The translations under genes and the position numbers were made by a program. The notes under the pieces were generated by a model, which had not been told where the DNA came from, did not search any database, and saw only the letters and a program-made list of their open reading frames with translations. A DNA stretch of 63,861 nucleotides, filler included, from Hyphochytrium catenoides (lineage: Eukaryota > Protista > Hyphochytriomycota), in the NCBI GenBank assembly GCA_900088475.1. It is 8 parts of 8 records of this genome, joined end to end, with 100 filler letters (N's around TTAATTAATTAA, not from the genome) between each part and the next. Parts side by side here need not be neighbours in the genome. Positions count along the whole stretch, not along the records: positions 12,432 to 42,648 come from FLMG01004442.1; 7 more parts are not named here. The stretch is one strand, 5' to 3'. Each line of letters starts with the position of its first letter. Within the stretch, counting starts at the first letter, position 1. Positions 1 to 63,861 of this stretch are shown piece by piece.

Positions 1-317
1 CTGCTGAGACAAGGAAGGAGATTGTGCGGCTTTGGCCATGAGGAGGTCTCAAGGCTTCTTCGGCGGCATTGGCACGAAGAAAGGTGACCTTGATCCCAGG
101 GTATGGGTACTGCCAAGCTAGAGCCCTTGCAGTAGGTCTCCGTGGCTAAGGCGTTTGATGTAGACCCTGGTGCATTCTCACTGCTGAGACAAGGAAGGAG
201 ATTGTGCGGCTTTGGCCATGAGGAGATAGCAAGGCTTCTTCGGCGGCATTGGCACGAAAGGTGACCTTGATCCCAGGGGATGGGTACTGCCAAGCTAGAG
301 CCCTTGCAGTAGGTCTC
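1..317 (+). repeat. 180-bp-period tandem duplication containing a degenerate KVTLIPG(D/Y)G exon fragment (isocitrate/isopropylmalate dehydrogenase-like N-terminus)
   Basis: 1-140 is near-identical to 181-317. Copy 2 reads ASSAALARKVTLIPGDG and is followed by a GT. No downstream IGPE exon was seen. Confidence 0.6.
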
Positions 318-990
318 TCATCTGCAAAAACCGAGCATTTTTCTTCATCTGTTCGCTCACCTTCCTGCTTACTATACCTCGGACGCCATCGGGAGGAGGA
401 TGTAGCAACAAACTGCCAAGTGGGAGCAGCATGTCTTCAGTTAACTGTGAACTAGCTCCAGAGAAGGACACGGGGACGAAGGAGGATGTACCAAACAAGA
501 AGATCACCCAAATTTAACTGGAAAACAGAAATCATCCAGGAGGAGTATTAAGGTCGGCAAGAACTCTTCTTCACATCATGGCGGCAAGTTGTTAAGTGGA
601 GAAGTGCAGCTGTACTGTACAACGTACACAATCTGCAGATGTGAAGACGTGCTAGTACCGAAATTAGTCCATGAACTGATCTTTGACCCAAACTAACCTA
701 ATTAATTGAATCAGGAAACAGTAAACATCTTTCGAATACACCAAAACGAACCACAAAGGAGCCGGTACCGGCAGATTATGGTGTGCTTTTTGGGGGTCGA
801 ATAATCACCAAGTCTACAAATCTTATTTGCCATTTGCCACCATTTTGGCAATTTAGCCCAGGTTGTAAATCAACATTCGCGCAAGATTGCGTGCAAACTT
901 TCGCTCCTCGCAACTTTCGTCCTTGGAGGGCTGAGACCTTTCACTCCGTTCTGATTCTTCTACCAGTGCGTTGGGAAACCCCATCACAGG

Positions 991-1070
991 GGTTGAATGT
1001 CCCATCCCCAAAGTGGGACAATCGGACGAAACTTTGATAATTTCGTTGAAACTTAGGCGGACGGCCTCCT
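991..1070 (+). mobile_element. Right terminus (subterminal region + TIR) of the same DNA-element family as 34156-37505
   Basis: ~80 bp similar to 37425-37505. Ends CTTAGGCGGACGGCCTCCT, 1 mismatch to the 19-bp TIR. Confidence 0.8.
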
Positions 1071-1209
1071 AGTTCCTACTCCTACGTGTATATATATAGA
1101 AGCAAAACACCAGACTATTCACCTGCACGACACTACTAGTAATAGAGAACTGTACCCTACAGTTGCTATCTTCTATGATAGACCTACGTGGTACAAGTAC
1201 TCACTTTCC

Positions 1210-1535
1210 CCCTGCAGTTTGGGCTGGTACAGTGAGTCATAAGGCTAAGCTCGCCCACTACGCAGAGGGATGTGCGGCAGCAGGCTATGGATTCGTCCCC
1301 TTGGTTTGGGAAACCTTCGGTGGAGCTACAGCAGCGGAGGTCCACGAAACTCTCCGCCACTGGATTCGAGCAGTCCTCGACAGATGTGCAGGAGGGGGTA
1401 TGTCTTCATCCTCTCTCTTCAGTACCATCTACGAGAGGATCTACCCATATCCAGCGATGCAACGCCCAGATGGTACGCAGTCGCCTTCCCTTGCCACGGG
1501 CAATCCGTGAGGATCATCTACAGCAGCACCAATAA
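1210..1535 (+). mobile_element. 3' remnant of an RLE-type (CRE-like) non-LTR retrotransposon ORF, frameshifted
   Basis: HKAKLAHY..C...GYGFVPLVWETFGG (K..KY / F.P...E..G pattern of restriction-like endonuclease domains), then IQRCNAQM in another frame (QRGNA-type terminal motif). Confidence 0.65.
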
Positions 1536-2220
1536 TAGCAGCAGAGGGTGCGGCGAAGAAGGAGAGGAGGAGCAGCAGACGGAGGAGACTTAGTATAGTA
1601 GTAATCGGCTTCAAGAAAGCGTAAGAACTAGTGGTAGGTTTATTCCTAGGATGGTAGTGTAGAGATTTGTAGTACTTCTTTAATTCTTACAAAAACTGGA
1701 TAATAATAGTAGTAGGCTTGATTCTTTATAAAAATTAAGGGAGTAAATAAAAGTAGTAGGCTTGTGGGCTGAACCTTCCCTCAGTAACTAACCGAAACGT
1801 CTACAGGAGGAGTAGACAAAGTAGACTTCCTCTTCTAGGAGGAGGAGTAGAACTACGTAAAACTGTAGTTAGTAGCATGATAGCCTGGTGTCTCTTCGCT
1901 TCCTCTCTTTCGCTCTCCCACACTACTACTAGAACTACTGTTGGAATCGGAGATACAGCTCATCCCCTCTCTCTATACATACCGTAACGGATGGTTAACG
2001 ACAAAGAGAAGATCCGGTAGATAACATCAGAGGAATCTAGCGATATCTTCATGGAGTAGTGTGCAGAGTGTGTCATTTGATCTACGGAGTCTTGGTCTCG
2101 CCACCATCTGTTAGGACTTGAAGGCTTCAGACTTTGACAGCTACCCAAGCAGAGTAGGAGGATAATATAGGCAAGCAGGATTCTGTTGTCATTAGCAAGA
2201 GCTGCCTCAACTCCTTAGCT

Positions 2221-2388
2221 GTGGCACTAGCGCACAAGCATTTGCCCTGGAAACAATAGAAGACAGAACTTGTAGCGCGCCTTCCTAGGTTTGCAGAAGA
2301 GGTGGTGGCACTAGCGCACAAGCATTTGCTCTGGAAACAATAGAAGACAGAACTTGTGGAGAGCCTTCCTAGGTTTGCAGAAGAGGTG
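2221..2388 (+). repeat. 84-bp tandem duplication (2 copies)
   Basis: gtggcactagcgcacaagcatttg...gcagaagaggtg starts at both 2221 and 2305. Confidence 0.9.
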
Positions 2389-3826
2389 TGCAAGTATCAA
2401 GTCAGCAGTCATAGTGATGGTAGAGCTTTCAGGAGAGAAGGCTTTCTCCCGCTTCCACCTCTCTTGTCAACAGGGCTACTTCTTTGGTCTTGCTTTGTTG
2501 TCTCTACATGGTACATTTTCTATGGTAGAACTTTATGCTAGGAAAAACCTATTCTTCTTTCCTCTGCATGCGAAGCATCATCAAAAGAGGAGACTCTCAG
2601 TCTCGCTTTTCTCATCTCCGGACAACACATTCTTATCTTGGACTGACAGAAGCTGCTGTCGCGCTCAGTGAAGACTCACTTGCTTGTGTTGGCAATCTCC
2701 ACATTCACTAGAGCTCATATACTTATCTCGTGAGTGACTAGTTCATCTTTCTCTGTGACATAATATCTCACAACTACTGCCCTATCCTCCCACCAGGCAC
2801 TCTGTCACAGATGATACAGCACTGGCAGCTACTGTTAGCTGTCAGCAGATAGTAGTAGGGTGCAGCCGGGGTTGGTGCTACTCACGGAACAAACTCGCTG
2901 TTAAGATCTAAAATCGCTGCGACAGAAGACAACTTAACAGGAGCCCGTTGTTGTTGGAGCCGCACCAGGCCCTAGTAGTAGAGCGTTGAGCTGCCAGCAG
3001 TAGAGAAGCAGTACGTGCAGAAGAAGAAGGAAGAATAGCTACTACTAGACAGGAATTTTAATGGTCAGACAAAAAACGTAGAGACGTCGTCGCGAAAGGG
3101 TCCTTCTACTCTTAGAGCTATTATCATTGTATAAAGTACGTCATCGTCAAAGAGTTGCTTCTAGGCGTGAAAGAGTAGCCTCTTCTTCTTGCGCACTGCT
3201 GGCCTCTCCAGAAGGCACTAGGACAGAGCGCCTCTGGCTGATGGATGGATAGTACTACTCTGCAATGCTGAAGGCCAACAAATCCTTACAATTTGCACCC
3301 CACCAGCTCCAGGCTTCCTAAATAAGCAGCATTGCGTAGACGGGATTATAAAATCCAATTGTCGATCTCTTTTTCCCTCAAACTCTCTCTGAAGGAGAGT
3401 GGAAATAATAGTCAACGGCATCGGGCTTTAGCATTTATCGTCGAGAGAGCTTTGGAGGCAACAAGAGATCCTGCGGTATCGCTCACTCCTCTTACTAAAT
3501 ATCTATTATGTACCGGAGGAACACTACTAGAACTATCTGGACTACTGTCGCTAATTGAAATTTTGCAAGGAAGAGTCCTGCTGTCCTCTGGAAAAATGAC
3601 CTCTGATGGCTACGAGCCGGAAAAAATTGCACAAGTAGCTGCCACTACGCTGTAGTAGTAGCAGAGCTCCCATCTACCCTGTCCATGCAACGTAACAGCA
3701 CGACGCTTCGTCCCTATAATGAGGAGGTAAAATCAGAGCCGCTTGCGTGGTTCAGCCGGTCTTCCACTACTAGTGGATAATAAGGGACAACTAACTGATG
3801 CGATTTGTGGTTGGGAACAGCGATGA

Positions 3827-3926
3827 NNNNNNNNNNNNNNNNNNNNNNNNNNNNNNNNNNNNNNNNNNNNTTAATTAATTAANNNNNNNNNNNNNNNNNN
3901 NNNNNNNNNNNNNNNNNNNNNNNNNN
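3827..3926. other. Artificial contig-joining spacer
   Basis: N44-TTAATTAATTAA-N44, with stops in all six frames. Confidence 0.97.
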
Positions 3927-3960
3927 GAGAGAGAGGGGGGGGGAGGGGACACTGCTGCTC

Positions 3961-4524
3961 ACCCCTCAGGTACTATAACTTCTCCTGGCTCATCTAACAT
4001 CGCAAGGTCTTGATATCTGTGAAGGGGAGAGAGATGGCCAGACGTCAGCTGAGCTCATGGTCGAAATACGGAAAAGAAAGACCGCACGGCTCTGAGAAAA
4101 GGAGAGGACTTTCCATCTCATCCTCTTCTGTTCTCACCCTGTAGCTTGCTAGCGCTGTCACATTGTGCCTCACTCTCTCACTCTCTCTGCTTCTCTGTCT
4201 TTCTCTTTCTCTCCCTCTTTCTCTCTTTTTGACTCTCGGTCTCTCCCTCTTTCTGCAGGCCGTTTCTTCACCGTTTGCCCGCATTTTTTTCTTCGTCTCA
4301 CCTCTTTCTCGTGACTTTAGCCTTGCCTGCGAGTCTGAAGCCAAGAGAGATGAGGAGAGAAGCGACAAGAGAGAAGAAGAGAGAGAGCACCACGACGAGG
4401 ATGAGCAGAGAGACGCCGTCCCCAACCGTCTTAAAGAACTTCCTCTCCTCAGCTCGCCCTGTAGCTATGGAAAGGAAGATTGTCCAGAGAGCGAATCATG
4501 TTAGGAACAGGAAAAGAGAGAGAG

Positions 4525-4572
<48 letters not shown>

Positions 4573-4900
4573 CAGAGAGAAGAGAGAGAAGAAAGACAGA
4601 GGATTTCCATTGCTTCCCCATCATATCAAAAGGTTAGAGTCTGTGAGAGAGAGAGAGAGAGTGAGAAAGAGAGAGACACACACGGAGAGGACAGGGCTAT
4701 CTTTAGCGCTTCTTACCCAGGAAGACAACGGATGTGACCAGCATGGGAATGGCCAAGAGTGTCACGAAGACGATGAGCCTCTGGAGCGGAGATGGATTCT
4801 GATAGAAAGAGAGTGAGACAGAGCCAAGAGAGAGAGACACAGATATTGACCATGTCTTCAAGCCAGAGGAAGACAAAGAGAGGAGAGACGTGGATACAGC

Positions 4901-4935
<35 letters not shown>

Positions 4936-5232
4936 CATGTAAAGAAGATAGGAAAGAGAATACAGAGGCTGACGTACAATCTGAATGTCGCTGAGAAGGA
5001 TGTTGATGCTCTCTCTCAGATGAGACTCTTTCGTAGGCCTGGGGAGAAAGAAGAGTCCATGCGCGCAAAAGGGAAAGAGGTGAGCTGAGTGGAAAACGCT
5101 GCACGAGATGCCAGAAGAAGAAGAGACAGAGAGAGGGAGAGAGAGACGCGAAGGGTGATTGTAAATGATAGAAGAGAGGTATCTCGGCCACACGATCCCT
5201 CTCAACCTCTCCATATGTTAGGGCTTCCTAAA

Positions 5233-5264
<32 letters not shown>

Positions 5265-6738
5265 CCTCTCTCTTCCTCTCAACCTCTTTCTCTCTCTCTC
5301 CTTGTCTCTCAGCTTACGTTTACGCCTCCTTCTCTCTCCTCTGAGCCTTACCATGCAAAGAGGCTACTCTGCAGTCGATTCACCATCACTTTGAACCTCA
5401 TCGTCGCGGCATCAATGGTAGCGTTCACTTTGTCCTTCGGTACAAAGGTCCCAGGAGAGAGAGACGACACAGCCGAGAGAGAGAAGAGATATTGCTCGCC
5501 TTCATTTCCAAAGCTTCCTCCCCAATCTTCATCCTCTGCCAGTCTCTTTCCTCTCCTGAGGCTTTCTGCTCGCTTATTCATGACAGCAGGAATGCTCTGA
5601 ACGTACAGTGTGCTCCTTGTCTCTTCCATAGTGTCTCTCCTCTTCCAGCCAATGAAGATGACCAAGAGAGAGAGAAGAAGGATTCCCCATAGAAAAGCAA
5701 GGGCAAGGAAGACGTTGATGGGCTTGTCTTCGTTCCCCGAGGGAGAGGTCACGCCTCCCAAGGCATTAGAGTTATCAGGACCAACAGCGGCAGGAAGCTT
5801 TGCCTTGGAAGGCTGTGCGACATAGGCTGATGGACGGGGAAGAGAGAAGAAGGTTATGACACACAAGAAAGACAGAGAGAGACAGGACAAAAGGCATGAG
5901 CGTAAGATAGATGTAGCAGAAGAGAGAAGAGAGAGAGAAAAAGAGAGAGAGAGAGAGAGAAAGACCAAGAAAGAGAGACAGAGAGGCGTAGTGTGAAGGG
6001 GTAGAGCGCGCGCGCGAGAGAGAGAGAGAGAAAGTCTAACCTGGCTCAAAGCTATTATAGAGACAGACACTCTTGGTGCTATCCAGTTCTTTGGGCTGAT
6101 CCCCCGTTGTCTGCCATCCGCCGACAGTGACGTTCCAATAGCCGCACTCGACCGTCTCATAGATCAGCTCGCAGCTCAAGATACCGGCGTAGACCTCTCC
6201 GGTACACTGTCAAGAGAGAAGGGACCCAACAGGGAAGAGACAATAGAAGGGAGAGAGAGAAAGAGAGAGTAGGCGATGAAAAGAGCGCAAGAGGAGGCGT
6301 CTACTGTCAATAAGAGGATCGGGGCAAGGGAGAGAAATACACTGAGAGAGGTGCCGAGAAATATAGAGAGAAGATGATGAAAAGAGGGCAGGAGAGAGGG
6401 AAGGAGGGAGAGAGAGAGGGAGAGAGAGAAAGAGAGAGAGAGGGANNNNNNNNNNNNNNNNNNNNGCTCAACTAGCTCAACTTGGCTCACCTCGTAGGTC
6501 ATTACTTTGCCATCGGAGCAGGTGAAAGAGATCGTCTCTTCCAAGTCTTCAAGGCACACAAACGAGAAAGACTGAGGCGGCGGTCGACTGGCGGCGTAGT
6601 AGTTAATGTCAACCAGATCAGGCAGGTAGACGGCGATCGGAGACGAGAGGTTCGTAGGGACAACTGCTTCTCCCTTCTCGTTTAGAAGCTTAACGCTGTA
6701 GACAGGACTGGACGTGTTGGGGCTGAGAGAGAGGGAGA

Positions 6739-6784
<46 letters not shown>

Positions 6785-7336
6785 TGAGAGAGATGGAGAC
6801 AGAGAGAGGGACACACAGCGAGGGAGTGAGAGACCGAGAGAGAAAGTTGTGCTTACTTTATATCGAGGTCCCAACAATTAGAAGAGAGGCAACAGCAAAC
6901 AAAGAGGAGAAAAGGAGAGATAACATAGCCTACAATAAGGGAAGCCCAGGTAGAGAGAGAGAAGAAAGAGAGAGAGAAGCAAGAGAGAGAGAGAGGCAAG
7001 AGAGAGAGGCGAGAGAAAGAGAGGCAAGAGAGAGAGAGACAGAGAGGGAGAGAGAGGAGAGAGAGAGAGAGCGGGTAAAAGAAATGCCTCGCTGAGTTTC
7101 TCTCTTACTTGGTGCTCTCCCCGGCTGACAGTGCAAAAGGATTGGACGTATATCTTGCCAGCACCACGGTGATAGTGGAGCCCGGAAAGAGAGAGGAAGC
7201 AAGATCTGAAGACAGATTTGCTGGGAGAATGACGCCGCCTTTCTCTTCAAATGTTCCGTCCCACCCTGGGAAAGGGAGAGTGCATTTCTCTCCCGCCAGC
7301 GAAGAGACGGAACTGACCTGTGGGGAGACGTCAAGG
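3961..7336 (-). CDS. Polycystin-1/PKD1-like GAIN-GPS multi-pass membrane protein (partial, multi-exon)
   Basis: Exons encode VVLARYTSNPF, SSPVYSVKL..NLSSPIAVYLP and CGYWNVTVGGWQTTG (GPS-like, ~6041-6206). Then TM FLALAFLWGILLLSLLVIFIGW, SPLQRLIVFVTLLAIPMLVTSVVF and a further TM at ~4320-4460. Introns are GT-AG and CT-microsatellite rich. Confidence 0.6.
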
Positions 7337-7421
7337 TGAAGAGAGAGGAAAGAGAGACAAACTGTTAGCATGACAGAAAGGAAAGAAAAACAAGGTACAA
7401 ATAAAACCTTTGCGAGGAGAG

Positions 7422-7521
7422 NNNNNNNNNNNNNNNNNNNNNNNNNNNNNNNNNNNNNNNNNNNNTTAATTAATTAANNNNNNNNNNNNNNNNNNNNNNN
7501 NNNNNNNNNNNNNNNNNNNNN
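7422..7521. other. Artificial contig-joining spacer
   Basis: N44-TTAATTAATTAA-N44. Confidence 0.97.
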
Positions 7522-8133
7522 TTGTCCTTTCACAGGTTGAAGACGGCTGGGAGCGGGTGTCTTACAAGAAGAAGAGAGCTTCCCGGGCAGTTCCATCTGA
7601 AGGGGCGTCTGAGAGCTTAGAAAAGACTGACTAATGGAGAACTGTCAACTTTCTGAGCGCCTTCCGCTCCGTCTGTGACCAACCTGCCAGGATACTCAGC
7701 TGCTTATAAGTGCGTACATAATGCTCGAATAATGCTCATACAGCCATCAATGCCTCCTAGTCCCCCAGGGAGTCAATTGTGCCGTTTCTTCAGCGAGATA
7801 TTTGTCCAATAATGAAGAGAAGAGCCATAGAGAAGCCTGGGCGGGGCCAAGAGGTCAGTCGGCCATTGAAGAAGGGGATCTTAACATTCCTTTGGATCAT
7901 TTCGTGGTAGAGGTACCTCAGACTAAGAAATTGGTGAGAGAATCACTGACCACCTCAGGAATTGCTTGTCGTCGTTTACCGGGATTAAAAGGAATAATAA
8001 TCATTATCGGTTAAATGAAACATGAAAGAGGAAACGTGGGGGAGATTCAAGCCAAAATTTGCTTACTTCTCAAATAGGCTCTTAGTCACCGCTGTTTCTT
8101 CACACTCGGTTTTACCACCTGTCACACCACCTA

Positions 8134-8727
8134 TCACGCCCTTGTTGCCATTTTTTCCTCACTTTTCCGCCTTCTATTTTCTTTTGTTATGAGCTCGTCC
8201 ACCCACTTGTATTTATCGCTACCAAATCGGAGCTTCAGGCACAAAGTCTCCATGTCGCTATGCGCATAGAGTCGGTAGGTGAAGCAGCCATGACCGCTCT
8301 TAGTGTACGGCAAATTACTCGTCCGAATGTCGCCAGTCTTCATCCCGTAGAACTTCGCTGCCTGCGTCATCGACAAGCGACTGTTATACACATCTGGGTT
8401 GGTCTTCAAGTGACATGTCAAGCATTTCCCGTTATGAAGCGCAAGAACGTCCTCATCAATACGGCAATCACAAAGCCATGCTGTGCGCTGCCTTGAATAG
8501 AAGCGACTCAAGTCTACTCCAAGCCCTTGCTCCAACCTCAGTATGCTCTGGTGGTTGAGGAAACGGACGATGATGGCGAACGTATCAGAGTCCAGTGGGA
8601 TATTGGCCGGAAGGTCAATGGGGCTGGCTGATGAGCGCAGTAGTGATTCATTACAGCGGCGGGTTGCCGCAGTAGTCTTTTTCCTGCTACGCTTCACTTC
8701 TTGTGGCTTTCTCTTGTTCCTCTCCAT
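8134..8727 (-). CDS. Hypothetical basic protein with F-box-like segment, Cys motifs and an XPA-C-terminal-like DNA-binding domain
   Basis: 197-aa ATG ORF with an NLS-like start, CDC..CLTC, and LSMTQAAKFYGMK..D....LP....YRLY...D.E.....RFGS resembling XPA_C. Confidence 0.45.
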   Translation of the reverse strand: MERNKRKPQEVKRSRKKTTAATRRCNESLLRSSASPIDLPANIPLDSDTFAIIVRFLNHQSILRLEQGLGVDLSRFYSRQRTAWLCDCRIDEDVLALHNGKCLTCHLKTNPDVYNSRLSMTQAAKFYGMKTGDIRTSNLPYTKSGHGCFTYRLYAHSDMETLCLKLRFGSDKYKWVDELITKENRRRKSEEKMATRA

Positions 8728-11049
8728 TCTTTCACAGCGACGCTTTGGTTTAGTGGTGATCTGCTGAGCTCGTGGCTCGCTTTTGGTTTGTTGCTTCTAA
8801 CGTTCAGAAATTGTGAAGGTGGTGTGGTGAAAAACGTAAAAGAACTATGGTGGTTCTTAACACCCAATCTCAATAAGAACTCGTACCTTTTCTCTAATTT
8901 GGGATGGCAGCACCCCCTTTCTACAAATTGCGCTTTTACTCCAATCTTCTTGAAGCTTGAAACAGTCTTAGCCTAAGTATTCATTAGGAGCCTTGTGAAA
9001 TCGGTAGGGTCATAGCTTACTTGAACAGTCAAGCCAAAGTGGACCATGTTACAAGTAGTGCTTCGTTACCAAAGTGGCCGCACCGTTTTACCTGTAACCG
9101 CTCTATCTACGGCTGATAACTACTGTAGGATCAAAGTTTGATTTGATATTACTGTGAAGTGTTTCCGTTACATGGCTTCTTGCGCCCATCACCTCGCACC
9201 AACAATGTTAGACTACTGCGGCTGAATTGAAGAGGATGATGGCTTCTCATCTTCATCTTCTTCTTGTTGAGCTCTACACCTCTTATTGGTTCTTGTTGTT
9301 GTCCATCATATCACAATATAGAGCTTTGAAATTGGAAACTTTTGCCCTGACCTGCTGATCGGTAGGCGTTCAGGAGCCCAGTCATCTGTTGCTGCTGCAC
9401 GGTTGCGTTACTGTGTATCAAGCTATATGGCTACTTCATCCCCTTCACTGCCGGAGCCGACAATAGTGTGGCCGAACTTGCTCAGTGGACTGTCTTTTGC
9501 AACCTTTTCAGTGCACTGCTCTTGCGTGTTCAGGTATCCAATGAGTCTGAAGAGCAACCTTCGGCTTCATTTTGATCGCAGTCAACTGTCTGGTATGGGC
9601 CGTGGGCATCGTCAACATCGTCGCCCCCAATCTGTTACGTGCCCATGGCCTCGTGAAAACTTGGGGAAAGAAGAAGTCACTACACGCTGTAGTTAAAGCT
9701 ATTGAGGGTACCGAAAAGCCTACTGAAACTATCGCTGATGCACCAGCGCAACAAGTACTAGGCAATCAGTCAGTAGACCCTCCCAAGTTCTATAGTTCTG
9801 AGCCAACACCTCTACGGATTGCTAGAACTATCTCATACCATGCACCGACAGCCAGGAAAGTCATTGACATCTAATCACGATCATTGCTGCCTTCTACCTC
9901 AACGCTCATGCAAGTCTGAAGAAGTCTGAAGTCAAGAGATGAAGGACTCCTCCTCGAAAGTGGAACAGATCAGCCCTACAGCTCGAAGGGCATCTTAAGG
10001 CCAGCATGCAGCTCGAAGGGCATCTAAGGCCCAGTGAAAAGCTCCCACGCCTTTAACTATCTCACAGTTCCGCCAGATCAGCCACGATCTACGTCATGAA
10101 CTTAGTTCTTCAGAAAAGCAGCAGCAGCTCTAGAAGTTCTATCGGCAAGTGAACTGTCTAGGGATTAACGCAAGATGTTCTATGGACCCCGCAAAGTGGT
10201 CGTAGAATTCACGATGGTCATCATGATGACAGAAGATCCAGAGTGAAGTCAGTCATACCCTAATGCGGGACTCTAAACACTGTTTCCGCTCTAGGTGTGC
10301 TGGGTCTGCGAAAGACACGCAAGAGACCCTAGGTTCAAGCAGAGTTCTACCTCATATTCGGTAATGGAGTTCCTCTGATTCCGCAGATACTTTCTTACGA
10401 GTAACGCTTCGTATTGAGTGCAGAAGCATATCGGCAGAAGTTCTAGTTTACCGACAAATCAATAATGTCTAAATTCACTTTCACCACTTTTTTCTTGGAG
10501 CGAGTCTGCATATTGCAAGCAAAGCAAAAGCAAACTGCAAAAACCAAACCCCTTATCAGCTACCACCTCCACTTACACCCTGCCCCCGAACACAAATTTC
10601 CCCGACTTCCCAATAATCTCCCACTCCTCAAAATCTCACCATCAGAATAACCCGATAGTCTTTCTTCCGGGTTTCTCTCATCATTCGACCCCGATACCAT
10701 ACAATCTTAATTCTCTCGCTCAATCAAGCCCAGCTCTTTCTCTTTCAGTCAACAAATATGTCCTTTCATTTACCTCAGCACTTCAGTGATCTACCTCGCC
10801 TTCTTTTGATAATCACATCACCTATGCATCGCTAGATCACCATTCCTCTGATCTCCTCATCATTTACCTCAAGCTCTTCTCAAGTTCGCTACTTTCGGCA
10901 CTAGACCACCTCATGTTTTCTATTCTCGATAACTACTTGAGTTCAATTTCGCGCACAATTTACTTTCGACCCCACCTTACATTCACACCTTCAATTCAGC
11001 TCCATAGATACATTAATTTTATGTTTCCACATCCATGATGCACTATTCA

Positions 11050-12035
11050 GAATAGCCTAAGTTAGTACTACGATGATTGCCCACACTTGATGGACATGAT
11101 AGTAAATATTGCACCTTATTATTCAGGATACCCCATCCCGAAAGGTTTTGGGATGTCATCATAATCTTCAAGCGCGGCCAATCTGCCCTTCCCCAGACCA
11201 GCGCCATCAGGATCAGAAGCATCTGGTTTCCTGCTCTGCACCGACCCGCCAACAGCTGAGCTATCATGGAAGCACGCACCGACAACAGGTAGAAAGGGCG
11301 ATCTCTCTTGGCCGCGCAAGCCCTGGCATCTCTGCCGATTGCACTGTCTTTCATGGCCGTCAAGGTTTCTGTGACGGGTGACCTCAATCTCAACGTGGAC
11401 TGCTTCGGCTACTCAGTAAGAGGTGGCGCGGTCTCCCACGGGCCGCTCCAGACTATGTAAGCTGCCTTGCTCCTCGGCTGATAGGGCGATAGGCCTGCCG
11501 CCTGGCTCCTTTACCTGCTACGATGGAGGCTGGGGCTGGTAGAGGAGGCGAAAGCCTGTTATCTCTTGTGATTATAGCCTTCTCTGAGTCTAGCCTCAAT
11601 GACTCAATCATCGCCTTCGCCAGCTATTGCTCGTTTTTCATCTTTGCATACGTCTTCTTCTCCCTCTGGCTATTCCGGGATTATGAGGTCAAGGATGTCC
11701 TTGTCCAGGTAAGTCGAAGCGTCTGATAGGCTGCCTCTCTTCATCGCGGCCTCCCTACCTTCTGCTAGGCACCTATTGACGTTTATCTTCGCTTTCTCCT
11801 TCCTTTCGTACATTCGCTGCCACTGGCTCCAGTGGCAGACTGGACAAGGCCCGTCTTCACATTCCGAACTGTCCAAAGTTTCGCCTCCAATGCCACTCAC
11901 TCGTCAACCTTTATCCCTGTCTATAGTGATGTTATCCTGGCAAAGCCTTGTCACATGTTCGCACTGCCTTCTCCCTTGGTTCTCTCGCATCCGCTGTCTG
12001 GATACTATGTCTCTTTCTCTCTGTCAACTATCTAG
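11050..12035 (+). pseudogene. Possible highly decayed AP-endonuclease domain of a non-LTR retrotransposon
   Basis: Fragments IRSIWFP, VTGDLNL and PVFTFR...SDVIL occur in the order expected for an APE domain, interrupted by stops and frameshifts. Confidence 0.25.
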
Positions 12036-12331
12036 CTTTCTGTTCTCCGTCACGTTTTTTCTATCGGGTGCCTCCTCGCTTCTCTCTCTCTTTGTCTCTC
12101 TCTCTCTATGTCTCTCTCTCTCTCTCTGTATAACATGCTCCTGCCTATCGTTACTCCGTCTATCATGCCCTGGCAAGATCACGCTCACCAAAAAATAACT
12201 CCTTCCCTCCTCTTTTGTCCTGTTGTTCGTCCATCCCCTTCTATCTCTATTGCTCCATCTATCCCCTCACTCCCTCATCTCTTCGTTTCATACCTTTCCC
12301 CATGTCCGTCTCTAGATACTCTTCTCTCTCA

Positions 12332-12431
12332 NNNNNNNNNNNNNNNNNNNNNNNNNNNNNNNNNNNNNNNNNNNNTTAATTAATTAANNNNNNNNNNNNN
12401 NNNNNNNNNNNNNNNNNNNNNNNNNNNNNNN
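12332..12431. other. Artificial contig-joining spacer
   Basis: N44-TTAATTAATTAA-N44. Confidence 0.97.
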
Positions 12432-13409
12432 GTCTGCAAAAGTGAAAGTTTCATAATGTAAATTTCGGAGAATAACTTACATCATCTTCGGTTATACAGT
12501 ACAAACATGAAGGACCGACAACAGTGACAAATCGAGAGGATTTACCTAGACAAGTAAGTACAAGTATCATAAAGACGAAAGCACGGCTTGGTTACTTGTC
12601 GTGAGCCATTTTGGGCCCTCCTTTTCGCTAGGCAGGAAGCCCTTACACGGACTTGTTAGTTCTATCAATAACTGCGTCATGACTTCAATGCGAACCTATG
12701 GAAAGTGATGGCTGAGGTTTGATGTGGTACAAGTACAAGTACCTACACGCATTCTGTGAGCACTCTACTTGCACAACACTCTCTATAGGGAACAGTTATC
12801 AACAACAGGCGAGACGTATTGTTTACATCTTACTTGGATAAGGGTCAATTGGGAACCTCATTCAGAAAGAATTGTTCATGGTACTTGCAGGGCCTAGCAG
12901 ACTTAGACTTGTCCTAAGAGTGGGTCGCTTGTAGGAAATCTCGCTGGTCACCGAACAAAGAGGAAGAAGCGGTATTTTGTTCTTTCTCCTCGTCCAATGC
13001 TCCTCCCGCTATTGCTGTCATTTAAAGCTGCTGCTACTACCTCTGACTGCCGCTCCTCCTGCCGCCGCTGCTCGTGCTGCTCCTGCTCCTGCTGCTGGTT
13101 CTGCTGCTGCTCCTACTTGCTGCTCATCACCGCCGCCAGCCAGTGTGACAATCATTAATCACCTGGCAGCACTCGGTGTCCCTGTAGGACTTGCACTATC
13201 ATCTATACCTCCTGCCGCCACCTGCCCTCTACCTACCATCCCGCCGCGCTGCATTTGATGAGGTTCGCGCCGTCCTGCTGACACCAAGCCCCCAAAATTT
13301 AAGCAGCGTAAAGGACTTGGGTCGTCTAATCCATCTGCCCCCTTCCTCCCTTAGTGCTTGGTGGTAGCGATAGATAGACGGCCGCAGGACGTTTAGAACC
13401 ACCACAATA

Positions 13410-14856
13410 ATGGGTGGTCATGCTTCGTGGCGCGTCGAGCGAGCGGAGGGCGTAGATTTTTTGATCGACAGACTCCCAGAGCTTTTGGCTTACGCACAGA
13501 GTGACCCACGGGGNNNNNNNNNNNNNNNNNNNNNNNNNNNNNNNNNNNNNNNNNNNNNNNNNNNNNNNNNNNNNNNNTCCTCTGTACGTCTGTGGCTTGC
13601 AGTCCACCAGTCGTCCAAAGCTTCGGGTGAGCTTGATATCGAACGAGCTCAAGGTTATGGAGAAGCTGACACTCACAAGATCTTTTCTTCTCGATTCCTG
13701 CCAGTTTTGCATTCACAATTTGAGAAGCAGTCAGTGGGCTGCTTGCTGGTAGAGTTTAGCGTTGAAAGCGAGGGCCGTCGGCGGAGTGTTTGTTGCTATG
13801 CTTCGGACGACGAGGCGCTTAGGTATGTTTACGCTCCTCTTCCGAACCTTTTTTGTGACGAAGGTTAGGTCAGAAGCACTAATAATAACTCTGACTTTTG
13901 CTTTCGTAAGGGCGGTTCTCCTCCATGAGGACTTTCGATGGGACATCCCCTCAAGCTTTGCTGGTTGTGCCCTTAACATTAGAACTCTTTATGACGAGGT
14001 TGTGCACAAGAAAGTTGCACCAGGGACTGCATTCTGGTGGGTTCTCTTTGCTCCCCCTTCCCCTATCGACACTTTTTTAAAAATGGTCATCGTTTCTTTA
14101 ACCTATCACCGCAGGTCTGAAGATTGTTTCCTGTACTACTTTGATCAGAGCGATGAAATGAAGGTTCAGAAGGCGTCAGACAAGCTCTCGAATTTTCTTC
14201 GAGAGAATCCACAGTATAAACTTCGTCCACTGACACGAGAGCATGCTCTGCTCGTTAATAGTACCTGGAAGTATGGCAGCGAAGAGACGATGGAGAGGAC
14301 ATATCGGCTTATTGATAACTATCCAACCATAGCCTTATACGTCAATGACAAGCCTGTGAGCTGGTGCCTCTTGCAGGACTACGAGGGCCTTGGGATGACG
14401 TACACCATTGAGGAATATAGAAGGTATTTCATCTGGTCTCAGTCACATTGGCATTACGGTACTTTTCCAAGCTGAAGCTGTCTGTGACTCTTTCTGCCCA
14501 TATTCAGGAAAGGTCTGGGTAAGGTCATCGCTTGGGCGATGGTAAAGGAGCTCACGCGTGAAAACCGTCCTATCTTCTGCTTCATTGTGACGGACAATAG
14601 TGCTAGCTTGAGGATGTATGAAAGTGCGGGCTTTGAAAGGGTCGGCAGGGTAGATTGGTTCGGTTACTACCAAGAGGCTGAGGAGGAAAGCAGCACGGAT
14701 ATTACTGAGGAAAACGCGAAGAGCGTCACTGATGAACCTGCGGGTACTACTCACTCCGCGGTTGAGGCCTCCCAGAGCTCCGGCGTGCCTGAGGTGGTTG
14801 TTCCAAGTGAGGGCGAAATAGTGTCAGGCAACGGGGAGGAGGAAGAAGAGTCATAA
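13410..14856 (+). CDS. GNAT acyltransferase, glycine N-acyltransferase-like/FR47-like, with acidic C-terminal tail (multi-exon, internal N gap)
   Basis: LRPLTREHALLVNSTWKY, PVSWCL..YEGLGMTYTIEEYRR|KGLG (motif A across the intron ~14424-14507) and NSASLRMYESAGF. Confidence 0.85.
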
Positions 14857-15768
14857 CAAACGCTATATAATGAGTTAGGATCTATTTCTCTCTTCTGACG
14901 TGTCGCGAAGGTCCTTTGCTTCTGGCTGCAAGAGGTCACTGTTGATTGGGACATCTACGACTCCGGGGTTATCTTGTTGTCCGCATTCATCCAGAGAAAG
15001 GTTGTGATGACGGGGACGACATTAGTGGGTATACAATCTGACCCAGATGGGGATAGCGCCTATCGCAGATTGACTGCGCAGTGGTATGTCCTCTCATGCT
15101 CGACCATTGGACTTCAATGCCGATTTGGTGGATGAGCTTGCCCAGTAGCGGACCTTCCTAGCATCCTTCTTCTCCCTGCCAGACGTTACTGACACATCCA
15201 CTTATTATTGAGCTTGTCCTTTCCTCGGCACCAAGTCCGTGGCAGGCTATTGGCAGCCCTGGATCGTGGACTCTGTCGCGGCAGGAAGAATCTCTATTGA
15301 TAATAGGAGCAAGCTCATTCTCAGCGTCCATCCTGGCTTCTTAACAACCGCTAACGGCCATGATAGGAAGCCAGCAGGATAGCATGAATAACGGTCCTAC
15401 AGGTAGTTCCTACTGTAAAGAACATAACGCTGTGTCTTCCTTCTTGTTTGGGCCTTTTCTTTGGCTCCTTTCCCTCTATTATTCGTCTCTGGCTGCGATG
15501 GTCGCATGGTCAGGCCCACAGCCTCCTCCTCCGCCTTCTTCAACAGCTTGACAAGACAGATCCTGCATGCTTCGGAAAGGAAGTCCATGGGCGTGGAGGT
15601 CCCAAACTCCGTTGTGGAGAACAAGGAATCATCGAAGAGCTAAAGCCAGAGGTCTGCTGGCTGAGGCGCAGAGATCCTACTCTTGAGGTTAGATCTAGCC
15701 CGCTAGCTTCCTGGCAAGGTGCAGACATTAGAATAGACTATGCGGCTTTCTTGGCCACCCACTCCAGA

Positions 15769-17175
15769 ATGGTGGACAAGAAGCGTAAGCGTGACGACAG
15801 TGGGGATGGCAGAACCCCTGCGGTTGGGACTCTTGCCATCTCCCCTGCAGCGCGGTCCTCCCTGTCAGCTTCAACAAAAAAAGCCAAGATTGCCTCGTAT
15901 GCTCCTCCCATCAAATCGTCTCTTGGAAATGTGATTACACCTCCTGTCAAGACGCCAGACTTTATGGTGGTTAAGCTTGCCAGGCCATCCTCTTCGTGCT
16001 ACGCTGCCTCCAGCAGTCTCTCAGGCAAGAGTTCGCAGGTTCTGCCCATCAGAAAAGAAGGCCGAACGTCGCTGGGCAACGTCATCTTGCCTCCAAAGGC
16101 TAACAAGTATGATTCTCAGGCTCCTAACTTATATCCATTCTCAGCGTTAATTCAGCGCGACATCTCTCTGCAGCCCTTTACAAAACGAAGACATGAGGGG
16201 ATGGCCTGAGGATCGCTTGCAAGAAAACACAGGCTCAGCTTTGGTAGACCTTGTCACAGCCCCAAGGAAGGTGAGGCTGATTCGCAAAGGCTTAGTAGTC
16301 GACAGCTGCCTTTACTAATCGTGGCTGCCGCAACAACAAAGAATAATGCTACTGAAGATATGGAGGATGAGGAAATGGGAGAGTCCGGAGGCATCCCACA
16401 ACCCTTAAGTGGCAAATCCAAAGCAACCAAGGATTTAGGCGTGCTGGTACCTCGAATGACATCAACTTTGGCAGGAAGCACGGCGGGCCTGAAAGGAAGC
16501 GAAGGATCCCTTACATCCTTCTTAAGCAGTGGTACCTCCAGGTAGAGAAGCGCGACGCACGAAGAAGATAAATCTGACATAGAGACTAATTTAGCGCAAT
16601 GTGCATTCAATCAATCTCTTGCTCAGCGTGAGTTCGCCACGGGACCAACAAGTACTCATCGTTCTCGATGCGGCTAATATTTGCCTGAAGCACTCCTATC
16701 CAGTCCAGCTTAACGCCGGAGACGGTGGGCCTCTTTCCCGATCAGTCAAGATCCTTCCTGCCGTTGTTAGCTTCTGGAAGGGTTTAGGTGCAACGGTTAA
16801 GGCGTTCTTGCCAGAAGCCTGGATACATCAGCTCCGTGAAGAGCAAGAAGAAGCAGCAATGATCAAAACACTATCGGCAGAAGGGGTGTTAGCCGTAACG
16901 CCGTCCAAGGTAAGGAAGCTGCTAGCTCAATCACGATGGTTAGAGACACACTCCCCTACTGAGGAGGGACCTTTTTTGGTAGGAAAACGATGACAACTAT
17001 ATCCTGGCGTACGCTCAGAGCCACGGTGGATACATTGTTAGCAATGATCAGTACCGCGATCATGTGTGGAATGAGGAAGATCCAGCCAGCAAAGCTGCCC
17101 TTCGGCGGTTCCTCTCTGAACGGCGGATATCATTCACCTTTCTTGGCGAAGAGTTTCTCCCTAACCCCCAGATAA
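15769..17175 (+). CDS. NYN/PIN-domain ribonuclease (Zc3h12a/Regnase-like) with long low-complexity N-terminus; true start may be further upstream
   Basis: IVLDAAN, ENDDNYIL, GYIVSNDQYRDH and RRISFTF..EEFLPNP. The frame is restored by short introns at ~16107-16155, 16271-16305, 16542-16626 and 16909-16982. Confidence 0.8.
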
Positions 17176-17502
17176 TGGCTCAACTGGTACTTCGGAGACA
17201 GCGCACCGTCACCAGGTAACCAATGAGAGATTGAACGAGCCAAAGAAGTTACCACCAGAACCGAACAGAACTCTATGCATGCGAACCTTCTCACGAGGCA
17301 GTCACTTTTTACCGCGCACTTCATCATCAGTACTGAGGACTTTAGTTCAAGGAAATGTAAGTGATGGAAGTCCTCCTTCTAAACGAGGATTCATCTTCTT
17401 CATTCCTCTCTTCCCAAGGATAGTAATGTGAGTGTCGACAAAGAGAGATTCGTCAGTTTATTGCAAGCTGCATCCCCGGATCAGAGCTTAGATGGGCTTC
17501 AA

Positions 17503-20258
17503 TTAGGTTCTCCAGGTGCCTGACTTTATGACACTACTTTGCTCTTCTGTCAACGGCACGTACTGCTGTTTGGCCTTGTCCAAAACATAAATGGGGTCTC
17601 CGTCGGCCTGAGCTAAGTCATAACCCGCCAACTTTAGGGGCCCCTTCTTAATCTTCATGGTGCCTGTGATCTCTATGTGCTTAAGAAAGCGAACAAAGAG
17701 AGGCTGAGCATAGCTTGGTAACTTCCCTTGGAAGTGCTCGTAGAGACCCTTTAAATCTTCTTCCTTGCCATCGAGAACGGCCAGCATGCCGGCTCGACCA
17801 TCGTTGCCTGGAACTAGAACTCCATAAACCGTGCAAATTCTACCTGCCCCGAGCTTGCTCATCACCACCTCTTCAACCTCCGCAGTGGATACATTCTCAC
17901 CACGCCATCGGAAAGTATCTCCAATACTATGACGTAAACCACGTAGCCGTCATAAAGGGAACAGAAGGGAAAGAAAGACTTAGTCCGTAGGGCCGGCTCT
18001 TTCGCTATTTTATCTGAACGTCACTTACCGATCCTTAAAATAGTAGTATCCGTCCAGGTCCCTGGTAAGAAGATCGCCAGTGCGGAACCATCTGTCGCCT
18101 TTTCTAAACACGTCCCGCAGGATCTTCTTCTCAGTCTCCGACTGGCCGACATACCCTTCGAACTTTCGCAGTGGGTCCTTGTCATTGATCTTGCCAATTA
18201 GCTCGCCAATCTGATATATGTACCAACATTGCGAATCGGCAAAATGTGACCCAAAGATCTTAAAGTTAGAATTGGAGTTTTGATGGCTAGCGAGGGGCCA
18301 CCATCATTGACAGTTCCACCTCTAAGGTGCTCACCTCTCCAGGTGGACATCGCATACACAGTCCATTCTTCCGCCGGACAACCTCTTCGGCATCAACGTT
18401 AAAGTGGACGGCAGCCACAGGATATAAGGACGTCAGTGTCAGTATCTGATAGCCCACAGCCCCAGGCACATTCTGATTATTGATTATGTTGGCGTTTCCC
18501 TCGGTAGCGCCGTAGAATTCTCCAATTTTCTCGATGCCATATCGTTTCTAGGTGGAGGGGCCACGCATGGCGTCAAATTTTCAGTATCATGTGCGCGCGA
18601 CATGTAAGAGGTCTATCGGTTCAAGTGCCGGTTCACTTCTTTCGGTCACTCACCTGAAAAGCGATCCACGTCTCCTTCGTCAGCCCATTGCCAACAGCCA
18701 AACGCACTTTGTGAGTCCGGTCATAGTCCTTAACTATGGGTTTACGCATAAAGAAGAGGAGATGCTTTTTAGTTGTCAATGACTTTCCTTCAAAGTCGTG
18801 ATGCTAGGCTCCTCGCTTGAGTTTAGTACCTGGAACACTGTTAAGATAGCGAACAATCTCTCCAATGTACTGAACAACTGTTGCTTTATGCTCAGTGCAG
18901 TCCTTAAAGTACTGACTCGCAGAGAACTTCTTCCGTAGTAGTACCGTGCAACCACGGATTACCGCTTGTCCGACACCAATAATCCCGCCAGATCTGTGAA
19001 TAGTTGAAGCCGCACCATGACAGTGAGATGAGCAGGAGGCATAATCGATAAACAGCAGCAGCAATAGGATACTAGCTCTCTCTCTTACGAATGATAAATA
19101 GGTAGTGGCGTATAAATAATGTCGTCCTCCTTGATGCCAAGCATCTCAGCTGGCCCGTAGGTCGTAGCGATATACCGGGTGTGGGTGACTTTAGCAGCCT
19201 TAGGAAGCCCTGTGGTGCCGCTGTGGGCAAGCATCGTAAAGGAGGACGGAGAGAGAACACTAAGAGAAGTATAATTATTATTAGGTCTGGGGTGGTGGCG
19301 GTACCTCGTGTAAATCATGAAAAGCACGTCCGTGAGCTTCAAGATAGGCTGAACAAATTGAGCTGTCTCTGACTCCTTGGTGGTAAGTTCATCCAAGGCC
19401 TCAAATCCTTCTACAGGTGGCCCGAAGCTAAACACTCGATAGTCTTTGAGGCTGTCTTTAATGTCCTGGATGGCTGGAACCAGGTCACTCCCGGATATGA
19501 CCCATTTGGCACCGGCCACCTTGATACTAACGCAGAGGGCGGACAGTTAGGCACTAGTAGATGAGGCAACAGTTACCCGGTTTAGCCATGTACCACCGTA
19601 TCATACCTGTGGAGAAGAGGTTGGTCTCTCAGTTGATTGTTAACCAAGGCGACGATAACTCCAATCTTGGCGAACGCCAACCAAGTCTGTACGAATTCTG
19701 GTCGCTGCTCCATGACCAGGGCCACAATATCTCCGTGCCTGAGCCCCTGTTAGGCACAGGGACAAGCCGACTTCTTAGCGTCGTTGGTGTGCCGCAATTT
19801 ATTGAAAAGAAGAGGTTCCCTCCCCACATTCGAAGCCTTACCTGCTTGAAGGCAAAGTTGGCGAGCTTGTTTGAGCCCCTTTCAATCTCATTAAAGGTGT
19901 AATGTCGACCCTCAAAGATAAACATTGTCTTGTCCTGCATTCTTCTAACAGTATCCTGAAACATGGTGGTCACAGAAGCTTGCGCCTTCTCATATCCCTT
20001 ATATCTAATCTGCAACTCGATCACTCGAGCAACAAAGCTGCACGAGAAGCTCGCAGGTTAGCACTTTAGCCGTTCGAAAGGGTAAGCGCTCATTGGCGTT
20101 ACGACGAGATAGCCAAATAACTAGCGAACAGACCTGAGATCGCGGGGCAAATTCTTGAGCTGGTAGTACAGCGCGACTCTGTTTGTGGCAATGTAGTATG
20201 CAAGCGCTAGAAAGCCCGCAACGAGCACGAGAATGCCAATGACGCCACCAAAATCCAT
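17503..20258 (-). CDS. FATP: Long-chain fatty acid transport protein / very-long-chain acyl-CoA synthetase (SLC27/FATP family)
   Basis: N-terminal TM followed by LPRDL. AMP-binding IYTSGTTGLPKAA, YTPLPIYHS, QYIGEIVRYL, EFYGATEGNA, WFRTGDL, RWRGENVSTAEVE and VPGNDGRAGM. Many short introns. Confidence 0.93.
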
Positions 20259-23200
20259 CTTGCCAGCGGGCTTCTTTGACCCTCTACTTCGTCTCCACTG
20301 GAGTGTGTGTGGCGGTTATGATGTGGCTGTAATAAGTGGTTCTTCGTAAAATAGGGCTAATAAGGTACTGATATCTGTTGTCTGAGACACGCGCCTACAA
20401 GCAGCCAGCAGGCATGATGGTCCTAGGTCACGCAGCACTGGCTTTCTTCAGCAGCGTGGTAGCGTATGCGACGGATAACCTGAAGTTGAAGAAAGAAGAC
20501 GACTAACAAAATCTGTTCATCGGCCGTGGGCACCGTTCTAGTCTTAGAATGAATCCCCTTCCCCGGCGGTTGGATAAGCGATATGATAATGTTCAGACGG
20601 CCCAGGGGACACCCTTTGCCTGTTATTGCAGACGCTGCAGGAACGGGGCTGCTGCTGCCTTGGAAAGAACCAGACGAGGCATCAACTCATCGTAAGAGGT
20701 GTGATGTGCTGATGTTCTCTTAGGCAAATACGTGCTATTATAGAGTGTAGAGGTTATTTAAACGGGGCATTATTCTTTTGAGCACACTCGCACTTGGTGT
20801 TGAGCTCCAACCATCTGACGAAGAAGACGGAAGAGGGCAGGACTGGTGCGGAAAGGAGGAGGAACGGTAGGAGCCGACGTAAGAGAGGAGCGTGGTTGCC
20901 ATGAGGAGCAATAATGATGTGCCCGTGCAGGCTCATAGCCAGCCGGGTCTCAGAGCTCATTTCATAAGCCTTGGACTGGTACTATTATTCAAGGCGCGGC
21001 GGATGTGTGTGGGTTGTTAACACAGCGTTAAGGTTGGGGTAAGGAGGCTAGGGCTTGCAGGCTGAGGTTACAGGAGAGAGAAGGGACCACCATCCAGGGA
21101 GCTGATGTCCGTTACAGCCTGGCCAGCATACCGCAGCCTGATCCGGCATAAAACTATTGAGGTTCTTGATAACTCACTCAAGAGCGCAATTATTCTGGAA
21201 TCGTTCCGGTTGATCAGTGTAACACCCCAAGACAAGTCAACAAGGAGCTGTCGGGGTAGAGGCAAAGCGAAGAAGGCGGCAGGACCTGTAAGAGAGCGGA
21301 GATGGGCCCTCGGCCTCTCACTGTAACGAGGAGGAGAAAGCTGTACCTGATTTGCCAACGAAGTCCAAAGGGAGGAAAGTAAGGAAGGCGTACGTATAAG
21401 GGTGCTTTGTGAAGAAGGAGAAGAGAAGATAATAGGAGGATTCCGACCTTGTTGATTTTTCTTGTGCTGGTGGTAGTAAATATGGCCCTTCGTTTTCTTC
21501 TAATTTTCTGCCTTATTATAGCGTCTTTGGTGATGGAAGCAGTCTGTTGTACAGCGCTACACTATGTTTGCCTGGTGGTGAAGACTCGAGAGTACGTGTT
21601 CCTCTATAAAGCAAAGCATTTGTGTCCTTCTTCCCGCCCGCCCCAAATTCCTCTTCCTCGTCAACCAATATCATCTTCCTGCCGCCTAATCAGGACGACG
21701 AAGTTAATCACGTTCTTCCAACCTTCGCAGTACTTAGTACCTTGTTGCTCCTTTCTAGGTGCCTCAAGGTTGATGCTCATCATGATGGTGACCTCTTCTC
21801 CCACCATCCCCAGCTAGTCTTTCGTCATCAACAAGCGGTTGTTTGTCCCTTGCTACATCGTCTTCTACTCCGGAGTATTATAATAGCCACGGGATTTTCG
21901 ACGATTTTATGAGCTATGTAGAAACTTCTGGTAGGTTTATTACTACGTCATTGATGCTACCACTATGCTGCTCATTCTTGCTGGTAACGTTTCGGGGAGA
22001 ACCAAGAAATCTCGTTCTTGAGACTGTTAGCGGACCGACCAAAGTCCGCTGCCCCTGCCGCCTGTGCCGCCTCGAGACCGCCTTCACTTTAGACATAGCT
22101 GCCAGATTTGGTAATTTGTGGCGATGTTCATCATGCCGCCGAATCCAGCAGGAGCAACAACCGGATGGTACCAAAGATCTTCAGCTCTCTCGTGCGCGAA
22201 CAAATGCTGGCTTATAGTTTCGTTGTTCTTGGGCATTGTGCGGTGGGTTAGATGGTGGTGTGTTGGTCTTCGTAACAGTCTCAGAAAATCTCAGTATCGC
22301 TGACTGGCTCTTGTCTTGGCTGGTAATAAAATAGCTGATTGTCGCTTGACTGCCCTCCCCGCCACTGTGGTTCTATCAGAAATCCCTTCTTCTTCTGTTC
22401 CTCCTCTCCTTTCTTGGTTATTATCATTCTTCTTCTATTCTTACTCTTTGCGCTATTGTTGGTCCTCCAGTGACAGAAAGCCTCATCAGCCATTCCTGCT
22501 ATTTACCCTGGCTCTTCCTTCCTTCGTCTTCTGTCATTCTGTTCCTAGGTCGTCTTGGTGTGCAGGGTCTTTCAGCATGCAATATCAAATAAGAATTGCG
22601 ACAGGTGGACGTGTGATGTAAGAGGAGTGGGAATCGAGCAAGAGGCATAAAGATGCTTGGTCCTTACTTTGGCGGGCTAGGCTTCAGTTCAGACAGCACC
22701 ACGCAGAGAAAGACTTTATGAGAGGAGTGCTTTTCCACTCCTGAGAAGTTATTGGATCATACAAAGATGGTAAAGCTTTACTCTCCCTTGTGACAGGGTC
22801 AGTCTCCCCAGGAATGCAGAGATAGAGATAGAAGCATGCAAGGGAGATTGGATAAAGGAGCTAGCCTAAGGACATGCACAGAGAAATGAAAGCGAAGACC
22901 AATAAAAAAGGAAGGAGAGAAAGACGAGTATCCACCCTGCAAGCCACTCACTGACTTCGAGGCAGGACTACCCGTCTTCCTGAGGGTACTCTTGAAGAGA
23001 TGAAGAGGTTGAACCCCCTACATCTGGCCAGTCCCCAACAACCTGGGCTCAGGTGGTGTTAGTAGGAATGTGGCAGATTTTGGTAATCATACGCTACTAG
23101 TGGTAGGAAGAGAGACAACAGGAGGCAAACCATCTCCTTCGTCATCTTTTTTAGAGGAGCTGATAGCAGCATCACCATTGGCCTTATCTTTTTGAAGTCA

Positions 23201-25251
23201 GCTTGAGTGTCTCATTATTAGTCACTTCCACTGATATCTTAATGAGGTCAAGCGACGTTAAAAATTTGTATTGGAGTGTGCAACCAACTGATTAGAAATG
23301 CACTCACCACGTGCCCTCTGTCTCCATTATGCGAGTCATTAACGCGCGGGATACCTTAGCGAAAGACCCTATGAGCTCAAGCACTGCTGATGTTTATCTA
23401 TCATGATATGCGGGGCCCTTGCTGGGTGACCTCTTGATGATGTTCCTACCAACAAACATACTAGAGGAGGGTTCCAGCCCATGGACGACCTTCTTGCAGT
23501 CAAGGCTGCTTTCAAGTCAGAAATAGGAGGAAGCCACCCAGAATCATGGGATCCTAGAAAGGAGGCAACTTCCAAGCTCTACACGACGGTTGGGGCTGCA
23601 CCTTCCTTTAAATAATAAGAGCTCCGTCGTCCGTAAATAAGTTCGAGCCACCTCGCTGGCCTAAACGGTGAAAAATGGGGTGACTTTTGTCCTTCATCCT
23701 GCGCCCCACCAATTTTGATTTACTTATCAAGATGTGTGTTGGATGCGCCTAATAATGACTTCATTATGTTAAAGTTTGCAAGCTCTCTGACGAGGCGCTA
23801 TTACGATATGGCGTGACTTCATACTTCTAACTCTGCCGAGGATGGAATATTGTGGTACTCATCAGTAGTACTAAGGAGACTTGACAACAAGTGACGTCAC
23901 CAAGTTATGTCTAAGAGAGTCATACTATTATAAAAAGCGGCAGATGAGATGCACCACCCATCATCAGCGGTTAGTCTTCTTAGCGCCTTCTTCTTCTACC
24001 CCCTCAATCTTTTCATTTAATTCGCTCCGCACCGCCGCAAGGACCGTGGTGATAATACGATGTAGGTAACAGAAGTACAAGTACCTCGTCGTCTCAACCC
24101 CCTTCCACAACAATGAAGCCAGCGGCACTGCCGCACCGAGTAATTGCAGTTGATGTTTGTTATTGTTGTCGGGCCGCCACAAACAGCAGAAGATCCTTCT
24201 TCTTCTTCTACTACACTACTGTTTCTTATTGTGATTGTTGTTCTGACTGCGCCATACTAGTCATCCCCCTAGAACCAGCCAACAAGATCACCATGATGAA
24301 GCCAACAATCCTTTAGCAGGGAGAAGAGAAGAAGACGAGGAAGTCCATGAACGAGGATCAACAACAAGGCAACAACATCATCGCTGATTGACGTCGTGTC
24401 CAATCCTGCCTGCACTTTTTCTTCTTTCGGGGTTCGTTGTTCTCATCATCCATCATCTCAAGTTCTATGACAGGGTAATAAAGGTTCCAGATCCTGTCCC
24501 ACATCATCATCAGATCATCAGCCTAGAAGGGGAATTCGTCAACCGATAAGTCGAAACTTAGAATGATCGTATCCTCGGTAGAGCCCCATAGTGTTTCGGA
24601 TGCTTGAGTACAGATATAGAGTAAGATTCGCTTTTCCCTTTATATTTGGTTTGGAACCTCTTGGGCCAGTACCTATTTAGGAGAATGAACTATTCTCGGG
24701 GATATTTCGGTTCATTCTGCCAATACATTCCCTATTGGCGCAGTAATTATCAGTGATTATCAAGTAAAGGTTATTGTGATCTTAGTACCTCTGCTGCTCC
24801 TCGTCCTGTCCATCAACACGACCTAGAAAATGGGGCTTCACGGCTCGCTCAGAAGCTCCTCCTTCATTTCCCACGCTATTCTGTCCGCGATCGCAGCATT
24901 CTCTCCACCTGCTTGCACGGTTCTCTGCTCATCGTCTGCTTGTTGCCAAGCTCTTCCATAATTCTTTGGCCCGCTGCACGGGCCTCTCCTCAGGAACACC
25001 ACCACCCTAACTAGAACCACAGTCTAACCAGGGTGACGCGCGGTCGGTGTGAGACGTTATCTTATTTGATTAGGCCTTTTTTTAAAAAGTGTGGACGCCT
25101 AGAATGCATTAAGATGAGCTGACTTGCAGAGACGACGGAGCCTTTGTCCCAAGGCTACCTTCTGCTGGAGGGAGAGGCCTGAGAGACAACCTGTGCCGAA
25201 CAGGGTTGTGATATCGTGTCTGGCCTCCCCGGCCTTGGAGGAGGCAGCAGT

Positions 25252-28200
25252 ATGGCGCTGAACCTTCAGGAGTTTGAGATGGCTGTCGTTTGTGCCTTTT
25301 CGATGGCACATACGGAGCCAAAAAGCGACCAGGATCGAGCACTCAAACAACAGGCGACCGCCTTCTGTGAAAAGGTAATATAGGGATAAGAGGGATCTAT
25401 CTGCTGCTCTCCCCTTCCTGAGCTCACGTGGTGCTTTCCGTGTAGGTCAAAACACTTCCTGACGCTTGGAAGCATAATTTCCAACTCTTTACTTCTGCAA
25501 CAGCTTCTGAAGCGAAATTTTATGGTCTTCAAACCCTCCAGGTAGCTGTGTGACGTCCCCAGTACTGTTGCAGCTGTTATGCTGACGACAGGAGGGGCAT
25601 GATTGTAGGAACTGTTGGTGAAAGGAATGGTCTCGGAGATTGATCGGAGCCAGTTGCGCCTGGCGCTGCTCGAATGGCTTCAGACAAAAGGTTTAGAGAT
25701 GCAGACGGTGAGCTCCTCGCCCTTGCCAATCCTTATTCGGTCCCAGGAAACTAACCGGGCCATGTCGTAGCTTCCTGCATTTGTGAAGAATAAGATCGCA
25801 GTAGTCCTGTGCCACCTTATCAAAGTAGACTTTCCTGAACGCTGGTCCACGGCCTTTGGTGATCTTCAGGCGCTTTGTAGTCGATCCACGGATCTGGTAG
25901 ACATGTTCCTTCGAGTGCTAAGGATGATGGAGGACGATATTGTAGCTTTCAACGAACAGGTTAGTTTTAGTGAGCTGTCACTGCGAATGGCTAAGGTCAA
26001 TCATCCTCATCTCAGCGTTTGTCTTGCAGCGTGGGGCCGCAGAGATACAGCACAATACCCTGATAAAGGATACGATGCGGTCAACTAGCACGATGGCCGA
26101 TATATTTGAACTCTTTTTCAACGTACTAGTCTCTTACCGGAGCTCTAGACAGGAACTTTGCACTCTCTGTCTAGAGACTATGCAGGTAAAATATCTCAAA
26201 CCCAGCGTGTTGGAGGCATCGCAAATTCTGAGCTTCTGCTTTCTGTTAGTCTTTTATTGGTTGGGCCGATGTTGGGCTTATTGCCAACGACCGCTTCATC
26301 CCTCTCCTCTTTACCTTGCTGGCGGATGGAGATCTCAGAGAAGACGCTTGCTCCTGCCTCGAAGAGCTGGTCAGCAAGGGAATGGAGGAGCAGAAAAAGT
26401 TTGAGCTGCTCCGTCAACTGAACATACTTGAGGTCTGTGTTTTGCTCTCTTCCTGTTTATACATTCTATTTAGCTCTTGTGATTCGACGTCATGGCAATG
26501 TCTTACAGGTGCTTCGAGGACTAAGAATTGATGACGTTGACTTCGCCGAAAGTGTGGGAGGACTGGTGAATATTATTGGGTTGGAACTAATCCAGTGTGC
26601 GGAGGCCTTTGAGCCCGATGGAGAGAAGAGCGAGCTAGCCGCAAAGGCGACAGAGATGCTAAAGGTGTGCAGGAGCCAAAAACCGTACTACTCGCTCTTT
26701 CATTAAATGTTTACTCTCGTGACAGGAAGCACTTCCGCTTATCTTCACCCTCTTTGGTCATGAGGAGATCGGCGTCAGCAGCGAACTCTTTGGCACGGTG
26801 AATTCTCTCATTAACGATATGAAGCGGCAGAAAGGTCATCCATTAAAGAGCTACTCCCTGGATTTCTCAGATATCATTGAAAAGATCTTTGGGATTCTAC
26901 TTCAGAGAATCCGGTAAGCCCAGAGCCATACTTGTGATGCAACGGATGGGGGAGTGACCATGCTTGGATCGCTAGGTATCCAGAAGGGTTTGACTACGAG
27001 GCAGTTAACAGCGAGGAACATGCAGCTAGAGAAGAGTACCGTTCTGCGCTCCGTAAAGTGTTCGTGAACACGACAAGGTAAGTTCTCTTTGTCGACTAGC
27101 GTACGGCATAGCAGTCACTCACAGCATCTGCGTAGAATCTATCCAGAGAAGATACTGTCACTAATTTGCGCGACTATGGGAGACGTGCTACCTCGATTCC
27201 GGAGCATCGGGCCTCCTGACCAAGAGGCAGCCTTGTACTTTGTCCATCACTTCGGTGAGGGACTCACCACAGCCAACCTACAGTCCCTTGTCCGCGAAGG
27301 GCCTTTCCCTGAGTTAATTAGCGCTATACATCAGTGTATACTGGGGTCTGGGCCTGCCCTTCATCACAGTGTTTTGCTCGTCTACCACGATATAACAGTT
27401 AGGTACGGGGCTTATCTAAACTTGATGCTGGGCTTCCAAGTGGATTCTCACTCGTGACTTTAGGTACTCGAAAGTTTTGAAGAGTGCTCCCGGACTAATT
27501 CCTGCAGTGCTAGAGGGAATGTTCGGGCCCCTGGGACTCTCGAATCACAATACGACAGTGCGCAGCCGCGTTTGCTATTTGCTTACTCGGCTCTGTAAGC
27601 AGCTGGGAGGAGATATCCAGCCCTTTGCGGAGAGCGTCCTCCGAGGAATTGAACCGCAGCTGGTCGTTCCTCAAGTCACTCAGAAGAATGTTTTGCTGAC
27701 TTTCGAGGACCAGCTCTATCTGTTTGAGCTAGCGGGACAGATGATAGGTAGACCCCTGCATCGATTACTGTTGTCGCCTCAGTGCTTTCATCTCACATTC
27801 TCTAACGCGTCGCCTTCCGCGGTTTACAGCTATCAATCCGTCTGACAGCGTCCAGCTTCAATATCTTCAAATAGTTCTGGGCCGGCTGGCAGAGAATCTA
27901 GATGCCGCATTGCACCACCCTGCGCTGAACACAGACCCAGAAGCCATTGGACTCTGGATGTCCAGAATTATAGCTGCAATGGGGCACGTTAGCAAGGCGT
28001 TTAAGAGCGTTCCAGAAGGGCTGTGTCCAATATTTATTGGGGTGGTGGAGAAGGCTGTCATGGCCCATGCCGCCTTACCAACTCATGACGCAATGCGCTC
28101 CAAGGTATGACCGAGCCCGGTAGGGACTTGGGACTGCACATGGTCTGACATTATGCCTTTAGATAGTCTTTTCTTTTTTCACTAAACGATAGCGATTCTT

Positions 28201-29335
28201 CACATGGTCTGACCCTTTGCACTTTAGATACTCTTTTTTTTCCACAGAATGATAGGAATTCTCGGCGCCAAGTTTATCCCATTTGCTCAAGTGCCTGTAG
28301 TTAATCTGCTTACTCACATGAGGCCCAACAATGCCCTAGAGATCTTTCATTTGATCAACCAGCTTGTAATCACGTACAAGGTAGATCACAATCTAACCGT
28401 CTGATGACGGTATCCATCAAGATGCTTAACACAAAGTATAGTCGCAGGTCTTCGCCATCGTTGATGGTATCTTCTTGCCATTGGTACAGAAGGTCGCAGA
28501 TATTAGTCAGCTAGGCGCTTCAGCTCTGCACGAGGCGCAGGTAGAGGCCAGAACTGAAGAGGAAGCAGAGAAGGTGGAAGTACAGCGGACCTTCTACCTG
28601 TTCCTCTATCATCTCTGTTCTAATGATTTATCGCCCCTCTTGGTTAGCCCAAGTAAGTGCCAACATCGCAGGTCTTGTTGATCCCTGCTTATGACTTATG
28701 TTGGCCCTCTAAAAACTCTCTAGCAAATTGGCCTAACTTCGGTCCTATTTTGAGTCTATTGGCCTATGGCTGTAAGGATGTGCCAGATCTTCAGGTGGGT
28801 AACACCAGTTCTTGGCCGGAACCTTTGTGCTAAATTATTCCCTCCGCCCTTGTTCTAGGCTAATAAAACCTGCTTCACGATTGCAAGAAGCATTCTTGAA
28901 GCTTGGTTCAAGCCCGGTGATGCTCTCCAGGCGGCTGCTGTGACGGTTTCTGAACAAGCGAAGACTGCTTATGCGCAATTTGTCTATCAGGAGGCGACAC
29001 CAGCGGTCTTTTTATGCCTTCGCAGGAAGCATTTCGACGTCAATGACATCCAAGCTATAGGTGTAAGTGCTCTATACCTCGGCACTGGTTCTCAGCCCAC
29101 GATTGATGAATCACATTGCTTCTCCCAGTGTATGAAGGAGATGTCCCTGCTATTGAAGCGGAGCTCTAACATCTTTGGCTCTGAGTATGTTCGGTACCTC
29201 TCGGAGATCTGCTCGTCAGCAGCTGGATGCCCTCCCAATGTGGCATCTACCTTTGCGGCGAGGGTGCAGCAAGCCGTAGACAAGGATCTCATGCTTGCAA
29301 TGAAAGAGCTGGCGAAGGGGCTAACAAAGTCATAG
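25252..29335 (+). CDS. XPOT: Exportin-T (tRNA exportin, Los1/PAUSED)
   Basis: MALNLQEFEMAV..ALKQQATAFCEK, FVKNKIAVV..DFPERWSTAF, HNTLIKDTMR, VRSRVCYLLTRLCK, FEDQLYLFELAG and RSK|ILFFFHRMI. About 20 short GT-AG introns. Confidence 0.88.
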
Positions 29336-29649
29336 ACAGCTTGCGTTATGACATCTTAACTTATTTCTGCTTTCAACTTTAATTTAAATAGAGTGGACTA
29401 GTTGGGGGAAGCATTCGTCCTGCTGAGCCACGTCTGATAAAGTCGCTACCTAAGGGCCCCTGTTAGCCATCAAGTTTTAGAGGACGCCTGTCGCCTAGAA
29501 AGGAACGGGTCGTCCTCAATATAATGCTGATAAATAAATAACGCCTTTGTCACTCCTGCTATAGATGAGACTCCACGTCAAGAAGAGTACAGGCCCTCCG
29601 TTGGTTAGAGCAAGGCAGAAGGTAAGTAGAAAGATTGAAGGCTAGACTG

Positions 29650-30187
29650 CTATCTATAGCGAGAGGTGGCCAGTGAGACCAAGTAGGGAGAGCACTGGAG
29701 GATATCAAACCTCCAACTGCCGGAGGGGATTGATTCGCAATGGAAGGAGACTGCTACCCAAAATGCTGTCACTGCCCTAGTAAGTAAGTGTAAGATCACC
29801 CGCAAGTGGAAAGCTTCCAAGGGACTTCGTATGGGGCTAACCTGCTAGTAAGTCGGACAATGCCGAGATGCCGGGCACTATCAAAACTGAGTACGTCAGG
29901 GTTGTGGACAGCCGAGCCGAGCTCTCCAGTCAAAGACTTCTGTGCGTTCACCAGGAGTTGCTTAAACTGCTTTACATCCATCTTAGTCTCCTTTACCTGA
30001 TTGGACGATGATTCTCCTGAGGACCAGAACGAGCTATGAAGGAGGGCGAAATGAGCCAGTGTCTTCTTCTTCTCAGTCTATAAACAGCTTACACTTTGAC
30101 AAGGAGATAGACATGGGTTGGCACGGCGGTCAGCTTCAGCGAGAGACCACTCGTCCTTTGACCGCGGGGTCTTTTCTCTTTTTTCAT
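29650..30187 (-). CDS. RPP14: RNase P/MRP protein subunit, Rpp14/Pop5 family (3 exons)
   Basis: Spliced translation MKKEKR..HVYLLVKVSFW..FKQLLVNAQKSLTGELGSA..DVLSFD...GIVRLTSRAVTAFWVAVSF..RFDILQCSPYLVSLA. Confidence 0.65.
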
Positions 30188-30539
30188 CCCAGTGTTATCT
30201 GGATAACGTTCAGTTCTCTATAGACCAACAACTCACTTTTCAGGTGCGGGCCTGCGGCCTGGTTCGAGCTCTCCCGATCTCCAGATCTTTTGTTCCCTCA
30301 ATCTCAAGGTGAAGGAGGCACAGCCTTTCTTCCATCATCACCATTGATGAGAAGCGATTGGCGATTGGCATCATCTTCGCCTTTTCTGTGAGTCTCTTTG
30401 GGTATTCGACCCACAAACAGCTCTGCAAACAACGAGGAGAACTGACGTTAACGGCTCTGGGGTAAACTCTTGAAGCTTTTGCCAAGCTGTCCTCGCAGCA
30501 CTTTTAGAAAATAACAGGCCAGCAGCAGGTCAGCAGAAC

Positions 30540-31850
30540 TCGTGCCTGCTTCATTGCTTGCCTCCTTCCTCATGTCTCCCCGCGCGACCTCTTACTGACC
30601 GCTACGCCTGCCTTCTGATGCTGCTGCCTGTTGTCTCCATAGCTCTGCCTCCTGCCTCTTTCTCATCGCCGTCATCATACCTTCCTCCTGCCTCGCTGTC
30701 TCTTGCTCCTGCTGCTGCCTCCTGCTGCTGCCCCGTGTGGCTCCTGTGCTACGGACCCCTGCCTCCTGCCCCTACTGCGCGGCTACCTCTTGTTTCCTAG
30801 GGTTCCTTGTCTCCTAGGGTTTTCTCGTTTTTATTGTGGTGCCTGTATGCCTTCTACTGCTTTGGCTGCCATCTGGTGCAGCCTTCTGCCTCCCAGCTAT
30901 CTCCTGATGTCTCCTGCGTCCCGCTATCTACCGCCTGCCCCTTGCGCCTTGCGCCTGCCAATTAAATATCTCCTGGCTCCCGCCTCCTCTGTCTTCCCAC
31001 AACCTGGCACTGCATTATACATCCTGCCTGCCTCCTCCTACTTGTCGCCTACTGCTGCCACCTCGAAGTTTCACAGTCTCCTGTGTTATCCTGTTCCGTG
31101 TTTCCCCTGCTGCCTCTTGCTGACCGCTTGCTGTCACTTCCTGGTGGTGCTGCGTTCTGCCTCCTGCCTTCCTGTCGCTCGGCTTTACCTTGCCTCCTCC
31201 TACTGCCCCCCGCTTGCTTTGTGTGCCCGCTGCTGCTGTCCCTTCTGCTACGGGCCTTCTCCATTGTGATGTCTTCCGGCTTCGTGCTGCTGCCTTCTGC
31301 CTCCTGTTGCTGTCTTTGCCTCCTGTCCCGTACAACCACACTCTATTGCCTTGCTGCCCCTCCTCCTCTCTTGCTGCGTCCTGCTTCGTTCTGCTGTTGC
31401 ATTTTCGTACTACTCCTGCTGCCTCGCTGATGTCTCTGACTTCATGCATGAGCTTGTACCGCCTCCTGCCTCCTACTGCCTCCAGGTTGCAGCCTCCTGC
31501 TTGCTGCCCCTGCCTGTCGCTCCATCTCTCCTCCTGCTGCCCCTGGCCTGTCGCTCCATCTCCCCTCCTGCTGCCCCTGGCCTGTCGCTCCATCTCCCCT
31601 GCCTCCTGCCCCTGGCATGTCGCTCCATCTCTCTTGCCGCCTGCCTCCAACTGTGGCCTTCATTTTTGCCTTCTTTTACCTCCTGCTAACGCCAGATCGC
31701 TGTTGTTTCGACCTGGCTCCTGCATAATTCTGTTTTGGTCTTCTGGCTGCTCCTTTTGCTTCATCTTGGCTCTTGTTACAATGATGGTGGCCGCCCCCTG
31801 CTGCCTCTGCTACTATAACTGTACCTCTCTCCTGTTGCTGGTTATAAATG
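30540..31850. repeat. Degenerate CTGCCT/CCTGCT-rich low-complexity array including a ~34-bp minisatellite (31512-31632, ~3.5 copies)
   Basis: Recurrent ctgcctcctgc. The unit gcctgtcgctccatctc(t/c)cctcctgctgcccctg starts at 31512, 31546, 31580 and 31615. Confidence 0.8.
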
Positions 31851-32829
31851 GTCCCCTCAGCTTCCCTTTCTCTGCTTGCTTTACAAACCCTAGCCTTTTT
31901 TGCCGTCGTAACTGGCCGTCCTCATTACAATCTCTTAACTCTCCTCCCGTCTCACGCTGCTGGGGCATCATACATAAATGGTAAACCATTGTCCCTCCCC
32001 CCTCCTAACTCAGTGTGTCTCTTTCACTCTAGGCAGGCCCTCCCTCTCTTTCTCTGTCTCTTTTGTGCTCTTTGGCTTGTCGAAGTTCACCCATGCTTTC
32101 CTGTTTTCCCGCCAGCTTTTCCTCCTAGTGGTCACTTCCTCTTGTTGCCCTGAGTTTACCTTACTTCCTCTGTCTTCCTCTTTTCGCTCTCATTCACACG
32201 ATATCCTTTCTTTCCTAGACATGCTCTTTCTATCCTCTTATCCGATGTACACGGCGAGCCTCCAATAGCTAGCCCGGCTACTCTTGTCTCTCATTGCCCT
32301 CAGATTTGTCCTGGTGTAACATGAAGGTAGCTTCTTCTGATCTTCTTGCTTGTGTTCTTCTCTGTTTCTTTCTCCCTACGGCTACTTTTGACCACTTCTT
32401 CCTAGATTTCGAGCTTTATAGCGCCCGCCCATCGCTCCCTTGACTTTATGTCTGTCTCTCTCTTCATGGACGTTCATCTGTCCTTAGAATCGCCTTAATT
32501 CATAGGTGGCGGCCCACGCTTTATCTTGTCGCCGCTTATGAGTTAGTAGTTGCCTGAAAAGGCAAGGGTAACAAGAAAGAAGTAAGCATGAAAAAGAAGG
32601 AGAACAAGCAATAGCTACGAAGTCTTCGTCTGTTTCAACTCCCCCGTCCACCATCGACAAGATAATCAAAAAATGAGCCACAGTAGTTGACTTTCTCAGC
32701 AATAACAATAGGAGAGAGACGAGGGGAAGAAAGGGCACACAAAGCCATTATCACCCTCGAGTAGGCCAGCAAGAGGAAGAGTCCAACTATTGAAGAGAAT
32801 CGCTTCAAATATCAGCGCATTTCTTCTGG

Positions 32830-34150
32830 CACACAGTGGCTAACCTCTAACCTGTCACTGACCGCTTAGCATTGGGGTTAACCACCTCAGCTTGCTTCTG
32901 GTGCGGCACTTAGTGCTGAACGCCTCAGCAGACCATCTATGTTGGTCCTGGTTAGGATTAGGATCAAACATCAGTACTGGTACGTAGTAGTAGGCTGGCC
33001 TAAACCTGGAACCGACTGGCACCTATACCGCCAATAGGTTGAGGCTGGCATCATGGTTGAGGCTGGCATCTATGCTGACAGACAGGCGGGGGCTGCTTAA
33101 GGACTATGGTCAATCATCAACAATGCTTAGCCTGGGAAGAAGCTACCGCGCTAAATAAACTGCCACTGGGACTGACACCTAGGCTGATATCTCGGCAGGC
33201 AGTTAGATTATCCACTAAGCTGATAACAAACCAGGGTGGAACCTACGTTTGCTATAGGTAGGCTGACAACAAACAGGCTAGAACCTACGCGGGCAAGCAC
33301 CTAGGGGTTGACAGGCAAATTTGCGCTAATAAAAGGGAGAATCACCAATAATGCTGGTAGCTATCAGGTTGGCCTAGAGGGCGGCCCTAACAATAGACTG
33401 GCACCTACAATGACGACTACCTAGGCAGCCACCTACCCTGGCTTGCACCGAAGAAGGACCATTCAAGCTGCACCTACTTGACTGGCCGGGTTCTAAGCTA
33501 CTGGACACCTTGGGGTGGTATTTAGCAGGCGACTACGGCGGCTTGCACCAAACCATGCACTAAGCGGCCTCCTAGGCTGGTACCTATTTACGCTGATATC
33601 GAGACTGATGAGACGTAGGGCTGCAAGTTAGGCTGACACTTACTAAGGCTGACAGCAAGACTGGCATCAAATCCAACTCCAAGGCGTACCTAGCTTTACA
33701 CCTACGATGGCGTTTTCCCGCCTAGCTGCCATCCACGGCTGACAACTCTAAGCTGCTGACACTTACGGCTGGCACCTAGCCTCTTACGTCGTAGGCTGGT
33801 ATCTAAGCTGGTACCTAGTCGCACCTTCGCGTGGCCACCCTGAGTGGCGCTAAGGAAGAGGAGACCTATGGCACCTAGGCCCGCACGTAAGAGTTTGTAC
33901 CTAATCTGGCGCCGCAAGCAGGCTAGTAGTACCTCGAAAATTTACCCAGGTCAGCACGTGCTGCGCACGTACGGTGGCATGTAAGTCCGACGCCAAGGCT
34001 GATACCTCAACCGGCGGCATGAAGGCTTGCATCAAGGCTGGCACCTACTAGTAGGTTGGTCCCTGGCAAGCTGACGCCTACGCCCGCAAGCAGGCTAGCC
34101 ACACACCGAAGGCAGCTATCTAGGATGTCATATGAGGTTGTCACGTACAA
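32830..34150. repeat. Degenerate ~12-bp satellite (consensus ~GGCTGGCACCTA), left block
   Basis: Many variants: ctggcaccta, gctgacacctag, ggctggtatcta, ggctggcatc. Confidence 0.75.
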
Positions 34151-35320
34151 TACTCAGGAGGCCGTCCGCGTAAGGATCGTGGGCGCTTTTCCAACGGGCC
34201 TATGTTAGGCTTATACTGTATTAAGGGCTGTACTGACCGCCCAAGAATGTGGGCGCCGGACTTTTCTATGGGGTTTCACTGTATATGAGGTAGTCCATAC
34301 ATATGTACTGTGGACGGTGAACAGGGTTAATGTTAGGCTTAGTTTGGCGCCCACTTATGCCACTTCCTCCCTAAGATAATGTTCTGCACCTATGTGGGCG
34401 CCGAACTAATCCTGTCTTTTGTTTTGAGTCACATGTCCCAGGTGAATAAGTATGGCCTAACGCTCTGACCTATATAGGTAGCTGGGTTAATAATAACGCT
34501 ACTGCTCTCTTGGATTGCTGCTAACCTATTATCCAGGTTCCGGCTGGCCCACCACTTCAGTATCTTTCTGTGATTTGTGGGTTTGTGGGTTTGGCCCATG
34601 GTCCATTTGAGGTCATAGCGTTTTATGAAAGAACGAGATCATCTGCATCTGCATCATCAGTGCTGGTTCGCCTCTGGCTGCTGGCAACAACAAGAGGCAG
34701 AGCAACTGGCGGAGGACGAGCTGCAGGAGGCGCGGGAGCCATTGCCAAAATTCTATATCAGATAATGAGAAGATGGGACTTAAGAAAGGCAGCAGCAACA
34801 ATAGTACCAAGACGAAGAATTATTATCAGCATCATGGTGGAACGAGAAAGTTGAGCTAGCTCAAGCAAAGAGGCAGTCAGCAAGAGAAAGCAAAGAGAGG
34901 CTTCGAGGGAAAAGGCAAAAGAACAGCACCAGATCTCTAATAGATTTAGGGAGGAACGGAAGGATAATGACTCAAGGGAGATTGACGGTGGCTCAAAGAG
35001 AAAAAACAATGGTGCTGGTGGTGGTAGCGCTGCCGCATACCCCTTGTTCTGCTCTCCGCTCTCCACTTCTATACCTGCTGGCGACACAGAGGAGAAGATA
35101 TCTGGGGCTGCAGAGGCTCAGGCTACAGCTGCCCATGATGCCTCCAACACCAAAGAGAAGACCACAACGAAAAGCCTCAGGGTGCAACCTCTGATGTCCA
35201 CCTTCTTCAAAGCCGTAGTAGTAGGGGCAGCGATAATCCCTCCTGCTTCATTTCATGGTATGAATAGGACCCACAGGATCATACACAAACTACCAAACCA
35301 AACTAGCTTTTCTTAAGCAG

Positions 35321-36198
35321 TTCTCTACTGCCACTATTGTCCTTCTCTGGACGGGGCGCAACCACTATGATGTGCTTCTAAGCCAAGAGGATCTCGCCAG
35401 GGAGTGTGCGGCACCCTCCTCTCTACTACCCAGGCTTGGCAGGGACAAGGCGTGCTTCCCGCATGTCCCTGCAGAGCTACTCTTTGGGCCAGTTAAGCGA
35501 GTTCGGCACCTTTGTCCAGCAGACGGTCGTTGTCTCTTCGTCGCGTTTCTTAGAGGTATGCGGTGGTCCAGTGACCACCACCCGTTAGACGCCTGTCTAT
35601 CTTACAACGATCTTCTCCTAGACCTGAAAGCCTATGCTGAAAGTAACCAGAACGCGCTATTGAGGTTCTTTAGGGACAAAATTGTTGACGCTACTATGCT
35701 AGAGTTGGGTTGACAAAGGAAGAGACCTTCAAGACCAGGATATCGGCCATCTTTGACGAGATGGAAAGTTTCTACCATACGCCTGTTGGTGACCTCATGC
35801 CGAATATCCTTGCTGCATCATGTTATGGAGTATGCTTGAAAATCTACAACCGTATGCCGGGTCAACCCTCTCCACTCGTTGTCGACATCGATGGTTCAGC
35901 ATTGTCTAGCTACGGTTGCCAGGCTCAAAGCAGCAAGACAAGGATTGGTGATGCCTTTCGTGGGTCAGTCCTTCCAGCGATCGTTGTGCTGCTAAGGGCT
36001 AAAGATCATGACGATTCAACGATGATATCAATTGGCCACCTTAATGACACTGAAAGAGCTGGGCCCTCGCTGGGCACTTGCCTACTGTGTCAAGAAGACG
36101 TTAGGTTTGTGGACAGCACTGCAACGCCAAATACAATGAAGGGAGGAGGTAGGTGCTGGACCTCGTCATGCCCAACAATCCTGCCCCCATCTATCTGA
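35321..36198 (+). pseudogene. Decayed OTU-like cysteine protease cargo (His box of one domain plus a second, frameshifted domain)
   Basis: IVLLWTGRNHYDVL, then CPADGRCLFVAF (Cys box), GDLMPNILAA and VLLRAKDHDDS. Frameshift at ~35710. Confidence 0.65.
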
Positions 36199-36654
36199 CA
36201 ACTCTATCTCCTCCCTGGAGCAGGCAGGCAGAAGAAGCAATCCATCATCGCATCTTTCCTCCTTCAGCCATCGATGTCCCATGAGGAGCAGGCACAAAAA
36301 AACTCTCTTCTTGACAACACTACAAAGACAAGGACGGGGCCTGTAGTGACGACGGATGTAAAAGAAGAGATTCAATCAGGGACTGCTGCTACCAACGAAG
36401 ATCCCACGTACCCTCCGCAGAAGGTGCAACGAAGGGCGAGTGGGGATCATGGGAATTATGGAGACGCAAGGGCAAAGAAACGGCAACCAAATTTCTCTTT
36501 TTCCCCCCAGAAAGCAACGCCGATATACCTTTCTCTGGAGACTTCTTGGAAGAATAGGTACACATCATCATCTGACGGTGGGCAAATAACTTTAATAGAA
36601 CGAGAGAGAGACACAACAGGAGAGAGAGATGCAGAGAGCCGGAGGAAGAGAGAG

Positions 36655-36694
<40 letters not shown>

Positions 36695-36924
36695 ATATAG
36701 GGGGAGAGAGAGTGAGAGAGAAGAAGAAGAGAGAGAGAGAGAGAGAAGGAAGACGAGGGTAGGGGAAGAGAAAGAGGGAGAGAGGAGACGGGAGGAGGGA
36801 GGGAGAGAGAGGTTGAGAGAGAGAGAAGAGTTAGGAGAAGGATGGGAAATTGAACTTTCGTAAATCGACATCATCACGACCTTTTCGTTGCATATGTCTT
36901 TTAATCTTCTCTTCTCCATTACCA

Positions 36925-37265
36925 GAGAAATAGCAGAGGAAGAGGGAATGGGCGTCTATGGGGAGCCCTACCGGAAGTTTTCAAGATTTACGTCGCAGCA
37001 GCTGAGCTTCTTGGAAAAGATGTTCAACCTCCACCTCACGGACCCGAAGCAGAATGTGATGTCTCCAGAAGGGACTCACAGAAGGATGCTACTCCGATTC
37101 AATGAGGGCAAAAGCCCATTTGCGAGATAGTTCGTTCTTACGGTGATCCAGATTAGGGCGAATTTTAGCTACCTGGCTAGCACCAGAAAGGCGAAGAAGG
37201 TGAATCCGACCATCCCACACGACGAATCTCTGGAAGAGGGCGGAGAAGATCTGCAAAACCAATGA
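36925..37265 (+). pseudogene. Homeodomain-like/HTH exon with an in-frame TAG (37128-37130)
   Basis: RKFSRFTSQQLSFLEKMFN...SPE....M..RFN...*FVLTVIQIRANFS. Confidence 0.45.
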
Positions 37266-37509
37266 AGAAAATACAGTGTAAAAGGAGACGAGGGTTAAAT
37301 TTTTGACACTTTGATTGGAAGATAGAGAGATCATCTTCTTTACTATTGGTTTTCCAATATTCTACATATATGTAACGTGCTGCAGCTCCCCATGGTTCTA
37401 CAGTACTGTTCTACCTTCAGCTGGAGGTGGATGTCCCACTCCCCAAAGTGGGACAATCGGACGAAATTTTGTATTTTTCGTTGAAACTTACGCGGACGGC
37501 CTCCTAGTT

Positions 37510-40500
37510 ACTATGGCGGTACCTAGCCTGACGCCTACACTAGAACCTAGGATATTAGTACCTACGTTCGACACCTAGACAAACACCTAAACTCTATATT
37601 AGGGCTGAACGTAGGGTAGCATCTATGTTACCACTTATGTTGGCACTTATGCTGGCACATAATCTAGAAAGTTGACAGTAAGCTTGGAAGCAACAACAAT
37701 TGCAACAAGGCTGGCGGGAGGCGACTAGGCGAAGCCAGTATTCCTATTGACGATACTTACGGCTAAACACGGAGATCTTATCCTCAGCTTTGTCTTACCT
37801 GTACGGCAGCAATACTTTCTGCCATCTCCCGTCCGTCCCTACAAGCCACTGGTGCTCCTAGATGGTGCCATCATGTGATGACCTACTACAAATTTTTATA
37901 TATATTGGCACGTGATTGTACACGTTGCCACGCTTTTTAGTGTCGAGACGCCAGCCTCCTTCTGTGTCTGGTCTTCCAGACCGTAAGGTGAGATCAGCCT
38001 ATGATAAAGTATCCAGCCCTTTTTCCTTTTTTAGCCAACCAGCACTCCTGCTTGAGACCGACACTGCTGCTTAGGGGAAGAATTCGATACCCCCACCAGT
38101 TCATGAAAACCCAGGTTGCCACACAGACTAGGAGGACTGACATAGGCACGTGCCCTATTTACGCAGTACCATCGCGGGCCACTGTGATAAGGACAGCTAA
38201 GGTGCTTGGGAACAACTCTCCTTGAATAAGTACTCACTGCTGAGCTATACGACTCTTGGTGAAGCAGGAGCACGGTACCGCCTGTATCAGAAAGAGCCTC
38301 AGTACTTATGCTGCTGGACTTGGAGGCGTCGGACTAAAGCAGCATTGCGGTCCCAAGCTTATTGAGAAAGAATTAAGACCTCCATCGTGTTATTACGCAG
38401 CACCCAGAATGTCCTTAATATCTTGCGGATGACGATGTTCCTTTTGGTCTCTTGTGATATTATGACAATCCCTCTACTGGTTGTCCCCAAAGAAAGGCTG
38501 TTGCCTAGGCTGTATCTGATCCGGGCAGGCCCAGAGACTGGGAACCTAAACTCGGACCAAACCGGTAACCATCGCTGGCACAACAATTCCGCGTCCAAGA
38601 GGGCACTATCCTGGTTCATACGCTAGCACCTAGACTGGGTTATTGGCCCGGCATCTAGTTTGGGCGTCAATGCGGATTTCTAGCCAGCTAAGGCTGCATC
38701 TATGTCAGTCCTGCTTAGGGTTAGGCTGACACAGCGGCTGCAACCTATGCTAGCACGTGCAGCTGTCACCTTAGCTGGGCTGTGCCTAAGGCTTTCACAA
38801 TGACTGGGGTCAGGCAGGCTACCATGAAAGATGGCACTTCGACCAGCACCAAGACTGGCACCAAGACGGTACCAAGGCTGGTATCTAGACTTGTTGCGGT
38901 ATAGTGCGGTTGTTGGGATCAAGGCTGACACTAAGCGGGAACGTAGACTGGCACCGTAGCTGGGCTGGTCCCTGAGCTGAAACTGTTAGTTGAGTGCTCA
39001 TAGAGAGGTAATGTTGGATCCGTGCTCTTCGTAGGAGAATGATGTATGAATGAATAATCAACTGACGAGTGCTCATCAAGCTCCTCTTGACTAGAGTTCT
39101 TATTGCTGAAGTACTAAGGTTTCTACCCGCGAGCTATCATCACTGAGCTACTTCCTATACGCTTAAGTCCATAGATAAAAGTGCAACACACGTAAGATAG
39201 AAGTAGTAACGGAGAGAAGTGAGATTCTATCCAAAAAAAAATCATGAAGGAAGAAAGGCTTCTTTCAAGAGCTTCTGTCCTTGTGTCCAGCGAAGAAGTT
39301 CGGAGCGAGAGCGGGATCAGACCTTCCATCTGCAAAGTCTAGCGCAGAAGAGCAGCACGGCATAGTACAGCGACAGTGCGAGACAGACTTCCAGTAAAGA
39401 GTCCGAACGTCTGCAGAATAAGACTGGCACCTTCCGGTTGTTATTGAAGCTAACGCCGAGCACACAGCAGGCTGGTATTTATGCTAATAAGAAGGTTATA
39501 CAGGCTTTTATCAGAACCGCTGGCACCCTACCTAGCTGATCTGTGTGTGCTACTTGCTGGCAGACGTATTGGACCCAGAACTCACGATTGAAAGGCATAT
39601 TCCGACTTTAACCAAGCGCGGGAGGAGTAGTAGTCCGAGCACTTGCTGTCAACAACTGGGCTCTTTTCCTCTTCTCTTCTCTCACTACTGCCCTCGAGAG
39701 TTTTACGACCTACTCTTTCTCTTCCCTTATTATGCCTCCTTTCTTCTGTCTTATTTTCTCAATCACTTTGCCCTTGCTGTTTATAGGATCCTCTACTTAT
39801 TTATCTAGGTAAAATACTCCCTCTGAAGGAAAGTCGCATACAGTAGTTTCCGCGAAAGTCTTCTTCTGCTTGTTTGCCTGCATCAGGGTCTGGCCAGCCA
39901 AGCTAACGACAGGGCTAACGGACTCCACGAAGGCTTTCTTGCGGGTTACTTCTTATCAGGCGTGGACCTACTGAGGTGGCCTATCGGGGTGGCACTTAAT
40001 GTCGATATGAAGCTGGCGGCAGCCAGGAGGGCACCTAGGATGGAAGCTAGGTTATGAAGTTTGAAGCGGACGCCGTTGTTGGCTTGTAAGGCGGGTAAAG
40101 GCTATTTCTAAAGGTGGTGGGGCCTATGGTGGCACCTAGGCTACTAGCATCTCGTAACTAAGTTGACTAGGTTGGCAGTCACATCTGCCACCTAGGGTTG
40201 CACCAAGGAGGAGGAGGGCAGTTATATAGGATGGCGTTTAGCCAGGCAGATACGGGTTGCATCCTACTTCGTAGACTGGACAAAGACTACCAGTTCATAC
40301 CTTACCCTGACAACTCTGATGGCAACTTTGGCTGGCACCTACCAAGCTTTCACCTAACCTGGTCAAAAAAATATCATCTAGCCTGGCGGTAGGGCTTGCA
40401 CTATGTTTTCCCTTAGGCTCGGCCCTAGAATGGCCCCAGAAATAGCACCTTTAGCTGGCACCTAGGCGTACCTCACTCTTTATTATCCCTGCCATTAGGC

Positions 40501-40680
40501 TGGCAACGAAGGGTGAAATATAAGCTGGTCAGGGCTCCTAAGCTTTTAATCCAAGATCCTGCTAACTGGCGCCTAGGTGTCAGAGGGAAGCTGGCTCCTA
40601 GGGTGGCACCTAAACTGGCATCTATGGCTGGTATTAAGGTTGGCACGTAGACCTATATGAAGGACTGGCTTGAGGCTTCC
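37510..40680. repeat. Degenerate ~12-bp satellite (GGCTGGCACCTA-like), right block, interspersed with unique sequence
   Basis: Motif resumes directly after the right TIR, with clusters at 37510-37730, 38620-38990 and 39960-40680. Confidence 0.7.
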
Positions 40681-42648
40681 ATCTGCCTCTCTCTTAATCT
40701 TGCCCGCTCCTGGTATCATAACCATTCTTATTATGTTCTCCCTTGCCTCAACCGCTAGGACAACTCTTTGTCTCCTCTTCGTTCCCGGCAGGCTTTCTGC
40801 CCTTTACTTAGCCTCTTCTATCTCTTCCGTCTTTGCTTGAGCCCTAGTCGCCGTTTAGATAGATTCACTAACTTCTATTTGCCACCGCTTTCCTTTGTCC
40901 CACCTTATCCAGCCTCTCCCCTCCATCACTCTTCTTTCCCATGTTCCTCTCTCTCTCTTGTCCTATACATACCACATGTACATGACGTAATGTTCAATAT
41001 CTACTTCATGCTCCAAGCATTCCCTATCTTTCTCACTCTGTCCTTGTCCTCCTAAACAATCTCTCTATCTATCTTGTTATACTCTCTCACGCCAAAGTGG
41101 ACCTCTTCTCCTTCTACACATTCTGTAACCCAATTATAAGTCGCAGTCTTCTTATTTAATCATCTGGCCTACTTTCTAACCTTCCCAGCTAAACGACCAA
41201 CTTCTACTAACCTCAACAATCCTCTCTAACCTCATGGTTTCTCTTTGCAGCTGTTTTTAAAGCACCCTTTTTGCCTCCTCTCCAACGTACAGGTTCTTAG
41301 TAGTAGGTCCTAGCATTTCTTATTCTCCTTCACTTCTGAATGAGCCCAGCTCTCAGTCTCATCTTGCAATCGCAGTTGTCGTAAGTTGAGTTTATTCTCT
41401 GACTAGCGTTACTCTAATGATCAAGGGTTGCGTAAAAGAGTTTCATGACAGATTTAGAGACTGGAGAACGAAATCAGCAAACAAAACGCTCTTCAACCAA
41501 GAATCTTTTGCAAGCAGAAGAGTTGAGGGAAAGGAAAGCGGTAGCGACTACAAAATAGAGGATCAGGGAATAACAGGTTTACGTGGCCAAGGGCACGGAG
41601 GGAGCAGCTCTTCCGGCGTTATGGGCTGATACCTTGTTGACAGGGTGCCTTGATAGCATAACACGTATCTGGTGGTCTGGTGGTACCTACCGTTCGCCCC
41701 ACATGTCACTTTCCACAGCTTCGAGTCTCTTTCTTTACACCGCTTTCGGAGCAACAAGGTGGTGTGAGCACCTGATACAGAGACAGATAAAGACGAAGAT
41801 AAAGGTAAGAGAAAGAGCATCAAGAGTGGTAAAGAGAATGATGTTCGCAAGAATGTCTAGAGTGAAGCAGACCGGCAAGTAGAGTGAGGGACTAAAGCTG
41901 AATTATCGGAGTTGAAGTGACAAGCATATAATCCGTAGGCAAAGAGGTTAAATAACGAAGAGACAGTTTAAGGAAAGGCAAGATAGTGGGGTGCACTTGT
42001 TATAGGATTAAAGAGAGATAAAGATGAACAGCAAGGTGGAAAGGAGAGCATCAGGCAGGATTTGTGCGGAGAAGGGTTTTGGTCGAAAATAAGCAGTAAA
42101 ACAGGGGCGTGGAAGTAAGAGTAAGGGACTCATTGAAGTGCGGTTGTTTACCGAATGTAAAAACAGTGTAAACAAGTCAAAAGGACGGTAAAGTTCAAGG
42201 GGAGTGTGTTACTAAATCTAGGCAGATCAGAAGTTGCTCACGAGGAGTCACTCTCTGCTTAATGGCCAAGGACCAAGCGAGTCAGAAGAAAGAATGGAGC
42301 ACTCTAGGGAGGACCTATCTTACACGGATGAGGAGCAATTCCACAATGGTTTGTATCAGGTGACAGAGTCTGAGACGGAAGCCAAACAGGCGTATACAGC
42401 AGACTAGGTACAGACACTACAGAACATTAACTATGGGAAAGGGGAAGCGACCTACAAGGCAAGTATAACATACAGGAATCAGGACATGAAGGATATGACA
42501 CCTAGGGAGAATGACCCCAAAGGACATGGAAGGAGACATTACCTAGAGAGGGATATTGAAGTAGCCAGAATGCTGCGGATACCTGTCCAAGGTACAGTAT
42601 TTGTGTAGGGCTTACAGGACTTACAAAGGATGTAGGAGAGAACTGACA

Positions 42649-42748
42649 NNNNNNNNNNNNNNNNNNNNNNNNNNNNNNNNNNNNNNNNNNNNTTAATTAA
42701 TTAANNNNNNNNNNNNNNNNNNNNNNNNNNNNNNNNNNNNNNNNNNNN
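42649..42748. other. Artificial contig-joining spacer
   Basis: N44-TTAATTAATTAA-N44. Confidence 0.97.
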
Positions 42749-42865
42749 TCACTTCTTCTCCCCAACACCGCGCGGCAGAGAGACAGTGTCATTGTTGAGC
42801 TTTCCTCGTCTACGACTTGTGTCTCTCTTTTACAGCTCGTGTTTCTCTTGTCTTCCAACGCTGGT

Positions 42866-42962
42866 ATGGGAATGACAAGCAAGATCAACCGCATCGGCTT
42901 CATCGGATCTGGAAGGGTGGCGGAGAGTATTGCCAGGGTCCTGACCAGTATGTGAACTCCCT

Positions 42963-43017
<55 letters not shown>

Positions 43018-43191
43018 CATGCGATCTTTCTTTGGCTTTCCCCTCTCTCCACTCTCCCTCTCTTCTATATCCCTCAAGATCTTTCCCTTTCCCCGCTCTC
43101 CCTCTTCCTCTCCCATCCCCACGTGGATCCAACATCCTCTCCCTTCCCATGGCCACACCCTCTGACTTCTCCCCTTCTCTTTCTCTCTCTC

Positions 43192-43223
<32 letters not shown>

Positions 43224-44892
43224 CCTTATCCTGCAGAGACAGTGCGGCCCAAGAGAGAGTTTGACTATCGTCGTCAGAAGCTTGTCTCTAATCTTTTAGC
43301 CTCTGATCCTTCTCCTGAGCGCCGCGCTCTCTTCAACTCTTTGGGCTTTTCTACAACGACGAACAATGCAGATGTCCTGGAAGCCAGCGACCTTGTCTTT
43401 CTCACGATTAGGCCTTCAGAGACGCACGCCGTCATTGATACACTTAACGTAAGAGAGAGAAAGAGAGAGAGAGAGAGGAAGAAGAGTTTACTTGTCCGGG
43501 CTGACTATCTTTTTCTGCTTGTATGTCCTCCTTCTTTCTTTCTTGGCTTGCTTCAGTTTCTCTCTCTATTTTCTCATCTTCTCTCCCTCGGTCTCGCGCC
43601 TCTCGTCCTGTGTGTCAAGCCTTTATTCTCTATCCTTGTCAACCTTTTGATCGTAAAGCTGTCTCACAAACACGGTATCTCTCTCTCTCTTCTTTCTCTC
43701 TCTCTTCTTCCCTTTCTCTTTTCCTCTTTCTTCTTTACAGCGGCTACCCAGAGATAACAAGCTGCTGGTCTCGGTCGTCGGTGGCGTCCCTTGCGGCGTG
43801 CTGGAGAAGTTCCTAAGCAATAACAACGCTAGAGTCCTCCAGTTGATCCCTTCTCCCTCTCTCTCTTCAACCTCTTCTCTCTCTCTCTCGTCAACCTCTT
43901 CTCTCTCTCCTTCTCTTCCTTCTTTCTTGGATGGCGACAAGGAGAGACTTAAAGCCAAGCTAGCGGTTGGCAGCCATGTTCGAGAGGAAGAGCTGCAGGA
44001 TCTTCTCTCTCTCATGGACAGCTCTCTAGAGATTGAACTCCAATCAGAGAAAGAAGTCGAGACTCTCCCGCAATCTTTTGGTCTTGTTCTCAACTCATTG
44101 AAGAAAATCTATGGACAGCTCACTGATACCTCAGCCCAAGGCATTCAGCGGTATGTCCTAGGAGAAGAGATTGGACGAGGAAGATTCGGCGTGGTGTACA
44201 ACGGGATGGGACCTGAAGGAGAAGTCCTGGCTGTCAAGAAGGTAGAGAAAGACGTGGCTGACGATGTGGTCAATATTGAGGACGTTAGGAGAGAGGGCGA
44301 GATCCTCTCTCTTCTCTCGCAGCAGGAGAGAGTACTGAAGCTCTTTGACGTGGTAGAAGACGAAAAGGCGATGTATGTCATCACAGAGTACATGGAAGGT
44401 GGCAATCTCTTTGAGAGACTCAGAGAGAAAGGGAGCTTCTCCGAGGAAGAGACGAAGACTCTCATTCGAGGCTTGGTCGAGACAATCAGTGAAATGCATG
44501 AGAAGAACGTCGTTCATCGCGATCTCAAGCCTGAGAATATTCTGATGGTCTCGAAGGACAGACATGACCTAAACTTTGTCTTGGCAGACTTTGGACTGGC
44601 CAAGCAGCTGCCGCATGATGGCGCTGAGTTCTCCGATCACTGTGGTTCTACNNNNNNNNNNNNNNNNNNNNNNNNNNNNNNNNNNNNNNNNNNNNNNNNN
44701 NNNNNNNNNNNNNNNTGGACCTTCAACCGCCAGACGTGGGCTGAGATATCTGAGGATGCCAAGAAGTTTATCCACGCGGCGCTGGTTGTCAATCCTCAGC
44801 GCCGCGCCACTGTGGACCAGCTGAAGGAGCATGAGTGGCTGCGAGAGAGGGCTGAGGAGCATCCTGAGCCGATGAAAGCTTTGGCTGTTTGA
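42866..44892 (+). CDS. Fusion protein: pyrroline-5-carboxylate-reductase-like NAD(P)-binding domain + CaMK-group Ser/Thr kinase (3 exons; N gap in kinase C-lobe)
   Basis: Exon 1 RIGFIGSGRVAESIA. Exon 2 ASDPSPER..TTNNADVLEASDLVFLTIRP. Exon 3 KLLVSVVGGVP..RVLQLIP continues in frame into IGRGRFGVV, AVK, HRDLKPEN, DFG and ISEDAK..HEW. Confidence 0.85.
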
Positions 44893-45786
44893 GCTACAAG
44901 CACCTTCCCGTTCCTTGTCAACTCGTCTCTATGGTTTGTTCGTTGCTCCATGCATTTTTGTCTTCGTCCTGCTCTCTTTGTCCCGACCGCGTCCAGCCCA
45001 TAGCCCTTGCAGGGTCTCATTTTTAAACAAATAAAGGAAACTAGTCTTTCAGCGTTCTATTCTGCTGTGGGCGCAGTGCTGTCGTCAATGCAGAGAGAAA
45101 GCGAGAGAGAGAGATGCAAGGCTTAAGTGCAAGAGCCAAAGGATGACTGGATTAGCGTCAACGTTATGATGTTCGGGTTATGCTGGTGGAGGGGCATGGC
45201 AGTTGGGAACAAGGATCTCCAATCTCCCTCTTATCTCCTTCCCCTTGCCAGATTCCCTTCCCTTAGAAAGAAGCAATCCTCACCACCCTCTCTAAAGGCA
45301 CGACCGAGGGCACGAGAGAGATGAAGAGAAAGCGAAGGCGGGCAAGATGGCGAGGGAAAGAAAGAGAGACATCGTAGATAGATGGGTCAGATGGATAGGG
45401 CAAATAGTGTGTCATGTTAGAGTTTTGAGGAGGAGTAAAGAGAGAGAGAAAAGACACCAGGAGAAGGAACGCCGGAAAGTGGAGGGTTGGGGTGGGGGTG
45501 GGAGAAGAGAGAGAAGGAGAGAGAGAGAGAAAAGAGAGAGAGAGAGAAAAGAGTGACCAGCATAAGAGGCCAAGGCCCAAAATGGATTCAAATCATTGAT
45601 GTTGAGTGTGGATTACTATCTTACTGACTGTATGTCTCGCGATGAGCGCTATGTACAAGAGACCCGTCCTCTTCTAACTCCTCTTCTCTTTAATCTCTTC
45701 AAAGCCAAAAACGAAGACAAGGGCGAGAGAGAGAAGGAACGGGGCCTGCCTAGGTTATGGCTCTTTCACAAAGGCAGGACAGAGGC

Positions 45787-47733
45787 TCAAGCCTCCCTGT
45801 CCGCGGGTCTCTCTAACAACGTATAGCCCTCCTCATCTTCCTCTGCAAGCTCCAGGTCTTCATCCTCTCCTTCCAGTTCCAAGAGCTCAATATCTTCCTC
45901 TCTCTCGCTCTCAGCAGTCTCCCTCTTGGGCTTCTCAATCATAGAAGCATGAAGGCCTTCTGTCAGAGCTTCAGGGAGAGAGAGAGACTCTACATCATCG
46001 GCCAGGATGTAGTCATAGAGCATCTCCTCTGAGAGAACACCTTCCTCTTCCTCTGATGCAAGAGAGAGACCTCCTTTCTTCCGGAAAAGGTCAGTGATGT
46101 TCTTGCAGTCCCTTGCGAGGAACTCCAAGGCCCGTGGATGCGAGCGAGGATCCACAGCCTGCCCAAAGTCAATGATCCAGCACTTCTTCTCGTGATAGAG
46201 GATGTTATAGCCGCTGAGATCGGCGTGCACCAAGTGTGCGTACTGATACAGAGCGCGCATTTGATTTGCAATCTAGACAGAGTGAGAAAGAGATCGTTAG
46301 CGCACAGTTGTTCAGACCTGTTGACATGCCTCTCCGTCTCCTATTCCTTCTCTCTCTCGTCTCAAGAGATCTTGCCATTGTCTTTTGCATTGCGTTTTCT
46401 TCTTCCCCTCTCTTACCTCATAGTAGGCACTCTGCCACCTGGACTTTGAGAGCTCTGCGAGCCTTAACTGAGGAGCAGGGTGCCCATCTTTGCCTAAGAA
46501 TGACATCACAATCACGTGTTTCCTTCTATAAATGGGCGTCGGAACAGCGAGACCAGCCCGATGAGCTCTCCTCAGGTTGGCATCTTCTTTCTGCGCCCAC
46601 GTCTTGATCTGGTCGGTGATGGAAGCCTTAGAGTAGCTACCGCCATAGCGATGATCTCCATCTACATAGTCGCCTCTGTTCCTAAAGTCTGAGAGCGTGG
46701 TCCTGAAGATTTTCACGGCATAATCCACCTCTGGCCCATTGATATCTATATCTTCGAGCTTCAGAAAGCCTCCGTCAGTGAGGCGGTGCTCTACGCCTCT
46801 CCCCTGGTAGATATTCGCCTCTTTCCCTGTCGCCACGCAGCCGTCTAACTCATTGAGAACGCCAGCGTTGACTAACTTCATCAGCATAATCCTAGTAACG
46901 CGGTCCAGCACCGTGTCTGTCGTCGCTCTTTGAGCTGTCTCCACTCTCCCTGTCGTCTTTATTCCTTTAGCGCTGTCTTTCTTCAGCTCTCTTCGAAGAG
47001 CATTGGCTGCCCGGTTGGGAAGAACCACGTCTCCTATAATAATGTCATGCTCCCGCTCCACGCCCTTTGCGTTTCTCCTGCCACAGACCTCAAGATCGTG
47101 CTTGCTGATCACTTTGCCCTCTTCGTTTCGATAAAGGCCACCACGCATGCGACCTCTGCGCGCCGCCGCGGGTCTGTCTGCTCCATCGTCATCGGCAAAA
47201 GCTTCAGCAGCATCTGTGAGATGCTGCAGGCGTTCCATCTCAGGAGTGCGATGCTTGTCATTGTTCAGCGGATCGTCGTAGTAGGCAATGCGCACTTTCT
47301 GAGAAGTGCCTTGCCGATAGCGGAGTATCTTCTGTCTCTCTTCATATTCTGATCGCTCTTGGGCTTGAAGATGCAGCGCCAACGCCAGATCTGCGTCTCC
47401 ATCGTGAACTAAAGCTTCTCCTTTCTCCATGGAAGGGGCTCCACTCTCTTCTGAAGAAGGTCCAGATGATGAGCCAGCAGCAGCAACAACAGCTGGAGGA
47501 GTAACAGATGCAGTCGGAAGAGAGACCGATGACGCATTCTTCCCGGCAAGCTCCATCTCTTGGATCTGCAGGGCAAGCGCTAGGTCTAGGTCTTGGCTAT
47601 CCACGCCGCTCTCAAAGTAGACAGGATCCATCACTGGTGCCGCCTCTTCCGTCTCAAACTGCGCGCTGTAGCTGACTCCCACCGGCGCATCGAAGCGCTT
47701 CCACTGTGTCTTCTTCCGCGCCTTGGTTGCCAT
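45787..47733 (-). CDS. RIOK3: RIO atypical kinase, RIO3-like
   Basis: ATGKEANIY, YAVKIFRT..FRNRGDYVDGDHR, LVHADLSGYNILY and IIDFGQAV. The N-extension has DLALAL.LQ repeats and SKHDLEVCGRRN. One intron at ~46278-46417. Confidence 0.85.
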
Positions 47734-47938
47734 CTCGTCCAAGCTTCTCGCTAACTTTCTCACAGTCCTAGTTCGACTCTGTCTGTGGATACCTGGCCCC
47801 AGTGGCTAGAGACCCGTCCTGCTCTGTCGCAGGAGGAGGGAAGAAGAATGAATGACAAGGAAGAGAACGGTCACCTTCGTTTTTCCCTCTCATCTCTTCT
47901 CCTCGACGGAAGCTGGGAGACAAACTTGGAAACGTTAG

Positions 47939-48027
<89 letters not shown>

Positions 48028-48438
48028 GTGGACACGCACTCTCTCTCTCCGTCTCCTATCTCACCCCAATGCAAATTGTTCTGAGGTCCCTAGCTCCAAG
48101 TAGGAAATAGGAAGGGGCCTCGTGAAAGATCCCACTTTACCATCGAAGGTGACCGAAGAGAGAGAGAGAGAGAGAGAGAGAGGAAGGAAAGAGAAAGAAA
48201 GAGAGAGGATGACACAAGAAGCTGGTGAAACACAAAGCCAGAGAGTAGGAAGAGACAGAGATGGAGGAACAAAGAAGTTGAGAGACAGAGAAAGAAAGAG
48301 AGGTCAAGAGATGAGTATGAGGATGAAGTCAGGAAGGAGAGCGAGAGCTAGAACGAGAGAGAGACAGAGAGAGAGAGACAGATAGAGAGAGAGAGAGACA
48401 GAGAGAGAGAGACAGAGACACAGAGAGAGAGACAGAGA

Positions 48439-48470
<32 letters not shown>

Positions 48471-49715
48471 AGACGGCTGGAAGGAGATAAAGAGAAGAGA
48501 GAGAGGACGAAGTAAGGAGGCAGACAAAGTATGACAGAGAAAGAGGGAGATGGCAAAGAGAGAGAGAAGGGAAGAGAGACAGAGAGCAGAAGACAGCGAA
48601 AGTGTGAGAGAACTAGATAGTCAATGCGGCTAACGTTCAGACGTATTTCTTTCGTTCTATATACTACTCTACAATGAGGAATTGCCCGGGCGGTTAATGT
48701 TTAGTCGCAGTGGGGATTGGGAGTGGTACCGTGCCGTAAATTCCCAGAAGTTTCGGCACTGACATCACAGCAAAAACAAATATCACCTAGAGTTATCAGT
48801 TATCTTCCAATTGATACCAGTAATCTGATTCCTGAAGCATGTTGCGGTAATCGCCCATTACCAGCACTTAGTTACCTTCGAAACTCCTCTATCCGTGATG
48901 AAATTGCTCTTATCGGGAATAAAGGGACATGGTCCTCAGTACTGTATCTGTACATGTTTTCAGATCTTCGTCTGGCAGAAAAATCTGCAGCTTCATAGTT
49001 TATATCCTCGAGTTACAAAGCTTCAAAAAGAAGCTCCAGAAAGCTTATAGCCTATTGTGGGCTCTGGAAGGTTGAACGAATAGACGATGGAGCATGTTTG
49101 ACGTGCCAGCAACGAGTGATATAGTGGTTCTAGATGAGCTTTTACCGCTTGCAGTTTAAAGGTTGGCTTCAGATACTGCTCGTCTTACTTCGTTGTTAAG
49201 GGCTTAGGGCACAGATCCCATGCGATATGGAGAATGCGTTGATGCTTGGCATGCTTGCTAGCTTACGATGGCTGCGAGTCCAAGCTTAAAACAAGATTCG
49301 CTCCTTAAATCAAAGCCTTCAAGCTGCAGAGACGATAGAACAAGGGCCCATAGCCCTTGGGGACATAGTCACCTGAGAAGATAAAATCTCTATCTCAATC
49401 TCACGATCGATCCCTTGGCCGTCTCATGTGAACTAAGCTGCACCGGGATGCTCCCAGCTGCGCCCCACGACCGACATTGGCCTTCTCTTCTATCAAAAAC
49501 AGATGACTTCCCCTTTCTTGTTTAGCCCCTCGACTTGTTGGCATCCTCCTCCACCACGTCACGTCTGCTTTCTTATTTAGCTCTTCGACAAGGGATGGAG
49601 GCTCTAAGTCATCGCTGTTCTCTATGTGGTGGTCTTGGGCTCCCATTGAGACAAAGCTATACAGGTTCTCAGGATCTTTTCAATGCCGCTGCGTCTTCCA
49701 TGATCTCTACTCTAT

Positions 49716-52380
49716 TCATAGGCCGAGTGCGCTCTTTCTTATCGCTCCCACAGATTGCTTTCTCAGCTTTCGCTCCAATGGCACTGGCGGCAGCCCTAAC
49801 CGCTTCCCAATGCGATCCCAATAGTCATACTGTCTGGGGCCTAGAGTCTAGGAAAAGAGGGAGGGAGAAGAGAGAGAAACATTCGGAGGAGGAGGACAAA
49901 GGTCAATGCGGTAAGCGAAGTCCAGCTCAACCAATCAGGCAACCGTGACGTACCATTCGGTCTTTCTCGAGCTCCACATAGCCATCTTGCACTTCATTCT
50001 CCTCTTTCTCCATTTCTTCCTGCACATCGTAAAGGAAAGAGAGAGAGATGTGGAGCAGGCAAGGCAGAGAGAAATGAGAGGTGCAATAACTGAGGGATGA
50101 GGGACGCGGACAATGACTGAGCCGACAGCGTAAGAGGGGAGTACTCGTACACCGCCGGAGACGTGTGAAAGTAGAGCTACGTTAAAAAAGCGGCGACATG
50201 GGAAGCTTTTATCCTCCTTACCCGAGATGGCAGAGGGATCTGCCCTGAGTAGATCTTAGCAATCCACTGTGCCTGCAGTTCAAAAAGAGGAAACGGATCC
50301 ACCTTGAGCGGCAGGCCAATGAAGGCAAGAGTGGGATCTTCTCTATAGAAGACATAGTCATATAAATGTGCTACGCCTTTTCCCTCCTCTCCGACAAGAC
50401 GTCGTTGGAGCTCTGAGTCTGAGAGAAAGGGGAAGTCATAAAGATAACCTGTAGCCAGGACGATAGCGTCGACGTCTACTTCTTATGTTGGGAAAGAGAG
50501 ACAATGTGGTCAGAATCTATAGGGAGGCCCGTGCCAATAAGAAGAGAGGGAGAGAATGAACAGCGAGATCTCGACAACAATGGAATGCAGAGCAGGAAGA
50601 GTGAGAGGTTGACGAACAAAAGAGAGTGGGAGCAATGAATAGCACGACCAACAGAAAAGAGAGAACGACAACGAGAGAGAGAGAGAGAGAGAGAGTGACA
50701 CTCCAAGTAAGAACGATCCAGACGAACTATATAGGAAGAAGCAAGGCCTTCTCACCTTCAGTGCCATCTTCAAAGGTCACCTTCCGTCCTTTCACATCTG
50801 CGATCGCAGGTCTCTTCATCACTCGTGCTCTTTCTGTTGCTCTCTCTTTTGAGGTCAGACCCAAACTGTCGACACTCTCTCCTATGTCACCCATTGAGTT
50901 GGGATCCTTGAGAGAAATAACCGTGCGCCTTGCCTCTCCACATAGTTCTCGAGAAATGTCCACCCCAGATGACCCTCCGCCCACAACTATAACAGACTAA
51001 CGGGGAAGAAAGAGGTACGAGTGGTGAGATGCAGGCCCAAAAAAGAGAGAGAAAGAGTGTAAGAGCAAGAGCCTCAGAGATGAGAAACAACTACGACTGG
51101 CAGAGAAAGAAAGAAAGGAGGAGATAGGAAGAAATGCTAAGGTACGACGCGAGAGGAGATGGGAAACATAACGGACGAAATGATTGAGAAGAGCACAGAG
51201 AGGAGAGAGGATCGTGCGAGACAGAGTGAAGGTGCGCTCACTTGATCGCGGAAGGGTTTAGGGCTCCGATAGTGATTGACATGAAGGACGCGGCCTGAGA
51301 AGGAGGAAAACCAGCAGAAACAGAGGATATGCGAAGGGTCAGTTAAGGAGAGAGATTTTCTCTGTCTCGCTCTCTCCACAGATGAGCAGGGCGCGAGGCT
51401 AGACGCGCGCATGTCGAGGAAAGGCGAGAGGCGAAGAAGAGTCCACATGAAAGAGACGGCACCCCCTGATATAGAGAGAGAGCAGGCGATAGAGACAGGC
51501 AGAGAGAAAGAGAGAGAGAGAGAGAGNNNNNNNNNNNNNNNNNNNNNNNNNNNNNNNNNNNNNNNNNNNNNNNNNNNNNNNNAAAGAGAGAGAGAGAGAG
51601 AGAAAGAGAGGGGGAGAGAGGGAAGAGAGAGAGAGAGAGAATAAGAGAATGTGTGCCCAAAACCTGGGAAGGAGTCCAGGCCCGGAATGTGTGGAATGTA
51701 TGGCTTATAATAGTGGCCGTTGCACACCACCACGGCGTCAAACCGCTCCGTCACTTCCTTTGCCACAGAAGAGAGACGTCCAAGTCAGAGTAAGAAAGAA
51801 TAAGAGAGAGAGAGGGAGAGCAAGGGGTAGCACCTCTTTTAGGGAGAGGAGAGATAGCAAAGAAGAAGAGGTAAAGAGAGCGAAGGAGCGAGAGACCGAG
51901 AGAGACTTTGGAGAAAAGAGAGAGGGAACGAGAGAGAGAACGAGAGAAAAAAGAAAGAGGAGTGCGAGAAGCTGGACAGAGAGAGACACAGGAAGAGAGA
52001 TAGAGAGAGGGAAGAGACCGACGAGGGGCAGAAAGGAGAGAGAGAAGAAGAGGAGAACAGAGAGGTAGAGACAAACGAACAGAGGGAGCGAGAGAAGAAA
52101 TAGAGAGAGAAAGCATTAAAAAAAAGAGACACGAAGAAAGTGCTCCAATGGAGAGAGACAAGAAAAGAAGCTTTAAGTCAGGACTTTCTTACCTTTTCTC
52201 CGCAGAGAACCCGGACCAGCCATCTTCCTCTCCTTTTCTCTTCCTCTTCTTCCCTCTCTCCGTCTTCTCTCTCTCTCCCTCCAAGTCTCTTCACCTCTAC
52301 CACTGTGCATCCAAACCTGATCATCTCCTCTAATCTAAAGGCCTTGGCGTACGCCTCCAGGTAGCGCAGAACCTCGTGAT
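49716..52380 (-). CDS. Flavin-containing monooxygenase (5'-truncated by contig end)
   Basis: FDAVVVCNGHY, FPG|RVLHVNHYR (FxGxxxHxxxY), VVGGGSSGVDI, DAIVLATGYLYDFPFL and LAFIGLP..PFPLFELQAQWIA. Confidence 0.9.
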
Positions 52381-52480
52381 NNNNNNNNNNNNNNNNNNNN
52401 NNNNNNNNNNNNNNNNNNNNNNNNTTAATTAATTAANNNNNNNNNNNNNNNNNNNNNNNNNNNNNNNNNNNNNNNNNNNN
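52381..52480. other. Artificial contig-joining spacer
   Basis: N44-TTAATTAATTAA-N44. Confidence 0.97.
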
Positions 52481-52953
52481 GAAGAGTCCAATGGGTGTGC
52501 CGAGAGTCCTTCCTCTCTCTGTGCCGGAGAGGATGGTGACCTGATCCTTCTCATCTCTCGGAGTGGTCAACTTGCTCTGTCCTGGACGCCGGCGAGTCAG
52601 CTGGGGTTGAATGTCTCCCTCTGTGAGTTCTAGGTTAGGAGGACAGCCATCCACGATGGCGCCGACTCCCTTGCAGTGAGACTCCCCAAAGCTACATCAT
52701 AGGGAATAACACAATGAAGGGACAAAGATTAGCCAGACAAAGAGTGAGGCCGACGCAGAAGTTGAAAGGGAGGGCTTAAAGCCCGAGGGAGAAGTACAGA
52801 GTTATCAAGGATCATCCATCCAAACAAGAGAGCGAGATAGGTAGAGTCCACGTCAAGCATGATTCGCCCGCCTATAAGTCAAGAAAGCTTCGGCATCTAG
52901 CTCAAGGGAGCGACCTACGTGGTGACGCGAAAGACGTGTCCGAACGTGCTCAT
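52481..52953 (-). CDS. ARO2: Chorismate synthase, 5' part (2 exons, truncated by contig end)
   Basis: [11 protein letters not shown]|..[39 protein letters not shown]...TLGTPIGL. Confidence 0.93.
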
Positions 52954-53568
52954 GGTGCAGACAGCAGGAATATAAAGCTTTCAAAAGGAGAGGCTACTCT
53001 CTGGCGCAGGGATGTTGATGATATTAGAGTAGACGGCGGAAGAGTGTGTGAGAGAGAAGAGAAACAGTGTGAACTAAACTCTCCTTCTCGCGCGCCTAGA
53101 CTCGCTATCGCGCGCAAAGACAGGGGCAGGGCGAAGCAGCAGAAGCAGCAGCAGCAGCGGTAGCGACAGCAGCAGCAGCGGCGGTCGCAAGAAGCTGCTG
53201 ATGGCACTGGAAGGTCCGATTGAGAGTGCGAAGAGGCCTGGAGTTGTGACGATAAGAAGCGTTTTTGTTGAAGCGGCGAGAGGCGAGACAGCAGAGGTCT
53301 AGAAAGAGACCGAAAGAGAGAAAGGGATTCTTAGAGATTTAGAGTAATCTGTGAGAGACAGAGTAGCGAAGAGACAGGAAGGAAGTAATGGCTTTTGATA
53401 GAGAAAGCTTGAGCTCTTCTTTTCAGAGATTTAATCTAGTCTGTGATGGTAACTGATCGCTAGTAATCATAACCAGATGTGTTCTCATTATTGTGCGACG
53501 AGGAGAAAGAAAGAGAGAGAGAGAGGAGAGAGAGAGAGGAGAGACGGAGACAGACAGAGAAAGAAAGA

Positions 53569-53600
<32 letters not shown>

Positions 53601-54543
53601 TAGAAAGAGAGAGAGAGAGAAGAGAAAGAGGGAAAGAGAGAGAGAGCGCGCGGGAGAGAGAAGGAAAGAGAGAGAGAGAGAGAGAATGAGAGCGCGAGAG
53701 AGTGAGAGAAAGAGAGTGAGAGAGAAAGAGAGTTGATGATGACTACGAAGCGAAGTAACCTTGTAGTTCTGAGGCCTTTTCCCTTTCTTCATTTTTTCCT
53801 CTTTCATCCTATCCCTCTCATCTTCATTTTAATCCTTCCCACTCTGTTCCGCTCTTATTCTCTCTTCCCTTTCTCGTCTCTCTCCTCTTCCGTGTAAGAA
53901 GAGAAAAGGTAGGAGAGACGGAGAGGAAAACAGCTGAGAAGAACACGATGATGCATGCTCACCAGATAAATTCTATTATTTGTTAGCAATTGTTTGTGAC
54001 ACTGGGGAGAGTGATGATTCTTACTTGGACGAAGAAGCAGCAGCGACGGACGCGCGTCCGGTGGTGAAGCACCGACGATTCTCTCGCTGTAGGATAGCCC
54101 AGAGTCTATGGAGCAGTCAGTGAGCTAGTCCTCCGCTCGGCGGTTAGCTCTAGCAAACAGATAGATAGTTATCTGGGAAGACAGGATGGCGGTGGTGAGC
54201 GGAAGAAGAAAGAAGAATGGCTCATCTATCATCAGTGCTGGTTTCCATGGCTTATGTCCCTGTGTCGCGTCTGAGAAGCACACGTTATCGTTTATTTTAT
54301 TGAAAAAGGAAGTTACTATTCATCATCTTCCTGTCTCTCCTTCGCACCCTATTCTGGCTCTCAACAACCTGCTGCTGTGGCCGCCTCTCTACGCTCTACT
54401 ACGCTTGTGTTCATCGGCAGACCCTTGCTAGAGAAAGGTATCCCAAGTCACTGCGTAGAACGCACCCCCCAATGTTTGGGCCGTCCATCACTTGACTAGC
54501 CCATGCTTCAACCTTCGTTGTCCCTATAACGTGAACGATGATT

Positions 54544-55158
54544 CTAACATTTCTGCCAAGAGAAGTTGTACTTGGTAGCGAATGAGCCATCAGTGGAGTC
54601 CACAGCCATGTAACTGGTGCTCTGAGGACTGGACGTGCCCTTCTTCACGCGCAGCTCAGTGTTGATGTTAAACAGGCGTTTCTCCTTGCATGGGGCGTAG
54701 ATAGCGACACCTGCCTTGTCAGTCACTTGCCAGTTGTCCTCCATGGGGCCCTTGAAGGTCTTAGAGCTCGGAGTGGTCAGAGAGTTGCCCTGGAAGTAGT
54801 ACGAAGCCTGGTGTAAGCCTGTGGCGCCAGCTGCGAGGGAGGCAAACCCTCGGTAGTCAGCGCTGGCAATGGCGAATGTGAATCCGCTTGGGACATTTAC
54901 ACGGAGGTTCAACTGGCAGTTCTTCCTTCCGTCGGTGGGCTTCGTGCCATATCCTGCCGAGGCGAGGTAGGAGCTATAGGTGACGGTGAAAGCCGTGTTG
55001 TCAGGAGCGACGGCCACGGCAGCAGAGCCAGGAGGGCAACCAGAGCCGTTCAGAGTGACGACATCAATGGTGATCTTGTCCTTTGGGGGAGGGACAGCCT
55101 GAGCGCTTCCAAGAAGAGCCGCAGCGGCGAGGAGAAGACCGGTGAGAGAGAACTTCAT
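54544..55158 (-). CDS. Secreted DUF4360-family protein, intronless, 204 aa
   Basis: Signal peptide MKFSLTGLLLAAAALLGSAQA, NGSGCP, RKNCQLNL.V.VP.GF, DYRGFA, YYFQG, NINTELRV, DSTDG and a terminal W.KC. Confidence 0.88.
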   Translation of the reverse strand: MKFSLTGLLLAAAALLGSAQAVPPPKDKITIDVVTLNGSGCPPGSAAVAVAPDNTAFTVTYSSYLASAGYGTKPTDGRKNCQLNLRVNVPSGFTFAIASADYRGFASLAAGATGLHQASYYFQGNSLTTPSSKTFKGPMEDNWQVTDKAGVAIYAPCKEKRLFNINTELRVKKGTSSPQSTSYMAVDSTDGSFATKYNFSWQKC

Positions 55159-56103
55159 GGTTTGTCTAGCACGTTTGCTGTGAAAGGGCTTCTGGTGAGT
55201 TTGGTTCTGGGTCTCAGGATGCAAGGAAGATTGGTAATGAGGTTCCCTCGGTGGCGGGCAACTCAATCAACTTTTGAGAGAATAAGGGACCAGGAACAAG
55301 TGAATTGAAAGGAGGAGGAAGTAGAAGGAAGTGAAGGTCGTGCTGTAGACGATAGAGAGATAAGGAGAAGCAAGGGCGGAGAAGAGGAGCTCTCACAAGG
55401 TGGTAGGCAGTTGATGCGGTGGTGCCCTGCACTAGCGACCGACGAATGGATGATAGGAACCTTGACAAGTTGTTGTCCCAAACGTCAAGATTCCATCGTC
55501 TTCTATCCTCCTTTCCTTCTGGTCGTGTCCCTAAAGATTCTGTCGGGTCTAGGATGGACGGCTGCTGGTGATGCTGTCGATGTACGGCAGACCAAAGAAG
55601 AGACCAGGAGGCAGAAGGAGAAAGAGAACAGGACCGAGGGAGATAAGAGCCGTTGAATGATGGGCCGCCACGCGATAGGATGCAGCACAGCCAGTGGATG
55701 TTGTAGCATTGTCAAGACAACACCCACACCGTCAGACCTTTCAGACCTTGAGGAGAAGAAGTGAACGAGAAGATCGAGTAGCGAGAAAGCAGCAGGTGGA
55801 AGACACAGGGCGTCACCGCTTTAGAGAACAAGGCCGAGTGATGATAGAGCAAAAACCAGAAAGAGGAAAGGTTAGAAGTGACAACTTATAATAGATGATG
55901 TGCGCTAGCAGCAGCAGGAAGAAGTTCAGTCCCGTTGCGTCGTTTTGGTCCTTTTACTACTTGGTTGCCCGCTAGCGCAGTGGAAGCGGCGGCTGGGTAG
56001 TACTATCTTCTCTCTTTGTCTCCTCCTCCTCCATCTTGCCTGACACTCTCAATCTTGCTGCTACCCTGCCTTTGATCCAACGCAACCTTGTCAGGACATT
56101 ACA

Positions 56104-56203
56104 NNNNNNNNNNNNNNNNNNNNNNNNNNNNNNNNNNNNNNNNNNNNTTAATTAATTAANNNNNNNNNNNNNNNNNNNNNNNNNNNNNNNNNNNNNNNNN
56201 NNN
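56104..56203. other. Artificial contig-joining spacer
   Basis: N44-TTAATTAATTAA-N44. Confidence 0.97.
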
Positions 56204-56917
56204 GAGAGAGAGAGAGAAGGGGAGGGCCAGGGAGAAAGAGAAGTGTGAGAGGATTGACCCAGGTAGGTGAAAGGCAAACTGTTGTTGAAGGACGTTGACG
56301 GGGACAGAGAGGGGAAAAGAGAGAGAGAAACGGGTAGGGAGGAAGAGAGAAGAAAGGAGAAAGAGAGAGAGAGAATGTGAGAGAGAGAGAGAGCTGCTGG
56401 ATCACGGAAGCAAGAGGAGGCAGGAAGAGACACAGCTAACGGGAGAGGCGCGCCCTTACTGGTGTCATACTGATGGAAGGAGCGGAGGTACTTTTGATAC
56501 TCTTCCTGGTTGAAAGTTTCCTCCTCAGAGTGCGTCTCTGCCTTCTTTCCCTCTTCTTTGCCACCGTCCTCCATCTCTCTTCTCCCTCTTCTCCCTGCTG
56601 CGTGCCACTCTTGTCCTGTTGTCTCCACCTCCTCCCTCGCCTACTAACTGTTCTCTCTCTCTGCTTCGTCTCTTTTTCTCTCTCTCTCTCTTCTCGCTCT
56701 CTCTTTCTCTCTTGTTTCTTCCCTTCAGGCGCGACTCTCTTTTCAATCGGAGGCTTGTGCTATCTGTCGGCTAGAGAGAAAGAAGAGCAGTGCCATCATC
56801 CAAACGGGACAAATCGTGCCAATGAAAGGAGAGAGAGAGAAGAGAGAGAGAAGAGGGAGAGGGGAGCCGAGAGCGAGAGAGAGAGAGAGGGACAAGGGAA
56901 CAGAGAGACCCGTAAGT

Positions 56918-56948
<31 letters not shown>

Positions 56949-57746
56949 GAGACAGAGAGAGACAGAGAATGAGAGACACTGATGAGAGAGATCCGCTCAG
57001 CAGCAGGAGAATCAGAAGTTTTTGCAACCCAAAATCCACACCAAGGACGAACCATGTCCTTTAGATCGGCGAAGGATAAGGTAAGAACCAAGGCCCAAAG
57101 GAAGTAGCTTCTAGTAATGATATCATAGTGAAAGGGCCGTTACCGGCTAGGACGGAATAGCTTTGGGTATGGTGATGTGACCGATACAGCCCCCAACATG
57201 TGGAATGTTAGAGAGACAGAGAGAGACAGAGAGAGAGAGGGAGAGAGACAGAGAGAGAGAGAGAGGAGAGAGATATGGAAGGACATAAGAGAGAGAGAGA
57301 GGTGGAGAAAATGAATGAGACAGAGAGGGGAAAGCATAGAGAAGGAAGGACAGAGTAGACTAGGATGACAAAGAAGAGAGAGAGAGAAGTAGGAGAGAGA
57401 GAGAAGAAGTAGGAGAGAGAGAGAAGAAGTAGGAGAGAGAAGAGAGAGGGCCAACGAGCGATGCAGAGGAGAAGATAGAGAGTGACGGCCACAAGGCAAG
57501 CGGCAGCAGCTGAAGGAAGATTGGGATGAGAAAAGGCAAGGGCGATCTCTGTGTATGGCTGGCGCTTCTCATGTTAGCATCACATAGAAAGGTTTGAGAG
57601 AGCCAAGAGAAACCAAGAGAGAGAGAGAGAAGGGTTCTCCGCCTAAAACCTTACTTGCTGCTCTACGTCTCTCCTTCTTTCTTTCTTTCTATCTCTTTCC
57701 TTTCTCTCTCGCCCTTCTACGGCTCTCTCCTCCGTCTTGATCCCTC

Positions 57747-58030
57747 TCAATTTTCTTTTTCTATTTCTGCGTGCTTCTCGTTCTGGTCCTGTGAGCTAAC
57801 GTCACAGATAATCTTAGGCGTGGGAGCCTTTGTCACGCGGAACTCTTTGTGATGGCAGACTGCGGGCGTAGAAAAGACCATTGTATAATGGCAGGTGCGG
57901 TCCTGACATGGGGGAGAGAGAGAAAAAGAAGGAAAGAAGAAGATTAATGAAAAAGAGAGACAGACAGAGAGGGAAGAGAGAGAGAGAGGCAGAGAGAGAG
58001 AGAGAGAGATTACAGGAGGCAGAGAGAGTG

Positions 58031-58073
<43 letters not shown>

Positions 58074-59113
58074 AGGATAGCGGAAGTAGGTTAGAGTAGA
58101 AGAGGAGAAAAGCTGAAGAAATCAAGGACATAAGTGAGAATCCCAGGAGACGGTAGAACACTTCTGTTGCTTCCCCATCGCTTCAACTCTGTTCCCTCTC
58201 GTTTGTCCTGCCTTTGGGCTGTCGGAAGCTCTTTCTCCCTCTCTTTCTCTCTCTCTCTCCCTTCAACTCTCTTCTTCCGTCCCATCTTTCCTCTCACCTC
58301 TTCAACTGTTAGGATGTTGTTGGCCTTGCCGCAGATAATCTTTACAGTGATGCTCCGCGGGCCCTGGCTTTCCTCACAGAATGTGCCATCGGTATACTCC
58401 TGGTACCGCAGGGGTCAGAGGAGAGAAGAGATCATAACGTAAGAGAGGCAGGAAAAGAAGAGAAAAGAAAGCACAGAAAATGTATAATAGGAAAACCAAA
58501 AGAGAGAGAAAGAGAAAGAGCGACGAGCGAGACGCGGTAAGGGAAGGGAGAGAGTAAGGCCAGAAATTGCTGAGCTGCGGTTAGAAAAGACTGAACGGCC
58601 AAGAATAGGCAAAGAGTGGGGAGAGCAAGAGAGAAGAGAAAGAGAGAATGGTTGAGACATGGAGAGAGAGAGTAATCAAGAGAGAGACGGAGAGAGAGAG
58701 AGAATGACAGGGGAGCTGCAAGAGAGGAAAGGATATCTTCTTTCAACAAGAGCTCACCAGGTCAAAGGAGGTTCCTGTCTGGAACCTTTCATCATGATGA
58801 CCTTCCTCTCCCTTCTTCTTGATCAAAGTCTCTTCTGGACCTAAAGTGTGAAGCGCCTCAGGCTTTAGGATTCCAAGCTTGTAATCCGCCTGCAACGAGA
58901 AGATAGAGAGAAAGAAGAAAAGAGGAATAGGACCAAAGAGAAGGACCGAGAAGACAAAACGAGGTGAGAAAGAGGTGTGTGTGTGTGAGAGAGAGAGAGA
59001 AGCACGGTAGAAGGGCCACGGACACGGCACTTAGGCAACGATTTTGCCCGTAATCGACTGTGATAATCTACGGCGACACTAATTTCGGAAAGAGATGGTA
59101 ACAGAGACCAGGT

Positions 59114-59148
<35 letters not shown>

Positions 59149-59478
59149 CTAATGGTAACCAGAAAGGAAGAGAAGGAGTTTAAGTAAGGGTCTGGCCTAC
59201 CGTGATGAGAGCGACACTGGATCCATCTGTCATCTCTGTCATCTCTTCTCTGTACTGCCGCACATGGCGAAGCATGCAGAACTCGTAGGTCCACCAGCCC
59301 TCAGCCCTGCATGAGTGTCAACAAAATCGGAAGAAAAGAGAGGGAGAGAGAAGAGACCGCATAGAAAGCGACAAGTAACGTTATCACTGGTTGTTGTGGA
59401 GCTTAAGCTTCATGGTAGATAGGGCTTTCAGTTCTGTATCTCTCTCTCTATTCATATGTAGTCTCTCTCTCTCTCTCC

Positions 59479-59517
<39 letters not shown>

Positions 59518-59559
59518 TGCTTTCTTTCTTTCTGCCTCCTTGTCTCTCTGTCTCTTTTC

Positions 59560-59593
<34 letters not shown>

Positions 59594-62106
59594 GGCTGTA
59601 GGTGTATGGTTTTTCAAGATCCATTAGCGTCTCTGGTCGTAGGTTTCACCTTATAAAGCAACTCTCTGAGAGAGGCTTCAGCAGAGAGAGCACAGAGGCG
59701 TTGGGGTCCCAAACCTCAGTCTCCGGATCGATGCAGAGCGCAGGAGAGCAAATGCTGGCGATGTATCTATCGGAAAGGTCAGCGAGGGACGGGACGGAGC
59801 CAAGACAAAGGAAGAGAAGAGAAGAGAGAGAGAGAGAAACAAAATAAAGAAAGAGACAAAGAGAGAGAGAGAGAGTGTGTGTGAGTGAGAGAGAGAGAGT
59901 GAGAGAGAGACAGAACGAAAGAAAATGTTAGTGGCAAAATAACGAGGGAAGTGGGCCAATGTTGAAAGAGCTCGCTAAAGGAAAAGAGAAAGGAGAGGAT
60001 GGGACCTTCGAAAAAAGAGAGAGTCACTGTCAAGCCTTTGACCGCGGTTAAGGAGCAGAGAGGATACAGAATGACACCGAAAGAGAGAGAGAGAGAGAGA
60101 GAGAGATGAGCTGGAAGACAGGACCAAACTCACGACACAGAAAGGGATTGAGACACGCTGGGAGGAGCAAGGTATTTGACGGACAAAAAGAAAGAGAGGC
60201 AACGTCTTGAACACTTAGAAGAGAAAGAACATGGCGATGGCCAATAGCTTCAGCAGCGTCCCTAATAGATAAGGAAAAAGTAAATGGGAGAGAGAGAGAA
60301 ACAGACAAGAGGACAACCGCGAGGAGGGAGAGCGAATGACGTCGAGGAAGCACAAGGTTCTTACGAGCAGGTGTTCGGCTCCTCGATAGAAACAAAGAGA
60401 ACTTCTACGTCTGAGGCTGACGACGAGGAAGAGAGAGAGTTCTTTCTCAATGTCGCGCTCATCCCCTGAGGGTCACAACAGTAGAAACGGGCTTCGGTGG
60501 CTCTACCCGATCCCGTCTCGTCACAGTGCTGCCCGCCCTAAAGAGGTTGAGGAGGAGAGAAACACAAAGAAGAGAAGAAGATAAGGAAGGAGAGAGAAAG
60601 AAAGAAAGGACCCCGCGCGCGAGAGAGAGAGGGTGAGAGAGAAAGAGACTTAGAGAATGTAGAAGTGCGGATAGCGCCAAAACGTGGGGAAATGAATCTC
60701 GGTGACCGAGAGACAGATGGCACGAGCCAAAAACTTGACGCTTGAGTACATGAGGGGAGAGACAGGAGAAGGAGGGGGGAGAGAGTTAAAGAAGGAAAAG
60801 AGACAGCGTGATGAAGTGATGCGGCCGCCCTGGCCTCGCTTCAAAAGGTCCCTCGGAGTTTTAAGAGATAGACAAAGAGAAAGAGAGAGACGAGAGGAAG
60901 AACGAGAGAGAAAAGAGGGCAAGCAGACAGAAGGACACGCACTCCATCCATTGTCTTTTTCTTTTCTGTGTCTCTCGCTTACCTCAAAGTACTGGGCGGG
61001 CACAGTGACCGTGGGCCTGCCTCCTGTTCCCTCTTCTTCTTCCTCCTCTTCGCTCTCTCCTTCGTCTTGATTCTCTCTCTTCGGCACTTCGATCTCTAGG
61101 AGAGAGCTCTCTTTGTAACTCCCGAGACTCCACTTTGTCTGGACCTCGCCTGTGACCTGATCCTGGTGGAACTGAATCACCGACTTTTCCGAGCACCACT
61201 NNNNNNNNNNNNNNNNNNNNNNNNNNNNNNNNNNNAGGGGAAGGAGGGAGGAAGGGAGAAGTGGTAGGGAGAGAAAGGGGAAGGGAGAGAAAGAGAGGGT
61301 GATGAGGAGGGAGGGAGCGAAAAAAGGCACCGAAAGAGAAAGAGACAGAGAGACCGAGAAGAGCGAAAACGGAAGAGAAGAGAAGGTACTACGGAGGGAG
61401 AAGCAAAGAGAAACGGAGCATCCGGACAAAAGACTAGAGAGAAATATCCGAAGGAGAGAAAGGGCTACATCGCTGTGATCAGGAGGTGAAAGGGAGAAAG
61501 GGGAGAGAAGGAGAAGAGAGAGACAGAGAGGCAAGAGAGAGGAAAAGTGCCATGGCCACGGTACATCGCCGAAGTGAAGAAAAGTCGCAAAGGGAGAGAG
61601 AATAAACGTTTGTGGGAGATAGGAGGCAAAAGTACGGGTAATAAGCGAGAGAGAGTAGAGAGAGCAAAAGAGAGAGAAAAGGAGAACACGAGAGGAAGAG
61701 AGAAAGAGAGAGAAAGAGAGTGATAATGAGAGAAAGAGAGGAAGATATCCAGTACGAGAGATGTGGAGAGGGGCTCCTACCATCCTGTCCTGATCCTAGC
61801 GCAGCGCCCAGCTAAGCGCTTCATTGCCCTCTCATAGCTATCTTTCCATGGATGCAGACGGACCTCTTCCTTCTCTGTTGCTTCTTTCCTCTCTTCTTTT
61901 CGTTCCACGTCTTCCTCGCCCTCCACTCTATTTTCTGGCACTTCTCTCTCTTCCTTTCTCTCTCTCTTCTCCACTTCCTGTTTCTCTCCTTTCACGCTTG
62001 ATGGGACAGTCACCACTCTCTCCGGGTCCAAGTTTCCTGAAGCGTCTACGGCTGGCATTTCGATGCGGCAGGTGACAGGGGAGCCATCCCTGTTGGAAAG
62101 AGAGAA

Positions 62107-62147
<41 letters not shown>

Positions 62148-62400
62148 GGAGAGACAAAGACAGAATCAGTGGCCCAATGTCAGTGACTGAAAGTAAAAAG
62201 AAACAGGGGAAGAAAAGGAGAGAGAGACAGAGACAGGCAGTGAGAGAGAAAAAGAGAGCAAAAGAGAGAGAGAGATAAAGAGAGTCCCACTGGACGACGA
62301 AGCAGCAAATAAAGTCGCATCGTCGAAGAGAACTATGTTTAGAGAGCCATGGACCGACGGAGATGTGAAGAGAAGATCAATTTAGGAAGTGAGACCTAAG
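57747..62400 (-). CDS. ER lectin with two MRH (PRKCSH-like) domains, OS-9/ERLEC1-like (multi-exon, 5' end uncertain)
   Basis: GRCARIRTGW..WCSEKSVIQFH..SLGSY, then a second GWWTYEFC..HVRQY, YQEYTDGTFCE..PRSITVKIIC and EDRTCHYTMVFSTPAVC. Confidence 0.75.
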
Positions 62401-62581
62401 CGGAAATAAGAGAGAAAGAACGAGAGAGTCAAAGAAAGGAGAGAGAGAGAGAGAAAAGAGAGAGAAAAAAAGAGCGCTAAAAGGTTGGAAAGATGAGATC
62501 TTCATCGCCGATCAGCTGTTAGAACTGTGGGCGAATACTCGCTGCTATGGAAAGAAAGAAAGAGAAAGAGAGAGAGAGAGA

Positions 62582-62681
62582 NNNNNNNNNNNNNNNNNNN
62601 NNNNNNNNNNNNNNNNNNNNNNNNNTTAATTAATTAANNNNNNNNNNNNNNNNNNNNNNNNNNNNNNNNNNNNNNNNNNNN
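62582..62681. other. Artificial contig-joining spacer
   Basis: N44-TTAATTAATTAA-N44. Confidence 0.97.
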
Positions 62682-63861
62682 TCTCTGCTTCTACTTACTG
62701 GACGGCTCGTACTGGACCATCATTGAGCGGACGTTATGTTGCTTGTCCTGGTCGTTGTTATTATCCGGTCCATTTTCTCCTCATCCCCTTCGCGTTGCTG
62801 ATACTAGTGCCCTCCCACAGCTTCATAAGGTTATCATCCCTTCTTGACGTAACATTTCTGTAGGCTATTCTTCACTCTCAACTCTTGTCTTCTCCCTTTC
62901 GCTCTTTCACTCTTGCTTCTCTCTCCACTCTCCACTCACTTCCGCCCCCCGTTTGGCTCTCGTCTTACTCTTCTCCCACTCCTCCTCCCTCCTCTCTCCA
63001 TCGCCCCTTTCTCCTTGTCTCCTCTCTGCCTTCCTGTTCCTCTTCTTTCTCGCTTTTCCTCTCTGTTTCTCTAAGGCTACGTCCAACTCCTTTCCTCATC
63101 AACTGAATAGTCCGGGGTTGCTTATGGCTATGGTTCCTGTTAAAGCTCTAATCGCTATTAACCCTCGCATAACAGTCGGCCTCTGTTGAATCCTATGAAT
63201 CCTATGCACGCCGCTCAGACGAACGTGGTGGTGGAAGTAGTCGAAGAATAGAAACGGCAACACACTATCCACAAGACGCTATCTCAGGATCTATTTCCTG
63301 AGCATTTGTATCTAATGAAGAATCAATTAACTACTCACTGGATAAACGCCACTCGTTCCTCACGTGTCCACTTGCCCTCTAGATTGTGCTCACCGTCTGC
63401 AGGCGGCAGAGATCAGAGTGTAGGGGACTGTACTTCATCGATCTGACTTATGAAAACTCTACGTCCCCTGCGAGAAAGCCCGCAAGGTTGTCACTCTCTC
63501 TGACTCTCTGGATCTTAGAGTCAGGCCCAGTGTCCAGGTCTCTTTTCCTCTCAACTGTGCTATATCTCTCTCTCTCTGACATTGTCTATCAGAGCGCTTT
63601 TGTCTCACGAAGAAGATCACAATGTGAGCCGTCACCGTCGATCCTTACAAGGCACAACAAGCCCAGCGATAGGGAAGACGGCCGAAGAGACAACAGACAA
63701 CAGTGGGCAGGGCTCTCTGAAAAGCATGAAGCATCTTGAAGAATAAGTACTATTGCTAACAGTTATTTTAGCGTGTGATCTAGTGCACAGAATAGGTGGT
63801 GACGACAGTCCAAATTTCAGACTGCTGGCGAACGGAGTTGAGCTTCTAGTTCTTCTGCTTG

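Follow-up and report, generated by a model that had tools for sequence, protein, structure and literature searches.

The window, the whole stretch of 63,861 nucleotides of Hyphochytrium catenoides DNA that was analysed, contains within its 30-kb piece from FLMG01004442.1 a segment of ∼3.35 kb between the outer edges of a perfect 19-nt inverted repeat. The left copy, AGGAGGCCGTCCGCGTAAG, occupies 34156-34174 and is matched by its exact reverse complement at 37487-37505. Even when up to three mismatches were allowed, these remained the only two matches in the window. No such repeat was found in 100 shuffles of the window, and none is expected by chance. The perfect 19-bp terminal inverted repeats (TIRs) bounding 3350 bp, on which a preliminary description of this DNA was built, were thereby confirmed. 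The neighbouring genes in the piece are eukaryotic and animal-like in Pfam comparisons. For one GLYAT-like exon among these host genes, a word-indexed search gave no match and the protein atlas returned generic AMP-binding clusters only; a search of the piece with Rfam returned nothing. The features of the segment and its surroundings are as follows.

32800..34152, no strand: left flank of repeated DNA rich in CTAG; degenerate 12-nt period with a unit of approximately GGCTGGCACCTA
34153..34157, no strand: left target copy, reading CTCAG (CTAG plus one additional C)
34156..34174, + strand: left TIR; the outer AG may be part of the CTAG target copy, and without it the TIR would be 17 nt long and begin with GAGGCC at 34158
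34248..34407, no strand: left subterminal repeats, the 15-nt motif TGTGGGCGCCGRACT three times
34629..35313, + strand: 5′ part of the decayed gene, rich in Lys, Arg, Glu and Ser
35264..35710, + strand: open stretch with His motif 1 and an OTU-type Cys-loop motif
35556-35621, + strand: putative intron of 66 nt
35689..36195, + strand: open stretch in another frame, with His motif 2
36558..36925, + strand: putative GT...AG intron, splice sites assigned by hand check, holding a (GA)n microsatellite at 36602-36830
36926..37262, + strand: 3′ exon with a homeodomain-helix-1-like motif, RKFSRFTSQQLSFLEKMF
37432..37481, no strand: right subterminal hairpins, with a 9-bp stem at 37432-37455 (TGTCCCACT/AGTGGGACA) and a 6-bp stem at 37461-37481
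37487..37505, − strand: right TIR, the perfect complement of the left TIR
37504..37507, no strand: right target copy, CTAG
37508..37720, no strand: right flank, periodic at 12 nt and CTAG-rich like the left flank

The ends of the element read GAGGCCGTCCGCGTAAG..., with perfect TIRs of 17-19 nt depending on where the target is taken to stop. Just inside the left end, the TGTGGGCGCC subterminal motif is arranged as TGTGGGCGCCGRACT at 34248-34262 (+), 34341-34355 (−) and 34393-34407 (+); three of its four matches in the window cluster in this interval. The last two copies pair as a hairpin with 23-nt arms (34335-34413), and the left subterminal DNA folds with a z score of −4.5. These motifs are candidate transposase-binding sites. 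The right subterminal region, taken as a whole, gave a fold z score of −1.5, which is not significant.

Evidence on other copies came from contigs of public sequencing runs of the same organism (X1-X3) and of a soil metagenome (X4), which were compared with the region. These are short assembler contigs of 200-700 nt, and the sides of each joint cover only 25-35 nt. In contigs from X1, X2 and X3, position 34152 is joined to 37504, with 3351 nt skipped and 2 ambiguous letters, leaving the empty-site sequence AATA-CTAG-TTAC with a single CTAG. Two more empty-site variants differ by 11 letters immediately left of the joint, which indicates that the flank itself is repeated, with its other copies unoccupied. 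Rather than an allelic site, the empty sites may represent paralogous units of the repeat. One X3 contig (33908-34206) crosses the left junction of the present copy without differences.

The ends of the element were also observed in other surroundings. The match of an X4 contig begins exactly at 34156 and continues with 98.6% identity over 34156-34451, and its left flank, unrelated to the locus, ends in ...TTAGTTCT, that is, in CT. At the right end, the match continues to 37507 in three contigs, two of X3 and one of X4, and then gives way to unrelated sequence. The junctions thus comprise one different left flank (X4) and three different right flanks (X3 twice and X4), and these alternative flanks have no match anywhere in the 30-kb piece. 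The joint of the empty site and the divergence points of the other copies agree in placing the edges of the insertion at the outer edges of the TIRs. Internally deleted copies were seen as well: one joins 35122 to 35789, with 666 nt skipped and a filler TACA, and a second joins 35234 to 35298, with 63 nt skipped. In all, three empty-site variants and two internal-deletion forms were counted in the contigs. Both ends therefore recur elsewhere with different flanks, so that the refuting condition set in the preliminary description, TIR pairs confined to this locus, does not hold, and the mobile TIR element proposed in the preliminary description proved to be multi-copy and inserted in repeated 12-nt-periodic DNA, as the empty sites and alternative flanks demonstrate.

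A scan of JGI metagenome contigs with the 19-nt TIR gave 11 loci, in none of which more than 19-22 nt are shared with the element. Four of the matches (L006, L008-L010) fall within a bacterial gene for tRNA-Leu(CAG); a fifth (L003) falls in a partial copy of the 3′ half of that tRNA, ∼350 nt from an intact one, and two further loci are one other GC-rich contig pair. These loci were rejected as copies of the element and are regarded as chance matches multiplied by a conserved gene, so that the TIR scan of the JGI contigs yielded unrelated bacterial matches and no copies. No other fragments of the element were found in the 30-kb piece.

The contigs also bear on whether a transposon is present at all. 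The segment could instead be a host gene or pseudogene with a chance inverted repeat, or a segmental rearrangement in the repeat array; the lack of a clean direct duplication at this copy, the host-like introns of the interior and the want of a further copy in the 30-kb piece or the JGI metagenome contigs are in keeping with such an origin. A perfect 19-nt repeat is unexpected by chance, however, and contigs exist that lack exactly the segment between the repeats. The ends abut unrelated DNA precisely at the repeats, in one case in a contig from an independent soil metagenome, and deletion derivatives exist. The contigs have already largely refuted a non-transposon origin, which we consider extremely unlikely.

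Five clean CTAG junctions were observed, the right end of the present copy included, and the filled site, CT(C)AG...CTAG, stands against the single CTAG of the empty site. The target of the element is CTAG. The preliminary description had correctly read the flanks as TCAG and CTAG, with the ends taken as GAGG...CCTC. The CTAG preference that it suspected is borne out by the five junctions and the single-CTAG empty sites, and the clean target-site duplication (TSD) that it missed is indeed lacking here because the left target copy carries one extra C (CTCAG). Since CTAG is palindromic and continues the TIR, duplications of 4 nt, 2 nt (TA) and 0 nt are indistinguishable.

The DNA hosting the element had been described as a 12-bp satellite. 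A significant 12-nt period is present in both flanks, with a lag-12 identity of 0.33 at 33000-34155 on the left (z 6.5) and of 0.49 at 37506-37720 on the right (z 7.8), and it is absent inside the element outside the GA microsatellite (z 1.9); a weaker 12-nt periodicity reappears at 38700-40400. Because contigs without the 3351 nt exist, this periodic DNA can be said to be interrupted by the insertion. That part of the description stands, and the term satellite is partly apt: Tandem Repeats Finder returned only scraps of 2-4 units, and the periodicity, significant as it is (z 6-8), joins units that are <50% alike, in DNA repeated elsewhere in the genome. CTAG occurs at 11 per kb in the left flank and 13 per kb at 37504-38100, compared with 2.8 per kb in the genic part, an approximately four-fold enrichment in the flanks. 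Contig depth peaks in the left flank, for which several paralogous empty-site variants exist, although these depths give no copy number. The flanks are CTAG-rich repeated DNA with a degenerate 12-nt period, not a crisp satellite.

The interior appears to be a broken + strand gene of several exons. The encoded protein would start with a charged region, followed by one and a half to two cysteine-protease units of OTU-like type, and would end in a disordered linker and a short tail resembling a homeodomain helix. In the 5′ part, whose frames (34629..35313) were joined by inspecting the sequence by hand, the frame is shifted by a 4-nt duplication (AGCTAGCT at 34854-34861; AGCT in other copies), which also creates a TAG, and contigs from X1-X3 omit 4 nt at 34854. 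The 3′ exon is interrupted by a TAG stop at 37128-37130 that reads AAG in other copies (37128 T>A in all compared contigs). In the second His motif, a Y has become D, and the change 36010 G>T, found in all compared X1-X3 contigs, restores Y and with it HYD. Since the variants in other copies differ at these sites, it is the present copy that is decayed. The listed variants between copies comprise 8 synonymous and 18 non-synonymous changes, close to neutral. Every indel listed between copies in 35800-36400, within the putative coding part, has a length divisible by three, and all of them sit in trinucleotide repeats, where slippage is expected.

Removal of the putative intron at 36558..36925 links ...SWKN to REIAEEEG in frame, and the donor sites of the putative introns resemble host donors (G|GTATGA). 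No clean intron accounts for the frame changes near 35258-35320 and near 35705. A spliced ORF path of 740 aa obtained by a dynamic-programming search was set aside, as it relies on weak sites and a permissive splice search always yields some open path. When the 27 stop-free stretches of both strands were compared with Pfam, neither a DDE domain nor any other transposase domain was found in the six frames of the interior, in agreement with the earlier observation that no DDE core is recognisable. The absence of a transposase domain is consistent with a non-autonomous copy.

OTU-protease cargo had been suggested for this interior. The Cys-loop motif DGRCLFVA lies at 35522-35545; His motif 1, IVLLWTGRNHYD, which contains NHYD, lies at 35336-35371, and His motif 2, IVVLLRAKDHDD, lies at 35980-36015 and reads HDD here and HYD in other copies. 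The layout of an OTU domain, with DGxCLFxA followed about 110-170 residues on by a His loop (HYD/HYN), was found. The OTU-like domain is split by the frame change near 35705, and each OTU-like unit spans frames. Simulation of 3000 sequences produced the Cys-loop motif once and the pair of His motifs not at all. In a language-model search with 35264..35710, of the 100 named clusters closest to it, 93 contain PF02338 (OTU), with a best score of 0.89, which is to be read as a lead only; the protein atlas gave an uninformative best score of 0.80 for 35689-36195. While the motifs are thus present above chance, profile and sequence searches did not support the suggestion. No Pfam domain, PF02338 included, matched the interior pieces in any frame at E ≤ 1 in support of an OTU, and PDB sequences gave no match to the OTU-like stretches. 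A phmmer search of 35264-35710 against 1.84 billion representative proteins gave 0 matches. In word-indexed searches, neither 35689-36195 nor 35264-35710 found a match, the latter even at E ≤ 10. Internal duplication as the origin of the two OTU-like units was rejected, as neither DNA nor tblastx comparison revealed self-similarity. The assignment to OTU is a lead, drawn from the improbable Cys and His motifs and the language-model search.

The helix-turn-helix or homeodomain-like exon of the preliminary description can be retained only as a likeness to helix 1. The match covers 17 residues, positions 5-21 of the PF00046 profile, with 12.7 bits against a cut-off of 22.9, and it lies below every threshold (E 0.12 in Pfam; E 0.029 for engrailed in the PDB). 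The piece after the TAG stop has no homeodomain match in Pfam or the PDB, and by hand reading the spacing to a putative helix 3 is ∼17 residues too long. Of a 60-residue three-helix homeodomain, one helix only was found, and no full domain is present.

The contents of the interior raise the question of whether the element could have encoded its own means of movement. It would then be either autonomous itself or the descendant of an autonomous form equal to it in size, and the OTU-like/HTH-like protein would be a transposase of an undescribed kind, or part of one. A single + strand gene fills the whole interior, the C-terminal helix resembles a DNA-binding homeodomain helix, and the indels listed in 35800-36400 preserve the frame; moreover, the gene is without a detectable homologue in the databases searched, so that annotation places no constraint on its function. 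However, motifs of a nuclease or recombinase were not seen, and the OTU fold is that of a thiol protease rather than of a DNA-cleaving enzyme. The frame-preserving indels lie in slippage-prone repeats, the substitutions look neutral, and the homeodomain match is subthreshold. We therefore give this possibility very little weight.

We favour, with a probability of roughly 80%, the interpretation that a cut-and-paste (TIR) DNA transposon with several copies, which integrates into CTAG, is represented at the locus by a decayed copy that lacks a transposase and carries a broken + strand gene. The copy may, as the preliminary description proposed, be a deleted derivative, and its family may be undescribed. 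The host would be a eukaryote with short introns, and the element would integrate into the CTAG palindrome, which is over-represented in the 12-nt-periodic repeat hosting it. As there is no transposase in this copy, it must be mobilised in trans, presumably by an autonomous relative able to recognise these ends. Neither an autonomous copy nor a transposase was seen, and any superfamily and the mechanism of mobilisation are inferred. The gene may be an accessory gene of the family itself or a captured host fragment.

The presence of OTU-like motifs makes rolling-circle elements the obvious comparison. OTU ORFs are a known and frequent cargo of Helentrons/HLE2 (PMC4067079, PMC11417382), and the locus might accordingly be a non-autonomous Helitron-like HLE2/Helentron element that retained its OTU gene and was moved by rolling-circle transposition. 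It shares with these elements the OTU-like cargo, a short inverted repeat (here 19 nt), subterminal hairpins and an internal microsatellite (GA), and an insertion free of duplication is compatible with the junction strings. In HLE2 elements, insertion takes place between T and T; the right repeat is set back by 38-60 nt from the 3′ end, and a stem-loop comes after it (PMC11417382). In contrast, both boundaries of the present element coincide with the outer repeat edges, and insertion occurs at CT^AG instead of T^T; nothing follows the right repeat, which is terminal, the hairpins lie inside the repeats in place of a 3′ stem-loop, and no Rep/helicase domain occurs in any frame. Movement as a Helentron is accordingly very unlikely. 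Canonical Helitron ends (5′ TC, 3′ CTRR, A^T target) were rejected on account of their mismatch with the junction strings.

As a decayed and probably non-autonomous copy of an unclassified family, the element serves the repeat annotation of this genome and is in itself unsurprising. It does provide a clean and checkable case of a eukaryotic CTAG-specific TIR transposon, with empty sites, filled sites and deletion derivatives in public reads. A bolder proposal is that it represents an undescribed eukaryotic cut-and-paste lineage with strict CTAG targeting, in whose full-length members an accessory gene for an OTU-type deubiquitinase with a homeodomain-like tail would be conserved; this we regard as unlikely. 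To our knowledge, OTU cargo has so far been documented only in Helitron-like elements. If intact copies encode an OTU protease, such cargo would be extended from rolling-circle to cut-and-paste elements, and, if true, this would hint that interference with host ubiquitin signalling is a recurrent strategy of transposons.

Among cut-and-paste superfamilies, ends read as GAGGCC...GGCCTC would give a 4-nt palindromic duplication, as in Sola, piggyBac and Kolobok. The target of piggyBac and Kolobok is TTAA; both were rejected, as CTAG and not TTAA is found at all junctions and empty sites. A transposase of either was not detected. Sola2 has a 4-nt TSD that is AT-rich, AWWT (PMC3627910), whereas the possible 4-nt site here is CTAG and not AT-rich, and no Sola transposase (Sola1-3) is found in the copy. 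Palindromic, TA-centred targets and GC-rich TIRs starting with G are shared with PIF/Harbinger and bacterial IS5. IS5 duplicates a 4-nt YTAR/CTAG site. Eukaryotic Harbinger elements have TSDs of 2-3 nt (PMC3627910), but a 3-nt TWA reading leaves the ends of the present element unequal by one base. A further difference from PIF/Harbinger is that this copy has no DDE or Myb-like ORF.

Pack-MULE-like transduplication produces gene-carrying non-autonomous TIR elements. The present copy resembles them in that TIR ends enclose decaying, intron-containing gene fragments and no transposase. Since the cargo has no homologue in the databases searched, no host parent gene was identified for a possible capture of the Pack-MULE kind.

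The TIRs of eukaryotic Tc1/mariner/pogo elements usually start with CAGT-type ends, unlike the TIR described here. The copy also differs from IS630-Tc1-mariner elements in having neither a DD(34-41)E/D transposase nor a paired-like HTH in any frame (Pfam), although an autonomous partner elsewhere may have them. For IS630 itself, a TSD of 2 nt and a CTAG target motif are given in PMC2577343 (Table 1). When the ends of the present element are read as GGAGGCC...GGCCTCC, the junctions become C-TA-[element]-TA-G, which is compatible with the TA duplication of IS630 within CTAG but equally with a TSD of 4 nt or 0 nt, and the outer C/G at all five clean junctions gives a CTAG target, as in IS630. Short perfect TIRs, cut-and-paste behaviour and deletion derivatives are further points of likeness to IS630-Tc1-mariner.

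The 3.35-kb element at 34156–37505 is bounded by terminal inverted repeats:

34156–34174, left terminal inverted repeat, AGGAGGCCGTCCGCGTAAG
37487–37505, right terminal inverted repeat, exact reverse complement of AGGAGGCCGTCCGCGTAAG

The perfect 19-nt repeats claimed in the preliminary description are borne out: they are the only two matches to AGGAGGCCGTCCGCGTAAG in the window with up to three mismatches permitted, and 100 shuffles gave none. The inverted repeat does not extend inward past 19 nt. Three copies of a 15-nt motif, TGTGGGCGCCGRACT, lie by the left end, two of them pairing as a hairpin with 23-nt arms; two small hairpins lie by the right end. Such subterminal repeats are the usual binding sites of transposases, and those of the element are candidates for this role. 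The 19-nt end plus two bases (TCAGGAGGCCGTCCGCGTAAG) is also a segment of the anticodon stem and variable arm of bacterial tRNA-Leu(CAG) in several soil-metagenome contigs, a likeness treated as coincidence:

L006:992–1076, L008:181–265, L009:275–359 and L010:723–807, tRNA-Leu(CAG)
L003:3650–3668, match within a partial copy of the tRNA-Leu(CAG) 3′ half; the partial copy lies ∼350 nt from a complete tRNA-Leu and resembles an integration-site duplicate

Contigs from three public runs of the same organism (X1–X3) and from a soil metagenome run (X4) were compared with 33200–38400; the contigs are short, with just 25–35 nt on the sides of the joints. No RNA run appeared among the public runs found. 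Empty sites were observed in contigs from X1, X2 (two) and X3, which connect 34152 to 37504 and skip 3351 nt, two letters (CT) being assignable to either side. The uninterrupted site reads ...CAATA-CTAG-TTACTATGG... Two further contigs have the same right-side joint with 11 differing letters immediately to its left (CACCTAGAATA and GTGTAACAATA), indicating that the flank is repeated in the genome and that its other copies are empty. The ends also occur elsewhere, the outcome on which the preliminary description had staked its reading. An X4 contig matches 34156–34451 with four differences; its match opens precisely at the left repeat's outer end, and the 42 letters before it are unrelated and finish in ...TTAGTTCT, giving the junction CTAG/GAGGCC. 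Two X3 contigs, with differing continuations, and one X4 contig match the right end to 37507 (...GGCCTC/CTAG) and then pass into unrelated DNA. None of these alternative flanks matches anywhere in the 30-kb piece of the window (12,432–42,648) that carries the element. Deletion derivatives were found in both X1 and X2, one joining 35122 to 35789 (666 nt skipped, four filler letters TACA) and one joining 35234 to 35298 (63 nt skipped). Most contigs matching the element diverge from the window sequence, by 1%–4% of positions. The element is a mobile insertion and behaves as a cut-and-paste transposon.

The suspected preference for CTAG is also upheld. In all five clean junctions, including the right end of the window copy, CTAG abuts GAGGCC/GGCCTC, and a single CTAG stands in each empty site; if TA alone mattered, the chance of the outer C and G agreeing in five of five would be ∼0.001. 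The window copy has ...CAATACTC as its left flank and AGTTACTATGG... as its right flank, and the earlier remark that it lacks a clean direct duplication is correct. Its left junction is CTCAG, that is, CTAG plus one C, which explains the earlier reading of the flanks as TCAG and CTAG; an X3 contig crossing the junction shows no difference. CTAG is palindromic and carries the inverted repeat on outward, so the same string results from three models: CTAG + GAGG...CCTC + CTAG (4-nt duplication), C-TA + GGAGG...CCTCC + TA-G (2-nt duplication) and CT + AGGAGG...CCTCCT + AG (no duplication).

The host DNA had been called a 12-bp satellite. The 12-nt periodicity of the flanks is significant but far weaker than that term implies, and Tandem Repeats Finder recovered only scraps of two to four units. 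Lag-12 self-identity is 0.33 (z 6.5) over 33000–34155, 0.49 (z 7.8) over 37506–37720 and 0.32 (z 7.1) over 38700–40400; within the element, with the GA microsatellite excluded, it is 0.27 (z 1.9). Many units, approximately GGCTGGCACCTA, finish in CTA followed by G, which accounts for the CTAG density of the flanks (11–13 per kb, versus 2.8 per kb across the genic portion of the 30-kb piece). In X1, summed contig depth, which is not a copy number, reaches 6044 at 33548–33721 and 4192 at 37724–37897 against ∼400 in neighboring bins (10–15×), and many loose contig ends fall at 33620, 33638 and 33688. These segments are part of a sharply bounded, high-copy repeat that may itself be another mobile element. 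Short X4 contigs are 95%–99% identical both to the element and to the periodic DNA that flanks it (33395–33909, 36964–37106 and 37512–37864), and the organism or a close relative was therefore present in the soil sample.

The 30-kb piece is eukaryotic, with short introns, and carries the following genes:

13753–14853, GLYAT-like N-acyltransferase
within the piece, Zc3h12a-like NYN RNase
17506–20057, minus strand, FATP/acyl-CoA synthetase
25946–29332, exportin-T

From ∼29400 on, where the element sits, genes are few and repeats many. An assembly gap (N run, ∼13510–13575) lies directly upstream of the GLYAT-like gene. A 25-nt inverted repeat pair (22955–22979 and 26340–26364; 84% complementary), 3360 nt apart, has nearly the same spacing as the repeats of the element; it falls across the start of the exportin-T gene region and is probably due to chance. 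The segment 30430–32430 is strongly C+T-rich (GC skew ∼−0.3, AT skew ∼−0.5) with long spurious ORFs on both strands, and 31494–31645 holds a 34–35-nt tandem repeat (4.4 copies, 91% alike).

Pfam searches of stop-free stretches on both strands of the element returned nothing at E ≤ 1 beyond chance-level matches. The window copy thus lacks a transposase, Rep/helicase or integrase, in agreement with the earlier statement that no DDE core is recognizable, and is probably non-autonomous. Judged by sequence, its plus strand looks like a multi-exon gene, with successive stop-free stretches that change frame and three candidate introns:

35556–35621, plus strand, candidate intron 1, donor host-like
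36149–36223, plus strand, candidate intron 2, donor host-like
36558–36925, plus strand, candidate intron 3, donor host-like, holds the GA microsatellite

The donors resemble those of neighboring host genes (G/GTATGA), and by hand check excision preserves the reading frames. Frame changes near 35258–35320 and near 35705 have no clean intron explanation; a permissive splice search threads a 740-residue path, which carries no evidential weight. At 34854–34861, other copies have AGCT and the window has AGCTAGCT, 4 nt more, without which the frame from 34629 joins that ending at 35313. This frame-breaking 4-nt tandem duplication (AGCT/CTAG) leaves a palindrome, TGAGCTAGCTCA, at 34851–34864 in place of GAGCTC and could have arisen by slippage or be the footprint left when another element visited. 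The window also has a TAG stop at 37128 (AAG in other copies) and GAC at 36010 (TAC, Tyr, in other copies). Substitutions in the putative exons are roughly neutral, 8 of the 26 listed being synonymous. Set against the other copies, the window copy is damaged.

The decayed OTU motifs reported earlier stand as motifs, but profile and sequence searches did not support an OTU domain. No OTU domain was found by Pfam or by PDB sequence search, phmmer with 35264–35710 against 1.84 billion proteins gave no match at E ≤ 0.001, and word-indexed protein searches with the OTU-like stretches gave none even at E ≤ 10. DGRCLFVA (35522–35545) is the canonical OTU Cys loop, which simulation at matched composition produced in 1 of 3000 sequences, and two copies together of [ILV]3L-x(3-6)-H[YFD][DN] were seen in none of 3000. 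The downstream His loop, HYD in other copies, has an OTU-compatible spacing from the Cys loop, and an upstream NHYD suggests a remnant of a second OTU-like unit. A language-model search adds independent support, as a lead: 93 of the 100 nearest named matches were PF02338 OTU clusters, with a top score (0.89, 156 shared features) under the tool's own bar. The interior gene is probably OTU-derived, at roughly three chances in four, and an active deubiquitinase in the window copy is very unlikely. A homeodomain-like exon, also proposed, is weakly suggested: RKFSRFTSQQLSFLEKMF matches profile positions 5–21 (12.7 bits, cut-off 22.9) and engrailed in PDB (E 0.029), but the remainder is without a match.

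The element is a real, ordinary, decayed transposon with terminal inverted repeats, CTAG-specific and of an unclassified family. Its sole unusual aspect is the OTU-like cargo, supported at the level of motifs only. PiggyBac and Kolobok elements make 4-nt duplications at TTAA, and bacterial IS5 makes one at CTAG. The TTAA families are ruled out by the CTAG target, and Harbinger by duplication length and the absence of Harbinger ORFs. OTU cargo is carried by Helentron/HLE2 elements (PMC4067079, PMC11417382); HLE2 inserts between T and T and carries its right repeat in a subterminal position, with a stem-loop after it (PMC11417382). In contrast, the element has neither this insertion mode nor this right-end structure. 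IS630 targets CTAG with duplication of TA (PMC2577343 Table 1), and the element shares the CTAG target; Sola makes 4-nt duplications (PMC3627910). IS630-Tc1-mariner and Sola-like are candidate superfamilies for the element.

What the first reader, a model, noticed from the sequence alone, without database searches (positions are those of the whole stretch)
42866..44892. P5C-reductase-like Rossmann domain fused to a CaMK-type kinase: candidate NAD(P)H-sensing kinase
Seen: the junction lies inside one exon (43741-44892), so it does not depend on a splicing guess. The P5CR N-domain (IGFIGSG, DLVFLTIRP, LLVSVVGGV) is present, but the P5CR helical dimerisation domain and SGSGPAY motif appear to be replaced by a kinase with intact catalytic motifs. 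I do not know this architecture. Inference: a non-catalytic dinucleotide-binding module may regulate the kinase according to redox or proline status.
Basis: partly seen in the sequence, partly recalled or inferred. Interest (0 to 1): 0.75.

Follow-up and report, generated by a model that had tools for sequence, protein, structure and literature searches.

The report
Degenerate P5C-reductase domain fused to kinase
In an unidentified eukaryote's draft genome, one open three-exon reading frame joins a decayed proline-synthesis-enzyme (P5C reductase) nucleotide-binding domain to an apparently active CaMK-like protein kinase; I found this combination nowhere else, but no transcript, read or orthologue confirms it.

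Summary
Exon 1 (42866-42947), exon 2 (43237-43448) and the start of exon 3 (43741-43848) align in order to positions 1-117 of P5C reductase. Pfam PF03807 matches exon 2 above its curated cut-off, and 0 of 3000 shuffles reach the real score for any of the three pieces. The same exon-3 frame runs without a stop into a Pkinase domain (E 8e-40). The kinase has an intact glycine loop, catalytic Lys, HRD and DFG motifs.

The P5CR catalytic and dimerisation domain (GSGPAY, SPxGTT) is absent. The invariant RxMPN motif has already decayed to QLIPS, so the module is a pseudo-enzyme at best.

The assembly gap (44652-44715) lies inside the kinase. Both flanks map in order onto the same kinases, and about 53 residues (about 160 nt) are hidden behind 64 N. 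Frame across the gap cannot be known.

None of the 277 nearest kinases collected from the two large protein searches carries a P5CR-like region. Two metagenome scans and four paper searches also found nothing.

Weak points:
- No sequencing run was listed, so there is no RNA or read evidence.
- No orthologue exists, and the organism is unknown.
- P5CR similarity beyond the CT-rich stretch is only marginal, so a misjoin there is not excluded.

NAD(P)H sensing is inference only.

The parts
42866..42947 (+). Exon 1. ATG start and beta1 with the glycine fingerprint (RIGFIGSGRVAESIARVL) of the P5CR-like Rossmann domain. It ends in phase 1 before donor GTATGT at 42948. The frame stays open upstream to the piece's edge at 42749, so the start codon is not proven.
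   Evidence: PF03807 positions 1-18; 0 of 3000 shuffles
42948..43236 (+). Intron 1 (289 nt), GTATGT...CTGCAG, holding (CT)n microsatellites. This is inferred from sequence alone, without RNA evidence.
43237..43448 (+). Exon 2. Central part of the P5CR-like Rossmann domain (SDPSPERRALFNSLGF...DLVFLTIRP). The conserved VKP is TIRP here.
   Evidence: (PF03807 positions 27-79, 23.5 bits)
43449..43740 (+). Intron 2 (292 nt), GTAAGA...TTTACAG, phase 0. Profile positions run on across it (79 to 85), which supports this splice.
43741..43848 (+). Start of exon 3. P5CR-like beta5-alphaE-beta6 (KLLVSVVGGV...ARVLQLIPS). The invariant RxMPN motif has decayed to QLIPS.
   Evidence: profile 85-117; 0 of 3000; hhalign E 6.5e-4
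43850..43926 (+). CT-rich stretch, a 24-nt unit in 2.8 copies. It reads in frame as a Ser/Leu/Pro-rich insertion at the place of P5CR profile positions 118-128. It is open in all three + frames, so it is not itself evidence of coding, and it is the one place where a misjoin could hide.
43927..44151 (+). Linker of 75 codons between the CT-rich stretch and the kinase. It is open only in the kinase frame and has kinase-like GC by codon position. It shows marginal, in-order similarity to P5CR positions 129-162. The only in-frame ATG here is at 44014.
44152..44651 (+). Kinase domain from the glycine loop to the activation loop: GRGRFGVV, AVKK, HRDLKPEN, DFG. Asp stands at the place of the CaMK1 activation-loop Thr.
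   Evidence: (Pkinase 1-159, E 8e-40)
44652..44715 (.). Assembly gap of 64 N. It hides about 53 residues (about 160 nt) of the kinase: the rest of the activation loop, APE and subdomain IX. Frame and continuity are not knowable from the sequence.
44716..44892 (+). Kinase subdomains X-XI, a 16-residue tail and the TGA stop (44890-44892). There is no calmodulin-binding or EF-hand region.
   Evidence: (Pkinase 223-263)
45030..45035 (+). AATAAA, 138 nt after the stop. Possible polyadenylation signal.
   Evidence: read directly

Best explanation
This is one real gene of three exons that encodes a protein of about 520 residues.

Its first ~135 residues are a diverged P5C-reductase Rossmann domain that keeps the dinucleotide fingerprint. 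The domain has lost the RxMPN motif and the whole helical dimerisation and P5C-binding domain, so it cannot be a P5C reductase. A Ser/Leu/Pro-rich loop and a 75-residue linker follow. The linker may be the decayed end of the same domain.

Next comes a CaMK-like Ser/Thr kinase with intact catalytic motifs. It has an acidic residue at the activation-loop phosphorylation site and no C-terminal autoinhibitory, calmodulin-binding or EF-hand region.

Shown: the two homologies, their order, the unbroken frame, and the coding-like composition of the linker.

Inferred: the kinase has none of the usual CaMK or CDPK control elements, so the N-terminal pseudo-enzyme is its regulatory or targeting module. 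The most likely mechanism is binding of NAD(P)(H) and coupling of kinase activity or partner choice to nucleotide occupancy. This would resemble other kinases that use a dead enzyme domain as a ligand sensor.
For: P5CR homology:
- Pfam, NCBIfam and solved-structure matches.
- In-order P5CR alignment of exon 1, exon 2 and the exon-3 start, with 0 of 3000 shuffles reaching each score.
- hhalign E 6.5e-4 for the exon-3 start.
- Protein-language-model neighbours of exon 2 are all PF03807. Those of the exon-3 N-terminus are P5CR_dimer or DUF2520, at lead level only.

Gene structure:
- Canonical GT-AG introns with compatible phases, and profile positions that continue across both splices.
- The 75-codon linker has no stop in the kinase frame and 2-5 stops in each of the other five frames. 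Its GC by codon position (0.64/0.31/0.51) is like the kinase's (0.62/0.29/0.59) and unlike the introns'.
- The frame is the same on both sides of the CT-rich stretch.

Pseudo-enzyme state:
- The invariant P5CR residues R and N of RxMPN are already lost upstream of that stretch. This fits a pseudo-enzyme, not a normal proC gene misjoined to a kinase gene.

Kinase:
- The catalytic motifs are intact and Asp stands at the T-loop site.
- Only 16 residues follow the kinase domain.
Against: - There is no transcript or read evidence. No sequencing run was listed.
- No orthologue or other protein with this architecture was found anywhere, so there is no conservation evidence that the fusion is under selection.
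- P5CR similarity after the CT-rich stretch is marginal: 71-74 of 3000 shuffles reach the score, 17-18 of 3000 at the expected place, and hhalign gives E 0.16. Homology therefore does not bridge the one repeat where a draft assembly could misjoin.
- The scaffold is a short draft piece with two gaps.
- The kinase's activation segment is unread.
- An in-frame ATG at 44014 could start a kinase-only product.
- Nucleotide binding is untested, and K68R, G17V and the loss of RxMPN may impair it.
Confidence: 0.5

Rival explanations
1. Assembly chimera. A short-read draft assembler joined a degenerate P5CR-like locus to an unrelated kinase locus through the shared CT-rich low-complexity stretch at 43850-43926, and the frame is kept by chance.
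For: CT/GA microsatellites are very abundant in this piece. The piece is a short scaffold with two N gaps. Firm P5CR homology stops just before the stretch and is only marginal after it. No orthologue shows the same join.
Against: - The stretch is a structured 24-nt unit in 2.8 copies, only 77 nt long, not a long pure microsatellite.
- The frame is the same on both sides.
- The 75 codons after it are open only in that frame and are not part of the kinase domain or of any kinase N-terminus found.
- Their best, though weak, similarity is to the next P5CR segment in the right order, by two methods.
- The P5CR-like part is already non-canonical upstream of the stretch.
Confidence: 0.15
2. Gene-model artefact. 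The kinase is expressed on its own from the in-frame ATG at 44014, or from an unseen upstream exon spliced into exon 3. The P5CR-like exons are then a decaying proC pseudogene or an untranslated leader that happens to stay open.
For: An in-frame ATG sits at 44014, 46 codons before the kinase domain. The P5CR-like part has lost its catalytic motifs. There are no RNA data.
Against: - About 133 P5CR-like codons in three exons have no stop or frameshift, and their canonical splice sites have matching phases.
- The core Rossmann positions are kept.
- There is no stop between the P5CR-like part and the kinase in 137 codons.
- Coding-type composition runs through the linker.
- Exon 3 begins right after a good acceptor with a pyrimidine tract.
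Confidence: 0.15
3. Real fusion, but the N-domain does not sense nucleotides. It is a structural, oligomerisation, docking or localisation module, or a decaying N-terminal extension of a constitutively active kinase.
For: The conserved P5CR positions G17, K68, R113 and N117 are changed, and a 25-residue low-complexity insertion sits in the loop after beta6. No orthologues exist to show constraint. Asp at the T-loop site suggests a kinase that is active by default.
Against: The G-x-G-x-x-A fingerprint, P69, S91 and G95 are kept and the other changes are mostly conservative. The P5CR dimerisation domain, the usual oligomerisation surface, is the part that is missing.
Confidence: 0.2

Closest known systems
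Pyrroline-5-carboxylate reductase (ProC / PYCR1; Pfam PF03807 + PF14748)
   Same: The N-terminal Rossmann domain is homologous and in the same order through about position 117 of the enzyme. The glycine fingerprint, the (V/I)(K/R)P strand and the S-x-x-x-G strand are kept.
   Different: RxMPN has decayed to QLIPS. The whole C-terminal helical domain that makes the dimer and binds P5C/proline (GSGPAY, SPxGTT) is absent and replaced by a kinase. It is not a P5C reductase.
CaMK-group kinases: CaMK1 of oomycetes and fungi, plant CDPK, CRK and PPCK
   Same: These are the best matches of the kinase domain, at 38-43% identity. The catalytic motifs are shared, and there is an acidic residue at the T-loop position, as in the CDPK aligned here.
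   Different: There is no autoinhibitory or calmodulin-binding segment and no EF hands, only 16 residues after the domain. None of the 277 nearest kinases has a P5CR-like N-terminus.
STEAP metalloreductases and F420H2:NADP+ oxidoreductase (from my own knowledge, not tested here)
   Same: These are precedents for the PF03807-type domain serving as a portable NADPH-binding module joined to an unrelated domain.
   Different: In those proteins the module stays catalytic (hydride or electron donor), and the partner is a membrane haem domain, not a kinase.
GCN2 (kinase with a HisRS-like pseudo-enzyme sensor) and the NADPH-sensing Rossmann proteins NmrA and HSCARG (from my own knowledge, functional analogy only)
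   Same: The logic is the same: a dead metabolic-enzyme or Rossmann domain used as a ligand sensor that controls signalling.
   Different: There is no sequence relationship, and sensing by this domain is not shown.

Membership tests
P5C reductase (ProC/PYCR) | N-terminal Rossmann domain with the G-x-G-x-x-(A/G) dinucleotide fingerprint, homologous to PF03807 | tested here: met
   PF03807 on exons 1 and 2. In-order alignment to 13 proC proteins with 0 of 3000 shuffles reaching the score. G6 and G8 are kept.
P5C reductase (ProC/PYCR) | Invariant RxMPN(T)P motif after beta6 | tested here: not met
   R, P and N are invariant in 13 of 13 proC proteins. Here the sequence is Q-L-I-P-S: only P is kept.
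P5C reductase (ProC/PYCR) | C-terminal helical dimerisation and substrate domain (PF14748) with GSGPAY and SPxGTT | tested here: not met
   No PF14748 or proC match on exon 3. None of the 22 conserved columns has a counterpart. A kinase domain occupies the place.
Eukaryotic protein kinase (PF00069) | Glycine loop, VAIK lysine, alphaC glutamate, HRDLKxxN and DFG | tested here: met
   Pkinase E 8e-40. All are invariant columns in the alignment with six kinases.
Eukaryotic protein kinase (PF00069) | APE motif and subdomains VIII-IX | not testable with these tools
   They lie in the assembly gap 44652-44715. About 53 residues are missing.
CaMK / CDPK group | Closest similarity to CaMK-group catalytic domains | tested here: met
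   The best hits are CaMK1, CDPK, CRK and PPCK at 38-43% identity. No tree was built.
CaMK / CDPK group | C-terminal autoinhibitory and calmodulin-binding segment, or EF-hand domain | tested here: not met
   Only 16 residues follow the kinase domain, and there is no EF-hand match.

The most novel reading that the evidence does not exclude
This is a previously undescribed type of metabolic-state kinase. A pseudo-P5C-reductase Rossmann domain binds NADPH/NADP+ (or NADH). Through that binding it switches a CaMK-like kinase that has no calcium-related control elements, linking redox or proline-pathway status directly to protein phosphorylation.
Probability: 0.15. Interest if true: 0.8.

Novelty: new variant of a known kind. 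Interest (0 to 1): 0.45.

Why it matters
If the fusion is real and expressed, it is a new domain combination: a dead amino-acid-biosynthesis enzyme reused as the only accessory domain of a protein kinase. That would give a directly testable candidate for a kinase that reads NAD(P)H, a link usually made indirectly. It would also add to the few cases, such as GCN2, where pseudo-enzymes act as kinase sensors. If it is an assembly or gene-model artefact, it is only a caution about CT-rich draft assemblies.

Tried and rejected
Searches for relatives:
- Word-index protein search with the exon-3 N-terminus alone found no hit.
- The same search with all of exon 3 found only generic CaMK or CDPK kinases that cover the kinase half. 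None has PF03807.
- Exhaustive phmmer on 1.84 billion representatives: every one of the best 150 matches the query only from about residue 87-140 onward, and many are multi-kinase proteins.
- Local phmmer and hmmsearch of the exon pieces, E. coli ProC and my P5CR profile against all 277 collected kinases found nothing.
- Two metagenome scans found one unrelated kinase at 42% identity.
- Four paper searches for the architecture found nothing relevant.

Searches that failed or were closed:
- Sequencing-run search listed none, so read laying could not be used.
- To identify the organism I searched with the neighbouring RIO kinase ORF, which gave no scored hit, probably swamped by low-complexity words. 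Exact-product look-ups were not on record. Names of the nearest kinase clusters (Stygamoeba, Pythium, Pylaiella, plants) were not informative.
- AlphaFold2 of exon 3 alone without an alignment gave pLDDT 38.7 and was unusable, so no fold search was run.

Other checks:
- An intron in place of the CT-rich stretch was considered. The only GT there (GTTGAT at 43842, GTCAAC at 43891) does not resemble the GTAAGA and GTATGT donors of this piece, and the simplest acceptors break the frame. I did not adopt it, but cannot exclude it without RNA.
- tRNA and Rfam scans of the piece found nothing.

Full report
**What is in the sequence.**
The piece (42749-52380) is eukaryotic DNA of about 50% GC with short GT-AG introns and very many (CT)n/(GA)n microsatellites. 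On the + strand I read three exons.

- Exon 1 is 42866-42947. The ATG starts MGMTSKINRIGFIGSGRVAESIARVLT, and the exon ends in phase 1 before donor GTATGT.
- Exon 2 is 43237-43448, after the acceptor CTGCAG. It ends in phase 0 before donor GTAAGA.
- Exon 3 is 43741-44892, after TTTACAG. It ends with TGA at 44890.

In frame, the sequence stays open from the ATG back to the piece's edge, so the start codon is plausible but not proven.

**The gap, tested first.**
The 64 N at 44652-44715 lie inside the kinase domain. The left flank ends at Pkinase profile position 159 (…DFGLAKQLPHDGAEFSDHCGS). The right flank resumes at position 223 and runs to the end of the domain at 263.

I projected both flanks onto the 277 nearest kinases:
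- 161 of them match both flanks.
- Where both flanks are matched, the spacing clusters at 51-57 residues. The median number of residues between them is 53, and 102 of 194 pairs give exactly 53.
- The alignment shows the same.

Both sides therefore belong to one kinase gene in the right order and strand, and about 160 nt (or more, if an intron lies there) are hidden behind 64 N. The frame 'kept' across the N is arbitrary. The activation-loop end, APE and subdomain IX cannot be judged.

**The P5CR-like part.**
- Pfam PF03807 matches exon 1 (positions 1-18, E 0.006) and exon 2 (positions 27-79 of 94, E 8.9e-5, 23.5 bits, above the 21.6 cut-off).
- NCBIfam proC matches exon 2 (E 0.0036).
- The best solved-structure matches of exon 2 are P5C reductases of a plant, bacteria and human, though weakly.
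- The protein-language-model neighbours of exon 2 are all PF03807 clusters.

Pfam has no model for the middle of the enzyme. I therefore built a profile from 13 proC proteins: E. coli plus 12 plasmid-borne genes from 6 bacterial phyla and one archaeon. The pieces align to it in order:

| Piece | Profile positions |
|---|---|
| Exon 1 | 1-18 |
| Exon 2 | 25-79 |
| First 36 codons of exon 3 | 85-117 |
| Stretch after the CT-rich region | 129-162 |

For the first three pieces, no shuffle out of 3000 reaches the real score, and hhalign gives E 6.5e-4 for the exon-3 start. For the fourth, the signal is marginal. 71-74 of 3000 shuffles reach the score, 17-18 of 3000 at the expected place, and hhalign gives E 0.16 in the same register.

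Of the 14 highly conserved N-domain columns up to position 95:
- 6 are identical (I5, G6, G8, P69, S91, G95).
- 7 are conservatively changed (for example K68R, A94G).
- 1 is not (G17V).

The invariant RxMPN motif reads QLIPS. None of the 22 conserved columns of the C-terminal domain (GSGPAY, SPxGTT and others) has a counterpart. The module is P5CR-derived and cannot be a P5C reductase.

**The junction.**
Exon 3 is one uninterrupted frame from 43741 to the gap. It holds four parts in this order:
- 36 P5CR-like codons.
- A CT-rich stretch (43850-43926, a 24-nt unit in 2.8 copies) that reads as a Ser/Leu/Pro-rich insertion where P5CR has positions 118-128.
- A 75-codon linker.
- The kinase, from 44152.

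The CT-rich stretch is open in all three + frames and so proves nothing. The linker has no stop in the kinase frame and 2-5 stops in each of the other five frames. Its GC by codon position (0.64/0.31/0.51) matches the kinase's (0.62/0.29/0.59) and not the introns'. The frame is the same on both sides of the CT-rich stretch.

If the acceptor at 43740 is used and no further intron exists, a ribosome that reads the P5CR-like codons must read on into the kinase. There is no stop before 44890.

**The kinase.**
Pkinase scores E 8e-40. The glycine loop, AVK lysine, alphaC glutamate, HRDLKPEN and DFG are present and are invariant columns in the alignment. The best relatives are CaMK1 of oomycetes and fungi and plant CDPK, CRK and PPCK, at 38-43% identity over the kinase half only.

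At the place of the CaMK1 activation-loop threonine stands Asp; the CDPK aligned here has Glu at that place. Only 16 residues follow the domain, with no calmodulin-binding segment and no EF hands. The usual controls of this kinase group are therefore absent, and the P5CR-like N-terminus is the only accessory region.

**Is the architecture known?**
- The word-index search found no orthologue and no hit carrying PF03807.
- The exhaustive search of 1.84 billion representatives returned kinases that match only from about residue 87-140 of the query onward.
- Local searches of all 277 collected proteins with the exon pieces, E. coli ProC and the P5CR profile found nothing.
- Metagenome scans and paper searches found nothing.

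These searches would see close orthologues. They cannot see a distant protein with the same two Pfam domains, so 'never seen' is not shown. A direct domain-architecture query is still needed.

**What could not be done.**
- No sequencing run was listed, so neither the DNA join nor the mRNA could be checked.
- The organism was not identified.
- Everything was done exon by exon, by reference.
- Exon 3 alone folded poorly (pLDDT 38.7).

**Verdict.**
The best reading (about 0.5) is a real gene for a pseudo-P5CR Rossmann domain fused to a CaMK-like kinase. The N-domain is the likely regulatory module, possibly by NAD(P)(H) binding; that part is inference.

Three rivals remain open:
- A misjoin at the CT-rich stretch (0.15).
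- A kinase-only transcript with a decaying proC relic upstream (0.15).
- A real fusion whose N-domain does not sense nucleotides (0.2).

The loss of RxMPN upstream of the CT-rich stretch argues against a simple join of a normal proC gene to a kinase gene. The intact splice sites and frames of about 133 P5CR-like codons argue against a plain pseudogene.

It is a new combination of known domains. Interest is moderate until a read or a transcript spans 43700-44200.

Noticed in passing
window 45790-47733, minus strand: A RIO1-type atypical kinase gene in two exons, about 47733-46412 and 46267-45790, with intron donor GTAAGAG. Pfam RIO1 matches positions 12-115 and 117-180. It has a long acidic and low-complexity N-terminus and is convergent with the fusion gene.
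   Followed up: partly
window 50150-52380, minus strand: A flavin-monooxygenase-like gene in several small exons. Pfam FMO-like matches 51590-51766, and a GxGxSG motif ORF lies at 50727-50984. It is interrupted by a second assembly gap at 51527-51582 and cut by the piece's edge.
   Followed up: partly
window 42950-43740 and 47930-48580, 51450-52130: Pyrimidine microsatellites follow the transcribed strand. (CT)n is found in the introns of the + strand gene. (GA)n on the + strand, which is CT on the sense strand, is found around and within the minus-strand genes. GC and AT skew flip accordingly.
   Followed up: no
window 48600-49500: A stretch free of repeats with lower GC (0.42). It has no family match, tRNA or Rfam hit, and it is unexplained.
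   Followed up: partly
window 42749-42865: The frame of the start codon stays open to the piece's edge, and a possible acceptor (TTTTACAG) ends at 42836. An upstream exon beyond the piece cannot be excluded.
   Followed up: no
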